Positions 1-53,888 of a DNA stretch of 53,888 nucleotides are shown in pieces. The stretch lies in NCBI GenBank assembly GCA_029547145.1, contig JAKPPV010000043.1, positions 1 to 53,888 on the forward strand, written 5' to 3'. Within the stretch, counting starts at the first letter, position 1, and the number at the start of each line of letters is the position of its first letter. A program made the position numbers and the translations under genes. The notes below the pieces were generated by a model, which saw nothing but the letters and a program-made list of their open reading frames with translations, was not told the DNA's origin and did not search any database. Source of the DNA: Methanobacteriota archaeon (lineage in GTDB: Archaea > Halobacteriota > Methanomicrobia > Methanomicrobiales > Methanospirillaceae).

Positions 1-140
1 CCGTCGTCTTCCGACGGCCCGGCGTGTACCCGGTCACCCTCACCGTCCGCAACCCGTACGGCTGGTCCTCGATCGCAACGAACGTCACCGTCACCGGGGC
101 GGCGGGTGCCGCCGGACGGGCGATCAGCGTCGTCGGGTAG
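1..140 (+). CDS. C-terminal fragment of a secreted PKD-domain protein (5' partial, frame 3, stop TAG 138-140)
   Basis: Translation ...GVYPVTLTVRNPYGWSSIATNVTVTGAAGAAGRAISVVG* matches the C-terminal PKD module of the two PKD proteins at 9587-14032. Confidence 0.5.
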   Translation, partial: VVFRRPGVYPVTLTVRNPYGWSSIATNVTVTGAAGAAGRAISVVG

Positions 141-179
141 CACCGCGATCCCGCCTGTCGAATCCCCTCCCGCTCACGG

Positions 180-205
180 GAACCGGGGGGGGGGGTCCTC
201 TTTTT
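180..205 (+). terminator. G11 homopolymer followed by T-rich tract (tcctctttttctcc); candidate archaeal oligo-T terminator in a convergent intergenic region
   Basis: Seen directly: ccggggggggggg then tctttttct. Lies between convergent gene ends at 140 and 448. Confidence 0.3.
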
Positions 206-447
206 CTCCGCAGGGACCCGTCCGGGAACCGGAGCCCGGCCCCGTGCCGGTGGCGCCGCAGTGCAGGCGGTACCGGGTGCGGGCGGGATGGTTCCCCTCC
301 AACCCCCACGGGCCCGCAGCGGACACCGGCATCCCCACCGGGCGGAGAGCCCGCCCGGTGACCGCCCGGCACGGACGCACCGCAGGGCGACGGGACGGGG
401 CGTGGGTGTGAACGAGGTGATCTGGCCCGCACCCGCCAGGAAGGCCC

Positions 448-1518
448 CTAGACCGGGTCCATCCGCGTCCAGTTCCCCGTCAGGTGCTCGTTCGGGTTAT
501 AGCCGTAGCTGTCCGTGAGGATCCGCTCGCCGAGCGCGTTCGTCCAGGCGGCCACGTGCCCGCCCTCGAGCTCGACCGTCCGCTCCTGGTAGGGGTCGTA
601 GTAGGTCTCCACGCCGCGGATCGCCTGGCTGAACTCGTCCGCCGCACGGTCCTGGGCCGCGGACGCCGCACGGTACGACTCCTGGAGCGCATCGAACGCC
701 CGGGAGGACTCCTGCCAGCTGCGCGTCCGCGCCTCCATCACCTGGTCCGCCATCTGGCTCCACCGCCGGCTGAAGGCCCCGATCTGCTGGATCCTCTGGG
801 TCTGCTGCTGGTAGAGCCCCGTCATCGTCTGCTCCACCTGCTGGAGCCAGGCGGGGTTCAGCCGTATCGAGGACTTCATCATCCGGAAGAGGTTCATGTT
901 CGCGTCGAGCTCCCCCTCCCGCGCCCTGACGCCGAAGGCGCTCAGGGTGCAGATCACCATCCCGGTCCCCGGCACCTGGATCACCTCCAGGCCTCCGTAG
1001 ATCTCCTCCTCGATCACCGCCTCCCCGACCGTGTAGGTGATCCGCACCTTTCCGAAGCGCACCGGGGTCCGCGGCGGGTTCGCCGGGTCGTACAGCATCG
1101 GTTCCGTCGGCGGCAGCGGGCCCCTCCCGGTGATCCGGACCCCCTGCACCCGTCCCCGGTAGGCGGGGAGGATCGTGTCCACGATCGCCTGGTCCGCCTC
1201 GACCGGTTCGTGGACCTTCGTGCTCGGCGTCTCCCAGGTCTTCAGGTGCATGCGGGCGAACGGGTCCGTGTTCCACATGTACTTGTGAACCGGGAACCCC
1301 TCCACCGCCCGCAGGCCATCGGGGCTGACGACGGCGAAGTTCGAGTAGACGGGCATGTGGATGTCGTTCACCCAGGTGATCCCGCCGTAGCAGGTCCAGT
1401 CGTCCGGGATCACCATGCGGAAGGCCTCGATGTTGAAACCGGCCCGGTCGATGCACTTGATCTGGCGATATCCTCCCATCGGGTATACCCTCGAAGAGAG
1501 GGTGAGGGGATCGCCCAT
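448..1518 (-). CDS. Hypothetical protein with an uncharacterised conserved N-terminal domain and a Q-rich / coiled-coil-like C-terminus; paralog of the 4061-5302 gene
   Basis: 356-aa ORF. Residues IKCIDRAGFNIEAFRMVIPDDWTCYGGITW...NFAVVSPDGLRAVEGFP align with IRCVDAAGPGTEVFQLTVPEGWVFYGGMEW...NFAVASPDGRVAVQFFP of the divergent gene. No recognisable family. Confidence 0.6.
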   Translation of the reverse strand: MGDPLTLSSRVYPMGGYRQIKCIDRAGFNIEAFRMVIPDDWTCYGGITWVNDIHMPVYSNFAVVSPDGLRAVEGFPVHKYMWNTDPFARMHLKTWETPSTKVHEPVEADQAIVDTILPAYRGRVQGVRITGRGPLPPTEPMLYDPANPPRTPVRFGKVRITYTVGEAVIEEEIYGGLEVIQVPGTGMVICTLSAFGVRAREGELDANMNLFRMMKSSIRLNPAWLQQVEQTMTGLYQQQTQRIQQIGAFSRRWSQMADQVMEARTRSWQESSRAFDALQESYRAASAAQDRAADEFSQAIRGVETYYDPYQERTVELEGGHVAAWTNALGERILTDSYGYNPNEHLTGNWTRMDPV

Positions 1519-1575
1519 AAAGGTGATGATCCCGCCGGCGGGCAGGATGCGGGGGGTATCCGGGGGTCTTCCAGC

Positions 1576-2694
1576 TCACGTCCCGCCGCGGTGATCGGCG
1601 CCGATGCGCGTGCCGCAGAACGGGCAGAAGACCGATCCGGGGTCGATCCCCTCCCCGCACGACGGGCAGGACGCACCCACCGGGGTCCCGCAGGAGGGAC
1701 AGAACCGCGCCGCCTCCGGCAGGGCAGCGCGGCAGCGCCCGCACCGCCGGTCGGCCGCGGGCGGGACCGGGCCGCCCCCGGCATCGGCGCCCTGCCGCAT
1801 CCCCGCCGCCATCGCCTGGCCGATCGCGAACCCGGCCCCCGCCCCCGCCCCGAGACCCGCGAGGGAGGCGCCGTTCCCGCCGAGGGCCGCCCCCGCGCCG
1901 GCGCCCTCGATCGCCTTCCCGGTCGCGTACTGGAGGTAGTTCACGCCGAGGGTCGCCATCGCCCCCCGCTTGTCGACCGCCTCCTGCACCTCCTCCGGCA
2001 GGTTGATGTTCAGGCCGGCGATCCGGGTGACCGCGAGACCGTAGGGGGCGACGTCGCGGTTCAGCCGGGCTAGCACCAGCTGCTCGATCTCCTGGAGGTG
2101 CGCGGGCATCTCGAGGACCCCCAGCCCCTTCTGGTCCTTCAGCTCGCCCAGGGTGTCGTTGATCACCAGGACGAGCTGGTCGCGCAGCCACCGGACGATC
2201 TCCTCCGAACGGGTGATCCCGCGGGTCCCGACGAACTGCGTGATCAACAGGACCGGGTCCGTGACCCGGTAGGCGAACTGGCCGAAGGCCCGGAGCCTGA
2301 CCAGGCCGAAGTCCCGGTCGCGGAAGACGAGGGGCTCGGCGGTGCCGAAGTTCGCCCGGAACTCCCGGCGCTGGACCCAGTAGACCTCACCGATCTGGAC
2401 GATCCCCGTCACCGTCTTCGCCAGGGTGCCGAGGAGCGGGACGGTCTCCGTGGTGAGGGCGTAGCGGTCCGCCCGGTCGAAGAGGTGCAGGACCTTCCCG
2501 TCGCGGAGGAAGAGCGCCATCTCGTCCTCCCGGACCAGGATGTTGTCGTTCAGGCGGATGTTCCGGGGGAGCCGGAAGATCACGTTCTCTCCCTTGTCAC
2601 GGTCCTGCCAGTAGAAGGTCTGGCGGGCGTCCCCCCCTTCCAGGTCCCCGCCCGGGGAGGGGCCGCCGGGGGGATCGAACAGGCCGGGGGTCAT
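1576..2694 (-). CDS. SPFH/band-7 (Band_7_1-like, YdjI-type) domain protein with a Gly/Ala-rich linker and a C-terminal double zinc ribbon
   Basis: 372 aa. N-terminal 250 aa look like a stomatin/flotillin-type SPFH fold with no N-terminal TM helix. C-terminus has CGRC..CPSCG and CPSCG..CPFCG ribbons. Its ATG overlaps the stop of the upstream gene (ATGA at 2691-2694). Confidence 0.65.
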   Translation of the reverse strand: MTPGLFDPPGGPSPGGDLEGGDARQTFYWQDRDKGENVIFRLPRNIRLNDNILVREDEMALFLRDGKVLHLFDRADRYALTTETVPLLGTLAKTVTGIVQIGEVYWVQRREFRANFGTAEPLVFRDRDFGLVRLRAFGQFAYRVTDPVLLITQFVGTRGITRSEEIVRWLRDQLVLVINDTLGELKDQKGLGVLEMPAHLQEIEQLVLARLNRDVAPYGLAVTRIAGLNINLPEEVQEAVDKRGAMATLGVNYLQYATGKAIEGAGAGAALGGNGASLAGLGAGAGAGFAIGQAMAAGMRQGADAGGGPVPPAADRRCGRCRAALPEAARFCPSCGTPVGASCPSCGEGIDPGSVFCPFCGTRIGADHRGGT

Positions 2695-3338
2695 CGGAAC
2701 ACCCCGATCCCCGCCATCGCCTCCCTCCTCTCCACGACGAGACGCCGGACCTCTCCCAGGCCCTCCGCGACCCGCCGGCAGGCCCCGGCGAGCCCCGGTC
2801 CGTCGTCCGTCCGGGCGGCGGTCCGGGCGAGGTCGGCGGTCCGCTCCACGCCCTCCACCGCACCGATCAGGGAGGAGTCGTAGTCGTAGAGGCGGCGGAG
2901 GGCCGGTCCATCGATCGTGTAGGCGGCACAGATGCCGCTGTACCCCTGCTCCGCGTGGCGGATGCTCCCCATGACACCCTGCGCCTCCCCGAGGAGCACC
3001 CCGACCTCCCGGACGCCGGCAAGGTCGAGCCGTTCGGCCGCCGACGCGCGGGCCTCCTCGAGGGCGGGCAGGACGAACCGGGCGAAGCGGTCGGCGAGCT
3101 CCGACCGGAGGAGGGCATCGGCGATCCGGAGGTCCTCGGCATCACGGTATTCGCGCCAGCCCGGTATGCTCGCCTGGATCCGCTTGATCAGCCCCCGGTC
3201 GTCCAGGACCCGTTCGCGGAGATCGACGCGTGGCCCGGTATCGTCCCGGACGGCGACCGCGTCACGCCCCCCGCAGGCCGGACAGTCCGCGCTCCCCTCC
3301 GCGAGCGGAGCACCGCATCTCGGGCATTTCGCCATCAT
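2691..3338 (-). CDS. N-terminal zinc-ribbon protein with a C-terminal domain of unknown function (possibly YdjG/DUF4178-like)
   Basis: 215 aa beginning MMAKCPRCGAPLAEGSADCPACGG (C4 ribbon). Translationally coupled to the SPFH gene. Confidence 0.55.
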   Translation of the reverse strand: MMAKCPRCGAPLAEGSADCPACGGRDAVAVRDDTGPRVDLRERVLDDRGLIKRIQASIPGWREYRDAEDLRIADALLRSELADRFARFVLPALEEARASAAERLDLAGVREVGVLLGEAQGVMGSIRHAEQGYSGICAAYTIDGPALRRLYDYDSSLIGAVEGVERTADLARTAARTDDGPGLAGACRRVAEGLGEVRRLVVERREAMAGIGVFR

Positions 3339-3390
3339 CCTGAGCCTCTTCTTCCTCGTATTCCGGCTGACCCGAAGAACCCTTCGTTCC

Positions 3391-3975
3391 CTACCGCAGC
3401 GGGGCGCCGCAGCTCTGACAGGTGGTCCGGGTGATGTCGACCAGGCTTCCGCAGTACTGGCACGGGATCCGGACGACCTCGCGGACGATCACCCGCTCGC
3501 CGGTCAGGGCACCGGGGAGCGGATCGCCGGGGCCGACGTCCTCGAAGCAGGAGGTGACCTGCGTGGGACCCACCGTCTCCGCCCGCCCCGGCGGGGCCGT
3601 CCCGGCGTACGCCTCCCTCGCCTCGTCATACCGCCCGCAGGCCTCCAGGACGGCCCCGAGGGCCTGGTGCAGCTCCCGGTTCCCGGGAGCGGACGCGATC
3701 GCGGTACGCAGGACCTCGATCGCCTGGTCCCACCGCCCGATCGCAGAGAGGGCCCGGGCCTTCTGCAGTACGACCGCGCCATCCGCGGGATCGATGCCGA
3801 GCGCGGCGTCGAACTCCCGGAGGGCGCCGATGGGATCGTTGCAGGAGAGCAGGTACGTCCCCACCTGGAGGTGCAGCTCCTTGCCGATCCGATCGAGCAG
3901 ACCGAGGTCCTTCTCCGGCATGCGACCACCCGGGGGAGGGCACCCCCCGTATCCGAGCGTGGGATGGTCCATCAC
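3391..3975 (-). CDS. TPR-repeat protein with a C-terminal zinc ribbon
   Basis: 194 aa. TPR-like helical repeats (ALGIDPADGAVVLQKARALSAIGRWDQAIEVLRTAI..., HQALGAVLEACGRYDEAREAY) and C-terminal CQYCGSLV...CQSCGAPL. First gene of the minus-strand cluster. Confidence 0.55.
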   Translation of the reverse strand: MMDHPTLGYGGCPPPGGRMPEKDLGLLDRIGKELHLQVGTYLLSCNDPIGALREFDAALGIDPADGAVVLQKARALSAIGRWDQAIEVLRTAIASAPGNRELHQALGAVLEACGRYDEAREAYAGTAPPGRAETVGPTQVTSCFEDVGPGDPLPGALTGERVIVREVVRIPCQYCGSLVDITRTTCQSCGAPLR

Positions 3976-4060
3976 CTAAACCTTCTCATGCGGAACCGGC
4001 CCCGGGCCCGGGTCCCTGCGGATCGTCACCTTTATCTGTGGTCCGCCTGATGGCATCCCC

Positions 4061-5302
4061 ATGCAGGGGTCATCCGTCATCCGGTGCGTCGACGCGGCAG
4101 GACCGGGAACCGAGGTCTTCCAGCTCACGGTCCCGGAGGGCTGGGTCTTCTACGGCGGGATGGAGTGGTCCGGCGACCCGTCCTTTCCCGTCCAGGCGAA
4201 CTTCGCCGTCGCGAGCCCGGACGGCAGGGTTGCGGTCCAGTTCTTTCCCGACCACGCGTCGGCATGGAACGACGACGAGGGGGTGCGCCGGTCCATGCCC
4301 GCGACGGAGTTCGTCCGTGTCGCACCCCCTCCCACGCCGGAGGAGGCCCTGCGGGAGTGGGTCGTCCGGCGCTACCGGCAGGCCGTCGGGCCGCTCGAGT
4401 TCCTGACCGTGCCGGGGGTGCCGGACCCCCGGATCCCGGCCGTCCCTCCGGACGTCCAGGAGGCCGCCGGGTTCTCGCTCCCCCCGGTGCCGGTGACGGG
4501 GAGGGTCCGGGTCCGCTACCAGCTCCGGGGAACGCCGATGGAGGAGGAGTTCTGGGGCCAGCTCACGGTGAACCGGGTCCCGCCCTCCCCCGGGATGCCG
4601 TTCCCGTATACCTACTCCGTGCTGAGCGGGACGTGCTCATACCGGGCCCCGGCCGGCGAGCTGGACTCCCGCCTGGGCATGCTCTTCGGGATCCAGGGCA
4701 GTTACCGGCCCAACCGGGAGTACTTCGAGTCTCTCGGGCGCCTCTTTTTCCCGGACCCCGCACTCGTCCAGGGGGAGAGGGACCCGGCGCGGGCGCAGGC
4801 GACCCTCCAGCAGCACCGGAACGTCGCCATGCAGAAGATCGCCGAGAACAGGAACCGGTGGGCCGCGCTCGTGGGCAGGGCCGGGCAGGGGGGTCCGTCC
4901 GGTCCCGATCCGCTCGTCGCGCTCCTGGGATACCCGCCGGAGGGGCGACTCCTGGGCACGGTGGCCGGTCTGGTTCCGCCCCCCGGGCCGGGCCCGTATG
5001 CGCCCGGCGAACCGGCGGGTCGGACTGCGCCCCCGCCGTCACCGGCGGTTCGCAGGTACTGCCCTGCCTGCGGGAGGGAGGGAACGCCCGGGGCGAACTT
5101 CTGCACGCACTGTGGCACCCGCCTGGCGGAGGCGACGGGACCGGAGGTCCCCGTCCCACCGCAGGGTCCGCCGGTCATCTGGCCGCGATCGCCGGGGGTG
5201 ACGGGCGGTCCGCCTGACGACCTTCCGGTGATCTGCCCCCACTGCAAGGCCCCGATGCCCCCCGGGAGTTCGACCTGCCGGGCCTGCGGTTCCCCGCTCT
5301 GA
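4061..5302 (+). CDS. Paralog of the 448-1518 protein fused to a Pro-rich linker and a C-terminal double zinc ribbon
   Basis: 413 aa. N-terminal ~270 aa are homologous to the 448-1518 product. C-terminus carries CPACG..CTHCG and CPHCK..CRACG. Divergent from the TPR gene. Confidence 0.6.
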   Translation: MQGSSVIRCVDAAGPGTEVFQLTVPEGWVFYGGMEWSGDPSFPVQANFAVASPDGRVAVQFFPDHASAWNDDEGVRRSMPATEFVRVAPPPTPEEALREWVVRRYRQAVGPLEFLTVPGVPDPRIPAVPPDVQEAAGFSLPPVPVTGRVRVRYQLRGTPMEEEFWGQLTVNRVPPSPGMPFPYTYSVLSGTCSYRAPAGELDSRLGMLFGIQGSYRPNREYFESLGRLFFPDPALVQGERDPARAQATLQQHRNVAMQKIAENRNRWAALVGRAGQGGPSGPDPLVALLGYPPEGRLLGTVAGLVPPPGPGPYAPGEPAGRTAPPPSPAVRRYCPACGREGTPGANFCTHCGTRLAEATGPEVPVPPQGPPVIWPRSPGVTGGPPDDLPVICPHCKAPMPPGSSTCRACGSPL

Positions 5303-5328
5303 CCCCGGCACCGGGAAGAGATCCGGGT

Positions 5329-7569
5329 TCACGCCGCCGGGGCGGGGGGCAGGGTGAAGAAGAAGGTCGCACCCTCGTCCGGGCGGGACGTCGCCCAGAT
5401 CCTGCCACCGTGCCGCCGGATGATCCGGGCCACCGTGGCGAGGCCGATCCCGGACCCCTCGAACAGGTCCGCCCGGTGCAGACGCCGGAACGGGACGAAG
5501 ACCGACTCCGCATCCGTCGCCTCAAACCCGACGCCGTTGTCCCGGACATAATAGACCGTCTCCCCGCCGCCGGGAAGCGTGCCGATCTCGACCCGGGGGT
5601 CCTCCCGGTACCGGGAGAACTTCAAGGCGTTGCCGACCAGGTTGACAAAGACCTGCCTGAGCATCGCGCGGTCGGCAGAGCACCCCGGCAGGGCCCCGAT
5701 CGTGAACCTGGTCCGCCGTTCGGGGTCCTGTTCGAGCTCCGCCGAGACGACCTCCTGCACCAGCGACGCCGCGTCGATCTCTTCCCGGACGAGTGCCTGC
5801 CGGTCCAGCCGGGAGAGGGTGAGCAGGCCGTCGATGAGTGCGCTCATCTGCCGGATCGTCCGGTGGATCCCGTCCAGGTACCGCCGGCCCGTCTCATCCA
5901 ACAGGGGACCGGCCGCCATCTCCAGGAGCGACGAGTAGCCGTCGATCGCCCGGAGCGGGGACCGGAGGTCGTGGGAGACCGAGTACGTGAACGCCTCCAG
6001 GTCGGCGGTCCGCTGCGCCACCCGGTCCTCCAGCCCGGCGTTCAGGAGGCGGACCTCCTCCTCGATCCGCTTCCGCTCGCTGATATCGGTGAAGCTCCCG
6101 CGCGTCCCGACGATGGTGCCGTCTTCGGTCCGCGGCGCGATCTGGACGAGCATGGCGAAGGTGGAACCGTCCCGCCGGAGGCCCGTGTTCTCCGAACCGT
6201 GGTGCACCTCTCCCGTTAAGACCGCGCCGAACAGCCGCTCCGCGCGAGCGCGCTCTTCGGGCGAGATCATGGAGAAGATGGAGAGACCACGTTCGAGTTC
6301 CTCGCTGTCGACCCCGACGGAATCCAGCGCCGCGGGGTTCGCAAAGGTCACGGTGCCCGAACGGTCGGTCTCGAAGACGGCCTGGGGGAGCAGGCGGACC
6401 GTGTCGGCGAACCGCTGCTCGGAGGCCTCGCGCCTCCGGATCTGTTCCTTCAGCTGGTCGACCATCATCCCGGTCCTGACCGCGAGGCGGGAGAGCTCGG
6501 CACCGCCGGCGGGCCGGATCGGGTGGTCGAGGTCGCCGCCGGCGACGGCGTCGATGTCGGCGGCGATCTGCTCGATCGGGCGCGAGAGCCGGCGCGAGAC
6601 CATGACCGCGAGGAGCCCGCCGGAGAACAGGACGAGCAGGGCGGCGAACCCGTGAACCAGCCCGAGCCGCTCCACCTCGCCGGCGAGCCGGGTATCGTTG
6701 TACGTGAGCTTCGCGAAGATGCTCATGTCCGAGGAGTAGTCCTGGTCGCGCATGTCGACCGGTAACCACACGACCGTCCTGCCCGCGGCGGGGTCGGTCG
6801 CCACCTGCCGGGACCGGTTCGTCCAGAGCAGGAGGTCGAGCATGGCGTCCTCCTCCGGGGTCGGAACGTACGAGGCGTTGTGGATCAGCCGCTTCTGTTT
6901 CTGGAAGAGCAGCACCTCGTCGAGGTACGGGTTGAACGCCCGGAGCTCGTCGACGACATCGTAGTAGTCGAGTTGCCTGCGCTCGACCTCGAACAGCTCG
7001 GACTCAAGCCCGAGTTCCATCACGAAGCGGTGGTCGGGCGTCGGCATGTAGCCGTACTTCGTCATCCTCCCGGTCGTCCAGTCCTTGACGACCCGGTCGG
7101 GGAAGAACCCCGAGGAATTGCGGATCGTGTTGAAATACCCGACGATGTCGGGGTAGATCACCCGAAAGTCCAGGTTGAGGTCCTTCGGCTTGGACGTGTA
7201 CTGGACAACGCAGCTGTCGTTGATCACGAAGACGTCCATCCCACCGGTCCGCTGCTTCAGGGCATCCAGGTCCATCCGTGCCGGGTCGCCCCCGGCACGC
7301 TGGTATTCGGCCATCACGGTCCCGAAGGCGTCCTCCATCTGCCTGTTGAACGTGCGGTCGTAGAGTTTCAGGCTGGTGTCGATCATCCGGAACGAGGTGT
7401 TGATCTGCGACTCCGTGAACCCCTGGAGCCGCTCCGCATTCGATACGAGCGTGCTCCTCGAGTTCTCGTAGCTGGACCAGATACCGCCGATGACGAGCAC
7501 GGCGATGATCACGAAGAGTACCGCCATCAGCAGATACGAGAATGGAACCTCACGATCGTACCCCGGCAT
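5329..7569 (-). CDS. Membrane sensor histidine kinase (TM, ~290-aa extracytoplasmic sensor domain, TM, HAMP, PAS, HisKA, HATPase_c)
   Basis: 746 aa. N-terminal TM (LLMAVLFVIIAVLVIGGIW) and a second TM (FAALLVLFSGGLLAVMV). PAS region. H-box SHDLRSPL. C-terminal ATPase motifs (DNGVGF, GSGIGLA). Confidence 0.8.
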   Translation of the reverse strand: MPGYDREVPFSYLLMAVLFVIIAVLVIGGIWSSYENSRSTLVSNAERLQGFTESQINTSFRMIDTSLKLYDRTFNRQMEDAFGTVMAEYQRAGGDPARMDLDALKQRTGGMDVFVINDSCVVQYTSKPKDLNLDFRVIYPDIVGYFNTIRNSSGFFPDRVVKDWTTGRMTKYGYMPTPDHRFVMELGLESELFEVERRQLDYYDVVDELRAFNPYLDEVLLFQKQKRLIHNASYVPTPEEDAMLDLLLWTNRSRQVATDPAAGRTVVWLPVDMRDQDYSSDMSIFAKLTYNDTRLAGEVERLGLVHGFAALLVLFSGGLLAVMVSRRLSRPIEQIAADIDAVAGGDLDHPIRPAGGAELSRLAVRTGMMVDQLKEQIRRREASEQRFADTVRLLPQAVFETDRSGTVTFANPAALDSVGVDSEELERGLSIFSMISPEERARAERLFGAVLTGEVHHGSENTGLRRDGSTFAMLVQIAPRTEDGTIVGTRGSFTDISERKRIEEEVRLLNAGLEDRVAQRTADLEAFTYSVSHDLRSPLRAIDGYSSLLEMAAGPLLDETGRRYLDGIHRTIRQMSALIDGLLTLSRLDRQALVREEIDAASLVQEVVSAELEQDPERRTRFTIGALPGCSADRAMLRQVFVNLVGNALKFSRYREDPRVEIGTLPGGGETVYYVRDNGVGFEATDAESVFVPFRRLHRADLFEGSGIGLATVARIIRRHGGRIWATSRPDEGATFFFTLPPAPAA

Positions 7570-7654
7570 CCGCCACCTCCGCAGGATACGGGGAACAGGG
7601 GGCTTGGAATATATGAATGATTCTATAGTATTCTGGGTCGGGGCGTCGGTCCGC

Positions 7655-9007
7655 TCACCCCCGCTCTCCCGTCCCGCACCGCTCCACCGTCAGCCCGCCC
7701 GGGTCCACCGTCCCCCTCGACGGCGGGTGGATCTCGACGACCTCCCCCGGGTGGTCGGTGACGACCGCGATCCGGTTGCCGGCCATCGCGTACCCCCGCG
7801 CCCGGTAGCGCTCGAGCTCCGCGGCGTGCGCCGGCGCGTCCACGTACTCCAGCCGCTCCGTGCACCCGAGCAGCACGGGCCGGCCCGTGCCGGCGAAGCG
7901 TCGGATCGTGATCCCCACGTCGGCGTTGTTCCCGACCATCTGCAGCGCCCGGCGCGTCGCCCCGGTGGAGACGAAACCCTCGACCCGCGCCCGGTCCCCG
8001 CCGTACTCGATCACGAGCGAGTATGCCGAGCCCGTGTCCGAACAGTCTATCAGGGTCAGCCCGCCGGGCTCCTGGTTCTTGCAGAGGAAGCCGGCCTTCC
8101 GGCACCGCTCCGCGTGGCAGTCCACGAGACGGGCGGACTGCACGTAGAACCCGGACTGGTAGAGCTCCGCCGGCACCGTCCCCGAGCGCTGCCCGCAGGC
8201 GACCGCCCGGCACCGCTCGAAGAGGACATCCACGGCCCGCTGCCGGTGCCCGTTCCACGAGCCGTCCAGGTGGAACCCGTCCTGCCAGCAGTCGACCGCC
8301 TGGCAGTCCCGGACGGTCATCCGCTCGATGTCCCCCGCGTCCGGGATGTCGAAGCCGCAGGACCAGTCCCGGACGCCCGGCACCCCGTTCCTCCCCTCGA
8401 ACCCCGAGCCGGCACGGATCGCGTGGCACTGGTCGAAGAGGAGATCGGCGAACCCGCCGCCCTCGCTCGCACCGGCAAGGTTCATCGAGAAGCCGTGGTG
8501 GTAACTCATCTTTGCCGTGCACCTCCGGAACGTGAGGTTCCGCAGGGTCCGGCCCCGCCGCCCCCAGACCATGAAGGCCGCCGTGCACCCGCCCTTCCGT
8601 CCGAACGGCAGGAATGTCCGGCCGTCACTCGAGTGCGTGATGTAGACGTCCACGGCGGTGAACCGGTCCGCGCGGCACTCCAGCCCGACGTACCCGAACC
8701 CGCCCAGGTTCGCGATCGTCACCCCCGGCGCGTCCACCGCGATCCGGCACGGCTCCTGCCCCGCCACCAGCCGGGTGAGGCCGGGGCCGGCCCCCCGTAC
8801 CGTCACCCCCTCCGCCGGCCGGAGGTACCGGTTCTTGGCCGCGTTCAACCCGGCGTTTCCGTCGAAGGTTCCCGCCGTCAGGACGACCTCCCGGTCCGGC
8901 ACGGCGAGCGCCCGTGCGAGCACGGCGACATCGTCCCTCCCCGAGCAGACGACGTCCGCGCCGGCACGGTCCGCCGGCGCGGCGTCGCGGGCGGCGACGA
9001 CGATCAC
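7655..9007 (-). CDS. Cys-rich protein of unknown function, possibly a parallel beta-helix repeat protein
   Basis: 450-aa ORF with coding-like composition. Repetitive VxDC/CxxxGF segments suggest a right-handed beta-helix. No signal peptide evident. Low functional certainty. Confidence 0.45.
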   Translation of the reverse strand: MIVVAARDAAPADRAGADVVCSGRDDVAVLARALAVPDREVVLTAGTFDGNAGLNAAKNRYLRPAEGVTVRGAGPGLTRLVAGQEPCRIAVDAPGVTIANLGGFGYVGLECRADRFTAVDVYITHSSDGRTFLPFGRKGGCTAAFMVWGRRGRTLRNLTFRRCTAKMSYHHGFSMNLAGASEGGGFADLLFDQCHAIRAGSGFEGRNGVPGVRDWSCGFDIPDAGDIERMTVRDCQAVDCWQDGFHLDGSWNGHRQRAVDVLFERCRAVACGQRSGTVPAELYQSGFYVQSARLVDCHAERCRKAGFLCKNQEPGGLTLIDCSDTGSAYSLVIEYGGDRARVEGFVSTGATRRALQMVGNNADVGITIRRFAGTGRPVLLGCTERLEYVDAPAHAAELERYRARGYAMAGNRIAVVTDHPGEVVEIHPPSRGTVDPGGLTVERCGTGERG

Positions 9008-9273
9008 GGCTCCTCCCGGCGGAGCAGATCCCCGCCCAGGTCGGCGACCCGCGAGAAGAACCGGTCGACCATGCGGGCGATCTCCCGCGCCTCCGCGTCC
9101 GTGATCTCCCCGTCCTCCACGGCCTCCCGCCAGGCGGAGACCTCCGCGGCGAAGGCCCGGACCACCCCGGCGAGGGCGGCGGCCTGCCTCGAGCCGAGCC
9201 CGGCACCGAGCCGGAACGCGGCGGCGAGGGCGAGCGCGGCGATCGCCCAGTCCGCGTACGGATCAACCTGCAC
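9004..9273 (-). CDS. Small hypothetical protein (89 aa), Ala-rich N-terminal hydrophobic segment, acidic C-terminus
   Basis: Stop overlaps the start of the 7655-9007 gene by 4 nt (coupled). No homology recognised. Confidence 0.35.
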   Translation of the reverse strand: MQVDPYADWAIAALALAAAFRLGAGLGSRQAAALAGVVRAFAAEVSAWREAVEDGEITDAEAREIARMVDRFFSRVADLGGDLLRREEP

Positions 9274-9586
9274 GACGAGCCCCCCGCTCGCGATGAAAGA
9301 GGCCGGCGAAGAGGCCGGCCCTCCCAGGTTCCATCATCTCCATCTCCTCCAGGTCCCCCTCTCCCGCCAGGGAGGGTGGGGCGGCGCGGGCAAAGAGCGG
9401 CTGCCGGACGGTCCCCCGGAGGCGGTGACGGCGTGGAACCGGGAGACCGGGTCCGCCGGCGGGTCGGAAAACGGTCGGGTCCGTCCCCGGCGCCGGGACG
9501 GGAATCCGGCTCTGTTGCCCGCACGAAACCGCCATCCGGGCGGGGATCGGCGGTCCTTCGGCCGGGCATGCCGTCGGACGGGGCGG

Positions 9587-12175
9587 TCAGGAGACGACGA
9601 CCGGCGGCCCGTCCGTGCGTCCGTCTGCCCCGCCGGTGACGGTCACGGTCGAGGTGGCGACCGAACTGCCCCACGGGTTCGTCGCGGTGAGCGAGACCTC
9701 GTAGGTGCCGGGCCGGCGGAAGACGACGGACGGGCTCTGCATCGAGGTCCAGGCGAACCCGCCGAAGTCCCACCGCCAGGAGGTCGCGTTCGACGACTCG
9801 TCCATGCACCGGACGTAGAGCGGTGCGGGGCCCAAGGTCCGGCTCAGGTTGAAGCGTGCGACCGGCGACCGGGGGTCGGGCCCGACCCGGATCAGGGCCG
9901 GTTTCGAGACGGTCGCCGACCCGGCCAGGGACCAGACGGTCAGGTTCACGGTGTAGGACCCCGGGGCCGTGTAGGTATGCACCGGGTCCTGCCCCGTGGC
10001 GGAGGCGCCGTCGCCGAACTGCCACCACCAGTGGACCGGGGAGCCGGTCGAGTTGCCCGAGAAGGCGACCGCGAACGGGGCGGGCCCCCCGGTCCGGTTC
10101 GCCGTGAAGTCGGCCACGACGGCGGGCGACGGGGTCACCGCCGGACCGGTCGCCACCACGCAGTCGTGCCGGGTCGCCGTGCTCGTCGTCCCGTCGCTCC
10201 CCGTCACCGTGAGGGAGACCGTGTACCGGCCCGGACGGGTGTAGGTGTGGAGCGGCTCGTGCTCGACCGTGCCCGTCCCGTCGCCGAAGTCCCAGGACCA
10301 GGTGACCGCCCCGGAAGAGTAGTCGATGAACCGGAGCGGGAGTGGCGCCGGCCCGGACTGGGTGGTCACCCCGAAGGCCGCCCGCGGCGGACCCCCGCCC
10401 GCGCCGCGGAGCCGCTCGATCCCGAGGGCCCGGGCGAGTCCGGTTCCGTCGGGCCACCCGTGGCCCCATCCGTCGTCGAAGCCGCCCGGTCCCCGGTCCT
10501 GCGCCGTCGCGAAGAGGGCGTCCTTCACCTCCTGGGCGGTCGCTGTTGGCCGCCCGCTCCAGGCGAGCGCGGCGAGACCGGCCACGTGCGGTGCCGACGC
10601 GGAGGTGCCGAAGAACCGGCGGCGGCCCGCATCGTAAAAGCCCCACCCGCCGGCCCCCGAGATCAGGTTCCCGTCCGGGCCGGCGACATCCGGCTTTCTC
10701 CGCACCTCCGGGGCCGGCCACCGGATCGTCACCGGGCCGCGCGACGAGTAGGGCTCGAGGGCGTCGGGCGTGGCCACGTCGGCCGCCCCCACCGCGACGG
10801 CGCCGTGCGCCGCCGGGTGTCCGAAGATCGAGTCCGCCTCGACCAGGTTGACCGGCAGGAGCTTCGCCTGCCCCCCCTGCGCCACGAAGACCTCGAGGGT
10901 CCGGGCCTCGCCCGAGTAGAGGGCGACGTTCACCTCGACATCCAGGTCCTCGTCCGGCTCTGCGAAGACGACGGCGATCTCGATCGGGTTCCCCGCCCCC
11001 GACTGGGCGTCGTCCGAGAGCGCGAGCAGGCCGGTCGGGTCGCCCCGCCGGTGGATCGCCAGGTCGTAGTCGTTGGACGAGGCCCCCCAGGGGTCGTCCC
11101 AGTGGAGGACCACGATCGCATACGCCCCGGAACCGGCAGGGAGCGAGAGGTAGAGCCGCCGTTCCTCCGCCGTCGTCCCGGACGAGAAGTCGTGGATGCT
11201 GGTCCCGGGCTCGGGGCAAAACCGGCCCTGGTAGTGGGAATCGGCGAAGTTGGCCGCGGACGATACGTAGAGGACCCCCCGTTCCCGGACGATCCGGTCC
11301 ACGTGGGTGGCGATCAGGCCGTCCTCGAAGGCCGGCTCCGCCAGGTAGGAGATATCGTCGACGATCACCCGGCACCCCGCGTTCACTAGGGCCGTGATCC
11401 CCTCGTTGAACCCGAGCTGGTTGTCGGCCATGTCGTGAAAGTAGAGCTCGGCCTCGGGGGCGATGTCGTGGACGATCTCCAGCATCGCCGTCCCCTCGTC
11501 CCCGCCCTGGCGGTTCGAGAGGATGTGGAGGTCCGCCGGCAGGTCACCGCTGTCGCGCGCTTCCTCCCAGGAGTCGACGCCGTCCGAGATGACCCCGACC
11601 CGGACCCCCCTGCCGGCATGGCCGAGCGTCGAGCGGAGCCGGTCCGCCAGGAGGAGACCGTCCCCCTCGGTCTGGACCGACCCGGCGTTGACGTGCGGCG
11701 GGTCGACCGTCCGGATCGAACGGACGAACGGCCGGGAGGCGAGGTCGGAGAGGTCCGTGGTCGCCACCCACGCCGCGACGACCCCGTGCTCCTCGTCCCG
11801 GTTCTCGACCCGCCGGACCAGCGGGTCGACGGCGCTCGTCAGAGAGCCCGCGGTCACCCAGATGTAGACGTGGACCTCCTCCGCACCGGCCCCCCGGGCA
11901 CCGGAAGTCCCCCGGAGCGCCCTCCGCTCGCGGAGTCCCCGGGCCACCGACTCCCGTGTCTGGCCGGGCAGGCGGGCCGACGGGTCGATCAGCTGGACCA
12001 GGTCGGTCGAGAGCTTCGCCCGGGGACCCTCCTTGAAGAGGGCGGGGGGCGGTACCGCGCCGACGGCGCCGTCTGCCGGGTGGTGCTCGTTCTGGGCTGC
12101 AGCCAGGCAGGGGACCGCGACTGCCAGGAGGAGGAGCGCGAGGAGCAGGAGGGGGAGGCGGGGCATGCGGGACAC
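9587..12175 (-). CDS. Secreted subtilisin-like serine protease (peptidase S8) with multiple C-terminal PKD domains
   Basis: 862 aa. Signal peptide MSRMPRLPLLLLALLLLAVAVPCLAAA. S8 catalytic motifs (VGVISDGVD, HGTAMLEIVHDIAP, GTSASAPHVAGLAALA). PKD repeats WSWDFGDG...HTYTxPGxYTVxLTV. Confidence 0.85.
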   Translation of the reverse strand: MSRMPRLPLLLLALLLLAVAVPCLAAAQNEHHPADGAVGAVPPPALFKEGPRAKLSTDLVQLIDPSARLPGQTRESVARGLRERRALRGTSGARGAGAEEVHVYIWVTAGSLTSAVDPLVRRVENRDEEHGVVAAWVATTDLSDLASRPFVRSIRTVDPPHVNAGSVQTEGDGLLLADRLRSTLGHAGRGVRVGVISDGVDSWEEARDSGDLPADLHILSNRQGGDEGTAMLEIVHDIAPEAELYFHDMADNQLGFNEGITALVNAGCRVIVDDISYLAEPAFEDGLIATHVDRIVRERGVLYVSSAANFADSHYQGRFCPEPGTSIHDFSSGTTAEERRLYLSLPAGSGAYAIVVLHWDDPWGASSNDYDLAIHRRGDPTGLLALSDDAQSGAGNPIEIAVVFAEPDEDLDVEVNVALYSGEARTLEVFVAQGGQAKLLPVNLVEADSIFGHPAAHGAVAVGAADVATPDALEPYSSRGPVTIRWPAPEVRRKPDVAGPDGNLISGAGGWGFYDAGRRRFFGTSASAPHVAGLAALAWSGRPTATAQEVKDALFATAQDRGPGGFDDGWGHGWPDGTGLARALGIERLRGAGGGPPRAAFGVTTQSGPAPLPLRFIDYSSGAVTWSWDFGDGTGTVEHEPLHTYTRPGRYTVSLTVTGSDGTTSTATRHDCVVATGPAVTPSPAVVADFTANRTGGPAPFAVAFSGNSTGSPVHWWWQFGDGASATGQDPVHTYTAPGSYTVNLTVWSLAGSATVSKPALIRVGPDPRSPVARFNLSRTLGPAPLYVRCMDESSNATSWRWDFGGFAWTSMQSPSVVFRRPGTYEVSLTATNPWGSSVATSTVTVTGGADGRTDGPPVVVS

Positions 12176-12262
12176 TCACCAGGTGGGTTCGTACAGGGAG
12201 ACTGTAGCGGACACCCGGTTGAACCTGTCGGTTCGTCGCAGGGGAGGGGGACGGAGGGGGTG

Positions 12263-14032
12263 TTACCCCACCACCAGGACGGGCGGCCCCCGCACCGCAC
12301 CCCTGGCACCCGCCCCAGGGTCGGTCACGGTGACCGTGCCGGCCGCAGACGAGGACCCGTGGGCGTTCGTGGCGATCAGCCGGACCGTGTAGGTGCCGGG
12401 CCGGCGGAAGACGACGGAGGGACTCTGCATCGAGGTCCAGGCGAGCCCCCCGAACTCCCAGCGCCATGAGGTCGCGTTCGACGATCTGTCCGTGCACCGG
12501 ACGTAGAGCGGTGCGGGGCCGGAGGTACGGCTCAGGGTGAAGTCCGCGACCGGCCGGCGCGGGTCCGAGAGGACCGAAACCAGGCCATGCTTCGTCATCG
12601 CGTCCGATCCGCCCTCACCGAAGACGGTCAGGGTGACGTCGTAGATCCCCGGGCGCTGGTAGAGATGGACCGGGTTCTGCTCGACGCTGCCGGTGCCGTC
12701 GCCGAACTGCCACCACCAGTACCCGGGTGAACCGGTGGATGCGTCCGTGAACCCGACGGCGAACGGGGCGGGTCCCTCCGTCTGGTTCGCCGTGAAGTCC
12801 GCGACCGGGACGGAGGGCCGCAGGATGGAGAGGGCGGAGACGGAGACGAACCGTGCCCTGGTGGCGTTCGCCTTCTCACCCGACCGGCCCGTGACGGCGA
12901 GAGAGACCGTGTACTCCCCGTTCTTCGTGTAGGTATGAACCGGATGCTGCTCCCCGGACCCGGACCCGTCGCCGAACGACCAGGACCAGGAGGTGGCCCC
13001 GCTCGACTCGTCCCGGAAGACGACCGTGAGCGGTGGCGCGCCACGCACGGGGCTCGCCCCGAAGGCGGCGATGAGCGCGTCCTCGGGGTAGGAACGGGGG
13101 ACGAATCGCTGGACGCGATCGGCGATGGAGTCGACGACGAGGACCCGCCCGTCGGGAGCGACGGCGACCCCCGCCGGGCGGTAGAACTGCCCGATGCCGG
13201 TCCCCTCGGAACCCCACTGCAGGAGGTATCCCCCGTCCGGTCTGAAGCCCTGGACCCGGTGGTTGTTGGAGTCGCAGACGAAGACGGTGCCGTCGCTTCC
13301 CACCGCCACCCCGGCGGGGCCGGCGAACTGCCGGTCGCCCTTCCCGGCGGTGCCCCACGAGCCGGTGCACACCCCGTCAAAGGAGAAGCGCAGGACCCGG
13401 TTCGAGGACGGGTCGGTCACCAGGAGGGCCCCGTGCCGGTCGTCGACCGCGATCCCGGCGGGGCCGGCAAACTGGCCCTCGCCCGTGCCCGCGCTGCCCA
13501 TCTTCGTCAGGAAGGACCCGGACGGGGAGAAGACCTGCACCCGCCGGTTGTTGCGGTCGGTCACGAAGACCGTCCCCGATGCGTTCACCGCGATCCCGGC
13601 GGGGCACTGGAACCGCCCCTCCCCGAGACCGATGCTGCCCCAGCTGGTGACGAACTCCCCGTTCGACCTGAACTTCTGCACCCGGTGGTTCTGCGTATCC
13701 GCCACGTAGACGTTCGACGCGGCGTCGACGGCGATCCCGAGGGGCGCGTTGAACTGTCCCTCCACCTGGCCGTACGAGCCCCACTGCCGGAGGAACGCCC
13801 CCGAAACGTTGAAGACCTGGACGCGGTGGTTGCCCGTGTCGAGTACATAGACGGTGCCATCGGGACCGATCGCGATCCCCTGGGGGCCGGAGAACTGTCC
13901 GGGAGAGGTGCCGAACGAACCCCACTGCCCGGCATAGGTCGCGCCGGCATCCGCGCCGGGATCGATCGCCCCGGCGGGAAGGAGGCAGAGGGCGATCGCC
14001 AGTACCGGGATCAGGAGCGGTCTTCGTTTCAT
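12263..14032 (-). CDS. Secreted NHL-repeat (six-bladed beta-propeller) protein with C-terminal PKD domains
   Basis: Signal peptide MKRRPLLIPVLAIALCLLPAGA (start chosen at 14032, inside the longer ORF to 14152). Repeated GxFxxPxGIAVxxxGxVYVxDxxNHRVQxF NHL units. Three PKD domains; the last is ~75% identical to the protease C-terminus. Confidence 0.8.
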   Translation of the reverse strand: MKRRPLLIPVLAIALCLLPAGAIDPGADAGATYAGQWGSFGTSPGQFSGPQGIAIGPDGTVYVLDTGNHRVQVFNVSGAFLRQWGSYGQVEGQFNAPLGIAVDAASNVYVADTQNHRVQKFRSNGEFVTSWGSIGLGEGRFQCPAGIAVNASGTVFVTDRNNRRVQVFSPSGSFLTKMGSAGTGEGQFAGPAGIAVDDRHGALLVTDPSSNRVLRFSFDGVCTGSWGTAGKGDRQFAGPAGVAVGSDGTVFVCDSNNHRVQGFRPDGGYLLQWGSEGTGIGQFYRPAGVAVAPDGRVLVVDSIADRVQRFVPRSYPEDALIAAFGASPVRGAPPLTVVFRDESSGATSWSWSFGDGSGSGEQHPVHTYTKNGEYTVSLAVTGRSGEKANATRARFVSVSALSILRPSVPVADFTANQTEGPAPFAVGFTDASTGSPGYWWWQFGDGTGSVEQNPVHLYQRPGIYDVTLTVFGEGGSDAMTKHGLVSVLSDPRRPVADFTLSRTSGPAPLYVRCTDRSSNATSWRWEFGGLAWTSMQSPSVVFRRPGTYTVRLIATNAHGSSSAAGTVTVTDPGAGARGAVRGPPVLVVG

Positions 14033-14135
14033 GACATACCTCCACGGTCTGATCTGCATCGATCCGGTCGGTGGATAAACGTTCGTACGAGAGGGAGACC
14101 GGACCGGGGCCCCGACGGGCCACGGGGAGGGACGC

Positions 14136-14717
14136 TCAGGGGGAGGGGGCACCGGCGGCCCGGCCCAGCGCGAAGGCCCGCCGGTTCACCTCCACCGTCT
14201 TCGGTGGGACGGACCGCTCGATCGCCGCGAGGAGCGAGGACTCCCGCAGGGGGAGGTGGTGGGACGAGGCCCCGATCAGCACCACGTTCTGGGCGAGCTC
14301 GGACCCCGCCTCCCGGGCGAGGGCCGCCGTATCGATGGCGAGCGGCCGGAACGGGGCGAGCCGGGCCAGGCACTCGTCGGACGTCGGCATCGGGAGGCCC
14401 TGGGAGAAGACCGTGGTCGGGGTGATGATCCCCGTGCTGGTGACCACGCGACCCCCGGGGCGGAGAAAGTGGAGGTAGCGGACCGCCTCGAGGAGGTCGA
14501 AGGCGATCAGGAGATCGGCCGTGCCCGGATCGACCAGGGGACCGTACCGGCCGTCGATCCGGAGGTGACACTCGACCGAGCCCCCCCGCTGGGCCATGCC
14601 GTGGGTCTCGGCCCCGCGGACGGACCGGCCCTCCTCGAGGGTCGCCCGGCCCAGGATGTTGGAGGCGAGGATCGTCCCCTGCCCCCCGACCCCGACGATC
14701 AGAAGGTCGAAGCTCAT
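14136..14717 (-). CDS. iorB: Indolepyruvate:ferredoxin oxidoreductase subunit beta
   Basis: 193 aa, MSFDLLIVGVGGQGTILASNILGRA... Start overlaps the iorA stop (ATGA). The ORF track merges it into an 813-aa artefact. Confidence 0.85.
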   Translation of the reverse strand: MSFDLLIVGVGGQGTILASNILGRATLEEGRSVRGAETHGMAQRGGSVECHLRIDGRYGPLVDPGTADLLIAFDLLEAVRYLHFLRPGGRVVTSTGIITPTTVFSQGLPMPTSDECLARLAPFRPLAIDTAALAREAGSELAQNVVLIGASSHHLPLRESSLLAAIERSVPPKTVEVNRRAFALGRAAGAPSP

Positions 14718-16528
14718 GCGCCACCCCCCGACGGGGCCGCCGGTGCGGGCGGGCGGGACTCCTTCCCGATCGCCCCCTCGGGGCAGAGCGAGGCGCAGAC
14801 CCCGCACCCCGAGCAGAGGTCGGTGATGGAAGCCTTCTTCCCCTCGAACGCGATCGCCGGGCAACCGAAGCGGAGGCAGGTCCGGCAGCCCGAGCAGGCC
14901 GACGGATCGACCTCGAGACGGGGGCGCTTCACCCGCGCCCGCCTCTCGACGATCACGCAGGGCTTCTTCGCGATCACCACCCGGACGCCCTTTTTCGCCC
15001 GCACCTCGCGGAGTGTCGCGATCAGGCCGGGCAGGTCGTACGGGTCCACGGTCTCGACCCATTCCACCCCGCAGGCCCGGCAGAGCGCCTCGAGCGAGAC
15101 CTTCGGGCGCTCCTCGCCGGTCGCCGTCACCCCCGTCGTCGGGTTCGGCTGGTGGCCGGTCATCGCCGTCACCCGGTTGTCCAGGATCACCAGGACCATG
15201 TTCGCGCCGTTGTAGACCGCGTTCACGAGCCCCGGCAGGCCCGTGTGCAGGAAGGTCGAGTCCCCGATCGTCGCGACGACGTCCCCGCCGACGGTCTGGG
15301 CGATCCCCGAGCCGATCGTGATCGACGCCCCCATGCAGATCGTGGTGTCGACCGTTCCGAGCTGGAGCCCGAGGGTGTAGCAGCCGATGTCCGAGGGAAA
15401 GATCCCCTCGCGGAAGACCCTCTTCATCGCGTAGAAGACCGCCCGGTGCATGCAGCCCGCACAGAGGATCGGGGGCCGGGGGGGGAGGCCCTCGACGGGA
15501 GCGGGGGGTGCCGGGGGCGCCTTTTCGACGAAACCCGCGGACGCCAGCGCCGCCCGCACGAGTGCGGGCGAGAGCTCGCCCTCGCCCGGCACGTGGCCCG
15601 TCCGCTTGCCGTAGACCGGGACGGAGCCCGCCGCCCTCTTCACCTCGTCCTCGAGCACGGGCGCCCCCTCCTCGACGACGAGCACCTCCTCGTGCTCGAG
15701 GCAGAAGGACTGGAGCTGCCCGGGGTCGACCGGGTAGGCCCGGACGACGAAGAGCGAGACGCCGTCGGGGAGCACCTCCCGGACGTACTCGGCCGCCACC
15801 CCGCCCGCGACCACCGCCCGGCATCCCCGGATCTCGCCCGTGTTGAGGCCGAGGCCGGCCAGGCGGGCCCGGACGACCGCCTGCTTCTCGTTCAGCCGGC
15901 GGTGGAGGACCCGGGTATGCGCCGGGACCACCACGTACTGCCGGGGGTCGCGGACGAAGGCCGGCTCCCGGTGCACGGACGGGACCGGGCCGAGCTCGAC
16001 GTCCGCCTTCGAGTGGCAGATCCGGGTCGTCGGCCGGAAGAGGACCGGCAGGCCGAACTCCTCCGAGAGGGCGAAGGCGTCGCGGAGCATCGCGTGCGCC
16101 TCCTCGATCGTCCCCGGGTCGAGGCAGGGGAGGCCCGCCATCGCCGCGTAGAGCCGGCTGTCCTGCTCGTTCTGGGACGAGTGCGCGAACGGATCGTCGG
16201 CGGAGAGCACGACGAAGCCCCCCGTGACGCCGGTGTAGGCCGAGGTCATCAGGGGGTCGGCGGCCACGTTCAGGCCGACATGCTTGGTCGTGAAGAGGGC
16301 GCGGACGCCGCACCACGCGGCGGCGAGCGCGTTCTCGAACGCGACCTTCTCGTTGGTCGACCACTCCACGTGGACCCCCTCGGGCCGTCGGGCCCGGAGC
16401 AGGTCGATCACCTCGGACGAGGGCGTGCCCGGGTAGCCGGCCACGAAGCCCACCCCGCCCTCCAGGGCGGCGTGGGCGATCGCCTCGTTGCCCAGCAGAT
16501 ACTGTCTCGCCATGATCCACTCCCGCAT
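14714..16528 (-). CDS. iorA: Indolepyruvate:ferredoxin oxidoreductase subunit alpha (TPP-binding, 2x[4Fe-4S] ferredoxin domain)
   Basis: 604 aa, MARQYLLGNEAIAHAALEGGVGFVAGYPGTPSSE... TPP motif GDSTFLHTG. C-terminal CSGCRTC..CP and CSGCGVCASLCP clusters. Start may be Met6 (16513). Confidence 0.9.
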   Translation of the reverse strand: MREWIMARQYLLGNEAIAHAALEGGVGFVAGYPGTPSSEVIDLLRARRPEGVHVEWSTNEKVAFENALAAAWCGVRALFTTKHVGLNVAADPLMTSAYTGVTGGFVVLSADDPFAHSSQNEQDSRLYAAMAGLPCLDPGTIEEAHAMLRDAFALSEEFGLPVLFRPTTRICHSKADVELGPVPSVHREPAFVRDPRQYVVVPAHTRVLHRRLNEKQAVVRARLAGLGLNTGEIRGCRAVVAGGVAAEYVREVLPDGVSLFVVRAYPVDPGQLQSFCLEHEEVLVVEEGAPVLEDEVKRAAGSVPVYGKRTGHVPGEGELSPALVRAALASAGFVEKAPPAPPAPVEGLPPRPPILCAGCMHRAVFYAMKRVFREGIFPSDIGCYTLGLQLGTVDTTICMGASITIGSGIAQTVGGDVVATIGDSTFLHTGLPGLVNAVYNGANMVLVILDNRVTAMTGHQPNPTTGVTATGEERPKVSLEALCRACGVEWVETVDPYDLPGLIATLREVRAKKGVRVVIAKKPCVIVERRARVKRPRLEVDPSACSGCRTCLRFGCPAIAFEGKKASITDLCSGCGVCASLCPEGAIGKESRPPAPAAPSGGGA

Positions 16529-16672
16529 CGGGCCGCCCGCGCGTCAGGGGTTCCGGATACCGGCGCGGCCCGTTCATCTCTATTTATCGGTCAAGGATAC
16601 AAAGGCGTCTGTCCCGGGGCCATCGATAATCTATAAGAACTCGGAGGGGTCACGCTCTAGGGTAATCCCAGC

Positions 16673-16747
16673 GGGCCCGTAGCATAGCCAGGTGGTGCGC
16701 CCGGCTGATAACCGGGAGGCCATGAGTTCGAATCTCATCGGGCCCAT
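16673..16747 (+). tRNA. tRNA-Ile (anticodon GAU)
   Basis: GGGCCCGtaGCATAGCCaGGTGGTGCGCCCGGCTGATAACCGGGAGGCCATGAGTTCGAATCTCATCGGGCCCa. 7-bp acceptor stem, anticodon loop CTGATAA, T-loop GTTCGAATC. Confidence 0.85.
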
Positions 16748-16787
16748 GCACGTCTTGTTTTTATTCATTCCCCTGCAATCTCTTCTC

Positions 16788-17240
16788 ATGGAGCGTTCAT
16801 TCCTGGTCGTCCTCGCGATCGGTGTCGCGGTGGCGGCGGGGCTTGCCCTGGTATCGCCGTTCTTCTCGCTCATCGCCCTGATCATCGTCGGGGTGGTGCT
16901 GATGGTGATCTGGATCGGGAGCGATACGCGCGACCTGCCCGACGTGCAGGTCGACTTCTCCGAGGACGGGCACGCCGTCATCGTCGAGAACAAGGGGAAC
17001 GCCCCGGCGCAGAGGGTCCACGTCTCGCTCGTCCCGATCGGGCTCGAGGCCGACGTCCCGTCCCTCGCCCCCGATGAGGCCCACCCGGTGCCGCTCGCCG
17101 GGCAGGTGGCGGAGGCGAAGGCGATCATCACCTACCAGAACGGTTCGGGCCAGACGTTCCGGCGGACCATGGTGATCTCGGTCCTCCACTCCTCGGAGGA
17201 CCTGTTCCGACCCGCCTTCGCCCTCTTCCGCTGGAAGTAG
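16788..17240 (+). CDS. Hypothetical membrane protein (two TM helices plus a soluble C-terminal domain)
   Basis: 150 aa from MERSFLVVLAIGVAVAAGLALV... The 5' extension of the ORF-track call overlaps the tRNA and was trimmed. Confidence 0.5.
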   Translation: MERSFLVVLAIGVAVAAGLALVSPFFSLIALIIVGVVLMVIWIGSDTRDLPDVQVDFSEDGHAVIVENKGNAPAQRVHVSLVPIGLEADVPSLAPDEAHPVPLAGQVAEAKAIITYQNGSGQTFRRTMVISVLHSSEDLFRPAFALFRWK

Positions 17241-17259
17241 CACGAAGAGGACGCGTCCG

Positions 17260-17814
17260 TCATCCCCGGATGAACTCCAGGGTGGTCCTGAGGGCAGCAA
17301 GGAGCGCCTCCTGCCCCTCCAGGTACTGCCGGAGCGCCCGGTAGAGCATCACGAGGAGTTCGGGGCCGTAGATGCCGAGCGCCTCCTCCGCCGAGATGGG
17401 GGCCAGGTAGCTGTCGACGAGCACGGTGTCGTTCGAGTACATCAGCTCGGCGAAGGTCCCGTCGTGGCGGAGCACGCAGAACTGGTCCGTCACCGCCTTG
17501 CCGGGATCGTCGGGCCGAAAGGCCATCGGCTCGCCACGGGCGAGGAGGAGCATCCTCTGCGGAAAGTAGGCCTGGTCGAAGAGCTCGCCCGAGCCGTCCA
17601 CCTTGCCGCGCGCCATCACCTCGAGCCCGGCGATCGGCACGATCCGGGCTGCAGTCGCACCCATCCGGGCGAGCAGTGCCGCCTCCTCCTGCCGCACCCG
17701 CCCGGACTCCTCGTTGATCGCCTCGGCGTTCGAGCGGATCAGCGCCTCCAGGGCGGCGAACCCGCGGTCGATCTCGTCGGTCGTCATGCCAGATCGATCG
17801 GCGGGCCGGGACAT
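17260..17814 (-). CDS. Hypothetical cytoplasmic protein (184 aa)
   Basis: Real start MSRPADRSGMTTDEIDRGFAALE... preceded by a purine-rich RBS-like GGGGGGAGAAGG. The longer ORF-track product has a low-complexity N-terminus in an implausible frame. Confidence 0.5.
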   Translation of the reverse strand: MSRPADRSGMTTDEIDRGFAALEALIRSNAEAINEESGRVRQEEAALLARMGATAARIVPIAGLEVMARGKVDGSGELFDQAYFPQRMLLLARGEPMAFRPDDPGKAVTDQFCVLRHDGTFAELMYSNDTVLVDSYLAPISAEEALGIYGPELLVMLYRALRQYLEGQEALLAALRTTLEFIRG

Positions 17815-17889
17815 CAGCCTTCTCCCCCCGCGGAGGGCCGGCGGACCCTCCCCGCCTCTTTTATCCGGGGAGAGGACCACACTGTATCC

Positions 17890-18648
17890 ATGATGCGGGT
17901 CGGGCTCCTCGGGTGCGGCAACATCGGGCACCTGATCGCGTCGCACGCCGAACGCTTCTCGGTCGCAGCCCTCTACGACCAGGACCCCGACCGCGCCCGC
18001 GAACTGGCGGACGCGACCGGTGGGACCGCGTACGACTCGTTCGAGGCGTTCGTCGCCGCCGACGTCGACCTGATCGTCGAGGCCGCCTCGGTCCGGGCCG
18101 TCCGGGCCCACGGAGAGGCCGTGCTCGGGGCCGGCAAGGACCTCGTCGTGATGTCGGTCGGCGCACTCTCCGACGCGGCGTTCCTCGAGCGGCTCCGCAC
18201 GGCGGCGATCGCCCACCGGCGGCGGGTCTACATCCCGAGCGGGGCGGTGATGGGCCTCGACAACCTGAAGGTCGGCCGGATCGGGGGGATCGACCGGGTG
18301 GTCCTCAGGACCACCAAGCACCCGGACTCCCTCGGTCTCCCGGTCACCGGGCGGACCCTGGTCTTCCAGGGCCGGGCGGACGACTGCGTCCAGGCGTTCC
18401 CGAAGAACATCAACGTCTCCGTCGCGATCGCCCTGGCGGCGGGACAGGAGGTGCAGGTGGAGCTCTGGGCGGACCCCGCCGTCGACCGGAACGTCCACGA
18501 GATCGTCGCGGAGGGGGCCTTCGGGGATGCCTACATCCGGGTCCGGAACGTCCCGAGCCCGGACAACCCGGCCACCTCGTACCTGGCCGCCCTCTCCATC
18601 CTGATCCTGCTCCGTGACCTCGCCGACCCGATCCGGGTGGGGACGTGA
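17890..18648 (+). CDS. nadX: L-aspartate dehydrogenase (NAD biosynthesis)
   Basis: 252 aa, MMRVGLLGCGNIGHLIA... Rossmann GxGxxG. Conserved HPDSLGLP / AFPKNINVSVA region typical of NadX. Stop overlaps the nadC start (GTGA). Confidence 0.8.
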   Translation: MMRVGLLGCGNIGHLIASHAERFSVAALYDQDPDRARELADATGGTAYDSFEAFVAADVDLIVEAASVRAVRAHGEAVLGAGKDLVVMSVGALSDAAFLERLRTAAIAHRRRVYIPSGAVMGLDNLKVGRIGGIDRVVLRTTKHPDSLGLPVTGRTLVFQGRADDCVQAFPKNINVSVAIALAAGQEVQVELWADPAVDRNVHEIVAEGAFGDAYIRVRNVPSPDNPATSYLAALSILILLRDLADPIRVGT

Positions 18649-19496
18649 CCGCGGTCCCCCTCTCCCGGCTCCTCGCCTTCATCGAGGAGGACGCCCCCTT
18701 CGGGGACGTGACGACGGAGGCCGTGCTCGATGACGGGGCGTGCGAGGCCCGGCTCCGCTTCCGGGAGGCGGGGGTGGCCGCCGGCCTCGCCGAGGCGACC
18801 GCGCTCTTCTCGCATTACGGGGTCACGGTGACCCCCCTCGCCGCCGACGGTGAGCGGGTCGGGGCGGGCGCCGTGGTGCTCCGGCTCGAGGGGCCGATCC
18901 GTGCGGTCCTGCTCGTCGAGCGGACCGCGCTCAACCTGGTCGGGCGGATGGCCGGGATCGCGACCGCCACCGCCCGGTACGTGGCCCTCGCCCGCGCCGC
19001 CCATCCCGGCGTCCGGGTGGCGGCAACCCGCAAGACCGCGCCGGGCCTCCGCCTGCTCGACAAGCGGGCGGTCGTCCTGGGCGGCGGCGACCCCCACCGG
19101 TACACCCTCTCGGACGCGGTCCTCGTCAAGGACAACCACCTGGCGCTCGTCGGGATCGAGGAGGCAGTACGCCGGGCCCGGGCCGGCTCGGCCTACCGGG
19201 TGGTCGAGGTGGAGGTGGAGACCGCGGACGAGGCGGTGCGCGCGGCACGGGCCGGGGCCGGGATCGTGATGCTGGACAACATGACCCCGGACGGCGTGCG
19301 GGAGGCCCTCGCCGCCCTCGCGGCGGCCGGGCTCCGGGAACGGGTGACCGTCGAGGTCTCGGGCGGGATCACCGAGGAGACGGTCGGTACGTATGCAGCC
19401 CTCGGGGTCGACATCATCAGCGTCGGGGCGCTCACCCACTCCGTCCGGGCGCTCGATCTCACCCTCGAGGTCGTTGCGCCGCGACAGGCGGATTGA
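18645..19496 (+). CDS. nadC: Nicotinate-nucleotide pyrophosphorylase (quinolinate phosphoribosyltransferase), GTG start
   Basis: 283 aa. Motifs TRKTAPGLR and VKDNH...VEVE typical of NadC. Confidence 0.85.
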   Translation: MTAVPLSRLLAFIEEDAPFGDVTTEAVLDDGACEARLRFREAGVAAGLAEATALFSHYGVTVTPLAADGERVGAGAVVLRLEGPIRAVLLVERTALNLVGRMAGIATATARYVALARAAHPGVRVAATRKTAPGLRLLDKRAVVLGGGDPHRYTLSDAVLVKDNHLALVGIEEAVRRARAGSAYRVVEVEVETADEAVRAARAGAGIVMLDNMTPDGVREALAALAAAGLRERVTVEVSGGITEETVGTYAALGVDIISVGALTHSVRALDLTLEVVAPRQAD

Positions 19497-19522
19497 AGAG
19501 GGAACAGGGCCGTACAGGACTC

Positions 19523-19708
19523 ATGGACGATGTCCGACCGATCCGTCACCTCCCCCCCGGGGACGAGGCCCGCGTCTGTCCCGACTGCGGATACACCCGG
19601 GGGTTCCATCTCACCCTGCTCCCCGGCGACGCGGACGCCCGCCCGGTCGTCCTCTGCTGCCCCGAGTGCGGGGCCCGGTTCGATCCCGGCTGGCGGGTCC
19701 GGCTGTAG
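19523..19708 (+). CDS. Small zinc-ribbon protein (61 aa)
   Basis: MDDVRPIRHLPPGDEARVCPDCGYTRGFHL...CCPECGARF, a C4 ribbon. An alternative TTG start at 19493 overlaps the nadC stop. Confidence 0.4.
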   Translation: MDDVRPIRHLPPGDEARVCPDCGYTRGFHLTLLPGDADARPVVLCCPECGARFDPGWRVRL

Positions 19709-19715
19709 CCTGGTC

Positions 19716-20696
19716 GTGCACGGACCGCTGGCGATCGATGCGGGCGATCTGGCGGACCTGGTCGCCCGCCTGGACCCGGCCCGGATCACGGTGGCCGGGG
19801 TGATGGCCCGGTGCGCGGCGGAGGAGCATGGCCTGGCCGCCTGCTGGACCGCGGAGCGACCGTCGGCGGTCCTCGGACGGGACCCGGACGCGGTGCTCGT
19901 GAACCGGGGGCGCGACCCGGTCTCCGGGCGCGTCTTCGGCGAGGAGGTCGCCCGCCGTATCGACCGGCCGCTCGTCCATCTCGAGTGCGCGGACCGGGTC
20001 GTGATCGCCTGGAACGGGGCCGACGGGCGGCCCCTCGCCCGCCGGCTCGGGTGGCCCCTCGAGGAGCACCGGGCCGTACCGGCGGCGACGGGCGGAAATT
20101 GCCGGACGATCCGGGGGTGCCGGCCCGGGGACCCCGTGATGGTGGACGGGATCGTGGTCGGGCGTGCGACCGCCTCCGAGGTCCGCCTCGTCTCGGACGG
20201 GGAGACGATCCTCGCGGAGGCGGGGTGCACGCTCCGGGCCCACGGGGTCGAGAAGCTCCGGCGGCGCGGGCCGATCCACCTCTCCGGCGCCTGGTGCACG
20301 GCCGGCACGCTCCGGGACGCCCGGCCGCGAAGGGGAGGGAGGCGCCCGAGGACCGGGCGCGTCCTGGTCCTCGACCACGACGCGGTCGCCCTCTACCGCG
20401 GGCTCGACGGTGACGTCTGCGGCGTCCTCGCGGTCGGTGACGACACGACGGCCGCCCTCCTCCACCTGGGTGTCCACCTGGACCTCCCGGTCTTCGGGGT
20501 CACCGACGGGGACGGGGACGGGCTGGTCGCCGGGGAGGGGGCCCCGGGGTCGGTCGTGGTCCGGACGAACGGGGAGCGGGACGACGAGCTGGGACGGGAG
20601 CTCGCCGGGCGCCTGGACGGCGGGCCGGTCGACTGGGACCGGTTCGTCGCCGACCTCCTCCGGTATCTCGGGGACCGGGTCCGGGTGGTGGGATGA
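19716..20696 (+). CDS. Hypothetical protein (~326 aa), candidate GTG start
   Basis: Coding-like frame from LVVHGPLAIDAGDLADLVARL... to ...LRYLGDRVRVVG. Stop overlaps the nreA ATG (ATGA). The 5' part of the ORF-track call overlaps the Zn-ribbon gene in another frame, so the start is uncertain. Confidence 0.4.
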   Translation: MHGPLAIDAGDLADLVARLDPARITVAGVMARCAAEEHGLAACWTAERPSAVLGRDPDAVLVNRGRDPVSGRVFGEEVARRIDRPLVHLECADRVVIAWNGADGRPLARRLGWPLEEHRAVPAATGGNCRTIRGCRPGDPVMVDGIVVGRATASEVRLVSDGETILAEAGCTLRAHGVEKLRRRGPIHLSGAWCTAGTLRDARPRRGGRRPRTGRVLVLDHDAVALYRGLDGDVCGVLAVGDDTTAALLHLGVHLDLPVFGVTDGDGDGLVAGEGAPGSVVVRTNGERDDELGRELAGRLDGGPVDWDRFVADLLRYLGDRVRVVG

Positions 20697-21853
20697 ACGG
20701 CGGCCGGATGGACTGCGCGGGCTGCAAGGGGAGGGGCCTCTGCGGCCTTTCGCGCTGCCCGATCACGGCCCGGTTCCGCGCGCGGGTCAATAGCCGGCCG
20801 GTCAGTGACTACATGGGCGCGGCGCCCTCCGTCTTCGTCGGCTCGTACGGCTACCCGGCGGTCCAGGGCGGTCCCCTCCTCCTCGCCGACGAGGACCGGC
20901 CGCCGGCCTGGCTTGCCCGGGGGCTCACCATCGACGACGTGGTGGACCTCCGGGCCTCCGCGATCGCGGCACGGGCCCCGGTCCCGCGGGTCCGGGAGGC
21001 GATCGCCGAGGTCGCCCTCTCGGCTCGACCGGTCGACGTCGAGGTCGCGTTCGCCCGCCCGGTCGACTTCGATATCCGGTTCGACGGCGTCCTCACCCCG
21101 GTGGGGCGGTCCGGGCCCGTCCGCGACCTCGACGTCCTGGACAACCCGGTCGTCCCCCGGGCGGTCGACCGGGTCACCTCCGATTCCGACCTCTCCGCGT
21201 CGGAGGGGCTCGCCGAGCTCTACCGTGCCGACGTGGACGTCTACCACCTGGCGAACCTCCTCTCCGCCGGCGTCCTCGGACGGCGGCGGCGGGTGGTCCC
21301 CACCCGGTGGGCGATCACCGCAGTCGACGACACGCTCGGAAGGGCGCAGACGCGGGAGCTCGTGCGGTATCCATCGGTCGAGGAGGTTCTCGTCTTCTCC
21401 CACACCCTCTACGGGAATACGATCGCCGTCCTGCTCGCCCCCGGGGGCTGGCAGTTCGAGATGATCGAGCGGTGGCGGGCCCACAGCCTCTGGACCCACG
21501 ACCAGGACGCCGTGACGGTGGACGGGGAGGGGAAGCGCCCGTCCGGGTACTCCCCGATCGCCGGGGCCTACTACTCGGCCCGCCTCGCCGTGACCGACCA
21601 CCTGGTCTCGGTCCGGCGGCAGGCCCGGGCCCTCGTACTCCGCTCGGTGACGGGCGAGTACTGGGCCCCGCTCGGGACCTGGGTCGTCCGCGAGGCGGCG
21701 CTCGCGGCGATGCGCTCGCCCCCCGAGCGCTACGCGACCCTCGCCGAGGGGGCGGCGGCGCTCGACCGCCACTACGGGGACGGTTCGTGGCGGGAGAAGT
21801 CCTCGCTCCTGCCGCGGATGCGGGCCGAGCGGACGCTCAGCGACTTCTTCTGA
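20693..21853 (+). CDS. nreA: NreA-like DNA repair protein (archaeal Nre family, N-terminal C4 zinc finger)
   Basis: 386 aa starting MNGGRMDCAGCKGRGLCGLSRCP, the Nre-type CxxCxG..LCG..CP finger. Length and architecture fit the Nre family. Confidence 0.55.
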   Translation: MNGGRMDCAGCKGRGLCGLSRCPITARFRARVNSRPVSDYMGAAPSVFVGSYGYPAVQGGPLLLADEDRPPAWLARGLTIDDVVDLRASAIAARAPVPRVREAIAEVALSARPVDVEVAFARPVDFDIRFDGVLTPVGRSGPVRDLDVLDNPVVPRAVDRVTSDSDLSASEGLAELYRADVDVYHLANLLSAGVLGRRRRVVPTRWAITAVDDTLGRAQTRELVRYPSVEEVLVFSHTLYGNTIAVLLAPGGWQFEMIERWRAHSLWTHDQDAVTVDGEGKRPSGYSPIAGAYYSARLAVTDHLVSVRRQARALVLRSVTGEYWAPLGTWVVREAALAAMRSPPERYATLAEGAAALDRHYGDGSWREKSSLLPRMRAERTLSDFF

Positions 21854-22073
21854 CCGCCCCCTCGTCCGGGTCGGGCGCGAAGGTAGTCAATAATACCTGA
21901 CAAAAAGTAAGGTTTATGTTACATCATCGCCCACCTCGATCGGGACCTGCGAACCCCCCGTCTTCGGGCGACCGTGCGGGCATCCGTCCGCGTCGCCCGG
22001 GGAGGAGGTGAATCGGCAGGGGAGACCCGACCATGATGCGGACCGCGAACAGGTGCACGGAGAGAGAGAAGAG

Positions 22074-22472
22074 ATGACCACGACCACGCCGCGGTACCCC
22101 GGACTGCTCGCCCTCCTGGTCGCCGGGCTGCTCGCCTGCGGTATCTGCGCCGCCGGATGCTCGGAGACCCCGTCCGGAACCACCAGCCCCGTGGCGGTGG
22201 GGACCGGGGACGGGACACCGGAGGGCGTCCTTTCGTCATCCACCGCGAACGCCACGGACCTTCACGCACCCGGCATCTCCCCCCCGCCGGGTGCGTCCCC
22301 GCACGGCGCGCCACCCGGGGGGAACCCCGGCGCCGGGCTCCGTCCGAACGGGACACCGCCCGACGGCCCCCCGCCATCCGGACTGCACCCGAACGGGACG
22401 CCTCCGGACGGGACCGTTCCGGGCAGGGGGCCGCCGGGAGACGCCGGCGGCGTCCCCCCCGCGGACCGGTGA
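22074..22472 (+). CDS. Pro/Gly-rich putative lipoprotein
   Basis: MTTTTPRYPGLLALLVAGLLACGICAAGC (signal plus lipobox-like Cys), then a low-complexity P/G-rich region. Preceded by a GGAGAGAGAGAAGAG RBS-like tract. Confidence 0.4.
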   Translation: MTTTTPRYPGLLALLVAGLLACGICAAGCSETPSGTTSPVAVGTGDGTPEGVLSSSTANATDLHAPGISPPPGASPHGAPPGGNPGAGLRPNGTPPDGPPPSGLHPNGTPPDGTVPGRGPPGDAGGVPPADR

Positions 22473-22567
22473 ACCACCACGCCGGACCGTGCACCCCGAC
22501 CGTCGCCACACCTCCGGCCCGGGATCGGATCGACGACTTTTTTGTTGACCAGGACGAACGGTCTGCC

Positions 22568-23566
22568 ATGGCGATCGACGTCCACGACGCGGCCCTCGGC
22601 GCCCTGGTGGGGCTCGCGGTGGGAGACGCTCTCGGAGCGCCGGTCGAGTTCCTGAAACCGGGCAGCTTCGACCCGATCACCGGGTACCGCCAGGGGGGGG
22701 TGATGAACCTGCCCGCCGGGTGCTGGACCGACGACACGGCCCTCGCCCTCTGCGTGGCCGAGAGCCTGATCGCGTGCGGCGGTCTCGACCCCGAGGACCA
22801 GCTCCGTCGCTACGTCCGCTACTGGCGGGAGGGGTACCAGGCCCCGACGGGGGTCTGCCTCGACATCGGCACGACGACCCGGCGCGCACTGGAGGCCTAT
22901 CTCCGAACCGGTGCGACGGTCGCGGGACCGGTCGCGGGACTCACCCCCGGCAACGGGTCTCTCATGCGCCTCGCTCCGATCCCGGTCTTCTGGGCGATGG
23001 ACCCGGCCCGGGCGGTCGAGGCGGCCGCCACAATGAGCCGGACCACCCACGCATCCCCCGAGTCGGTGGACGCCTGCCGGTACCTGGCCGCCCTCCTGGT
23101 GGGGGCCTTCCACGGGGCGGAAAAGGACGAGCTGACTGCACCGCTCTACTCCCCGGTGCCCGGGTTCTGGGACGACCGGCCGCTCTGCCCCGCCATCGCC
23201 CGGGTAGCGGCGGGTTCGTTCCTCGAGCGGGAACCCCCCGCGATCCGGGCGGGGGGAGGCGCCGTCGACTGCCTCGAGGCGGCGCTCTGGGCGTTCTCCC
23301 GCGGGAGGTCGTTCAAAGAGGTCGTCCTCGCGGCCGTCAACCTGGGCGAGGACGCCGATACGGCCGGCGCCGTCGCCGGGCAGCTCGCCGGCGCCTGCTA
23401 CGGCCACCTGGGGATCCCGTCCGCCTGGCGCGAGGGGCTCCTCCGGCACCGGGACCTGGTCTCGACCGGGATGCGCCTGGTGGTCGCCGGTACCCGGGCC
23501 GCCCTCGGGCTCGGCCCGGCGGATCCGGCGGTGGCGAACGGGGTCCCGCGGCGCGGCCGGTGGTGA
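22568..23566 (+). CDS. ADP-ribosylglycohydrolase family protein (DraG/ARH-like)
   Basis: 332 aa. N-terminal GALVGLAVGDALGAPVEF and CWTDDTALAL, C-terminal GEDADTAGAVAGQLAGACYG, the family hallmark motifs. Confidence 0.75.
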   Translation: MAIDVHDAALGALVGLAVGDALGAPVEFLKPGSFDPITGYRQGGVMNLPAGCWTDDTALALCVAESLIACGGLDPEDQLRRYVRYWREGYQAPTGVCLDIGTTTRRALEAYLRTGATVAGPVAGLTPGNGSLMRLAPIPVFWAMDPARAVEAAATMSRTTHASPESVDACRYLAALLVGAFHGAEKDELTAPLYSPVPGFWDDRPLCPAIARVAAGSFLEREPPAIRAGGGAVDCLEAALWAFSRGRSFKEVVLAAVNLGEDADTAGAVAGQLAGACYGHLGIPSAWREGLLRHRDLVSTGMRLVVAGTRAALGLGPADPAVANGVPRRGRW

Positions 23567-23962
23567 GGGAGCAGACCGTCCTTCACCCCCGACTCCCCTG
23601 CCCGGACCCGTCTTTCGGGGCGATCCTCTCCTTCATGCGCGGACTTTGTCGCGAGGGACCGGGAGACGACCGGTACGCGGAACACCTCCTCGCCCCGCTC
23701 GCTCTCCCCCGCGGGTCGCCGATATGGGCCCGGGGGGCGGGGTTCACGACGGTCGACCGGGGATCGGAGTTCCTCCGGGGGCTCGCCTACCGGCGCAACC
23801 TGCTCGTACCGGGTGGCCTGGTGGTCGTCCCGGGGCTATCCCGGCTCGTCGATGGCCCACGGGGAGGGAGGAGCCGGTCCGGGAGGTGGAGGAGAAGATG
23901 CATCTTTCTGCAGCCCATCCCCCCGCCTCCGTCCAGGCCTTCTCCCTGATGCGGCGCGGCGA

Positions 23963-25447
23963 CTAGAGCGCCCCGAAGAGCCGGACGACGTCCGCGAAGT
24001 CGATCCTGCCGTTCCCGTTCCGGTCGAAGGCGGCGATCGGCTCGTTCGCGGCGATCCAGTCCATCCGGTTGAAGAGGAGGACCACGTCCGCGAAGTCGGC
24101 CCTCCCGTTGCCGTTCACGTCCTCGACGATGCCGTCCCCGTCCAGGTCACCGGGCCGCCCCGAACCGCCCGGGACCGGGAGGAGGGTGGCGGGCAGGGGG
24201 AACCGGCCCGGCTTCGGCACGAGGTCGCCGGTCCAGAGCCCCCAGTGGGGCCCCACCCCGCCGGGCTCCCCCGTCTTCCACGCCTCGTCGAAGGCGGAGA
24301 AGTAGAAGTACGGCACCCCGCGAGCGTCGAGGAGCGCCGTCGTCTCGTGGAGGTACCGCACTGCGTTCTCCGCCGAGGGGACCGCCCGGCCCTGCGGCGC
24401 GCCCGCATCGGGCCAGCCGAGCTCGCCGATCACCACCGTCCGCCCGCCGGCGACGGCGGCCACCGACTCCCACGCGGCGAGGGTACGGGGCGGGGCCGCC
24501 CCGATCTCGGACCCCTCCCAGAACGGGTAGACGTGCACGACGAGGAGGTCCGAGGCCTCGACGACCGCCGGGTGGGCGAGCAGCTGCGCGTAGCCGTCCG
24601 CGGTCGCCACCGGCACCCCGGGGACCTCCCGGCGGATCCATTCCAGGTAGGTGACGATGTCCCGTTCCGAGAGGTCGCCCCGGAGCAGGCACTCGCTCCC
24701 GACGATGAGGAAGTCCGCATCCCCCGCCCGACCTGACCCGACGAGGGCGAGCAGGGCGCGCCGGTTCGCCGCCGGGTCCGCGGTGAGCCAGGCACCGACC
24801 GCCGCCTTCCGGCCGAGGGCGTGCGCCGTCGCCCCGAACCGCTCCAGCCCGCCGTCGACGCCGTAGGAACGGAGCCAGGTGGTGCGGGGTGCGACGACGG
24901 AGAGCCGTCCCCGGAGGACGTCGGGGGAGAGGACCGTCTCCCCGGGCCGTTCGCCGTTCAGGTACGGCCCGACGCAGAGCCCCACGAGCTCGGTCCCGTT
25001 CCGGGCGAAGGAGGGGGCGGCCCGCGGCGCCGGCGCCGGGCGGGCGCGTTCATCGCAGGGATACGCGGCGAGGACGGTCGGCAGGGTGGACGCCCCGGCG
25101 AGCGCCGGAGGGACCACCCCGCGGGGGAGGAGGTACGCGGCGAAACGGGTGGATGCCAGGTCGTTGCCCCCCGTGGCGAAGGTGGCGTTCCAGAACCCGT
25201 CGGACCGGATCGGGGTGAGGGGCTCCGCCCACGTCGGTTTCGGGCCCCACCACCGCCCATCCACCTGGACGTAGAGGACCACGCACCAGTCATCGGGGTC
25301 CACGTCCCCGACCACCCCGGAGACCCAGTCCCGGGTGCTCCCCGGGGGCGGGATGGAGAGGAGGCCGATCGAGGGGTCGGCCGGTACCGACGGGGAGAGG
25401 AGCAGGAGGAGGAGAACGGAGAGGAGAAGGCCGGCGGTGCGTGGCAT
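23963..25447 (-). CDS. Secreted TIM-barrel glycoside hydrolase-like protein (GH17/GH5-like, e.g. beta-1,3-glucanase family) with two C-terminal dockerin-like repeats
   Basis: Signal peptide MPRTAGLLLSVLLLLLLSPSVPA (start at 25447 inside the ORF to 25501). VVIGELGWP resembles the GH17/GH5 nucleophile motif. C-terminal DLDGDGIVEDVNGNGRADFADVVLLF and DRNGNGRIDFADVVRLF are Ca-binding dockerin-type repeats. Confidence 0.55.
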   Translation of the reverse strand: MPRTAGLLLSVLLLLLLSPSVPADPSIGLLSIPPPGSTRDWVSGVVGDVDPDDWCVVLYVQVDGRWWGPKPTWAEPLTPIRSDGFWNATFATGGNDLASTRFAAYLLPRGVVPPALAGASTLPTVLAAYPCDERARPAPAPRAAPSFARNGTELVGLCVGPYLNGERPGETVLSPDVLRGRLSVVAPRTTWLRSYGVDGGLERFGATAHALGRKAAVGAWLTADPAANRRALLALVGSGRAGDADFLIVGSECLLRGDLSERDIVTYLEWIRREVPGVPVATADGYAQLLAHPAVVEASDLLVVHVYPFWEGSEIGAAPPRTLAAWESVAAVAGGRTVVIGELGWPDAGAPQGRAVPSAENAVRYLHETTALLDARGVPYFYFSAFDEAWKTGEPGGVGPHWGLWTGDLVPKPGRFPLPATLLPVPGGSGRPGDLDGDGIVEDVNGNGRADFADVVLLFNRMDWIAANEPIAAFDRNGNGRIDFADVVRLFGAL

Positions 25448-25500
25448 GGTGCGCGGGTAGACCTTGGGATATTTATGTTTTTCCAAAAATATTCCGAACA

Positions 25501-26748
25501 CTACGGCGGTCCGTCCCGTCCTCCAGGGCGGGGCGGGGAGAGGCCGAGCAGGTCCGCCGCTGCCCGGATGAGGGCCTCGACCGCGCGGGCCGTCCGCGCG
25601 ACGAGCGCCACGTCGACCCGGTCGAGGGTATCGGCCGGGGTATGGAGCACGGCGTCAAGGACGTCCGGCGGGGCGGCGGTCGAGACGGCCATGCCCGGGA
25701 CGCCCCCCATGCAGAAGACCATGTGGTCGCCCCCGGGCCAGGGGTCGACCCTGACGAGGTCGGGGTGGCGGGCGAGGACCTCGAGGGCCCCGGATTCGAG
25801 GGCGGGGGGGCACGCGAAGAACGCGAGGCTGGCAGGATGTCCCGCGAGGCCGATGCCGTCCAGGTTGACCACCAGCCGGACCCGGGCGGGGTCGAGATGG
25901 CCGGCCCCGATGTAGGCGACCTCTCCCGGCGCCGCGTAATGCTCCTCGCCGTTGAAGCAGGTGAACTCCAGGGGGCAGGGGGGATCGGCGGCAAACCGCT
26001 CGGCGAGCGCGAGCAGGACCGCGAGGCCGGTCGCGTTGTCGAGCGCACCGGGGGTGAGGTGCTTCGTGTCGAGGTGCGCCGAGACGACGATGCACGGCCC
26101 GTCGCCGCCGATCCGTCCGATCACGTCCGCCGCCTCGACCGGTAAGGAGACGGTCCCGATGGCGAGCCGGGCCGGTTCGTCCCCGCAGGAGAGGAGGCGG
26201 GCCCCTGCCACCGGCCCGACGGTGCACGAGGGGATGCCGAACGACCCGTCGATGATCACGGGCACGGGGAAGTCCAGGCGGGGCGAGACCGTGATGACGG
26301 CGGCAGGACCCATGGCCCTCAGCCGGCGGACGCGGGCCCGCACCGCCTCGTCCGAAAAGAACGGGAACTCCTCCGGCATCCAGGGTGCCACCGTGAGGGG
26401 GCCGTGGAGGACGACGATCCTCCCGGCCCCATCGAGGGTTGCGAGCCCCTCGTCCGAAGAGGCCGCGACGACCCCCGCCTCGACGTCGCAGGGCAGGCTG
26501 TACGGGTTCGCCACCCCGACGAGCCCGTCCTCGCCGCACCGGAGAAAGACCCGTTCCGCCCGCCAGTCCTCGCAGGAGAAGGCGAGCCGTTCGACCCCGC
26601 ACCCGGCATCGCGGAGGACGCCGCCGAGGTACGCCTCCAGGTGGCGGTTCGGTTCGGAGCCCGTCGGCCGCTCGCCGATGGCGGCGATCGCAGCGAGGTG
26701 CCGCCGGACGAGGTCCCCGGGTCCGCCCGGCCCGGTATGGGGCGTCAT
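25501..26748 (-). CDS. M28-family zinc peptidase (aminopeptidase-like)
   Basis: 415 aa from MTPHTGPGG... Conserved SAHLDT, DNATG and NGEE metal-ligand motifs. ATG overlaps the ligase stop (ATGA). The longer ORF-track product adds a junk N-terminus that overlaps the ligase. Confidence 0.7.
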   Translation of the reverse strand: MTPHTGPGGPGDLVRRHLAAIAAIGERPTGSEPNRHLEAYLGGVLRDAGCGVERLAFSCEDWRAERVFLRCGEDGLVGVANPYSLPCDVEAGVVAASSDEGLATLDGAGRIVVLHGPLTVAPWMPEEFPFFSDEAVRARVRRLRAMGPAAVITVSPRLDFPVPVIIDGSFGIPSCTVGPVAGARLLSCGDEPARLAIGTVSLPVEAADVIGRIGGDGPCIVVSAHLDTKHLTPGALDNATGLAVLLALAERFAADPPCPLEFTCFNGEEHYAAPGEVAYIGAGHLDPARVRLVVNLDGIGLAGHPASLAFFACPPALESGALEVLARHPDLVRVDPWPGGDHMVFCMGGVPGMAVSTAAPPDVLDAVLHTPADTLDRVDVALVARTARAVEALIRAAADLLGLSPPRPGGRDGPP

Positions 26749-28418
26749 GGCAGGGGGTCGGGCCGGGGTCCGCCGTTCCCGTTCCGGGTTGCCTGTGCCC
26801 GGTACCGCGCGATCAGGCTCTCCAGGGTCTCCACCTCGTCGATCCCCTTGTCCTCCCGGACCCGGACGAAGCGGGGGAAGCGGAGGGCGTAGCCGCTCGC
26901 ATAGTTGGGGCTCGCCTGGATCTCGGAGTAGCCGACCTCGAAGACCACCCGTGGCTCCAGGATCACCGAGGCCCCCGACTCGGCGATCACCAGATCCCGG
27001 AAGAGGGCATGGAGCGTCGTCAGGTCCTCGTCGGTCATGCCCGTGGCGACCCGCCCCACGGGGAGGAGGCGACCCCCGTCCTGGACCGCCAGCTCGTACG
27101 TCCCGAAGGTGCCGGCCCGCCGGCCCTCGCCCCACCCCGCGCCGACGACGGCAAGGTCGAGGGTCTCGGCCTCGGGCTTGATCTTAACCCAGGCCCGGCC
27201 CCGCGCCCCGGGGGTATAGGGCGCGCCGGGGACCTTCAGCATCACCCCCTCGTGCCCCTCGGCGAGCGCGCGCTCGTAGACGGCCCGGACGCTCTCTTCA
27301 TCGCCGAGCACCTGCTGGGGCGCGAGGTGTTCGGCGAGGACCTGCTCGAGGCGGGCCCGCCGCTCGGCGAGCGGGCGGTCGAGCAGGGACTCGCCCCCGG
27401 CCCAGAGGCAGTCGAAGACACGCGGCACGAGCGCGATCGCCTCGCGCGCCTCCGCGACCCCGTGCTTGCGCCGGAACCGGCGGAGGACGGTCTGGAACGG
27501 GAGCGGGCGCCCGTCGGGACCGACGGCCACCACCTCGGCGTCCAGGATGACGTCGGTCCGTGTCGCGCCGAGGAGGGCCTCGACCACCTCGGGGAGGGCG
27601 TGGGTCACCTCCTCGAGCCGGCGCGACCAGCACCGGCCGATGCCGCCGCTCCGGTGGAACTGGATCCGCGAGCCGTCGTACTTGTACTCCACCGCGACCG
27701 GGCCGAAGTCCGCGAGCTGCTGGGCGATCGTCCCCTGCTGGGCGAGCATCAGGCGGACCGGCCGGAACGGGACGATGGAGACCGCGCCGAGCGCCTCCGG
27801 CCCCTCCCGGGCGAGGAGGGCGACCTCGCCGAGGTCGTTCTTCACCTGCTGGGCGTGCTCGACGAGGGCGGGGTCGACCCCGGAGGCGAGGGCGATCGCA
27901 TCGCGGACCGTCCCCTCGCCGATGCCGATCCGGAGCTCCGCGAGGACGAGCCGGGCGAAGTAGCGGGCCTCGACAGGGGTCATCGAACCGAACCCCTGCC
28001 GGAGGAGGCGCATCTTCGCCTGCTGCGACTGGGGTCCGGCGGTCGAGGCGACGCGGACGAGGAGGGCATGCACCTCGGCGAGCGTCATCGACTCGGAGAA
28101 GAACGATGACTGCTGGCGGTGCGCGAGGAGGCGCTCGACGGCGACCCCGGGGTCGCCGGTCTCGTTCACGAGCCGGACGACGTCGGCCTTCTTCCGGCCC
28201 GCGACGTAGGCGACCGCCTCGTAGAGGAGGTTCGGGCCGATCCCGAGCTTCTCGGCGGACCAGTCCGGAAAGACCCGGCCCTGGACGAACCGGACGAAGA
28301 CCGGGAGCTCCACGTCGTCGAGCCCGGGGAGGAGCGAGGCGAGCAGGTCCCGCATCTCGAGCCGGCCGGAGAGCCCCTCGAGCTGCTCGCAGACCCGGGC
28401 GAACTCGGCGAACTCCAC
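26745..28418 (-). CDS. lig: ATP-dependent DNA ligase, GTG start
   Basis: 557 aa. Adenylation motif I EYKYDGSR. Archaeal ligase N-terminal DNA-binding domain. Directly follows the MBL gene stop. Confidence 0.9.
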   Translation of the reverse strand: MEFAEFARVCEQLEGLSGRLEMRDLLASLLPGLDDVELPVFVRFVQGRVFPDWSAEKLGIGPNLLYEAVAYVAGRKKADVVRLVNETGDPGVAVERLLAHRQQSSFFSESMTLAEVHALLVRVASTAGPQSQQAKMRLLRQGFGSMTPVEARYFARLVLAELRIGIGEGTVRDAIALASGVDPALVEHAQQVKNDLGEVALLAREGPEALGAVSIVPFRPVRLMLAQQGTIAQQLADFGPVAVEYKYDGSRIQFHRSGGIGRCWSRRLEEVTHALPEVVEALLGATRTDVILDAEVVAVGPDGRPLPFQTVLRRFRRKHGVAEAREAIALVPRVFDCLWAGGESLLDRPLAERRARLEQVLAEHLAPQQVLGDEESVRAVYERALAEGHEGVMLKVPGAPYTPGARGRAWVKIKPEAETLDLAVVGAGWGEGRRAGTFGTYELAVQDGGRLLPVGRVATGMTDEDLTTLHALFRDLVIAESGASVILEPRVVFEVGYSEIQASPNYASGYALRFPRFVRVREDKGIDEVETLESLIARYRAQATRNGNGGPRPDPLP

Positions 28419-29195
28419 CTAGATCACCATCGGCCGCGAGATCGTCTGCTGGAGCGCGATCGAGAGCTGGAGTTCGGAGGAGAAGAGGCCGAAGGCCTCC
28501 TCGACCGCCGAACGCGCCCGCTCCGGGGTGTTGTTGGTCTCGGAGAGGTGGGCGAGCATCACGGCGGCGAGGTCCCCGGAGAACGAACGGAGGAGCTCGG
28601 CCGTCTGCTCGTTCGAGAGGTGGCCCCGCCGTGAGCGGATCCGGCGCTTCAGCATCGCCGGATAGGGCCCTTCCTCGAGCATCCGCGGGCAGTGGTTCGC
28701 CTCGAGGACCAGCGCGTCGCAGCATGCGAGGCGCTCCCGGACGCCCCCCGGGACGACACCCGTGTCCGTGCAGTACCCGAGGCGGACCCCTCCCGCCTCG
28801 ATCAGGTACCCGCAGGGCTCGCGGGCGTCGTGCGAGAGCGGCAGGGGTTCGATGGAAAACTCGCCGATCGTGAACTGCGCGTCTCCCCGGACCGGGCAGG
28901 TGTCGACCGGGCGCCGGGTGGACTTCCGGTGGAGCAGGAACTCGGCGAGGGTGCCGGGGGTCCCGTAGACCGGGAGGTCGAGCCGTTTCGCGAGGGCGTC
29001 CAGCCCCCGGACATGGTCGGTGTGCTCGTGGGTGACGAGGACCGCCTGGATCGCACCGGGGTCGGCCCCGGTCGCGGCGATCCGCTGGAGGAGGTCACGG
29101 GCGGAGAGCCCGGCATCGACGAGGAGACTACCGCTCGCGCCTTCGACCAGGACCGAGTTGCCCCGCGAGCCGGAGGAGAGGGCCGTGACCCGCAT
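28419..29195 (-). CDS. MBL-fold metallo-hydrolase
   Basis: 258 aa. Motif VLVTHEHTDHVRGLD (HxHxDH) and a downstream His. Confidence 0.75.
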   Translation of the reverse strand: MRVTALSSGSRGNSVLVEGASGSLLVDAGLSARDLLQRIAATGADPGAIQAVLVTHEHTDHVRGLDALAKRLDLPVYGTPGTLAEFLLHRKSTRRPVDTCPVRGDAQFTIGEFSIEPLPLSHDAREPCGYLIEAGGVRLGYCTDTGVVPGGVRERLACCDALVLEANHCPRMLEEGPYPAMLKRRIRSRRGHLSNEQTAELLRSFSGDLAAVMLAHLSETNNTPERARSAVEEAFGLFSSELQLSIALQQTISRPMVI

Positions 29196-29291
29196 GCGAA
29201 AAGGGTTGGACGGGTCGGCTCATGAACGCTCGGTTCGAAGGGGGAGGAGGGAGGGGAGAGGGAGGGGGGAGTTGGGTGACCGGGGGGCCGG

Positions 29292-30838
<1,547 letters not shown>

Positions 30839-30944
30839 TCTCTGTCAACCTCACTGGAGGTGGCGCCCTGCGCCACACTAGGAAGGAAGTTGTATTCTTA
30901 CACATATAAATTTACCTATCTCCCCCCATGGGTGCGGGGTCCGC

Positions 30945-30970
30945 CGGGTTCCGGAAAAAAGGGGGGGGCC
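30945..30970 (-). terminator. C8-T6 tract immediately after the MFS stop codon on the minus strand (candidate oligo-T terminator)
   Basis: Plus strand shows aaaaaagggggggg directly 5' of the tca stop triplet at 30971. Confidence 0.3.
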
Positions 30971-32212
30971 TCAGGCGGTCCCGAAGGGGGGACGGAGGAG
31001 GAGCGCCGCGATCCCGATACCGAGGAGCGCGAGTCCGGCGACCGGGAGGAAGACCGCCGTGTACGACCCGACCAGGTCGCGGAGCGTCCCCGCGAGCAGG
31101 TTCCCGACGATCGCGCCGACGCCGTAGGCGGTGAAGACCAGGCCGTAGTTCGGGCCGTAGTACCGGGTGCCGCAGTACGCCGCCGTGCAGGCGGGTGCGA
31201 TCGCGAGCCAGCCGCCGAGGCAGAGCCAGAGCGCGGCGAAGCCGATGACGTAGACGGCCCACGCCCCGCTCCCGGAGCCCGCCCAGAGGAGGAGGGCCGC
31301 CCCCGCGATCAGGGCCAGGTTTGCGATCGCGGTCGTCCTCGTCCCGAGCCGGTCGACGAGCGCCCCGAAGAGCGGCCGTCCGACCCCGTTGAAGACCGCG
31401 AAGACGCCGACCAGCACGGCCGCTGTCGCCGCCGGGAGGAGGAAGACCTCCTGGCCGACGGGCGAGGCGATCCCGATCGCCATCAGGCCGGCGACCGTCC
31501 CGATGAAGAAGCAGAGCCACAGGCCCCAGAATGCTCCTGTCCGGACCATCTCCGACCTCGAGAGGTCGCGGGTGCCTGCCTGCGCCGCCGTCGGCGTCCA
31601 GCCCGCCGGCGCCCCCCCGGGGGGGGGGAACCGGAGGGGGAGACCGGCGAGGACGATCACCAGGAGGGCCCCGGTCCCCACCCAGGCCATCGTCGCGAGC
31701 GGCCCGATCGTGGCGATCAGGGCGTTCGCGAGCGGCGCGGTGACGAGCGGGGAGAGGCCGAATCCCAGGACCGCCAGCCCCACCGCGAGCCCCCGCCGGT
31801 CGGGGAACCAGCGGGCGGCGACCGCGATCGGGCAGTTGTAGACGATCCCGACGCCGGCGCCGCCGATCAGCCCGTAGGCGAGGGTGAGCATCGCCATCGA
31901 GGTGGACTGGGACCCGAGGAGCCACCCCGCGCCGACGATCACCCCGCCGGCGACCGCGAGGAGCCGGGGGCCGTACCGGTCGAGGAGACCCCCGACGAGC
32001 GGCATACCGATGGCGAAGACCGCCAAAAAGACCACGAACGGGAAGAGGCTCTCGGTCGCCCCGACGTGAAACGCCGCCTCGAGCGGCTTGCGGAAGACCG
32101 ACCAGGCGTAGATCGAACCGATCGCGAGGTTGATCACGAGCCCGAGCAGGACGAAGACCCAGCGGCCACGCTCTGCGGGCATGCCGAAGAGGGTGGAGGA
32201 CGGGTCCGCCAT
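30971..32212 (-). CDS. MFS transporter, oxalate/formate antiporter (OFA)-like family
   Basis: 413 aa, 12 predicted TM helices, motif GSIYAWSVF typical of OFA-family MFS. Confidence 0.75.
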   Translation of the reverse strand: MADPSSTLFGMPAERGRWVFVLLGLVINLAIGSIYAWSVFRKPLEAAFHVGATESLFPFVVFLAVFAIGMPLVGGLLDRYGPRLLAVAGGVIVGAGWLLGSQSTSMAMLTLAYGLIGGAGVGIVYNCPIAVAARWFPDRRGLAVGLAVLGFGLSPLVTAPLANALIATIGPLATMAWVGTGALLVIVLAGLPLRFPPPGGAPAGWTPTAAQAGTRDLSRSEMVRTGAFWGLWLCFFIGTVAGLMAIGIASPVGQEVFLLPAATAAVLVGVFAVFNGVGRPLFGALVDRLGTRTTAIANLALIAGAALLLWAGSGSGAWAVYVIGFAALWLCLGGWLAIAPACTAAYCGTRYYGPNYGLVFTAYGVGAIVGNLLAGTLRDLVGSYTAVFLPVAGLALLGIGIAALLLRPPFGTA

Positions 32213-32215
32213 CCC

Positions 32216-34114
<1,899 letters not shown>

Positions 34115-34261
34115 GGGTCTCTCTCGTCATTCATACTCGTCCCGCCCGTATCACGGTGCAGGTGCTCTCAAGGTCGGTCCCGGAGTCTCAGGGCCTGGCC
34201 CTCGTCTCCATCCCTGGGCCGGACGGTCACCACCGCTGCAGCCCGGCTCTCCGTGTGAAGA

Positions 34262-34320
34262 ATTCCAGTCGTCTCCAAGTTTTGTAATGATAAATCATTA
34301 TAGTGATAATAGTTTTGTAT
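34262..34320 (-). promoter_or_regulatory. AT-rich island (~35% GC) ~150-200 nt upstream of the acs start; candidate BRE/TATA region
   Basis: ttttgtaatgataaatcattatagtgataatagttttgta stands out against ~70% GC surroundings. Confidence 0.3.
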
Positions 34321-34352
34321 CGGAGGCCCGGTCCGGACGGAGCGGGAGGGGT

Positions 34353-34808
34353 TCAGCGGCGGCGGCGGGGCGTCCCGGAGGGAGGAGCGCGCCTCGGGCG
34401 CCCGGGGAGGGCCCCCGCGACGAGGAGCAGGAGGGTGCCGAGGACCAAAAGGCCCCACCCCCATTCGGTCGAGAAGGAGGAAAGGAGGGCGCGGGCCGGC
34501 GAGCCCTCCAGGGGGAACGGCAGGAGCGCGTCCTGCCGGGTGAGAAACTCGGAAAGGACCATCAGGCCGGAGAACGAGCCCGTGATCAATAGGGCCCGCC
34601 GCCGGGCGAGGAGGACGAGCACAACCGAGGCGGCGGCACCGACCAGGATCATCCGTGCCGGGATGGAACTCCCCCCGAGGAGGGTGGCATGCCCGCCTCC
34701 GGGCAGTGCGGAGATGGGGGAAAAACAGCCTGCGGCGAGCAGGACGGCGCCGAGAAGCCCGAGCAGGACGGCCCGCGGGATCACCGTCCGCCTGCGCCTG
34801 CCGCCCAT
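34353..34808 (-). CDS. Hypothetical membrane protein (~151 aa, 3-4 TM helices)
   Basis: MGGRRRRTVIPRAVLLGLLGAVLLAAGC... Hydrophobic segments throughout. Start uncertain (alternative at 34862). Confidence 0.3.
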   Translation of the reverse strand: MGGRRRRTVIPRAVLLGLLGAVLLAAGCFSPISALPGGGHATLLGGSSIPARMILVGAAASVVLVLLARRRALLITGSFSGLMVLSEFLTRQDALLPFPLEGSPARALLSSFSTEWGWGLLVLGTLLLLVAGALPGRPRRAPPSGTPRRRR

Positions 34809-34812
34809 GGGC

Positions 34813-35022
34813 CTAGCTCCCGACCGGGATCGGGATCGGGATCGTCGTCTCGCCGGCGGCAAGGGTCGGGCCGTGCGGCGTCACCTCTCCGCCGGGCGGG
34901 GGGGTACCGGGCGGGCTTTCGCCGCTCCCGGGCTCGGACGCCCCGATGCAGCCGGCGGCGAGCGCGGACCCGGCCAGGACGGCGAGGAGGGCGAGGAGGG
35001 CGAACACGCGTACAGGAGACAT
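34813..35022 (-). CDS. Small secreted / lipoprotein-like protein (69 aa)
   Basis: MSPVRVFALLALLAVLAGSALAAGCIGA..., signal peptide plus Cys, Pro-rich tail. Sits where glnK would be expected downstream of the second amt. Confidence 0.35.
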   Translation of the reverse strand: MSPVRVFALLALLAVLAGSALAAGCIGASEPGSGESPPGTPPPGGEVTPHGPTLAAGETTIPIPIPVGS

Positions 35023-35059
35023 TCCAGTCAGATCAGGGGACGACACGAGAAAAAGGTTG

Positions 35060-36262
35060 CTAGTAGGAGATCCGCTCGCCATGCTGGGAGATGTCGAGGC
35101 CGACGTACTCCTCCTCCTCGCTGACGCGGAGGCCCATCACCCGGTCCACCGCGAGCGCGATCAGGTAGGTGAGGCCGAACGCGTAGACGACGGACACGAG
35201 TGCGCACCCCGTGTTCACCAGGCACTGCGACACGCTCCCCTCCAGCAGCCCGGGGAACCGGTTCACCGCGGAGGTGGCGAGGACCCCGGTCATCACCGTG
35301 CCCCAGAGCCCGCCCACGCCGTGGACCGCGAAGGCATCGAGCGACTCGTCGTACTGCCGGCGGAGCCGCCAGACCATCGCCCCGTAGCAGAGGACCCCCG
35401 CGACTCCCCCGACCAGGACCGAGGCAGGGACCGTCACGAACCCGGCGGCGGGGGTGATCGCGACGAGCCCGGCGACCGCGCCCGTGATCATGCCGAGGGA
35501 GGCGGGCCGGCCGTAGAGCCATGAGACGAGGAGCCAGGCGATCGCCCCGGCGGCGGCGGCGGTGTTGGTGACCAGGAACGCGTTCGCCGCGATCCCGTCC
35601 GCCGCGAGGGCGGACCCGGCGTTGAACCCGAACCAGCCGAACCAGAGCAGCCCCCCGCCGAGCAGGGCCATCGGGATGTTGTGCGGCTCCATCGAGTACT
35701 GCCCGAACCCGACCCGCTTCCCGATCACCAGGGCGAGGGCGAGGGCGGAGAAGCCCGAGTTGATCTCGACCACGGTACCGCCGGCAAAGTCCAGGAGCCC
35801 GAGGGACTGGGCCCACCCCCCTCCCCAGGCCCAGTGCGCCAGGGGGTCGTAGACGAGCGTGGTCCAGAGGAGACCGAGCACTAAAAATGAGCTCAGCTTC
35901 ACCCGTTCTGCGACGGCCGAGGTGATGACGGCGAGCGTCACCGCGGCAAAGGCGAGATGGAAGGCGGCGAAGAGGACCGGCGGATAGCCTCCCTCCCCCG
36001 GGTCCAGCCCGACCCCCCCGAGACCGAGATGATCGAGGCCCCCGATCAGCCCGCCGATGTCATGGCCGAAGACGAGCGAGTAGCCGACCAGCACCCAGTG
36101 GAGGCTCACGAGGGAGAGGGCGACGAGCGAGAGGGCGATCATCGAGATGAAGTTCTTCTTCCTGACCATCCCGCCGTAGAAGAGCCCGACACCGGGGGTC
36201 ATGAGGATCACGAGCGCGGTCGAGACGAGCAGCCATGCCGTCGTCCCCGTATCGAGTGCCAT
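35060..36262 (-). CDS. amt: Ammonium transporter (Amt/MEP family), second copy without a cognate glnK
   Basis: 400 aa, [37 protein letters not shown]... ~70% identical to the 29636-30838 product. Confidence 0.9.
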
Positions 36263-36480
36263 CTACCCGTTCACCCCGTTCCATTCCACCAGACCACCAT
36301 CCCCTGCCATCGTCTCCTCCCGGGACCGATCCCGCGGCCACCTTTTTAAGAGAGAGAAGTTTCATTCCATGAGATTTAAATGAATCTGCAGGGCCGGGGA
36401 TCGGGCGCCGGGGAGAGGATACCATTCCATTAAATACCCCTGTGCAGAACAGTAGTTTGCAACGGAGGTTGTCAATAGTC

Positions 36481-36936
36481 ATGACTCCAGAGGAATATCG
36501 CAACATCATCTCAATGGCGATCGACCGCGAGGTCGAGGCCTATTCGTTCTACAACACGGTCGCGGAGAAGGTGCAGGACGCGAACCTGAAGTCGCTCTTC
36601 AAGGAGCTGGCAGGAGACGAGACCAGCCACCGGGAGTTCCTCCAGAAGATGCTGACCAAGGACTTCTCCTCGCTCGGCTTCTCGACCACGCGGGACTACA
36701 AGGTTGCCGAGTCGGTCGCCTCCCCGCCGCTCTCCGCCGACCTCAAGCCGATCGACGGCCTCGTGATCGCGATCAAGAAGGAGCTCGAGGCGATGCAGAT
36801 GTACACCGGGCTCGCGAACGCGACCGATGACGCCGAGCAGAAGAAGCTCTTCACCGAGCTCGCCGCGATGGAGCGCGGGCACAAGGCCCGGCTCGAGGAC
36901 ATCTACACCAACATGGCCTTCCCCGAGGCCTGGTAA
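36481..36936 (+). CDS. Ferritin-like / rubrerythrin-family di-iron domain protein
   Basis: 151 aa. Two ExxH motifs (EVEAY...ETSHREF and ELEAM...ERGHKARL). Locally lower GC and different codon usage than its neighbours. Confidence 0.55.
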   Translation: MTPEEYRNIISMAIDREVEAYSFYNTVAEKVQDANLKSLFKELAGDETSHREFLQKMLTKDFSSLGFSTTRDYKVAESVASPPLSADLKPIDGLVIAIKKELEAMQMYTGLANATDDAEQKKLFTELAAMERGHKARLEDIYTNMAFPEAW

Positions 36937-37778
36937 TCCTTCTTTTCCTCCCGTTCCCCTTCGTCCCCGAGCAGCGCGGCCAGCTCCCCGAAGGAGCCGG
37001 CGACCGGGGAGGAGCATTCCAGCATCAGGTTCACCCGCTCGTGCGCACCGACCCGCCGGAAGTCGGTCCTGAGTGCGACCACCGGGATACCGCGCCCGGC
37101 GGCGTACCCCATCTCCCACGCGGTCCCGGAGTCGGCGTCCGCACCGTCGATCACCGCGACGAGGACGTCTGCAGACTCGATCTCGGTGCGGAGCCGTTCG
37201 TAGAGCCGGCACAGCTCCCCCTCGTCGCGGACGGATCCCTCGTCCCCGAGCTCCTGGGGGAGGGCGACCCGGTGGTGCCGCCCGCGGAGGAAACGGGCGA
37301 GCCGGAGGTTGAACGCCCGCTCCGCGGCGGAGAAGAGGGGGGCGGCGAGGTAGACCCGGTACCGGGCGAAGGTTTTGACGTCGACCGCCCGGATGCCGGG
37401 GAACCGGGCGAGCCAGACCCCCCTCCCCGGACGCCGGTCTTCGTCGTGAAAGTGCCGGTTGACCCCGCAGCAGGGGGACGAGTCGACCCCGATGATGCAG
37501 AGCGGCGGGCCCCGGTCGGCGATCACCGCCCGGACCTCCTCTTCGAGCCGGTCGAGGAGGGCCCCGAACGCCGGGGTATCGAGCCGGCCCCGGAGCGGCC
37601 CGGGGGGGCGGGGACGGCCCAGGTGAAGTGTCTCGGGGCAGGGGAGCAAGACGACCTCGATCCCGAACGCGGCGCATCGCTCGAGGGCACGGGCGAAGGC
37701 GGCCCGGTCTTCGTCCGAGGTGATCCCCTCCGCCCGGAGGGTGGGGTCCAGGATGCAGGGGGCGGCGAGCACGTACAT
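36903..37778 (-). CDS. Two-domain protein: N-terminal Cys-containing DUF523-like domain, C-terminal nucleoside 2-deoxyribosyltransferase-like (Rossmann) domain
   Basis: 291 aa from MYVLAAPCILDP... N-terminal half has SPCCGVNRHFHDEDRRPGRGVW. C-terminal half has YLAAPLFSAAE...VLVAVIDGADADSGTAWEMGYAAGRGIPVVAL. The upstream 212 codons of the ORF-track call are Arg-rich junk and overlap tsr3 on the other strand. Confidence 0.5.
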   Translation of the reverse strand: MYVLAAPCILDPTLRAEGITSDEDRAAFARALERCAAFGIEVVLLPCPETLHLGRPRPPGPLRGRLDTPAFGALLDRLEEEVRAVIADRGPPLCIIGVDSSPCCGVNRHFHDEDRRPGRGVWLARFPGIRAVDVKTFARYRVYLAAPLFSAAERAFNLRLARFLRGRHHRVALPQELGDEGSVRDEGELCRLYERLRTEIESADVLVAVIDGADADSGTAWEMGYAAGRGIPVVALRTDFRRVGAHERVNLMLECSSPVAGSFGELAALLGDEGEREEKKDYQASGKAMLV

Positions 37779-37807
37779 TATGGAGCGTGGGGCCGAGACG
37801 GGTATAG

Positions 37808-38314
37808 ATGATCCCCCTCTTCGCCTACCGGGACAACACCTGTGCCCCGAAGAGGTGCACGGTGGTCCGGCTCGGGCGGGCCGGGCTTCTCCGGGTCCTG
37901 GACCGGCCCGATCAGGTGCCGCGATCGACGCTCGTCCTCGACCCGACCGCGGCGCAGGCCCTCTCTCCGGCCGACGCGCCCGGACGGGCGGGGGGCGTCC
38001 GCTCGCTGACCGCGCTGGACTGTTCCTGGGAGGTGCTCGACGCCGGCGTCTTCGCCGCCTGGCGCCGCCACCGGGCGCTGCCGTACCTGGTCGCGGCGAA
38101 CCCGACCAACTACGGGCGCCCGCTCCGCCTCTCGTCGGCCGAAGCCCTCGCCGCCGCCTGTTACATCCTCGGGGAGCCGGACCAGGCGCGGGCGCTGATG
38201 GACGCCTTCCGCTGGGGACCCCACTTCCTCGTCCTGAACGCGGAGCCCCTCGAACGGTACGCCGCCGCCGCCGACTCCGCCGAGGTCGTCGCGATCCAGG
38301 CGGACTACCTGTAG
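37808..38314 (+). CDS. tsr3: Tsr3-like 16S rRNA aminocarboxypropyltransferase (DUF367)
   Basis: 168 aa, MIPLFAYRDNTCAPKRCTVVRLGRAGLLRV... matches the conserved Tsr3 N-terminal motif (D..P.KCTA.KL.R.GL). Confidence 0.6.
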   Translation: MIPLFAYRDNTCAPKRCTVVRLGRAGLLRVLDRPDQVPRSTLVLDPTAAQALSPADAPGRAGGVRSLTALDCSWEVLDAGVFAAWRRHRALPYLVAANPTNYGRPLRLSSAEALAAACYILGEPDQARALMDAFRWGPHFLVLNAEPLERYAAAADSAEVVAIQADYL

Positions 38315-38580
38315 GGGGACGGGCCCCTCTGGCCCGGCGGCGGGCCGCACGCAGGGCCGGTTCGCGCCCGACTTTTGTCAGGATAATAGACAAGACTATA
38401 TCGAATCGTACCATTAACTGACGTGATCACGATCTCCCGTCGGCCGCCCGGCACGATCCCCCGTACCGCAGGGCGCCTGCCGGGCGGTCGTATCGGGGGA
38501 GGGTTCCTCCTGCTCCTGTGCGGCGGACGGCCGGGGGGCAGGGCCCGACCGACATTCCGACGGACACAGGAGAAGGCACG

Positions 38581-39603
38581 ATGATCAAGGTTGCAGTCAA
38601 CGGGTACGGTACCATCGGCAAGCGCGTCGCGGACGCGGTTGCCTGCCAGCCCGACATGGAGATCGTGGGGGTCTCGAAGACCTCGATGAACGCGGACGCC
38701 TACGTCGCAAAGGCGCGGGGCTACCCCCTCTACATCGCGGACCTCTCAAAGCGGGCGGACTTCGAGGACGCGGGGGTACCGGTCGCCGGCTCGGTCGCCG
38801 AGATGATCACGAAGGCCGACGTCGTCGTCGACGCGACGCCCGGCGGGGTGGGACTCAAGAACAGGCCCATGTACGAGCAGCACGGCGTGCGTGCGATCTA
38901 CCAGGGCGGCGAGAAGCATGCGACCGCCGGGTTCTCGTTCAACTCCTCGGTCAACTACGATGAGGCCCGGGGCCGGCAGTTCGTACGCGTCGTCTCCTGC
39001 AACACGACCGGTCTCGTCCGGATCATCAACGAGGTCGACCGGGCGTTCGGGGTCGGGAAGGTCCGGGCGGTCATGGTCCGGCGCGGCGGCGATCCGGGAG
39101 ACGTCAAGCGGGGGCCGATCGACGCGATCGTCCTCGACCCGGTGACGCTCCCGAGCCACCACGGGCCGGACGTCCAGTCGGTCCTGCCCCACATCGAGAT
39201 CACGACCGCGGCCATGATCGTGCCGACGACCTTCATGCACATGCACGCGGTCCAGATGACGCTGAAGCGCCCTGCGACCCGCGAGCAGGTGATCGAGCTC
39301 TTCCGGGCCCATTCCCGGATCGGCCTCGTGAAGGGGCCGTCCGGGATCCGGTCGTCGGCCGAGCTGAAGGAGTACATGCAGGACATCGGCCGGCCCCGGT
39401 CGGACATGTGGGAGAACGGGGTCTTCGAGGAGTCGGTCTCGGTCGTCGACGGGACGGAGCTCTGGCTCTTCCAGGCGATCCACCAGGAGGCGGACGTCGT
39501 CGTCGAGAACGTCGACGCGATCCGCGCGATCGCTTCCGACGTCCCGGCGGCAGAGTCGATCCGGATGACCGAGGAGGCGCTCGGGTTCGTCGCGCTCGGG
39601 TGA
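38581..39603 (+). CDS. gap: Glyceraldehyde-3-phosphate dehydrogenase, archaeal type II
   Basis: 340 aa, MIKVAVNGYGTIGKRVADAV...SCNTTGL (catalytic Cys). A C13 homopolymer follows the stop. Confidence 0.9.
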   Translation: MIKVAVNGYGTIGKRVADAVACQPDMEIVGVSKTSMNADAYVAKARGYPLYIADLSKRADFEDAGVPVAGSVAEMITKADVVVDATPGGVGLKNRPMYEQHGVRAIYQGGEKHATAGFSFNSSVNYDEARGRQFVRVVSCNTTGLVRIINEVDRAFGVGKVRAVMVRRGGDPGDVKRGPIDAIVLDPVTLPSHHGPDVQSVLPHIEITTAAMIVPTTFMHMHAVQMTLKRPATREQVIELFRAHSRIGLVKGPSGIRSSAELKEYMQDIGRPRSDMWENGVFEESVSVVDGTELWLFQAIHQEADVVVENVDAIRAIASDVPAAESIRMTEEALGFVALG

Positions 39604-39696
39604 GGACCGGTCTGTCGGCCCGCTCCCCCCCCCCCGCGTGACGGGAGAAGTAGGCGGGGCTCCACCACGTGCCTATCCCGGTACGCGTGACCGCCG

Positions 39697-42600
39697 TCAG
39701 GCTGGAACGGCGGCTCTCCGGCAGGCGTCCGCCGGGACCCGGATCTCGAAGCAGGCGCCTTCTTCGGGCACACCCGTCTCCCGGATCGTGATCCCGGTGA
39801 TCCCCAGGATCTCCCGGACGAGAAAGAGCCCGAGCCCGGTGTTCCTTCCGACCCCCTTTTCGAAGATCCGCTCCTTCTCCTCCCGGGGGATCCCGACCCC
39901 GTCGTCCCGGACCGTGATCACGAGCCCGCCCTCCTGCTCCTCGCACCCGATCTCGACGTGTGTCACCCGTTCCCCGTGACGGACGGCGTTATCGACCAGG
40001 TTCGCCATGACGAGTGTGACCATCGGATCGGCGAAGATCTCCCATTCCCGGCATCGTTCGTCGAAGATGACCGGGATCGGGGTCGGGCCGTCATCCAGGC
40101 TCCCGAGGTTCACCCATGCGGGGGACCGGACGCCGAGCTCCTGGTAGGTCTTCGTGAACTCGAGCTGGCGGGCGATCGTCCGGACCGTCGACCGCGCCAT
40201 CTCCAGGTATTTCGCGGTCCTCGGGGAGGCGGGGTCGGCGGCGGCAAGGTTCACAACACCCTCGAGGGCGGTCAGCTGGTTCGCCAGGTCGTGCCGGGTG
40301 ATGCTGTTGAGCAGGTTCAGCTTCCGGTTCGCCTCCCGAACCGCCGTCTCCATCCTCCGCCGCTCGGTGATGTCCCGGAGGAACCCCTCGATCCCCGCGA
40401 ACGATCCGTCCTCGTCACGCAGGCGGTGGGCGTTCACCGAGACCCAGATCACGGATCCGTCCCGCCTCACCATCTCGATCTCACAGTCACGGACATGGTC
40501 GTTTCGCTGGATCTGCTCATAGAGGGCGGCGCGACTCTCCGCCGAGGGGTAGAGCCTGACGGCCGGGAGGCCCATGAGGTCGTGCGGAGAATCATACCCG
40601 AGGATCCCAGCCGCGGACGGGTTTGCCAGCACCACCCGGCCCTCCGCGTCGGACCGGAGGTAGCCCTCCTTGACGTTCTCGATGATGGACCGGTACTGCT
40701 CCTCGCTCTGGCGCAGGGCGCGCTCGATCGTGCCGGTCCGGACCACCTGCGACGCCGTGTCCGCCAGGTCCCGGAGGAACGCCTCCTCCGACGCGGAGAC
40801 GGGCTGCCGGGTGAGGACGGCGAGGACTCCGAACGGGGGCGAATCGGTATCCGAGAGCCGGATACCGGTGAGGACGGCCGGACCGGGGAACGCCGCCCAC
40901 TCCCGGTCGTCGCATCGCGGTTCGGCCGGGATCTCCTGTACCAGGAGCTCCGGGGATCCGCCGTCCGCGATCCGCCCGATCGTCTGTACCCCGGGCGGGA
41001 CCCGCAGCAGGCCTCTGGCGGCCGGCTCGCACGCACCCGACCCGGCGACCAGGTGGAGGCACGGACCCTTCGCCGGGCAGCCGCGATCACAACCCCGGGT
41101 GCAGAGGTCGCCCGGCCCGGGGAGCCAGACGCCGGCATAGACCGCCCCGAAGAGCTCGACGATCGTACCGGTGATCCTCTCCAGCCGCTCCTCGAGCGGG
41201 GCGCTCCGGATCAGCTCCTGTTTCAACGCGCCGATCCGAAGCGTCCGGGCGGTCGCCTCGTGCCGGTCGGTCACGTCTCGGGCGGAGGCGTAGATCCGTC
41301 CCCCCAGCGGCATCAACCGCCACTCGATCCAGCGGTACGATCCGTTCCGGTGGCGGAAGCGGTTCGTCACGTTGAAGACCGGGCGCTCCTCGCCCAGGAT
41401 GGTGAACGCCTCCAGAGAGGTCTCCCGGTCGTCGGGGTGGACGAAGTCCAGGAACCGGGCCCCCTCGAGCTCCTCGACCGTGTAGCCCAGGGCCGCCTCC
41501 CACTCCCGGTTCAGGCGGAGGAAGCGGCCGTTCGTGTCGGCGATGCAGAAGAGGTCGAGGCTCATCGAGAAGAACCGGTCGATCTCCTCGTTCTTCTCGC
41601 GGATCATCTGTTCGGCCCGTTTCTGCGCGGTGATATCGATCACGATCGCCATCACCGCAGGCTGGTGGTCGTAGGTGATCCGGATCGCCGAGAGGAGGGC
41701 ATACCCCTCCGCTCCGTCCGCCCGTCGCGACGTGAACGGGAACTGCTCCACCCTGCCCCTCCGGAGAAGTTCCTCCCCGATCTGCACGTACACGTTTTGG
41801 GGCATCAGGCCGATCTCCACCGGTGTCCGTCCGATGACATCGGCGGCGGTATAACCGCTGTCCCGCTCGAAGGCCTGGTTCACCAAAAGGTACGCACCGG
41901 TGGGACCCGTGATCGCGATCGAGTACGGGCTGTGTTCGAAGATCGCCCGGAAACGGGCCTCGTTCTCCGATGCCTGCCGCTCGCTCGTCCTGAGGGCCTC
42001 CACCTGCCGCCGGAGGTCGGCCTCGACGGCGACGAGTTCGTCGTGTGCCGCCTGGAGCCGTTCCCGGGCGGTGCGGAGGGCCGCCTCCTGCTCCTTTCGT
42101 TGCGTCAGGTTCCGGAGGGTCCCGATCCTCCGGGCGGGCCGGCCCGTTCCGTCGACGAGGACGCCTCCTGTATCCTCGATCGGAATCCAGGTCCCGTCCC
42201 GCGCCCGGAACCGGTACTCGACCGAGTACCGCGGCGACGGGGCGTCCGGACCGCCGATCGCGGCGAGCACCCCCGGCAGGTCGTCGGGGTGGATACGGGC
42301 CATCCAGCCGGCCATCTCCCCGAGCGCGGACTCCTCTCCCGGTGCGAGCCCGAGCACCTCCCGGACCGCACCGGCAACGTCCCTATTGCCGGTCGAGAGG
42401 TCCGCGTCGTAGACCACCAGCGCGGAGAGCTCGGCGGCCAGACGGTACTTCTCCTCGGAGACCCTGAGTTCGGACTCGACCCGCTTCAGGTCGGAGATGT
42501 CGCAAATTGACTCGATCGCCCCGACGACCGCCCCATCCCGGTCGTAGAGGGGGATCGCCGTGCCCCGGAGGACCGTCGGGCGTCCCCGGGGGCGGGGGAG

Positions 42601-43326
42601 CGTCGTGTCGGCGATCAGGACGTCGCCCCGACGGATGACGTGCTCGTACCCACCTTCGACCGCGAGGGAGGGGTCCAGGACCAGGTCAATCAGGATCGGA
42701 CGCCTTTCACCGTAGAACGGCACGGCGTGGGCGTACTCACCCCTGCCGATCACCTCGTCGGCCATCACGCCGGTCAGTTCCTCGACCGCGCGGTTCCAGG
42801 CGATCACCCGCCCCTCCCGGTCGATCGCGAAGGTCGCGTCCGGGAGGAAGTCGATGATGGCGGCGAGCCGCTTCTCCGCCTCGGAGAGGGCGGTCTCCAT
42901 GCGCCGCCTGCCGAGCGCCTGCCGGACCTGGTGGACCAGCTCGGCGAACTGGGCGCGGGGATCCCCCCCTTTTTGCAGGTAATAGTCCGCGCCGTTGTTG
43001 ATCGCCTCGATGACGACATCCTCGCGCCCCCGCCCGGTGAAGAGGATGAACGGGACGTCCGTGCGCCGCTCCCGGACCGCCTTGAGGAACTCGATCCCGT
43101 CCATCTCCGGCATCTGGTAGTCGGAGACGATCGCATCGCAGCGCTCGATGCACGGGGACCGGAGTGCCTCCCTCGCGGAGGAGCAGGTGAAGACGATGAA
43201 CTCCCCCGTCCGTTCCAGGTAGCGCCGGGTCAGCTCCAGGAGATCGGGCTCGTCGTCGACGTAGAGGAGGTAGGTCATCCGGTCAGGCGGGTTCATGGTA
43301 TTTGTCTGACTATTGTTCGTCCCCAT
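39697..43326 (-). CDS. Hybrid sensor histidine kinase: N-terminal receiver domain, multiple PAS and GAF domains, HisKA, HATPase_c
   Basis: 1209 aa. Receiver region (LLYVDDEPDLL...SDYQMPEMDGIEFLK). At least 5 PAS-like repeats. H-box RHDLANQL. C-terminal ATPase G-boxes. Confidence 0.85.
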   Translation of the reverse strand: MGTNNSQTNTMNPPDRMTYLLYVDDEPDLLELTRRYLERTGEFIVFTCSSAREALRSPCIERCDAIVSDYQMPEMDGIEFLKAVRERRTDVPFILFTGRGREDVVIEAINNGADYYLQKGGDPRAQFAELVHQVRQALGRRRMETALSEAEKRLAAIIDFLPDATFAIDREGRVIAWNRAVEELTGVMADEVIGRGEYAHAVPFYGERRPILIDLVLDPSLAVEGGYEHVIRRGDVLIADTTLPRPRGRPTVLRGTAIPLYDRDGAVVGAIESICDISDLKRVESELRVSEEKYRLAAELSALVVYDADLSTGNRDVAGAVREVLGLAPGEESALGEMAGWMARIHPDDLPGVLAAIGGPDAPSPRYSVEYRFRARDGTWIPIEDTGGVLVDGTGRPARRIGTLRNLTQRKEQEAALRTARERLQAAHDELVAVEADLRRQVEALRTSERQASENEARFRAIFEHSPYSIAITGPTGAYLLVNQAFERDSGYTAADVIGRTPVEIGLMPQNVYVQIGEELLRRGRVEQFPFTSRRADGAEGYALLSAIRITYDHQPAVMAIVIDITAQKRAEQMIREKNEEIDRFFSMSLDLFCIADTNGRFLRLNREWEAALGYTVEELEGARFLDFVHPDDRETSLEAFTILGEERPVFNVTNRFRHRNGSYRWIEWRLMPLGGRIYASARDVTDRHEATARTLRIGALKQELIRSAPLEERLERITGTIVELFGAVYAGVWLPGPGDLCTRGCDRGCPAKGPCLHLVAGSGACEPAARGLLRVPPGVQTIGRIADGGSPELLVQEIPAEPRCDDREWAAFPGPAVLTGIRLSDTDSPPFGVLAVLTRQPVSASEEAFLRDLADTASQVVRTGTIERALRQSEEQYRSIIENVKEGYLRSDAEGRVVLANPSAAGILGYDSPHDLMGLPAVRLYPSAESRAALYEQIQRNDHVRDCEIEMVRRDGSVIWVSVNAHRLRDEDGSFAGIEGFLRDITERRRMETAVREANRKLNLLNSITRHDLANQLTALEGVVNLAAADPASPRTAKYLEMARSTVRTIARQLEFTKTYQELGVRSPAWVNLGSLDDGPTPIPVIFDERCREWEIFADPMVTLVMANLVDNAVRHGERVTHVEIGCEEQEGGLVITVRDDGVGIPREEKERIFEKGVGRNTGLGLFLVREILGITGITIRETGVPEEGACFEIRVPADACRRAAVPA

Positions 43327-43406
43327 GAGAGTTTATGAATCTTCGTGTTTCGCAGAGGGCCGGGTCGACGAGTAACCCTATTGCCTCTCTCGTCCCAGTA
43401 CCAGGC

Positions 43407-44348
43407 ATGGATGCGTATACCCTTGCGACGCGGAACACGGTCGAGGTCGTGACCGACGACGAACTCCGTGCGCTTCTCGACCGGCCGAAGAAGCGGGTCT
43501 ACGCCGGGTACGAGCCCTCGGGGGAGATCCATCTCGGCCACATGGTGACCGTGAACAAGCTGATCGACCTCAGGCAGGCCGGGTTCGAGGTCGTCGTCCT
43601 CCTCGCCGACCTCCACGCGTTCTTGAACCGGAAGGGGACGATGAGCGAGGTGCGGGAGCTCGCCGAGTACAACCGCCGCTGCTTCGAGGCGCTGGGGCTC
43701 ACCGACGTCGAGTACGTGCTCGGGACCGAGCTCCAGCTCGAACGGGACTACGTGCTGCCGGTGCTCCAGTCGTCCCAGTCGGTCACCCTCGCCCGGGCCC
43801 GCCGGTCGATGGACGAGGTGGGACGGGCGATGGAGAACCCGACCGTCTCGCAGATGATCTACCCGCTGATGCAGATGGTCGACATCATGGCCCTCGGGGT
43901 CGACGCCGCCGTCGGCGGGATCGACCAGCGGAAGATCCACATGCTCGCCCGCGAGTACCTCCCGGAACTGGGGTACCGCCCACCGGTCTGCCTCCACACG
44001 CCGATCCTGAACGGGCTCGACGGGAAGAAGATGTCCTCCTCCCAGGGCAACTACATCTCGGTCGCCGAGAGCGAGGAGTCGATCAAGAGGAAGCTGCAGA
44101 AGGCCTTCTGCCCGCCGGGGGTCGGGGAGAACCCGGTCCTCGGGGTCCTGCAGCACCATGTCTTCCCGCGCCAGGGCCGGCTCGAGGTCCGGCGGCCCGA
44201 GAAGTTCGGCGGCGACCGGGTCTTCGAGACCTACGAGGAACTCGAGGGCGCGTACGCCGCCGGAGAGGTCCATCCGGCGGACCTGAAGAGGGCGGCGGGC
44301 GAGGCGATGGTCGAGCTCCTCCGTCCGGTCCGCGAGTACCTCGGGTGA
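43407..44348 (+). CDS. tyrS: Tyrosyl-tRNA synthetase (archaeal type)
   Basis: 313 aa from MDAYTLATRNTVEVVTDDELRALL. HIGH-like GYEPSGEIHLGH. KMSSS (KMSKS) motif. Confidence 0.9.
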   Translation: MDAYTLATRNTVEVVTDDELRALLDRPKKRVYAGYEPSGEIHLGHMVTVNKLIDLRQAGFEVVVLLADLHAFLNRKGTMSEVRELAEYNRRCFEALGLTDVEYVLGTELQLERDYVLPVLQSSQSVTLARARRSMDEVGRAMENPTVSQMIYPLMQMVDIMALGVDAAVGGIDQRKIHMLAREYLPELGYRPPVCLHTPILNGLDGKKMSSSQGNYISVAESEESIKRKLQKAFCPPGVGENPVLGVLQHHVFPRQGRLEVRRPEKFGGDRVFETYEELEGAYAAGEVHPADLKRAAGEAMVELLRPVREYLG

Positions 44349-45148
44349 CCCCGATGGGGCGGGGAGACGAGGACCGGTTCGACCGCCAGCTCGAGGCGCT
44401 CGGTATCCGGGTCAGGGATGCCGACGCGTTCAAGGTGCGGGACGATGTCTTCGACGAGGTCACCCTCCTCGCGCTCTACCGGCTGATCCACAAGAAGCGT
44501 CTCTCGGCGATCGGCGGGCCGATCTCCACCGGGAAGGAGGCGAACGTCTACCGGGGGGAGGCGGGCGACCGGGCCGTGGCGGTCAAGATCTACCGGATCC
44601 AGACCGCGAACTTCAACGCGATGTCGGTCTACCTCCAGGGAGACCGGCGGTTCGCCTCGGTGCGCAGGACCCGGAAGGAGGTGATCTTCACCTGGACGAG
44701 GAAGGAGTTCGCAAACCTCAAGCGCGCCCACGACGCGGGTCTTCCGGTCCCGGAACCCCTCTCGTTCGACCGGAACATCCTCCTGATGGGCTTCCTCGGC
44801 GAGGACGAACGACCGTATCCCCGCCTGAAGGAGGCGGAGATGGTCGATCCGGCCGCCACCTACGCCCGGGTGGTGGAGTTCGTCCGCCGGCTCTACCGCG
44901 AGGCGAGGCTGGTCCACGCGGACCTGAGCGAATTTAATATACTCCTCGGAGACGAGGTGTACGTCATCGACATGGGGCAGTCCGTGACACCGGACCATCC
45001 CCAGGCGCTCCGGTTCCTGATGCGCGACATCCGGAACGTGAACCGTTTCTTCGGGGAGCGCTGCCCGGTCCGCTCCGAGTTCGAGATCTTCGCCGAGACG
45101 ACCGGGATCCCGCTCGAGGAGGTCCTCGCAGGCGAGAGAGAGCGATAG
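44345..45148 (+). CDS. rio1: RIO-type serine protein kinase (Rio1-like), GTG start overlapping the tyrS stop
   Basis: 267 aa. STGKEANVY ATP-binding loop. LVHADLSEFNIL catalytic loop. IDMGQSV metal-binding loop. Confidence 0.8.
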   Translation: MTPMGRGDEDRFDRQLEALGIRVRDADAFKVRDDVFDEVTLLALYRLIHKKRLSAIGGPISTGKEANVYRGEAGDRAVAVKIYRIQTANFNAMSVYLQGDRRFASVRRTRKEVIFTWTRKEFANLKRAHDAGLPVPEPLSFDRNILLMGFLGEDERPYPRLKEAEMVDPAATYARVVEFVRRLYREARLVHADLSEFNILLGDEVYVIDMGQSVTPDHPQALRFLMRDIRNVNRFFGERCPVRSEFEIFAETTGIPLEEVLAGERER

Positions 45149-45158
45149 GGGAGACGAG

Positions 45159-45698
45159 ATGCAGCAGGAGTTGAAGATTGCCGGGAACCGGATCGGGGTC
45201 CTGATCGGAAAGGGCGGGGCGACCAAGCAGCGGATCGAGGAGCGGACGGAGAGCGTCATCTCGATCGACTCCGAGGAGGGGCTTGTCACGATCGAGGGCG
45301 AGGACCCCGTCCGGGTGCTGACGGCCGCCTCGGTCGTCCAGGCGATCGGGCGGGGGTTCTCGCCCGAGAACGCCTTCCTTCTGATCGAGGACGAGGACCG
45401 GGTCTTCGAACAGATCGACCTCTCGGGGATCGCGGACACCCCGCGCCAGCTCGACCGGCTCCGGGGCCGGATCATCGGCCGGGACGGCAGGGCCCGCGAG
45501 CAGATCGAGCACATGACCTCGACCCACCTCTCGGTCCAGGGCAAGACGGTTGCGATCATCGGCCTGCCCGAGCAGGTGAAGGACGCCCGGACGGCGGTCG
45601 AGATGCTGATCCGCGGGGTCCCGCACGAGGCGGTCTTCGCCTTCCTCGATCGGAAGCGGAAGGAGGCCCAGGCCGACCTGATCAGCTACTACTATTGA
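45159..45698 (+). CDS. Tandem KH-domain RNA-binding protein (archaeal Dim2/Pno1-like)
   Basis: 179 aa. Two KH GxxG loops (IGKGGATKQRIEE, IGRDGRAREQIE). Conserved position next to a RIO kinase. Confidence 0.7.
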   Translation: MQQELKIAGNRIGVLIGKGGATKQRIEERTESVISIDSEEGLVTIEGEDPVRVLTAASVVQAIGRGFSPENAFLLIEDEDRVFEQIDLSGIADTPRQLDRLRGRIIGRDGRAREQIEHMTSTHLSVQGKTVAIIGLPEQVKDARTAVEMLIRGVPHEAVFAFLDRKRKEAQADLISYYY

Positions 45699-45816
45699 GG
45701 CGGGATAGAGACGACCCGGGAGCGGTTCCACTGGAGACCGGCAGCGTGACCTTTTCCACCGAACGTCTGAACCGGCGGTGCTTCGTCATCGCTCCACCGG
45801 CGGAAAGGGGGTCCGG

Positions 45817-48036
45817 ATGAGGCTTTCCGACCTGCCGGTCCCGGCCGCCCTCGTCGAGCGGTATGCCGCGCGGGGGATCACGGACCTCTACCCACCCCAG
45901 GCGGCCTGCGTGGAGGAGGGGCTCCTCGAGGGGAGGAACCTCCTGGTCTCGATCCCGACCGCCTCGGGCAAGACGCTCGTGGCCGAGCTGGCGATGCACG
46001 CCGCGATCGCGCGCGGGGGCACCTGCCTCTACATCGTCCCCCTCCGCGCCCTCGCCGCCGAGAAGTACGCGGAGTTCTCGGCGGGGGCCCGGGTCGGGAT
46101 CGCGACCGGGGACTACGACCGGCGCGACGAGCACCTGGGCCGGTTCGAGATCGTGGTCGCGACCTCGGAGAAGGTCGACTCGCTCCTCCGGAACCGGACT
46201 CCCTGGCTCGCGGACGTGGCCCTCCTGGTCGTGGACGAGATCCACCTGATCGGTTCCCCCGACCGGGGCGCCACCCTGGAGCTGGTGATCGCGAAGCTCC
46301 GCCGGCTCAACCCGTCGCTCCAGGTGATCGGGCTCTCGGCCACGATCGGGAACCCATCCGCCCTCGCCGGGTGGCTGGACGCGACCCTCGTCGCCTCGGA
46401 CTGGCGCCCGGTCCGGCTCCGTCAGGGGGTCTACTTCCGCGGTCAGATCCGGTTCCACGACGGATGCCGGGAGGTCGATGCGACCGCATCGAAGTCGGAC
46501 GACCTGAACCTCTGCCTGGATACGATCGCGGAGGGGGGGCAGGTCCTGGTCTTCGTCAACTCCCGGCGGAACGCCGAGGGGTTCGCAAAGCGGGCGGCGT
46601 CCGCGATCCGCTCCAAGGACCCGGCGCTCGCCGACCTGGCGCGCCGGATCGCCGACCTGGCGGTCACCGAGCCCGACCGGTCGCTCGCGGCCTGCGTGGC
46701 GCAGGGGGCCGCGTTCCACCACGCGGGCCTGCGGTCGGAGTACCGGGGCCTGGTCGAGGACGGGTTCCGGAGCGGGGCGATCCGGTGCATCGCGGCGACG
46801 CCCACCCTCGCGGCGGGCCTGAACCTCCCGGCGCGCCGGGTGGTGGTCCGCGACTGCTTCCGGTTCGCCGGGGGGCAGGGGATGGTCCCGATCCCGGTCC
46901 AGGAGTACCACCAGATGGCCGGGCGGGCGGGCCGGCCCCACCTGGACCCGTACGGGGAGGCGGTGCTGATCGCGAGGTCCGATGAGGCGATCGACGAGCT
47001 CTTCGCGCGCTACATCGACGCCCCCCCGGAGCCGATCACCTCGCACTGCGGGGACCCGGGGGTGCTCCCGGGCCACGTCCTCTCCCTCGTCGCAACCCGG
47101 TTCGCCCGGACGCGGGAGGAGCTCGCCGCCTTCATGGCGACGACCTTCTACGGCCACACCCACCGGGACCCTTCCGCGCTGGAGCCGTCGATCGACGAGT
47201 CGCTCCTCTTTTTGCTCGACGCCGAGATGATCTCGGACCTCTCGGGGCGGTTCGAGCCGACCGACTACGGGAGCCTGGTCTCGCGCCTCTACGTCCATCC
47301 CCTGACGGCGGAGGCGATCACGCACGCCCTCCTCGAGGCGGAGGCGTTCTCGGACGTCGGCCTCCTCCAGGTCCTCGCATCCACGCCGGACATGCCGGCG
47401 CTCTACGTGAAGGCCCGGGACATGCAGGGGCTCTCCCGGTTCGCGTACGAACGCGAGGAGGAGCTCTGGATGGAGTTCCCCTGGGAGAGCCAGGAGTCCT
47501 TCTTCCGTGCGCTCAAGACCGCCCTTCTGCTGAACGACTACATCAGTGAGGCGTCGGAGGAGACGATCTGCGAGCGGTACGAGGTCGCCCCGGGCGACAT
47601 CCACTCGACGGTCACCAACATCTCGTGGCTGGTCCACGCGGCGACCCGCCTGGCGCGGATGTTCCGGCCCGAGTTCGAACGGGAGGCGGCGGACCTGGAA
47701 CTCTGCGTCGCCCACGGGGTCCGGCGGGAGCTCCTCCCCCTGGTCCGGCTCCGGGGGATCGGCCGGGTCCGCGCCCGCCGCCTCTTCACGAACGGGCTTG
47801 TGGACCCCGAGGCCGTACGGCGGGCCGGGCGGGACGAGGTCGCGCGGATCCTGGGCAGGGGGATCGCGGACCAGGTCTTCGCCCAGCTCGGAGAGGAGGG
47901 CCGTACCGCCGCCGATCCCGGTGCGCGCGACGGTGCCGGTCCCCGGGGGGCCGGGACGGAAAAAGAGACCCGCGCGACGGGAGCGGAGCGGCCAAAGCCG
48001 GGTCCGCGCCAGGCATCGCTTCACCAGTTCGAGTGA
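45817..48036 (+). CDS. hel308: Ski2-like DNA helicase Hel308/Hjm
   Basis: 739 aa from MRLSDLPVPAAL... Walker A TASGKT, DEIH box. Winged-helix, ratchet and C-terminal HhH domains. Confidence 0.9.
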   Translation: MRLSDLPVPAALVERYAARGITDLYPPQAACVEEGLLEGRNLLVSIPTASGKTLVAELAMHAAIARGGTCLYIVPLRALAAEKYAEFSAGARVGIATGDYDRRDEHLGRFEIVVATSEKVDSLLRNRTPWLADVALLVVDEIHLIGSPDRGATLELVIAKLRRLNPSLQVIGLSATIGNPSALAGWLDATLVASDWRPVRLRQGVYFRGQIRFHDGCREVDATASKSDDLNLCLDTIAEGGQVLVFVNSRRNAEGFAKRAASAIRSKDPALADLARRIADLAVTEPDRSLAACVAQGAAFHHAGLRSEYRGLVEDGFRSGAIRCIAATPTLAAGLNLPARRVVVRDCFRFAGGQGMVPIPVQEYHQMAGRAGRPHLDPYGEAVLIARSDEAIDELFARYIDAPPEPITSHCGDPGVLPGHVLSLVATRFARTREELAAFMATTFYGHTHRDPSALEPSIDESLLFLLDAEMISDLSGRFEPTDYGSLVSRLYVHPLTAEAITHALLEAEAFSDVGLLQVLASTPDMPALYVKARDMQGLSRFAYEREEELWMEFPWESQESFFRALKTALLLNDYISEASEETICERYEVAPGDIHSTVTNISWLVHAATRLARMFRPEFEREAADLELCVAHGVRRELLPLVRLRGIGRVRARRLFTNGLVDPEAVRRAGRDEVARILGRGIADQVFAQLGEEGRTAADPGARDGAGPRGAGTEKETRATGAERPKPGPRQASLHQFE

Positions 48037-48042
48037 TCCATT

Positions 48043-48546
48043 ATGGAGTTCCAGATTCGGTACGGGACCGCCCGGGTCGATGACCCCGATCGGTTCCTGG
48101 CAGCGGTCCGGGAGATCGCGGCGGCGACGGGGACGCGGATCGTGCTCTTCGACGCGGACCGGATGGCCGGCCAGGAGCATGTGCGCTCCGCCCTCCGCCA
48201 TGCGGTCCGCTCCTTTGAGCGAAGAGAGATGATCGCCCGGAACCTCGAGATGGAGGCCCTGCTCTACGCATCGGGGTCGCGGCAGACCCGGGTCGGCAGG
48301 ACCTTCGGGCTCCATGCGGGCCTGAACCGGTCCTACATCGCCGTATCGGAGCCGGTCGGGAGGGCCTGGGAGGAGCTCGGACGGCTTGTCCGGTTCGTGC
48401 CCGAGCCGGAGGGACACGACCCGGGACGGCGAGAACGGCTCTGCGACCTCTTCGGGATCACCCCGGAGGAGCTGGGGGCGGTCGGGGAGGACCGCCTCGG
48501 GGAGCTGGTGCTCGAGCGGGTCGCCCTGCTCGATGCGAACCGGTGA
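48043..48546 (+). CDS. cgi121: KEOPS complex subunit Cgi121-like
   Basis: 167 aa. Central MIARNLEMEALLYASGSRQ segment typical of Cgi121. Follows hel308 with a 6-nt gap. Confidence 0.55.
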   Translation: MEFQIRYGTARVDDPDRFLAAVREIAAATGTRIVLFDADRMAGQEHVRSALRHAVRSFERREMIARNLEMEALLYASGSRQTRVGRTFGLHAGLNRSYIAVSEPVGRAWEELGRLVRFVPEPEGHDPGRRERLCDLFGITPEELGAVGEDRLGELVLERVALLDANR

Positions 48547-48568
48547 CGCGGGCGGACGGACGGACCGA

Positions 48569-49057
48569 TCACCGGTTCGCGTGGGTCAGGATGTGGCCGA
48601 TCTCCGGGAGGATCAGCTCGTCGAGGGCGAGGCGTGCCGCCCCCGTCGACCCGGGGATGCAGAAGACCGCCGCACCCGCGATGATGCCGGCGGAGGCGCG
48701 CGAGAGCATCGCCGCCCGTCCGATCTCCGCGAAGCTCAGGGACCGGAAGAGCTCCCCGAACCCGTCGATCGTCTTCTCGTAGAGCGGGACGACCGCCTCG
48801 ATCGTCCCGTCGTCGTGCGTCAGGCCCGTCCCCCCCGAGAGGACGACGCAGTTGGACGACTCCAGCGCGGCAAGCACCGCGCGGCGGATGGAGAGGCGTG
48901 CGTCGGGGACGATCGCCCGGTACGTGACCCGGTGTCCTGCGGCCTCAAAACGTTCCCGGATGAGCGCCCCGCTCCTATCGGTCACCTCCGTGCGGGTCGA
49001 GGAGACCGTGATCACCCCCGCCCGGACCTCCACCGGTTCCCGGTGCGTCGGATCCAT
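48569..49057 (-). CDS. moaB: MoaB/MogA-family molybdenum cofactor biosynthesis protein
   Basis: 162 aa from MDPTHREPVEVRAGVITVSSTRT... and SGGTGLTHDDGT signature. The ORF-track 5' extension runs into the origin region. Confidence 0.75.
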   Translation of the reverse strand: MDPTHREPVEVRAGVITVSSTRTEVTDRSGALIRERFEAAGHRVTYRAIVPDARLSIRRAVLAALESSNCVVLSGGTGLTHDDGTIEAVVPLYEKTIDGFGELFRSLSFAEIGRAAMLSRASAGIIAGAAVFCIPGSTGAARLALDELILPEIGHILTHANR

Positions 49058-49204
49058 GGGGGATCGGTGGTCTCCGATCGGTGATGAAGGTTCCATCCGG
49101 GAGGACGGGGCGGGCACCGACCGACGGGTTCCCCATGACGGGTTGAAACGGTATTCTCCCCCTTCCGTTTTGCCATCCGGGACGCCTGAGGGGGACCCCT
49201 TTAT

Positions 49205-49226
49205 TTCCAGTGGAACGCGGTGGGGG
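49205..49226 (+). promoter_or_regulatory. Origin recognition box (ORB) 1
   Basis: TTTCCAGTGGAACgcgGTGGGGG, the canonical TCCAGTGGAA core plus G-string. Confidence 0.55.
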
Positions 49227-49435
49227 AAGACGGTGGGGGGACCGTCACCCGCCGGCGGGATGGAGAGACGGGGACCCACGGGGACGGGGCGTGATGAAAA
49301 AAAGACCAGTTAGGCGACGTTCTGGTTGATTGAACGGTACATCGCCGGTATGTATCAGCCCGGATCTCCATCCTCCCTGAAGTCCGATCCACCACGAAGA
49401 GGGTGATTCTGACCGCCTGGAGAGGCGATTTGATG

Positions 49436-49738
49436 GGATTCCACTCGCATTCACGGGGTCAGAAACACCCACGGGAGATGTTCCACTCGCAGTCAAAGGG
49501 GTCAGATACACTCAATAGAGGCGTTCCACTCGCAGTCAAAGGGGTCAGAAACACCCAAGGGAGGGGTTCCACTCGCAATCAAAGGGGTCAGAAACACCCA
49601 AGGGAGGGGTTCCACTCACAGTCAAAAGGGTTAGATACACCCAAGGGAGGCGTTCTACTCGCATCAACAGGGGGTCAGATACATACACGGGAGGTGTTTC
49701 ACTCGCATTCAAAGGGATCGGATACCGGAGTCGGACGA
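49436..49738 (+). repeat. Seven tandem 43-bp direct repeats (consensus GTTCCACTCGCAGTCAAAGGGGTCAGAAACACCCAAGGGAGGG), head-to-tail ORB-like units
   Basis: Unit starts at ~49437, 49480, 49523, 49566, 49609, 49652, 49696 (period 43-44). Each unit has GTTCCAC..AAAGGGGT resembling ORB half-sites. No unique spacers, so this is not CRISPR. Confidence 0.75.
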
Positions 49739-49879
49739 TCTTTGTGTTCTTCCGTGTCCTCCGATCCGGTATGACCATCCCACCCGATCGGGTTCTGTCC
49801 CACCGGTTCTTCACGATGGGGATCGGATCGAACTTCCGGATCCCTGTTCCTTCGCTCGTGTCTCTGTCCCTGATCGGAT

Positions 49880-49932
49880 CATGTTTTTCTAGTACGAATG
49901 CAATACGTACCAAATGCTCGACTTTTTTTTCC
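49880..49932 (+). promoter_or_regulatory. AT-rich candidate duplex unwinding element (DUE) of oriC
   Basis: tttttctagtacgaatgcaatacgtaccaaatgctcgactttttttttcc, ~30% GC in a 70% GC genome. Bracketed by the ORB-like array and ORB2. Confidence 0.5.
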
Positions 49933-49965
49933 AAGAGGAGAGGATCCTCATCCTCGCCTCCACGA

Positions 49966-49992
49966 GTTCCACAGGAAACAAAGGGGTGGGGG
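49966..49992 (+). promoter_or_regulatory. ORB 2
   Basis: GTTCCACAGGAAACAAAGGGGTGGGGG. Confidence 0.55.
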
Positions 49993-50115
49993 TCCCCCTC
50001 CGCACCCGCACCCGCACCCGCACCGTACTCTTTTCTGCACGACGGATCTCTTCCGGCGGGTTCGACAGGACGCCGGATCGGATCGCGTGACCGGCGATCA
50101 CCGCACGGTTGCGAT

Positions 50116-50138
50116 CTCCAGTGGAAATCAAGGGGTCC
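50116..50138 (+). promoter_or_regulatory. ORB 3
   Basis: CTCCAGTGGAAATCAAGGGGTCC. Confidence 0.6.
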
Positions 50139-50194
50139 GCATCTCTGCACCGGTTATTGGAAAAGATCGCCTCCTTGAGATGGCACAGGAGAAG

Positions 50195-50217
50195 CTCCAC
50201 TGGAAATGTAGGGGTTC
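50195..50217 (+). promoter_or_regulatory. ORB 4
   Basis: CTCCACTGGAAATGTAGGGGTTC. A further mini-ORB TTCCAGTG lies at ~50276, just before the orc1 ATG. Confidence 0.6.
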
Positions 50218-50281
50218 ACCGGACCCCGATTCCCGCGCTGGCACACCTTAATAGACTCCGAATGCACATGTACAACTTCCA

Positions 50282-51586
50282 GTGCACATGACCCAGGACC
50301 CCCTGCCCACGGAGAACCCCTCCCTCGGTCTCTTCAAGAAGTATCTGACCGAGCATGCGCGGATCTTCAGGAACCGGGAGGTGCTGCGCCATTCGTACCG
50401 TCCACAGATTCTACCCCACCGGATGCCCCAGATCAACGAGATCGCCTCGATCCTTGCCCCCTCCCTCCGGAACGAGACCCCGTCCAACATCCTGATCTAC
50501 GGAAAGACCGGCACGGGCAAGACCGCGTGCGTCCGGTACGTCGGGAGCGAGCTCGAATCGGCCTCGACCCAGACCTCGCTCTGCACGGTGGTGCACATCA
50601 ACTGCGAGGTGATCGACACCCAGTACCGGGTGCTCGCGCAGATCGCCAAGGAGATCGAGCACCCGGAGGAGATGTCGTCCGACAAGCTCCGACCCCACAT
50701 CCCGATGACCGGCTGGCCGACCGATCAGGTCTACCTCGAGCTGATAAACCAGCTCGATGCGCGGGGCGGCGTGCTCGTGATCGTGCTCGACGAGATCGAC
50801 AAGCTCGTAAAAAAGAGCGGGGACGACACCCTCTATAGCCTGACCCGGATCAACTCGGACCTGAAGTCCTCCAAGGTCTGCATCATCGGGATCTCGAACG
50901 ACCTCTCCTTCAAGGACTTCCTCGACCCCCGGGTCCTCTCCTCGCTCTCCGAGGAGGAGATCGTCTTTCCCCCCTACAACGCCCCGCAGCTCTGCGACAT
51001 CCTCCAGCAGCGGGCGGAGCAGGCGTTCATGGTGGACACCCTGGAGGAGGGGGTGATCCCGCTCTGCGCGGCCCTTGCGGCGCAGGAGCACGGCGATGCC
51101 CGCCGGGCCCTCGACCTCCTCCGGATCTCGGGAGAACTCGCCGAGCGCGAGTCCGCCCACTCGGTCACGGAACGCCACGTCAAGATGGCCCAGGCGAAGA
51201 TCGAGACCGACTCGATGATCGAGTGCATCTCCACCCTGCCGACCCAGTCGAAGGTCGTGCTCTACTCGATGATCCTGCTCGAGCAGCTCGGACAGGCGAT
51301 CTTCACCTCGGGCGAGGTCTGCCGGGTCTACCAGGAGGTGGCGGCAGCGCTCGACCTGGACGTCCTGACCAACCGGCGGATCACCGATCTTATCAGCGAG
51401 CTGAACATGCTCGGGGTGATCAATACCCGTGTCGTCTCCCGCGGGCGCTATGGGCGGACCAAGGAGATGTGGTTCGACGCGAACTCGGGCAAGATCCAGG
51501 AGGTCATCGAGAAGGACCCGCGGTTGAACGAACAGGGGCTCGCCCAGATGGACAGGACCTGGATCAAGAAGACCCTCCGGTGGTGA
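50282..51586 (+). CDS. orc1: Orc1/Cdc6 replication initiator (AAA+ ATPase plus winged helix)
   Basis: 434 aa. Walker A GKTGTGKT, Walker B VLVIVLDEID. C-terminal wH domain. Positioned directly downstream of ORB/DUE elements. Confidence 0.9.
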   Translation: MHMTQDPLPTENPSLGLFKKYLTEHARIFRNREVLRHSYRPQILPHRMPQINEIASILAPSLRNETPSNILIYGKTGTGKTACVRYVGSELESASTQTSLCTVVHINCEVIDTQYRVLAQIAKEIEHPEEMSSDKLRPHIPMTGWPTDQVYLELINQLDARGGVLVIVLDEIDKLVKKSGDDTLYSLTRINSDLKSSKVCIIGISNDLSFKDFLDPRVLSSLSEEEIVFPPYNAPQLCDILQQRAEQAFMVDTLEEGVIPLCAALAAQEHGDARRALDLLRISGELAERESAHSVTERHVKMAQAKIETDSMIECISTLPTQSKVVLYSMILLEQLGQAIFTSGEVCRVYQEVAAALDLDVLTNRRITDLISELNMLGVINTRVVSRGRYGRTKEMWFDANSGKIQEVIEKDPRLNEQGLAQMDRTWIKKTLRW

Positions 51587-51594
51587 AGGGAATC

Positions 51595-52089
51595 ATGGAC
51601 GCAACCGATACTGCACTCGTACGCCTGCTCGAAGAGAACAGCCGCATCCCGGCGACGGAACTCGCCGCAATGCTCTCGATCCCGGCCGAAGAGGTCGAGG
51701 AACGGATCCGCGCCCTCCAGGCGGAGGGCATCATCCGCCGTTTCACCGCGGTCGTGGACCGGGCCCGCTCCGGAGAGGCGGAGGTCTCGGCGATCATCGA
51801 GCTGAAGGTCTCACCCGAGCGCGATCACGGCTACGACCGGCTGGCGGAGCGGATCGCCCGGTTCGACGAGGTCCGGTCGGTCCGGCTGATCACCGGTACC
51901 TACGACCTCCACGTCCTGGTGACGGGGCGGGACATGCAGGAGATCGCCCGGTTCGTCTCCGAGCATATCGCCCCGATGGAACGGATCCGCGAGACCGCGA
52001 CGCACATCATCATGAAGTCGTACAAGGAGAACGGGGCGCTCATGGTCGGGCGCGACGGTGGCGGCGACCGGCAGCCGTTCTCGTTCTGA
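51595..52089 (+). CDS. Lrp/AsnC-family transcriptional regulator
   Basis: 164 aa from MDATDTALVRLLEENSRIPATELAAMLSIPAEEVEERIRALQAEGII (HTH), followed by a RAM domain. The ORF-track 5' extension overlaps orc1 and was trimmed. Confidence 0.8.
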   Translation: MDATDTALVRLLEENSRIPATELAAMLSIPAEEVEERIRALQAEGIIRRFTAVVDRARSGEAEVSAIIELKVSPERDHGYDRLAERIARFDEVRSVRLITGTYDLHVLVTGRDMQEIARFVSEHIAPMERIRETATHIIMKSYKENGALMVGRDGGGDRQPFSF

Positions 52090-52104
52090 GCGGAGGGCCG
52101 GACG

Positions 52105-53307
52105 ATGCGCGACCACGTCTCACGGGCGGCACGGACGATCCCTCCGTCGGGGATCCGGCGGTTCTTCGACCTGGTACAGACCATGGACGACGTGATCAGC
52201 CTGGGCGTCGGGGAGCCCGACTTCTCGACGCCGTGGAAGGCGATCGATGCCTGCATGGTTGCCCTCGAGCAGGGCCAGACCTCGTATACCTCGAACCGGG
52301 GCATGCCGGCCCTCCGGGAACGGATTGCGGACGACCTCGCACGCGACTACGGGCTCTGCTACGACCCCGAGACCGAGATGATCATCACCACCGGCGTCTC
52401 CGAGGGTCTCGACATCGCGATCCGGGCGGTGACGGACCCGGGGGACGAGGTGCTGATCGCCCAGCCGTCGTACGTCAGCTACGCCCCCTGCGTCACCCTT
52501 GCGGGCGGCGTCCCGGTGCCCGTCCCGTGCCTGGAGCGGGACCGGTTCCGCCTGACCGCCGGGCAGCTGATGGAGCGGGTGACACCGAGGACGAAGGCGC
52601 TCGTGATCAACTTCCCGAACAACCCGACGGGGGCCGTCATGACCGCGTCCGACCTCCGGGAGGTCGCGGATGTGGTGGAGGACCACGACCTGGTCCTCCT
52701 CTCGGACGAGGTCTACGCGGAGCTGAGCTACGAGCAGCCCCACGTCCCCGCGGCGACGATCGGCGCCCTGCGGGAGCGGACGATCACCCTGAACGGGTTC
52801 TCGAAGGCCTACGCGATGACCGGGTGGCGGATCGGGTACCTCTGCGCCCCGCCGGCGCTCGCGGACGCCGCGCTGAAGATCCACCAGTACGTGATGCTCT
52901 GCGCCCCGAGCATGGGCCAGGTGGCGGCGCTCGCGGCGCTCCGCTCGGCCCGGGCCGAGAAGGACGCGATGGTGGAGGCCTATCGCCTCCGCCGGAACCT
53001 CTTCGTCGAGGGGCTGAACCGGGCGGGGCTCCCGTGCCACCTCCCGGAGGGGGCGTTCTACGCGTTCCCGTCGGTCGCCCCGACCGGGCTCTCCGACGTC
53101 GCCTTCGCCGAGCAGCTCCTCGCCGAGGAGCACGTCGCGGTCGTCCCGGGCTCGGTCTTCGGCGAGGGCGGTGCCGGGCACCTCCGGTGTGCCTACGCGG
53201 TCTCCCGCGAGGACCTGGTCGAGGCGGTCAACCGGATCGAGCGGTTCGTCTCGTCGCTCACGGACCGCCCGTCACAGGCGGTCGGGGTCCGGCAGCGGGC
53301 CACCTGA
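52105..53307 (+). CDS. PLP-dependent aminotransferase, class I (aspartate aminotransferase-like)
   Basis: 400 aa. Internal motifs GEPDF, NPTG and SKAYAMTGWRIGY (PLP lysine in the SKAY context). Confidence 0.85.
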   Translation: MRDHVSRAARTIPPSGIRRFFDLVQTMDDVISLGVGEPDFSTPWKAIDACMVALEQGQTSYTSNRGMPALRERIADDLARDYGLCYDPETEMIITTGVSEGLDIAIRAVTDPGDEVLIAQPSYVSYAPCVTLAGGVPVPVPCLERDRFRLTAGQLMERVTPRTKALVINFPNNPTGAVMTASDLREVADVVEDHDLVLLSDEVYAELSYEQPHVPAATIGALRERTITLNGFSKAYAMTGWRIGYLCAPPALADAALKIHQYVMLCAPSMGQVAALAALRSARAEKDAMVEAYRLRRNLFVEGLNRAGLPCHLPEGAFYAFPSVAPTGLSDVAFAEQLLAEEHVAVVPGSVFGEGGAGHLRCAYAVSREDLVEAVNRIERFVSSLTDRPSQAVGVRQRAT

Positions 53308-53321
53308 TCGACCTGCGCCCC

Positions 53322-53690
53322 CTATGTCCGGAGGGCGAGGTCGATCGCGACCCGCAGGTCGTCGTCTCCGAACGGCTTGATGATGAAGCCGTCCGGTTTC
53401 GTCGCCTTTGCCCGCTCGAGGGTCGGGCCGTCGGAGTGGGAGGTGACGTAGACGACCGGAATGTTGAACCCCCTCTTGATCATCGACGCCGTCTCGATCC
53501 CATCGATCTCGCCCCGGATGTTGATGTCCATCAGGACCAGGTCGGGTTTGCTGCGGACGATCAACTCCATCGCCTCCGCCCCCGTCGACGCCCGGCCGCT
53601 CACCGTGTAACCGAGGTTTTTTAACCGCCAGTCCGGCACTCTCGCGATGATATCGTCGTCCTCGACGACCAGTATGGCTCCCTTCGACAT
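53322..53690 (-). CDS. Single-domain response regulator (CheY-like receiver)
   Basis: MSKGAILVVEDDDIIARV...LVLMDINI...GFIIKPF. An alternative upstream start at 53738 adds 16 aa. The AT-rich promoter-like region 53740-53888 follows. Confidence 0.75.
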   Translation of the reverse strand: MSKGAILVVEDDDIIARVPDWRLKNLGYTVSGRASTGAEAMELIVRSKPDLVLMDINIRGEIDGIETASMIKRGFNIPVVYVTSHSDGPTLERAKATKPDGFIIKPFGDDDLRVAIDLALRT

Positions 53691-53888
53691 CGTCCGTACA
53701 ACCCCCCGGTCCCGGCGTACTCTATCCTCCGCCTCCATTCAACATTAGAGAATAGCTAAGAACTCTCATTTTACCCGTTCAAGCTGAGGATGCCGGTTCA
53801 CTCCAGGTCGTTTTCTCTTTTTACCGCTCCAGAATGTATCTCGGTATCATCTGATCGCGAAAGCTATCGCTCATGAGATATCGTTCGT

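Follow-up and report, generated by a model that had tools for sequence, protein, structure and literature searches.

Membrane microdomains are organized by SPFH proteins in all domains of life, and to our knowledge hardly any work has been done on the archaeal partners of these proteins. Surveys of the phage-shock network begin from PspA or PspC, such that any module without PspA is invisible to them. The closest described system is the PspA-YdjGHI (SamGHI) operon of Bacillus, in which B. subtilis YdjI combines a soluble SPFH domain with a low-complexity segment and has a Zn ribbon at its C terminus. YdjI is anchored by the membrane proteins YdjG and YdjH and recruits PspA, and SamI has been described as forming higher-order oligomers and keeping the SamGH membrane complex in check (PMC8581546; PMC11237479; bioRxiv 10.64898/2026.02.06.704340). 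A second point of comparison is provided by the Meth_adaptin ESCRT loci of Methanosarcinales, whose defining domains are Vps4, ESCRT-III and the adaptin appendage (Ig + TBP) (PMC10936438).

The locus analyzed here is located at the end of a 54-kb archaeal contig, and the whole stretch of 53,888 nt is referred to as the window. The five ORFs reported in a first-pass annotation are all present, with a GC3 of 0.88–0.96, as is typical of coding sequence. Their features are as follows:

Gene A, 448..1479, minus strand: 343 aa from M14 (the longest ORF reaches 1518)
A, N-terminal Mog1p/PsbP-like domain, nt 865-1479, minus strand
A, very long helix of ~80 residues, nt 616-855, minus strand
A, small C-terminal beta domain, nt 454-612, minus strand
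Gene B, 1576..2694, minus strand: 372 aa, soluble SPFH protein of the YdjI/SamI type
B, Band_7_1 domain, aa 44-247, nt 1954-2565, minus strand: Pfam PF13421, 2.6e-39
B, Gly/Ala-rich GAGxGAG glycine-zipper-like segment, aa ~262-300, nt 1795-1911, minus strand
B, double Zn ribbon, aa 318-360, nt 1615-1743, minus strand: DZR 3.2e-10, four CxxC
Gene C, 2691..3338, minus strand: 215 aa, stop overlapping the B start (ATGA)
C, N-terminal Zn ribbon, aa 5-22, nt 3273-3326, minus strand
C, five-helix bundle, aa 38-215, nt 2694-3227, minus strand
Gene D, 3391..3975, minus strand: 194 aa, 52 nt upstream of C
D, TPR repeats, aa ~32-127, nt 3595-3882, minus strand: TPR_19 1e-17
D, C-terminal Zn ribbon, aa 172-189, nt 3409-3462, minus strand: Zn_ribbon_3 7e-4, CxxC pair
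Intergenic region between the divergent D and E, 3976..4060: 85 nt
Gene E, 4061..5302, plus strand: 413 aa, A paralog
E, Mog1p/PsbP-like domain and part of the helix, aa 1-270, nt 4061-4870, plus strand
E, two Zn ribbons after a Pro-rich linker, nt 5060-5113 and 5234-5287, plus strand: DZR 4e-11

Most of what the annotation had described is borne out. The ATGA at 2691–2694, where C ends and B starts, is visible in the sequence itself. Pfam matched Band_7_1 and DZR in B, the N-terminal ribbon of C, the TPR and C-terminal ribbon of D, and both ribbons of E. Six CxxC..CxxC pairs are spread over four of the five proteins (two each in B and E, one each in C and D, none in A), and A and E are paralogs (BLASTP E=2e-28, 29% identity across ~280 residues) with no match to any named family. 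The density of ribbons in the cluster is greater than chance, with four of the five genes encoding one versus one of the 30 other genes of the window (hypergeometric P=4.7e-4); the single match in the latter group is the Fe-S motif of a ferredoxin. The P0001 database entry and most full-length archaeal homologues of A begin at M14, and the true start of A is almost certainly this residue (nt 1479); the spacer between B and A is therefore 96 nt rather than 57 nt. Between D and E, the sole A/T-rich element is CTTTATC at 4030–4036, the center of which is 28 nt upstream of the E ATG and which, as read from the sequence, is a candidate archaeal TATA box.

Comparison with the described systems

The likeness to YdjGHI proposed in the annotation holds for gene B, which shares the YdjI/SamI architecture, and, as in PspA-YdjGHI, the components are found in one operon. 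In the wider archaeal loci, the SPFH gene is also accompanied by genes encoding proteins with a Zn ribbon, a further domain and a TM segment, which are YdjG-like in architecture only. However, the window cluster lacks PspA, a TPM-domain YdjH and any TM partner, and the partners that it does encode are not counterparts of YdjG or YdjH. No match to TPM_phosphatase was found in the five cluster proteins at E<=0.1. No TM helix is present in any of them, such that none of A, C, D and E could be a membrane protein of the YdjG type (Zn ribbons, NTF2-like domain and TM). The annotation had also noted the absence of PspA, and indeed no PspA_IM30 or Snf7 domain was found in the five proteins or in 20 further window ORFs, where the scan covered 25 of the 35 coding-type ORFs, essentially those up to ~43.3 kb. 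In contrast, the DUF4178 and DUF4247 assignments that it had put forward found no match in the five proteins in Pfam at E<=0.1. The cluster further differs from the described Bacillus operon in its archaeal hosts and in an obligatory extra partner, C, which is absent from that operon.

Another potential explanation is that the cluster belongs to an ESCRT-like or vesicle-trafficking system akin to the Meth_adaptin loci, in which A and E would be cargo adaptors resembling adaptin appendages and C would be a divergent ESCRT-III/PspA protein. Both kinds of locus come from methanogens and include a ribbon-bearing SPFH protein (in the Meth_adaptin loci also with a coiled coil), a pair of paralogous accessory proteins or adaptors of which one bears a ribbon, and a TPR protein nearby. 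Unlike the Meth_adaptin loci, the window has no Vps4, ESCRT-III or adaptin-appendage domain among its 25 Pfam-scanned ORFs. The roles assigned to the individual proteins fare no better: the fold of A is not adaptin-like, ruling it out as an adaptin appendage, and C is ruled out as a PspA/ESCRT-III protein, there being no PspA/Snf7 signal in any member of its family at E<=1. We therefore regard a trafficking system of this kind as very improbable.

The C and B genes in archaea

Gene B encodes a YdjI/SamI-type SPFH protein, which is soluble, contains a low-complexity segment and carries its Zn ribbon at the C-terminal end. Its match to Band_7_1 (PF13421), the family to which YdjI presumably also belongs, scored 135.5 bits (cut-off 24), covering profile positions 9–210 of 211, in agreement with the SPFH fold proposed for this gene. 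The maximum KD(19) value is 1.24, well in line with the absence of a TM helix, and a G/A/M-rich linker followed by 4–6 CxxC is kept in 78 members of the B family.

Gene C encodes a member of a family with 1,333 representative clusters, some of them bacterial, and no Pfam entry, characterized by two invariant motifs (DDRGLIKKIQ..PG.RxYR.xED.R.AD.LLR and IRHAEQGYSGI). The only named family that we could connect to it is NCBIfam NF047596 (LIMLP_15305), a Leptospira hypothetical-protein family that is itself uncharacterised. This profile was matched by 35 of 35 C-family proteins over ~130 residues (best E=7.7e-20), and the shared features are an N-terminal ..PG.xGY..RE.RR.AD motif and a GYxG loop. 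However, C itself scored 27.9 bits, far under the curated cut-off of 210, as did all 35 relatives, and it is a distant relative of this family rather than a member. The fold of C is generic, so its role is not readable from structure. Two other proteins combine a domain of this kind with a second one. In P0197, an unrelated protein, a C-like domain is fused to DUF4178 (2.3e-16), a partner in PspA operons. P0177 appears as a fusion of C and SPFH, in which both domains are truncated; this may be an in-frame deletion between neighboring genes rather than a genuine fusion.

The gene for C was found directly upstream of an SPFH gene in all 73 archaeal loci with room for it, mostly overlapping or abutting. 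These come from 80 genome loci, in which SPFH follows C in 72, seven are cut by contig ends, and one (L015) has a frameshifted copy. The distance from the C stop to the SPFH start is -4, -1 or 0 nt in 44 of 78 loci and <=20 nt in 72 of 78. The conserved unit is thus C+B, which is widespread in archaea, and the identity of the core proteins follows taxonomy, as vertical inheritance would predict. Conservation of the whole neighborhood, which the annotation had suggested examining, extends to two other genomes for the layout seen in the window (loci L001 and L092); it is only C+B that is broadly retained, and a five-gene system is not. In the literature on Band_7_1, archaeal SPFH proteins and LIMLP_15305, we found no description of a C+SPFH module. 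An obligatory partner family can be defined for the YdjI-type SPFH proteins, one with a single, distant NCBIfam match.

Companions of the C+B core

In most archaea, C+B is accompanied by membrane proteins and additional ribbon proteins. By locus count, these are U1a/U1b (60), U3 (39), and U4 (41), T118 (14) or T181 (11); they are kept across orders, with the gene order rearranged. U1a and U1b are a paralog pair with the YdjG-like combination of Zn ribbon, domain and TM, U3 is a third Zn-ribbon protein, and U4 is a small polytopic membrane protein with 3 TM. U1 has no detectable homology to any Pfam family, and in locus L008 none of U1, U3 and U4 matches TPM_phosphatase at E<=0.05. Searching the six-frame translation of the window with hmmsearch gave no match to U1, U3, U4, T118 or T181. 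In the Methanoregulaceae clade to which the window belongs (three genomes), the usual companions are absent from the available DNA, and D and A/E are found instead.

The D-C-B-A block is common to these three genomes at 55–76% identity, with different flanking genes. The order is E|D-C-B-A in L092 and D-C-B-A in L001, with the D orthologues in the same position in both. Since the three genomes are related, part of this synteny is explained by shared ancestry. An independent parallel to D exists in 11 Thermoplasmata loci, where a giant TPR protein bearing CxxC pairs at its C terminus is encoded upstream of C, and D is likely a true component of the C+B assembly. A histidine kinase gene (5329–7569) adjoins the cluster in the window. 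It is not adjacent in L001, and L092 ends before that position, so we did not count it as part of the cluster.

Structural superposition of the alpha/beta sandwich identified the N-terminal domain of A as a Mog1p/PsbP-like fold. Neither A nor E matches Mog1, PsbP, DcrB or the DUF1795/Eag chaperones (PA0094, SciW) at the sequence level. Compared with Mog1p/PsbP-like proteins, A has the extra ~80-residue helix and small beta domain, and E, which lacks the C-terminal beta domain of A, has the two Zn ribbons and the Pro-rich linker. Neither protein has a signal peptide or a TM helix, and both are cytoplasmic; A also has no Zn ribbon. We considered whether A and E are divergent forms of U1 or U3 and rejected this, since the profile-profile match consists of the Zn ribbon only, with a core-domain probability of <=0.3% both with and without the ribbons. 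PPR matches in the PDB from profile A1 contained no significant stretch and were dismissed as repeat artefacts.

The cluster membership of A, and with it that of E, is uncertain, because A stands alone in 43 of 44 other metagenomic loci with room, unlinked to SPFH or C and with no conserved neighbors. It could be that the functional unit is C+B only, perhaps with D, and that A and E are unrelated neighbors by descent in a small clade, in which case the five-gene system and its duplicated accessory would be coincidental. Archaeal A homologues at ~50% identity adjoin the mtr operon, and a Chloroflexi homologue is found alone. E-type proteins form only two clusters among 5.8 billion proteins; one of them, P0214 in L095, is on another contig that has no SPFH gene. 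Some bacterial A homologues that stand alone are likewise fused to Zn ribbons, so the ribbon is not specific to the system. On the other hand, A immediately follows B in the same orientation in three genomes that differ in their flanks, and E is divergent from D at the same place in two of them, such that both paralogs flank one operon. E also has the same DZR type as B, and with U1a/U1b absent from the available DNA, A and E would fill that architectural gap. We consider coincidental neighbors possible but rather unlikely.

It has also been suggested, in the annotation, that the locus has a role in defense. An anti-virus or conflict system could use the SPFH, TPR and ribbon proteins as sensors and scaffolds, with the swapped accessories reflecting arms-race diversification, and the accessory sets do vary by lineage around a fixed core. 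In one case, an A homologue adjoins a type I-E CRISPR-Cas locus. However, PADLOC-DB 2.0 gave only three weak TPR matches to D (E 0.004–0.04) and none for the other four proteins, and scanning viral contigs for the A and C families gave no relatives. Effector domains, such as those of nucleases, proteases or NTPases, were not found, the neighbors are housekeeping genes, and the vertical pattern of core identity also speaks against it. The defense role is thus unsupported and has very little likelihood.

A possible sub-membrane scaffold

From the observed identities, architectures, gene coupling and conservation patterns, we favor, by a modest degree, the reading that the locus is a lineage-specific variant of the widespread archaeal two-gene core, in which soluble partners replace the membrane ones. 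The function would most likely be that of a sub-membrane SPFH scaffold in envelope surveillance. By analogy with other SPFH proteins, B would oligomerize beneath the cytoplasmic membrane, which it would contact probably via the conserved glycine-zipper-like segment. C is a small helical bundle whose charged patch, comprising R48, Y64/R65, E68/D69 and H128-G135, is invariant and whose translation is coupled to that of B; it would bind B in stoichiometric amounts, either as adaptor or as effector. Almost all components bear Zn ribbons, which may serve as short docking modules that keep the assembly together, and the assembly would organize or restrain partner proteins for the surveillance of envelope or membrane stress. 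In most archaea these partners would be the U1a/U1b-type pair, the third ribbon protein and the small 3-TM protein; in the Methanoregulaceae clade they would be the soluble D, plus A and E, which may have been recruited with their Mog1p/PsbP-like binding fold. The lack of an encoded membrane anchor in the cluster counts against this model, and the window variant is chiefly a contrast case.

A bolder and doubtful version places C+SPFH at the core of a PspA-independent membrane-surveillance machine that would be undescribed and of ancient origin in archaea. C, taken here as part of a LIMLP_15305 superfamily, would be the effector, as PspA is for YdjI, and the ribbons would be a shared assembly code that permits swaps of whole partner sets. 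If this were true, the Methanoregulaceae variant would be a natural experiment in which membrane sensors have been swapped for soluble TPR and Mog1/PsbP-like binders.

The conserved multi-gene archaeal module defined here is also present in the cultured methanogens Methanocorpusculum parvum and Methanomicrobium mobile, which opens the recruitment and regulation of soluble SPFH proteins to testing.

The five genes at the 5' end of the contig

The five genes proposed by the first-pass annotation are present in this 53,888-nt Methanoregulaceae MAG contig (~71% GC), the whole of which forms the window, with codon usage of the coding type (GC3 0.88–0.96):

448-1479, minus: A, paralog of E
1576-2694, minus: B, Band_7_1 (2.6e-39) and a double Zn ribbon
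2691-3338, minus: C, ribbon at the N-terminus
3391-3975, minus: D, TPR repeats, ribbon at the C-terminus
4061-5302, plus: E, two ribbons

The Band_7_1 match bears out the SPFH identity proposed for B, the ATGA overlap joining C and B can be read in the sequence, and the paralogy of A and E is confirmed (E=2e-28, 29% identity). The six CxxC..CxxC pairs are spread over four proteins, as had been noted, and this density is non-random, with 4 of 5 cluster genes encoding Zn ribbons vs 1 of 30 elsewhere in the window (P=4.7e-4). No TM helix was predicted in A, B, C, D or E. The start of A is most likely M14 (nt 1479), because the database protein P0001 and most full-length archaeal homologues begin there. 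The 447 nt from the contig end to A are non-coding and hold a 12-C homopolymer run (186-197, minus strand).

Pairing of C with SPFH genes

The robust unit of the cluster is C plus B. An exhaustive profile search placed 1,333 representative clusters in the C family at E<=0.001 (755 at E<=1e-10), the homologues being mostly ~178 aa and without the ribbon. The helical domain of C belongs to no Pfam family; NCBIfam LIMLP_15305, itself uncharacterised, was matched by 35/35 aligned C members, all far under the cut-off. Bacterial members also occur. In species-representative genomes, 324 C loci were found, and the best 80 were used to assess pairing. These 80 are archaeal without exception, from Methanocorpusculum, Methanomicrobium, Methanocalculus, other Methanomicrobiales, Thermoplasmata/Methanomassiliicoccales and Methanoperedens. 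An SPFH gene lies immediately 3' of C in 72 of them, seven are ended by a contig edge, and in one, L015, the SPFH copy is frameshifted; with the contig-edge loci set aside and L015 counted, every locus that has room for the pair (73/73) carries it. The L015 gene, in a chromosome-level Methanocorpusculum MAG, is split over several frames (6573-7340), which points to assembly indel errors or a pseudogene.

Of 78 loci, 72 have <=20 nt between C stop and SPFH start, and in 44 the two genes overlap or abut (-4, -1 or 0 nt). The layout of the SPFH protein is also conserved, running from the SPFH domain through a G/A/M-rich GAGxGAG segment and a P/Q-rich linker to 4-6 CxxC. C is modelled (pLDDT 82) as an up-down helical bundle, and its only structural matches are generic bundles. 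Its helix order suggests that both invariant motifs would sit on loops at the same bundle end, forming a single binding patch.

Companion genes in other archaea and in the window

Clustering the ORFs of 86 loci defined companions of C+SPFH that recur across orders despite differing gene order. The order is U1a-U1b-U3-U4-C-SPFH in Methanomicrobiales and (T118)-C-SPFH-U1a-U1b-U3 in Thermoplasmata and Methanoperedens. Upstream of C, one Thermoplasmata subclade has T181 (3-TM) and a TPR protein of ~1,500 aa that carries CxxC pairs at its C-terminus.

U1a/U1b: paralog pair; N-terminal Zn ribbon, ~200-aa domain, one or two C-terminal TM helices; no Pfam family
U3: ribbon, without TM helix
U4: ~110 aa, three TM helices; homologous to T118 (97% probability); no Pfam family
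L008:3278-7754: U1a-U1b-U3-U4-C-SPFH module; also L013, L014, L018, L029, L090:891-5161 and others
L079:734-5320 and 10 other Thermoplasmata loci: ~1,500-aa TPR protein with CxxC, then T181, directly upstream of C-SPFH

None of U1, U3, U4, T118 and T181 is encoded in the window, where C+B is surrounded instead by D, A and E. A and E were considered as U1 or U3 relatives and rejected, no relationship being detectable. Conservation of the five-gene neighbourhood held in part. The D-C-B-A block recurs in two other genomes, L001 (identity: A 68%, B 73%, C 58%, D 40%) and L092 (A 73%, B 76%, C 64%, D 55%), and in L092 the contig breaks off inside an orthologue of E (65% identity) that is oriented divergently to D; the genes flanking the block differ between the three genomes. 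A is usually autonomous. Among 44 metagenomic A-family loci with >=1.5 kb upstream, SPFH or C was nearby in one, from the same organism, and no neighbour was conserved across the other 43. Archaeal A homologues at ~50% identity, from other methanogens, adjoin the mtr operon at its mtrH end and have an uncharacterised, divergent gene of 188 aa on their other side, a position kept in at least three assemblies:

L004/L005:7227-9044; L093:5321-7134; L094:5241-7056: A homologue beside mtrH

In L002:1-7104 a further homologue is separated by ~0.9 kb from a type I-E CRISPR-Cas effector locus that is complete (Cas3, Cse1, Cse2, Cas7, Cas5), probably by coincidence. E-type proteins form two clusters only; the second is P0214, whose source is the metagenome that also yielded L001, and it has no linkage to any SPFH gene. 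Membership of A and E in the system is uncertain. D is plausibly a component, since Thermoplasmata have independently evolved a protein of the same kind, TPR+ribbon, encoded upstream of C.

Relation to known systems

The cluster had been read as a possible YdjGHI-like module without PspA, after the Bacillus subtilis envelope-stress system (Scholz 2021, PMC8581546; Ravi 2024, PMC11237479; Baur 2026, bioRxiv 10.64898/2026.02.06.704340). In that system the SPFH protein YdjI/SamI is a soluble oligomer; SamG/SamH anchor it, and it in turn restrains them and recruits PspA. YdjG combines an NTF2-like domain with two ribbons and a TM helix. B matches YdjI, and the architecture of U1 agrees with what has been published on YdjG. 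What survives of the earlier reading is an SPFH protein of the YdjI/SamI type and the absence of PspA, with no Pfam match in the five proteins or in C-family members; DUF4178 and DUF4247, also suggested, were found by Pfam in none of the five. By analogy the cluster may work like YdjI/SamI, yet it is no YdjGHI system: it lacks PspA, TPM, DUF4178 and DUF4247 and encodes no TM partner. A Meth_adaptin ESCRT locus was rejected for the cluster, as was a known defence system, PADLOC and viral-contig scans lending no support to the suggested defence role.

The most likely mechanism, modelled on SamI and other SPFH proteins, is a scaffold of B beneath the membrane, with C as a putative stoichiometric adaptor or effector. 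The Zn ribbons would serve as docking modules, and the assembly could act in the surveillance of envelope or membrane stress. Two fusions are consistent with this, P0197 (339 aa) and P0177 (266 aa), both of them representatives from the C profile search. In P0197 a C-like domain is fused to DUF4178, which in CesT/Tir-PspA operons is an intracellular partner. P0177 combines the C-terminal two-thirds of Band_7_1 with the initial ~80 residues of a C-like protein, and may be a deletion between adjacent genes or an assembly artefact. The searchable literature yielded no description of C+Band_7_1 as a module, and we consider the wider archaeal module a more valuable result than the five-gene cluster itself.

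Elsewhere in the window, the following were observed:

7655-14152, minus: run of large genes, probable surface proteins (beta-helix protein; subtilase with PKD domains; NHL propeller with PKD domains)
16673-16746: tRNA-Ile (GAT), the sole RNA gene detected; because of its overlap with this tRNA, the mechanical ORF 16692-17240 is spurious or has a later start
29636-36262: MFS transporter and acetyl-CoA synthetase-like gene between two ammonium-transporter paralogs (29636-30838; 35060-36262)

Follow-up and report, generated by a model that had tools for sequence, protein, structure and literature searches.

An ORB-derived tandem array of variable copy number in the predicted replication origin of an uncultured Methanosphaerula-related methanogen

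Introduction

The intergenic region upstream of the orc1/cdc6 initiator gene in an uncultured methanogen raises the question of whether a tandem array of degenerate initiator-binding boxes, lying inside a predicted replication origin, is a working part of that origin or a repeat that has grown within it. A preliminary description of this locus proposed a chromosomal origin with four canonical ORBs and an AT-rich DNA unwinding element (DUE), considered it atypical with all ORBs in the same orientation, and reported a perfect head-to-tail array of seven 43-bp units, each a degenerate ORB. We analyzed the locus within the whole 53,888-nucleotide stretch of DNA that contains it (hereafter, the window), and compared it with another strain of the same species (L083), the nearest species (L001, 95% Orc1 identity), and further members of the family Methanoregulaceae.

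Genomic setting and organization of the predicted origin

The region 49058-50287 is well supported as the predicted chromosomal replication origin next to orc1 in an uncultured methanogen related to Methanosphaerula (Methanoregulaceae, ~70% GC). It comprises the 1230-bp intergenic region directly upstream of orc1/cdc6, the product of which is 87% identical to the ORC1-type protein of Methanosphaerula palustris, and it is bordered on the other side by a MoaB/Mog-type gene that is also called as 162 aa on identical contigs. The neighborhood of these two genes is kept as far as M. palustris, and an AsnC/Lrp regulator gene is located just downstream of orc1. The finished chromosome of M. palustris (CP001338.1) has orc1 at bases 409-1704 and is numbered from within the corresponding intergenic region. 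The GC skew of the window is locally noisy and uninformative, because the window ends only 3.6 kb past the origin. A search of the whole window against Rfam at the gathering threshold returned tRNA only. The genes and core elements of the locus are as follows.

48569-49057, minus strand: MoaB/Mog-type molybdopterin-binding gene, 162 aa (Pfam MoCF_biosynth, 2e-28); left border of the origin intergenic region
49191-49216, minus strand: ORB1, canonical, opposite in orientation to ORB2-4 (minus-strand sequence GTTCCACTGGAAATAAAGGGGTCCCC; exact pattern match at 49196-49214; 38.5 bits)
49878-49937, no strand: AT-rich DUE, the AT maximum of the intergenic region (core TTTTTCTAGTAC...TACCAAATGCTCGACTTTTTTTT), ~50 bp upstream of ORB2
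49966-49991, plus strand: ORB2 (GTTCCACAGGAAACAAAGGGGTGGGG; exact pattern match; 35.8 bits)
50000-50024, no strand: (CCGCAC) x 4.2 microsatellite found by TRF, the second polymorphic repeat of the origin
50115-50140, plus strand: ORB3 (TCTCCAGTGGAAATCAAGGGGTCCGC; exact pattern match; 33.9 bits)
50194-50219, plus strand: ORB4 (GCTCCACTGGAAATGTAGGGGTTCAC; exact pattern match; 26.2 bits)
50246-50257, plus strand: CACCTTAATAGA, TATA-like box ~30-35 bp upstream of the orc1 start, unchanged in the window, L083, and L001
50288-51586, plus strand: orc1/cdc6 initiator gene, 432 aa (Pfam Cdc6_C, 2.3e-28; Cdc6_lid, 3.6e-28; AAA domains)

The pattern TCCASWGGAAANNNRGGGG has four exact matches in the whole 53.9-kb window, all of them within 49196-50214, where 0.25 would be expected by chance. 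The weight-matrix scores of the four ORBs range from 26 to 38 bits; in a matrix scan of the whole window, the only other sites reaching at least 14 bits are units 2-4 of the array. These matches, the AT maximum, and the layout conserved in relatives bear out the earlier placement of an origin with four canonical ORBs and a DUE upstream of orc1/cdc6. The claim of a uniform ORB orientation is, however, wrong: ORB1 lies on the minus strand, so that an inverted pair, ORB1(-) and ORB2(+), brackets the AT-rich DUE. Because ORB1 is inverted, the layout is the canonical ORB(-)/DUE/ORB(+), with minus-strand ORBs preceding plus-strand ORBs in 67 of 67 informative family loci, and to call the origin atypical was a misreading. 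The predicted origin core is thus of ordinary archaeal design, a well-supported but routine oriC prediction that offers conceptually nothing new.

This layout recurs in about 70 genomes of the Methanoregulaceae, and each of the close relatives has four canonical ORBs and no more. ORB1 is conserved in L083 and, together with the other three boxes at fixed offsets, in L001, L002, L004, L005, L096, L099, and L100. Relative to the orc1 start, ORB2 stays between -317 and -330 across all close relatives, and ORB3 and ORB4 lie in relatives at about -172 and -93, respectively. The exception is the distance from ORB1 to the DUE, which is ~660 bp here versus about 150-200 bp in relatives, owing to a lineage-specific spacer that carries the array; the entire intergenic region measures 680-695 bp in relatives.

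The DUE has 62-65% AT in a genome of ~30% AT. Its identity to L083 is 97% and to L001 76%, whereas the adjoining spacer is unalignable; the DUE core can also be aligned in L002, L004, and L005, and is conserved within the clade. The non-ORB motif TACCAAATGCTC of the DUE occurs in 14 of 70 family loci versus 9 of 70 shuffled controls; it was therefore rejected as a family-wide element and is conserved only in the close clade. In L083 the (CCGCAC)n microsatellite has one unit fewer, and the aligned sequence of L001 lacks it. The TATA-like box CACCTTAATAGA, which is among just four A/T runs of at least 6 nt in the intergenic region and has a counterpart, TCTTAATAGA, in M. palustris, is presumably an element of the orc1 promoter.

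Anatomy of the tandem array

The array and its surrounding spacers, which separate ORB1 from the DUE, have the following coordinates.

49217-49437, no strand: left spacer, ORB1 to array; 95% identical to L083 and 45% to L001; lineage-specific, unconstrained
49438-49739, plus strand: 43-bp tandem array of seven units (TRF, unit alignment, weight matrix, strain comparison)
49438-49479: unit u1
49480-49522: unit u2
49523-49565: unit u3
49566-49608: unit u4
49609-49651: unit u5
49652-49695: unit u6
49696-49739: unit u7
49740-49877, no strand: right spacer, array to DUE; 91% identical to L083 and 53% to L001; variable

TRF identified the array, at 49439-49725, as the sole strong tandem repeat of the window (period 43, 6.7 copies, 83% matches, 2% indels, score 360). 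The units follow one another head to tail without spacers, each being composed of an ~26-nt ORB-derived box and an ~17-nt linker; in the absence of spacers, a CRISPR-like array was rejected. Unit lengths from u1 to u7 are 42, 43, 43, 43, 43, 44, and 44 bp, with start-to-start spacings of 42, 43, 43, 43, 43, and 44. Pairwise identity varies between 62% and 98%, with u3 and u4 98% identical and the edge units at 62-76%. Thus, the array is indeed spacer-less, head-to-tail, and of 43-bp period, as originally described, although not perfect. The period of 43 bp corresponds to approximately four helical turns, and proteins bound to successive units would therefore sit on roughly one face of the DNA; such helical phasing is a pattern that a functional array might also show.

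On the weight matrix of family ORBs, for which the shuffled-background maximum is 2.7 bits, units u1 to u7 score 6.6, 15.3, 15.3, 17.4, -2.7, 0.6, and -4.2 bits, respectively. The scores of u2-u4 are weak for ORBs, well above background yet below those of ORB1-4, while u5-u7 have lost near-invariant ORB bases (-4.2 to 0.6 bits). In the unit sequence TCCACTCGC, the dyad TCCA-N-TGGA is broken and the second half-site is gone, and position 11 in u2-u4 is occupied by C, whereas A is present in 99% of 229 family ORBs. The GGGG string is retained in u1-u4 and u6, and the G-string is displaced by +1 nt in u2-u5; removal of one base raises the scores of u2-u4 to 20-25 bits. At 10 of the 13 near-invariant ORB positions the consensus unit carries the expected base; this, together with the scores of u2-u4, sustains the proposal that the array is ORB-derived, as judged by sequence similarity. 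The proposal that every unit is a degenerate ORB holds only for u2-u4. The overall match of the units is not comparable with that of genuine family ORBs, and the array contains three weak initiator-type sites and four non-sites rather than a cluster of good sites. Substitutions among the units, only nine in number, fall four times on the 13 high-information and five times on the 13 low-information positions; with n = 9, they do not appear to avoid ORB-critical positions, which fits neutrality.

Distribution in strains and relatives

Two haplotypes of the species were recovered. Strain L083 encodes an identical Orc1 protein and carries two units versus seven here, the difference being an in-register gap of ~215 bp (5 x 43) between flanks that are 91-99% identical to the window; this copy-number variation is represented by one variant contig, L083. 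Either an expansion or a deletion could have produced the two forms. The seven-unit form is the commoner: it occurs in several samples and in five of the six listed occurrences of the identical Orc1 protein (11 contigs in total).

In 80 species representatives, as far as they had enough upstream sequence, the region ahead of orc1 contained no array. It is absent from the nearest species L001 and from 70 other family origins; L002-L005, L096, L099, and L100 lack it too. Furthermore, a close same-strand pair of ORB-like boxes occurs in 0 of 71 origins, and no single conserved box of the unit type was found in relatives. The ~530-bp array-bearing spacer is itself missing from relatives: identity to L001 is 43-53% over spacer and array but 67-76% over the flanks. 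In blastn searches, the spacer matched L083 only, and neither spacer nor array matched plasmids or phages; the unit pattern gave no match in viral contigs. A mobile-element origin of the spacer and array was accordingly rejected. The unit does not recur elsewhere in the window, and a metagenome scan recovered it from the same species and in two further matches, L088 and L089, which were dismissed as chance occurrences in unrelated low-GC sequence devoid of orc1 and ORBs. According to the preliminary description, a neutral minisatellite would be indicated if close relatives lacked the array or differed in it without phenotype, and on the sequence side this is the distribution observed (two versus seven units within the species, absence in the sister species and 70 further origins).

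Origin and possible role of the array

We propose that the array is probably a minisatellite (VNTR) that arose from an ORB and sits in a dispensable spacer within a genuine oriC. It has no unique spacers, varies in copy number in register, is lineage-specific, and lies in unconstrained surroundings, as is usual for VNTR loci. Counting against this explanation are the clearly non-random ORB-like core of three units, the helical phasing of the period, the prevalence of the seven-unit form, the tolerance of Orc1 for divergent sites, and the precedent of ORB-number-dependent titration in Haloarcula hispanica; in addition, the copy-number variation comes from only two haplotypes and the substitution comparison from nine changes. 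In the proposed scenario, a fast-evolving filler of ~530 bp would have pushed ORB1 away from the DUE in the source lineage; inside this filler, a degenerate ORB with ~17 bp of adjoining sequence would have been amplified head to tail into the 43-bp minisatellite, presumably by replication slippage or unequal recombination. The center of the array may have been homogenized through recent duplication while its edges decay. Since both the two-unit strain and the array-less sister species retain all four ORBs, the array appears to be dispensable for origin function. Because Orc1 contacts few bases specifically and accepts divergent sites (PMC3089459), it could still bind the array, and units u2-u4 probably retain some affinity for it. 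If so, the sole likely activity of the array would be that of a weak, polarity-mismatched Orc1 sink, which is the most that its interpretation as a minisatellite would allow.

The likeliest alternative, although we consider it rather unlikely, is a control function for the array, which would titrate or handcuff Orc1, with low-affinity boxes buffering the free initiator and lowering or tuning the frequency of initiation. The models for this role are the Haloarcula hispanica oriC2D, E. coli datA, and the plasmid iteron arrays P1 incA and F incC, and the difference between two and seven units would represent adaptive tuning. Several features agree with it, namely the scores of u2-u4 far above background, the tolerant recognition by Orc1, the period of about four helical turns, and the precedent of oriC2, which is under negative control by an ORB-rich region with a strength that follows the number of ORBs, a number that varies between species. 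Moreover, the units are oriented wrongly for loading MCM towards the DUE, and a sink thus fits them better than a loader. However, only three of the seven units are credible sites, all with the aberrant C at position 11 and the broken dyad, and u5-u7 have decayed without apparent constraint. No other origin examined has an array, including those of the species representatives with enough upstream sequence and of L096, L099, and L100, and two units accompany the same Orc1 protein in another strain of the species; oriC2D, by contrast, is made up of full ORBs and is essential to its host, neither of which is seen for the array. A related and unlikely possibility is that the array is a young, evolvable device for initiation control, in which tandem low-affinity ORB derivatives of reverse polarity would soak up Orc1 and two to seven copies would tune initiation or ploidy between co-existing strains. 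If true, the array would represent a naturally occurring equivalent, on an archaeal chromosome, of both plasmid iteron control arrays and the Har. hispanica oriC2D, caught in the process of forming.

It is improbable that the units serve another DNA-binding protein, such as a second Orc1/Cdc6 paralog of altered specificity (comparable to the Sulfolobus C2/C3 sites), a nucleoid-associated protein (for instance UBP, which recognizes the ucm motif), or the AsnC/Lrp regulator. In Sulfolobus, non-ORB origin motifs are indeed bound by other factors (PMC12141716, PMC3089459), and the CGCAG change common to most units, along with the co-amplified ~17-bp linker, makes a composite site conceivable. However, the window has no second orc1 paralog able to read the variant box, the array is not conserved and shows no clear constraint, and the confinement of the unit to this species, apart from the two chance matches in public collections, would leave a dedicated protein with no further targets and no conserved site in relatives. 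Transcription of the array, as a repeat-derived small RNA or a promoter stack, is very improbable. Its location in a long intergenic region between divergent genes would be suitable and mechanically called ORFs cross it; nonetheless, Rfam gave no match in 48000-51000 even at E <= 1, and folding was no better than that of shuffled sequences on both strands (z = +0.55 and +0.97), leading us to reject a known or structured RNA. No A/T run in the array exceeds 4 nt, so that there is no TATA box and a promoter array was also rejected; the small-RNA and promoter alternatives of the preliminary description are accordingly unsupported. A coding repeat was rejected since units of 42-44 bp and a strain indel of ~215 bp break any reading frame. 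Least probable of all, to the point of being hardly credible, is that short-read assembly produced the array or its copy number artificially. Some assemblies (L091, L092) do break within the array at window position 49565, but the seven-unit sequence is 100% identical in at least seven independent metagenome assemblies (JGI, ENA, and Logan contigs from different samples), which argues against an artifact, and the divergence among units limits exact repeats to about 55 nt.

The origin prediction is useful for the annotation of this uncultured Methanoregulaceae lineage. The interval between ORB1 and the DUE accommodates ~0.5 kb of unconstrained filler and a repeat of changing size, with the four core ORBs remaining fixed, which suggests that this spacing is flexible in the clade. 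The locus further indicates that initiator-binding boxes can seed minisatellites. Should the array bind Orc1, its two natural alleles, with two and seven units and the same initiator, would provide a ready test of ORB-number-dependent titration outside haloarchaea.

Comparison with known systems

With the canonical archaeal origins (Pyrococcus abyssi oriC, Sulfolobus oriC1, and haloarchaeal oriC1) the locus shares the adjacency to orc1/cdc6, an inverted ORB pair around an AT-rich DUE, and extra ORBs upstream of the initiator promoter. The dyad and G-string of its ORBs fit the euryarchaeal consensus GTTCCAGTGGAAAC-AAA-GGGG (PMC1868953). Its core is no different from these origins, and only the ORB1-DUE distance is unusual.

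Haloarchaeal and Pyrococcus origins, too, often have incomplete ORBs of uneven quality besides the core pair, known as degenerate ORB or mini-ORB repeats; one example is ori-pHV1/4 of H. volcanii, with 13 repeats of which 6 are complete ORBs (PMC1868953). However, those repeats are dispersed and in both orientations, whereas the array described here is a strict 43-bp tandem in one orientation. In P1 incA and F incC, the iteron control arrays of plasmids, and in E. coli datA, initiator sites are likewise repeated directly, close to an origin but not within the minimal unwinding unit, and can titrate or handcuff the initiator. The repeats of these systems, which involve Rep or DnaA initiators, are conserved, of high affinity, and spaced, and they are experimentally required for copy-number control. 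The likeness of the array to them would be one of arrangement, direct initiator-box repeats near an origin, with differences in initiator family, conservation, affinity, and spacing.

For the Har. hispanica oriC2D, titration dependent on ORB number has been shown experimentally, and in this essential element 11 full ORBs are scattered across 722 bp on the downstream side of the initiator gene (PMC3936714). As in the methanogen, many initiator boxes lie beside an ori-cdc6 unit without forming an origin themselves; the number of oriC2D boxes varies between taxa and tunes origin efficiency. The boxes in our array are instead degenerate, head-to-tail, located between ORB1 and the DUE, strain-variable, and partly decayed.

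With prokaryotic minisatellites (VNTR) the array shares head-to-tail units, in-register polymorphism between strains, a homogenized center with decayed edges, and absence in the sister species. What distinguishes it from them is that its seed unit derives from a functional type of initiator-binding site and that the locus lies inside a replication origin.

Organization of the Predicted orc1-Associated Replication Origin

The GC content of the window is ~70% and is lower (0.58 for 49001-50000) around the 1230-bp intergenic region 49058-50287. The pattern TCCASWGGAAANNNRGGGG matches perfectly at just four sites in the 53.9 kb of the window, against 0.25 expected, all of them in this region. The genes and origin elements are as follows:

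48569-49057, minus strand, MoaB/Mog-type gene left of the intergenic region (MoCF_biosynth, 2e-28)
49196-49214, minus strand, ORB1 match
49878-49937, AT-rich maximum (DNA unwinding element, DUE) between ORB1(-) and ORB2(+), 62-65% AT in 40-bp windows
49968-49986, plus strand, ORB2 match
50117-50135, plus strand, ORB3 match
50196-50214, plus strand, ORB4 match
50288-51586, plus strand, Orc1/Cdc6 gene right of the intergenic region (Cdc6_C 2.3e-28, Cdc6_lid 3.6e-28, AAA domains)

The canonical ORBs and the AT-rich DUE that the preliminary description had placed upstream of orc1/cdc6 are thus confirmed; its single orientation for all ORBs is wrong, since ORB1 reads on the minus strand and ORB2-4 read on the plus strand. 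The elements follow the canonical ORB(-)/DUE/ORB(+) order, a layout regarded as the minimal archaeal origin and present in 67% of predicted Cdc6-type oriCs (bioRxiv 10.64898/2026.08.15.744077). Judged by the sequence-level features that define the known Cdc6/ORB-type oriC class, all of which are present, the predicted origin is a member of this class. The numbering of the finished Methanosphaerula palustris chromosome starts in the homologous intergenic region, which slightly corroborates the origin call.

ORB1 is a palindromic dyad with G-runs at both sides (GGGGGACCCCTTTATTTCCAGTGGAACGCGGTGGGGGAAGACGGTGGGGGG, 49188-49240), and therefore also gives a 2-mismatch match on the plus strand; the right-hand G-runs are kept in L083, a strain contig encoding the same Orc1 protein, but not in L001, the nearest species (95% Orc1 identity). 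A DUE core, TTTTTCTAGTAC...ATA..TACCAAATGCTC...TTTTTT, located ~50 bp upstream of ORB2, is conserved in the window (49883-49930), L083, and L001 (3593-3640), and is recognisable in the related loci L002, L004, and L005 and in M. palustris (L096, about 2590-2650). One possibility is a non-ORB origin motif like the Sulfolobus ucm; family-wide, the core does not occur significantly more often than in shuffled sequence (14/70 loci vs 9/70 shuffled). The ORB half-site ACTTCCAGTGCACATG, which overlaps the orc1 start codon (50275-50290), does not vary between the window, L083, and L001, and M. palustris has ATTCCAGTGAAC as its counterpart; Orc1 might regulate its own gene through this site, at the start of transcription or translation.

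Comparison with Related Origins

An Orc1-anchored scan of species-representative genomes yielded 80 loci, all from Methanomicrobiales and mostly from Methanoregulaceae, five of which have 89-95% Orc1 identity and the remainder ~77-79%; the closest cultured relative is M. palustris (87%). Exactly four ORBs are found in each of L001, L002, L004, L005, L096 (M. palustris-type), L099, and L100, at about -560(-), -320(+), -172(+), and -93(+) from the orc1 start, with the one exception of ORB1 in L001, at -947; the intergenic region is 680-695 bp in L096, L099, and L100, the loci measured. ORB2 to ORB4 of the window occupy the same offsets as in relatives (-321, -172, and -93), and ORB1 is at -1096. 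The distance between ORB1 and the DUE has grown by ~530 bp, and the tandem array lies inside this addition. This spacer is effectively unalignable with that of L001 (43-53% identity, vs 67-76% for the flanking origin elements); it has blastn matches within the same species only, and neither spacer nor array matched any plasmid, phage, or viral contig.

No ORB-like tandem array was found by Tandem Repeats Finder upstream of orc1 in any of the 80 loci with enough upstream sequence. In a weight-matrix scan, the 71 origins covered averaged 3.2 ORB-like matches each, with no same-strand pairs 15-70 bp apart. Large non-ORB tandem repeats occur 1.5-2.4 kb upstream of orc1 in other Methanoregulaceae/Methanolinea (L014, 1576-2410; L022, 2235-2360; L056, 1710-2336), for instance 16-17-bp units GGTTGATCGTCTGTTCT x 50.6 and GATCGTCTATTCTGGGT x 7.4, and a 167-bp unit x 3.8.

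Gene order around the origin is conserved from the window lineage to Methanosphaerula (45778-53307; L096, L099, L100): Hel308-like helicase (Helicase_dom4_arc), a 167-169-aa protein (CGI-121 family in M. palustris), MoaB (-), oriC, orc1, AsnC/Lrp regulator, and class I/II aminotransferase. The window genome has ~70% GC, with GC3 of 0.82-0.96 in real genes, and the M. palustris origin region has 37% GC at 87% Orc1 identity, a very large difference in composition for related lineages.

Structure and Copy Number of the 43-bp Array

Tandem Repeats Finder detected a single array at 49439-49725 (period 43, 6.7 copies, score 360), the only substantial tandem repeat of the window; the next score, 63, is a 22-bp sub-period within the array, and the best score outside it is 62. 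Its units are:

u1, 49438-49479, 42 nt
u2, 49480-49522, 43 nt
u3, 49523-49565, 43 nt
u4, 49566-49608, 43 nt
u5, 49609-49651, 43 nt
u6, 49652-49695, 44 nt
u7, 49696-49739, 44 nt, 3' half already flanking sequence

Units u3 and u4 are 98% identical and u2-u5 among themselves 87-89%, while identity to the other units is 76-84% for u1, 71-76% for u6, and 62-67% for u7: the centre is homogenised and the edges have decayed, as is typical of tandem arrays. The array had been called perfect and head-to-tail; the head-to-tail, spacer-less arrangement is real, the perfection is not (83% matches, 2% indels). An assembly artefact is ruled out because contigs of at least seven independent assemblies (JGI, ENA, Logan) agree at 100% over the seven units.

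An identical 432-aa Orc1 is encoded on 11 contigs (exact-protein lookup), and five of the six listed carry the same 7-unit array. L083 (Ga0116255_10013382), with flanks 91-99% identical, has two units only, the first orthologous to u1 and the second resembling u2 in its 5' 30 nt (29/30) and u7 at its 3' end. The two alleles are separated by a clean in-register indel of ~215 bp (5 x 43), explicable by expansion or deletion alike. Array absence or variation without phenotype in close relatives had been proposed as the mark of a neutral minisatellite; the sequence part of this holds, as the array is absent from relatives and varies between two and seven units, the variation being known from the one variant haplotype recovered (L083).

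A second polymorphic repeat in the origin is the (CCGCAC) x 4.2 microsatellite directly downstream of ORB2 (50000-50024), one unit shorter in L083 (about 929-946) and absent from L001. Several independent short-read assemblies stop at one and the same point, about 49093-49107, from either side (L084, L085, and L086 begin at 49093-49096; L093, L094, and L095 finish at 49105-49107). These shared ends suggest that the assembly graph branches a little upstream of the MoaB start, and hence that strains differ there; they are distinct from a break within the array at 49565.

Relationship of the Units to ORBs

Units were scored with a 26-position weight matrix built from 229 ORBs upstream of orc1 in 74 Methanoregulaceae loci. 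The canonical boxes of the window score 38.5, 35.8, 33.9, and 26.2 bits, and u1 to u7 score 6.6, 15.3, 15.3, 17.4, -2.7, 0.6, and -4.2 bits, against a top score of 2.7 bits among ~118,000 shuffled positions. The consensus unit GTTCCACTCGCAGTCAAAGGGGTCAG matches 10 of the 13 near-invariant ORB positions; at position 11 it has C in place of A (a base that 0.2% of family ORBs have there), which breaks the dyad from TCCA-N-TGGA to TCCACTCGC, and the G-string is displaced by one base. Sequence similarity thus clearly points to ORB-derived units, of which u2-u4 only are predicted weak ORBs; invariant bases are lost in u5-u7 (-4.2 to 0.6 bits), so that the earlier view of each unit as a degenerate ORB applies to descent and to u2-u4. 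Inter-unit substitutions fall on high- and low-information ORB positions alike (4 on 13 and 5 on 13), and so give no indication that Orc1 binding is under purifying selection, with n at only 9.

Interpretation of the Array

We consider it rather likely, on comparative sequence grounds, that this is a conventional orc1-adjacent oriC whose spacer carries an ORB-derived 43-bp VNTR. Within a genuine oriC with a non-essential, fast-evolving spacer, a degenerate ORB copy plus a ~17 bp linker would have been the seed, with slippage or unequal recombination amplifying it. Neither the 2-unit strain nor the array-less sister species lacks any of the four canonical ORBs or the DUE, which implies that the array would be dispensable. 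The main rival, a low-affinity Orc1 sink, seems unlikely to us: Orc1 recognition tolerates variation and makes few base-specific contacts (Kd 0.39 uM for mORB vs 4.7 uM for random DNA; PMC3089459), and the ORB-rich oriC2D of Haloarcula hispanica (11 ORBs in 722 bp) represses oriC2 to a degree that depends on ORB number (PMC3936714), but the array would offer only three weak sites, its remaining units decay without constraint, and it is not conserved. The 2- and 7-unit alleles form a natural pair for testing Orc1 titration. In all 67 of the 67 family loci with both ORB orientations, minus-strand ORBs lie upstream of all plus-strand ORBs; the units, located on the ORB1 side of the DUE, are oriented like ORB2-4, and this polarity, opposite to that of ORB1, would argue against extra MCM-loading sites on the ORB1 side.

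Other readings (ALTERNATIVES tested for the array: RNA, promoter, coding, a second Orc1 paralogue, and the unit elsewhere) fared as follows. The small RNA and promoter array offered in the preliminary description are both rejected: the array has no Rfam match even at E <= 1 and shows no folding advantage over shuffled sequence for either strand (z = +0.55 and +0.97), and it contains no A/T run >4 nt and therefore no TATA box. Coding is excluded by the unit lengths of 42-44 nt and the ~215-bp indel between strains. The window encodes no second Orc1 paralogue and has no array unit elsewhere; a metagenome-wide unit pattern scan found only the same species and two chance matches in unrelated sequence.

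Comparison with Known Systems

A strict spacer-less, head-to-tail, strain-polymorphic ORB-derived array was not found in the literature searched or in 71 related origins, and the array is probably a neutral, lineage-specific curiosity. Tandem repeats are frequent enough in oriCs to serve as a screening aid (bioRxiv 10.64898/2026.08.15.744077), and degenerate ORB-like repeats in multiple copies are common at archaeal origins (PMC1868953). The window origin resembles H. volcanii ori-pHV1/4, where 6 of the 13 repeats are complete ORBs (PMC1868953), in having several degenerate ORB-like repeats; what appears to be new here is the combination of this known ORB redundancy with a VNTR.
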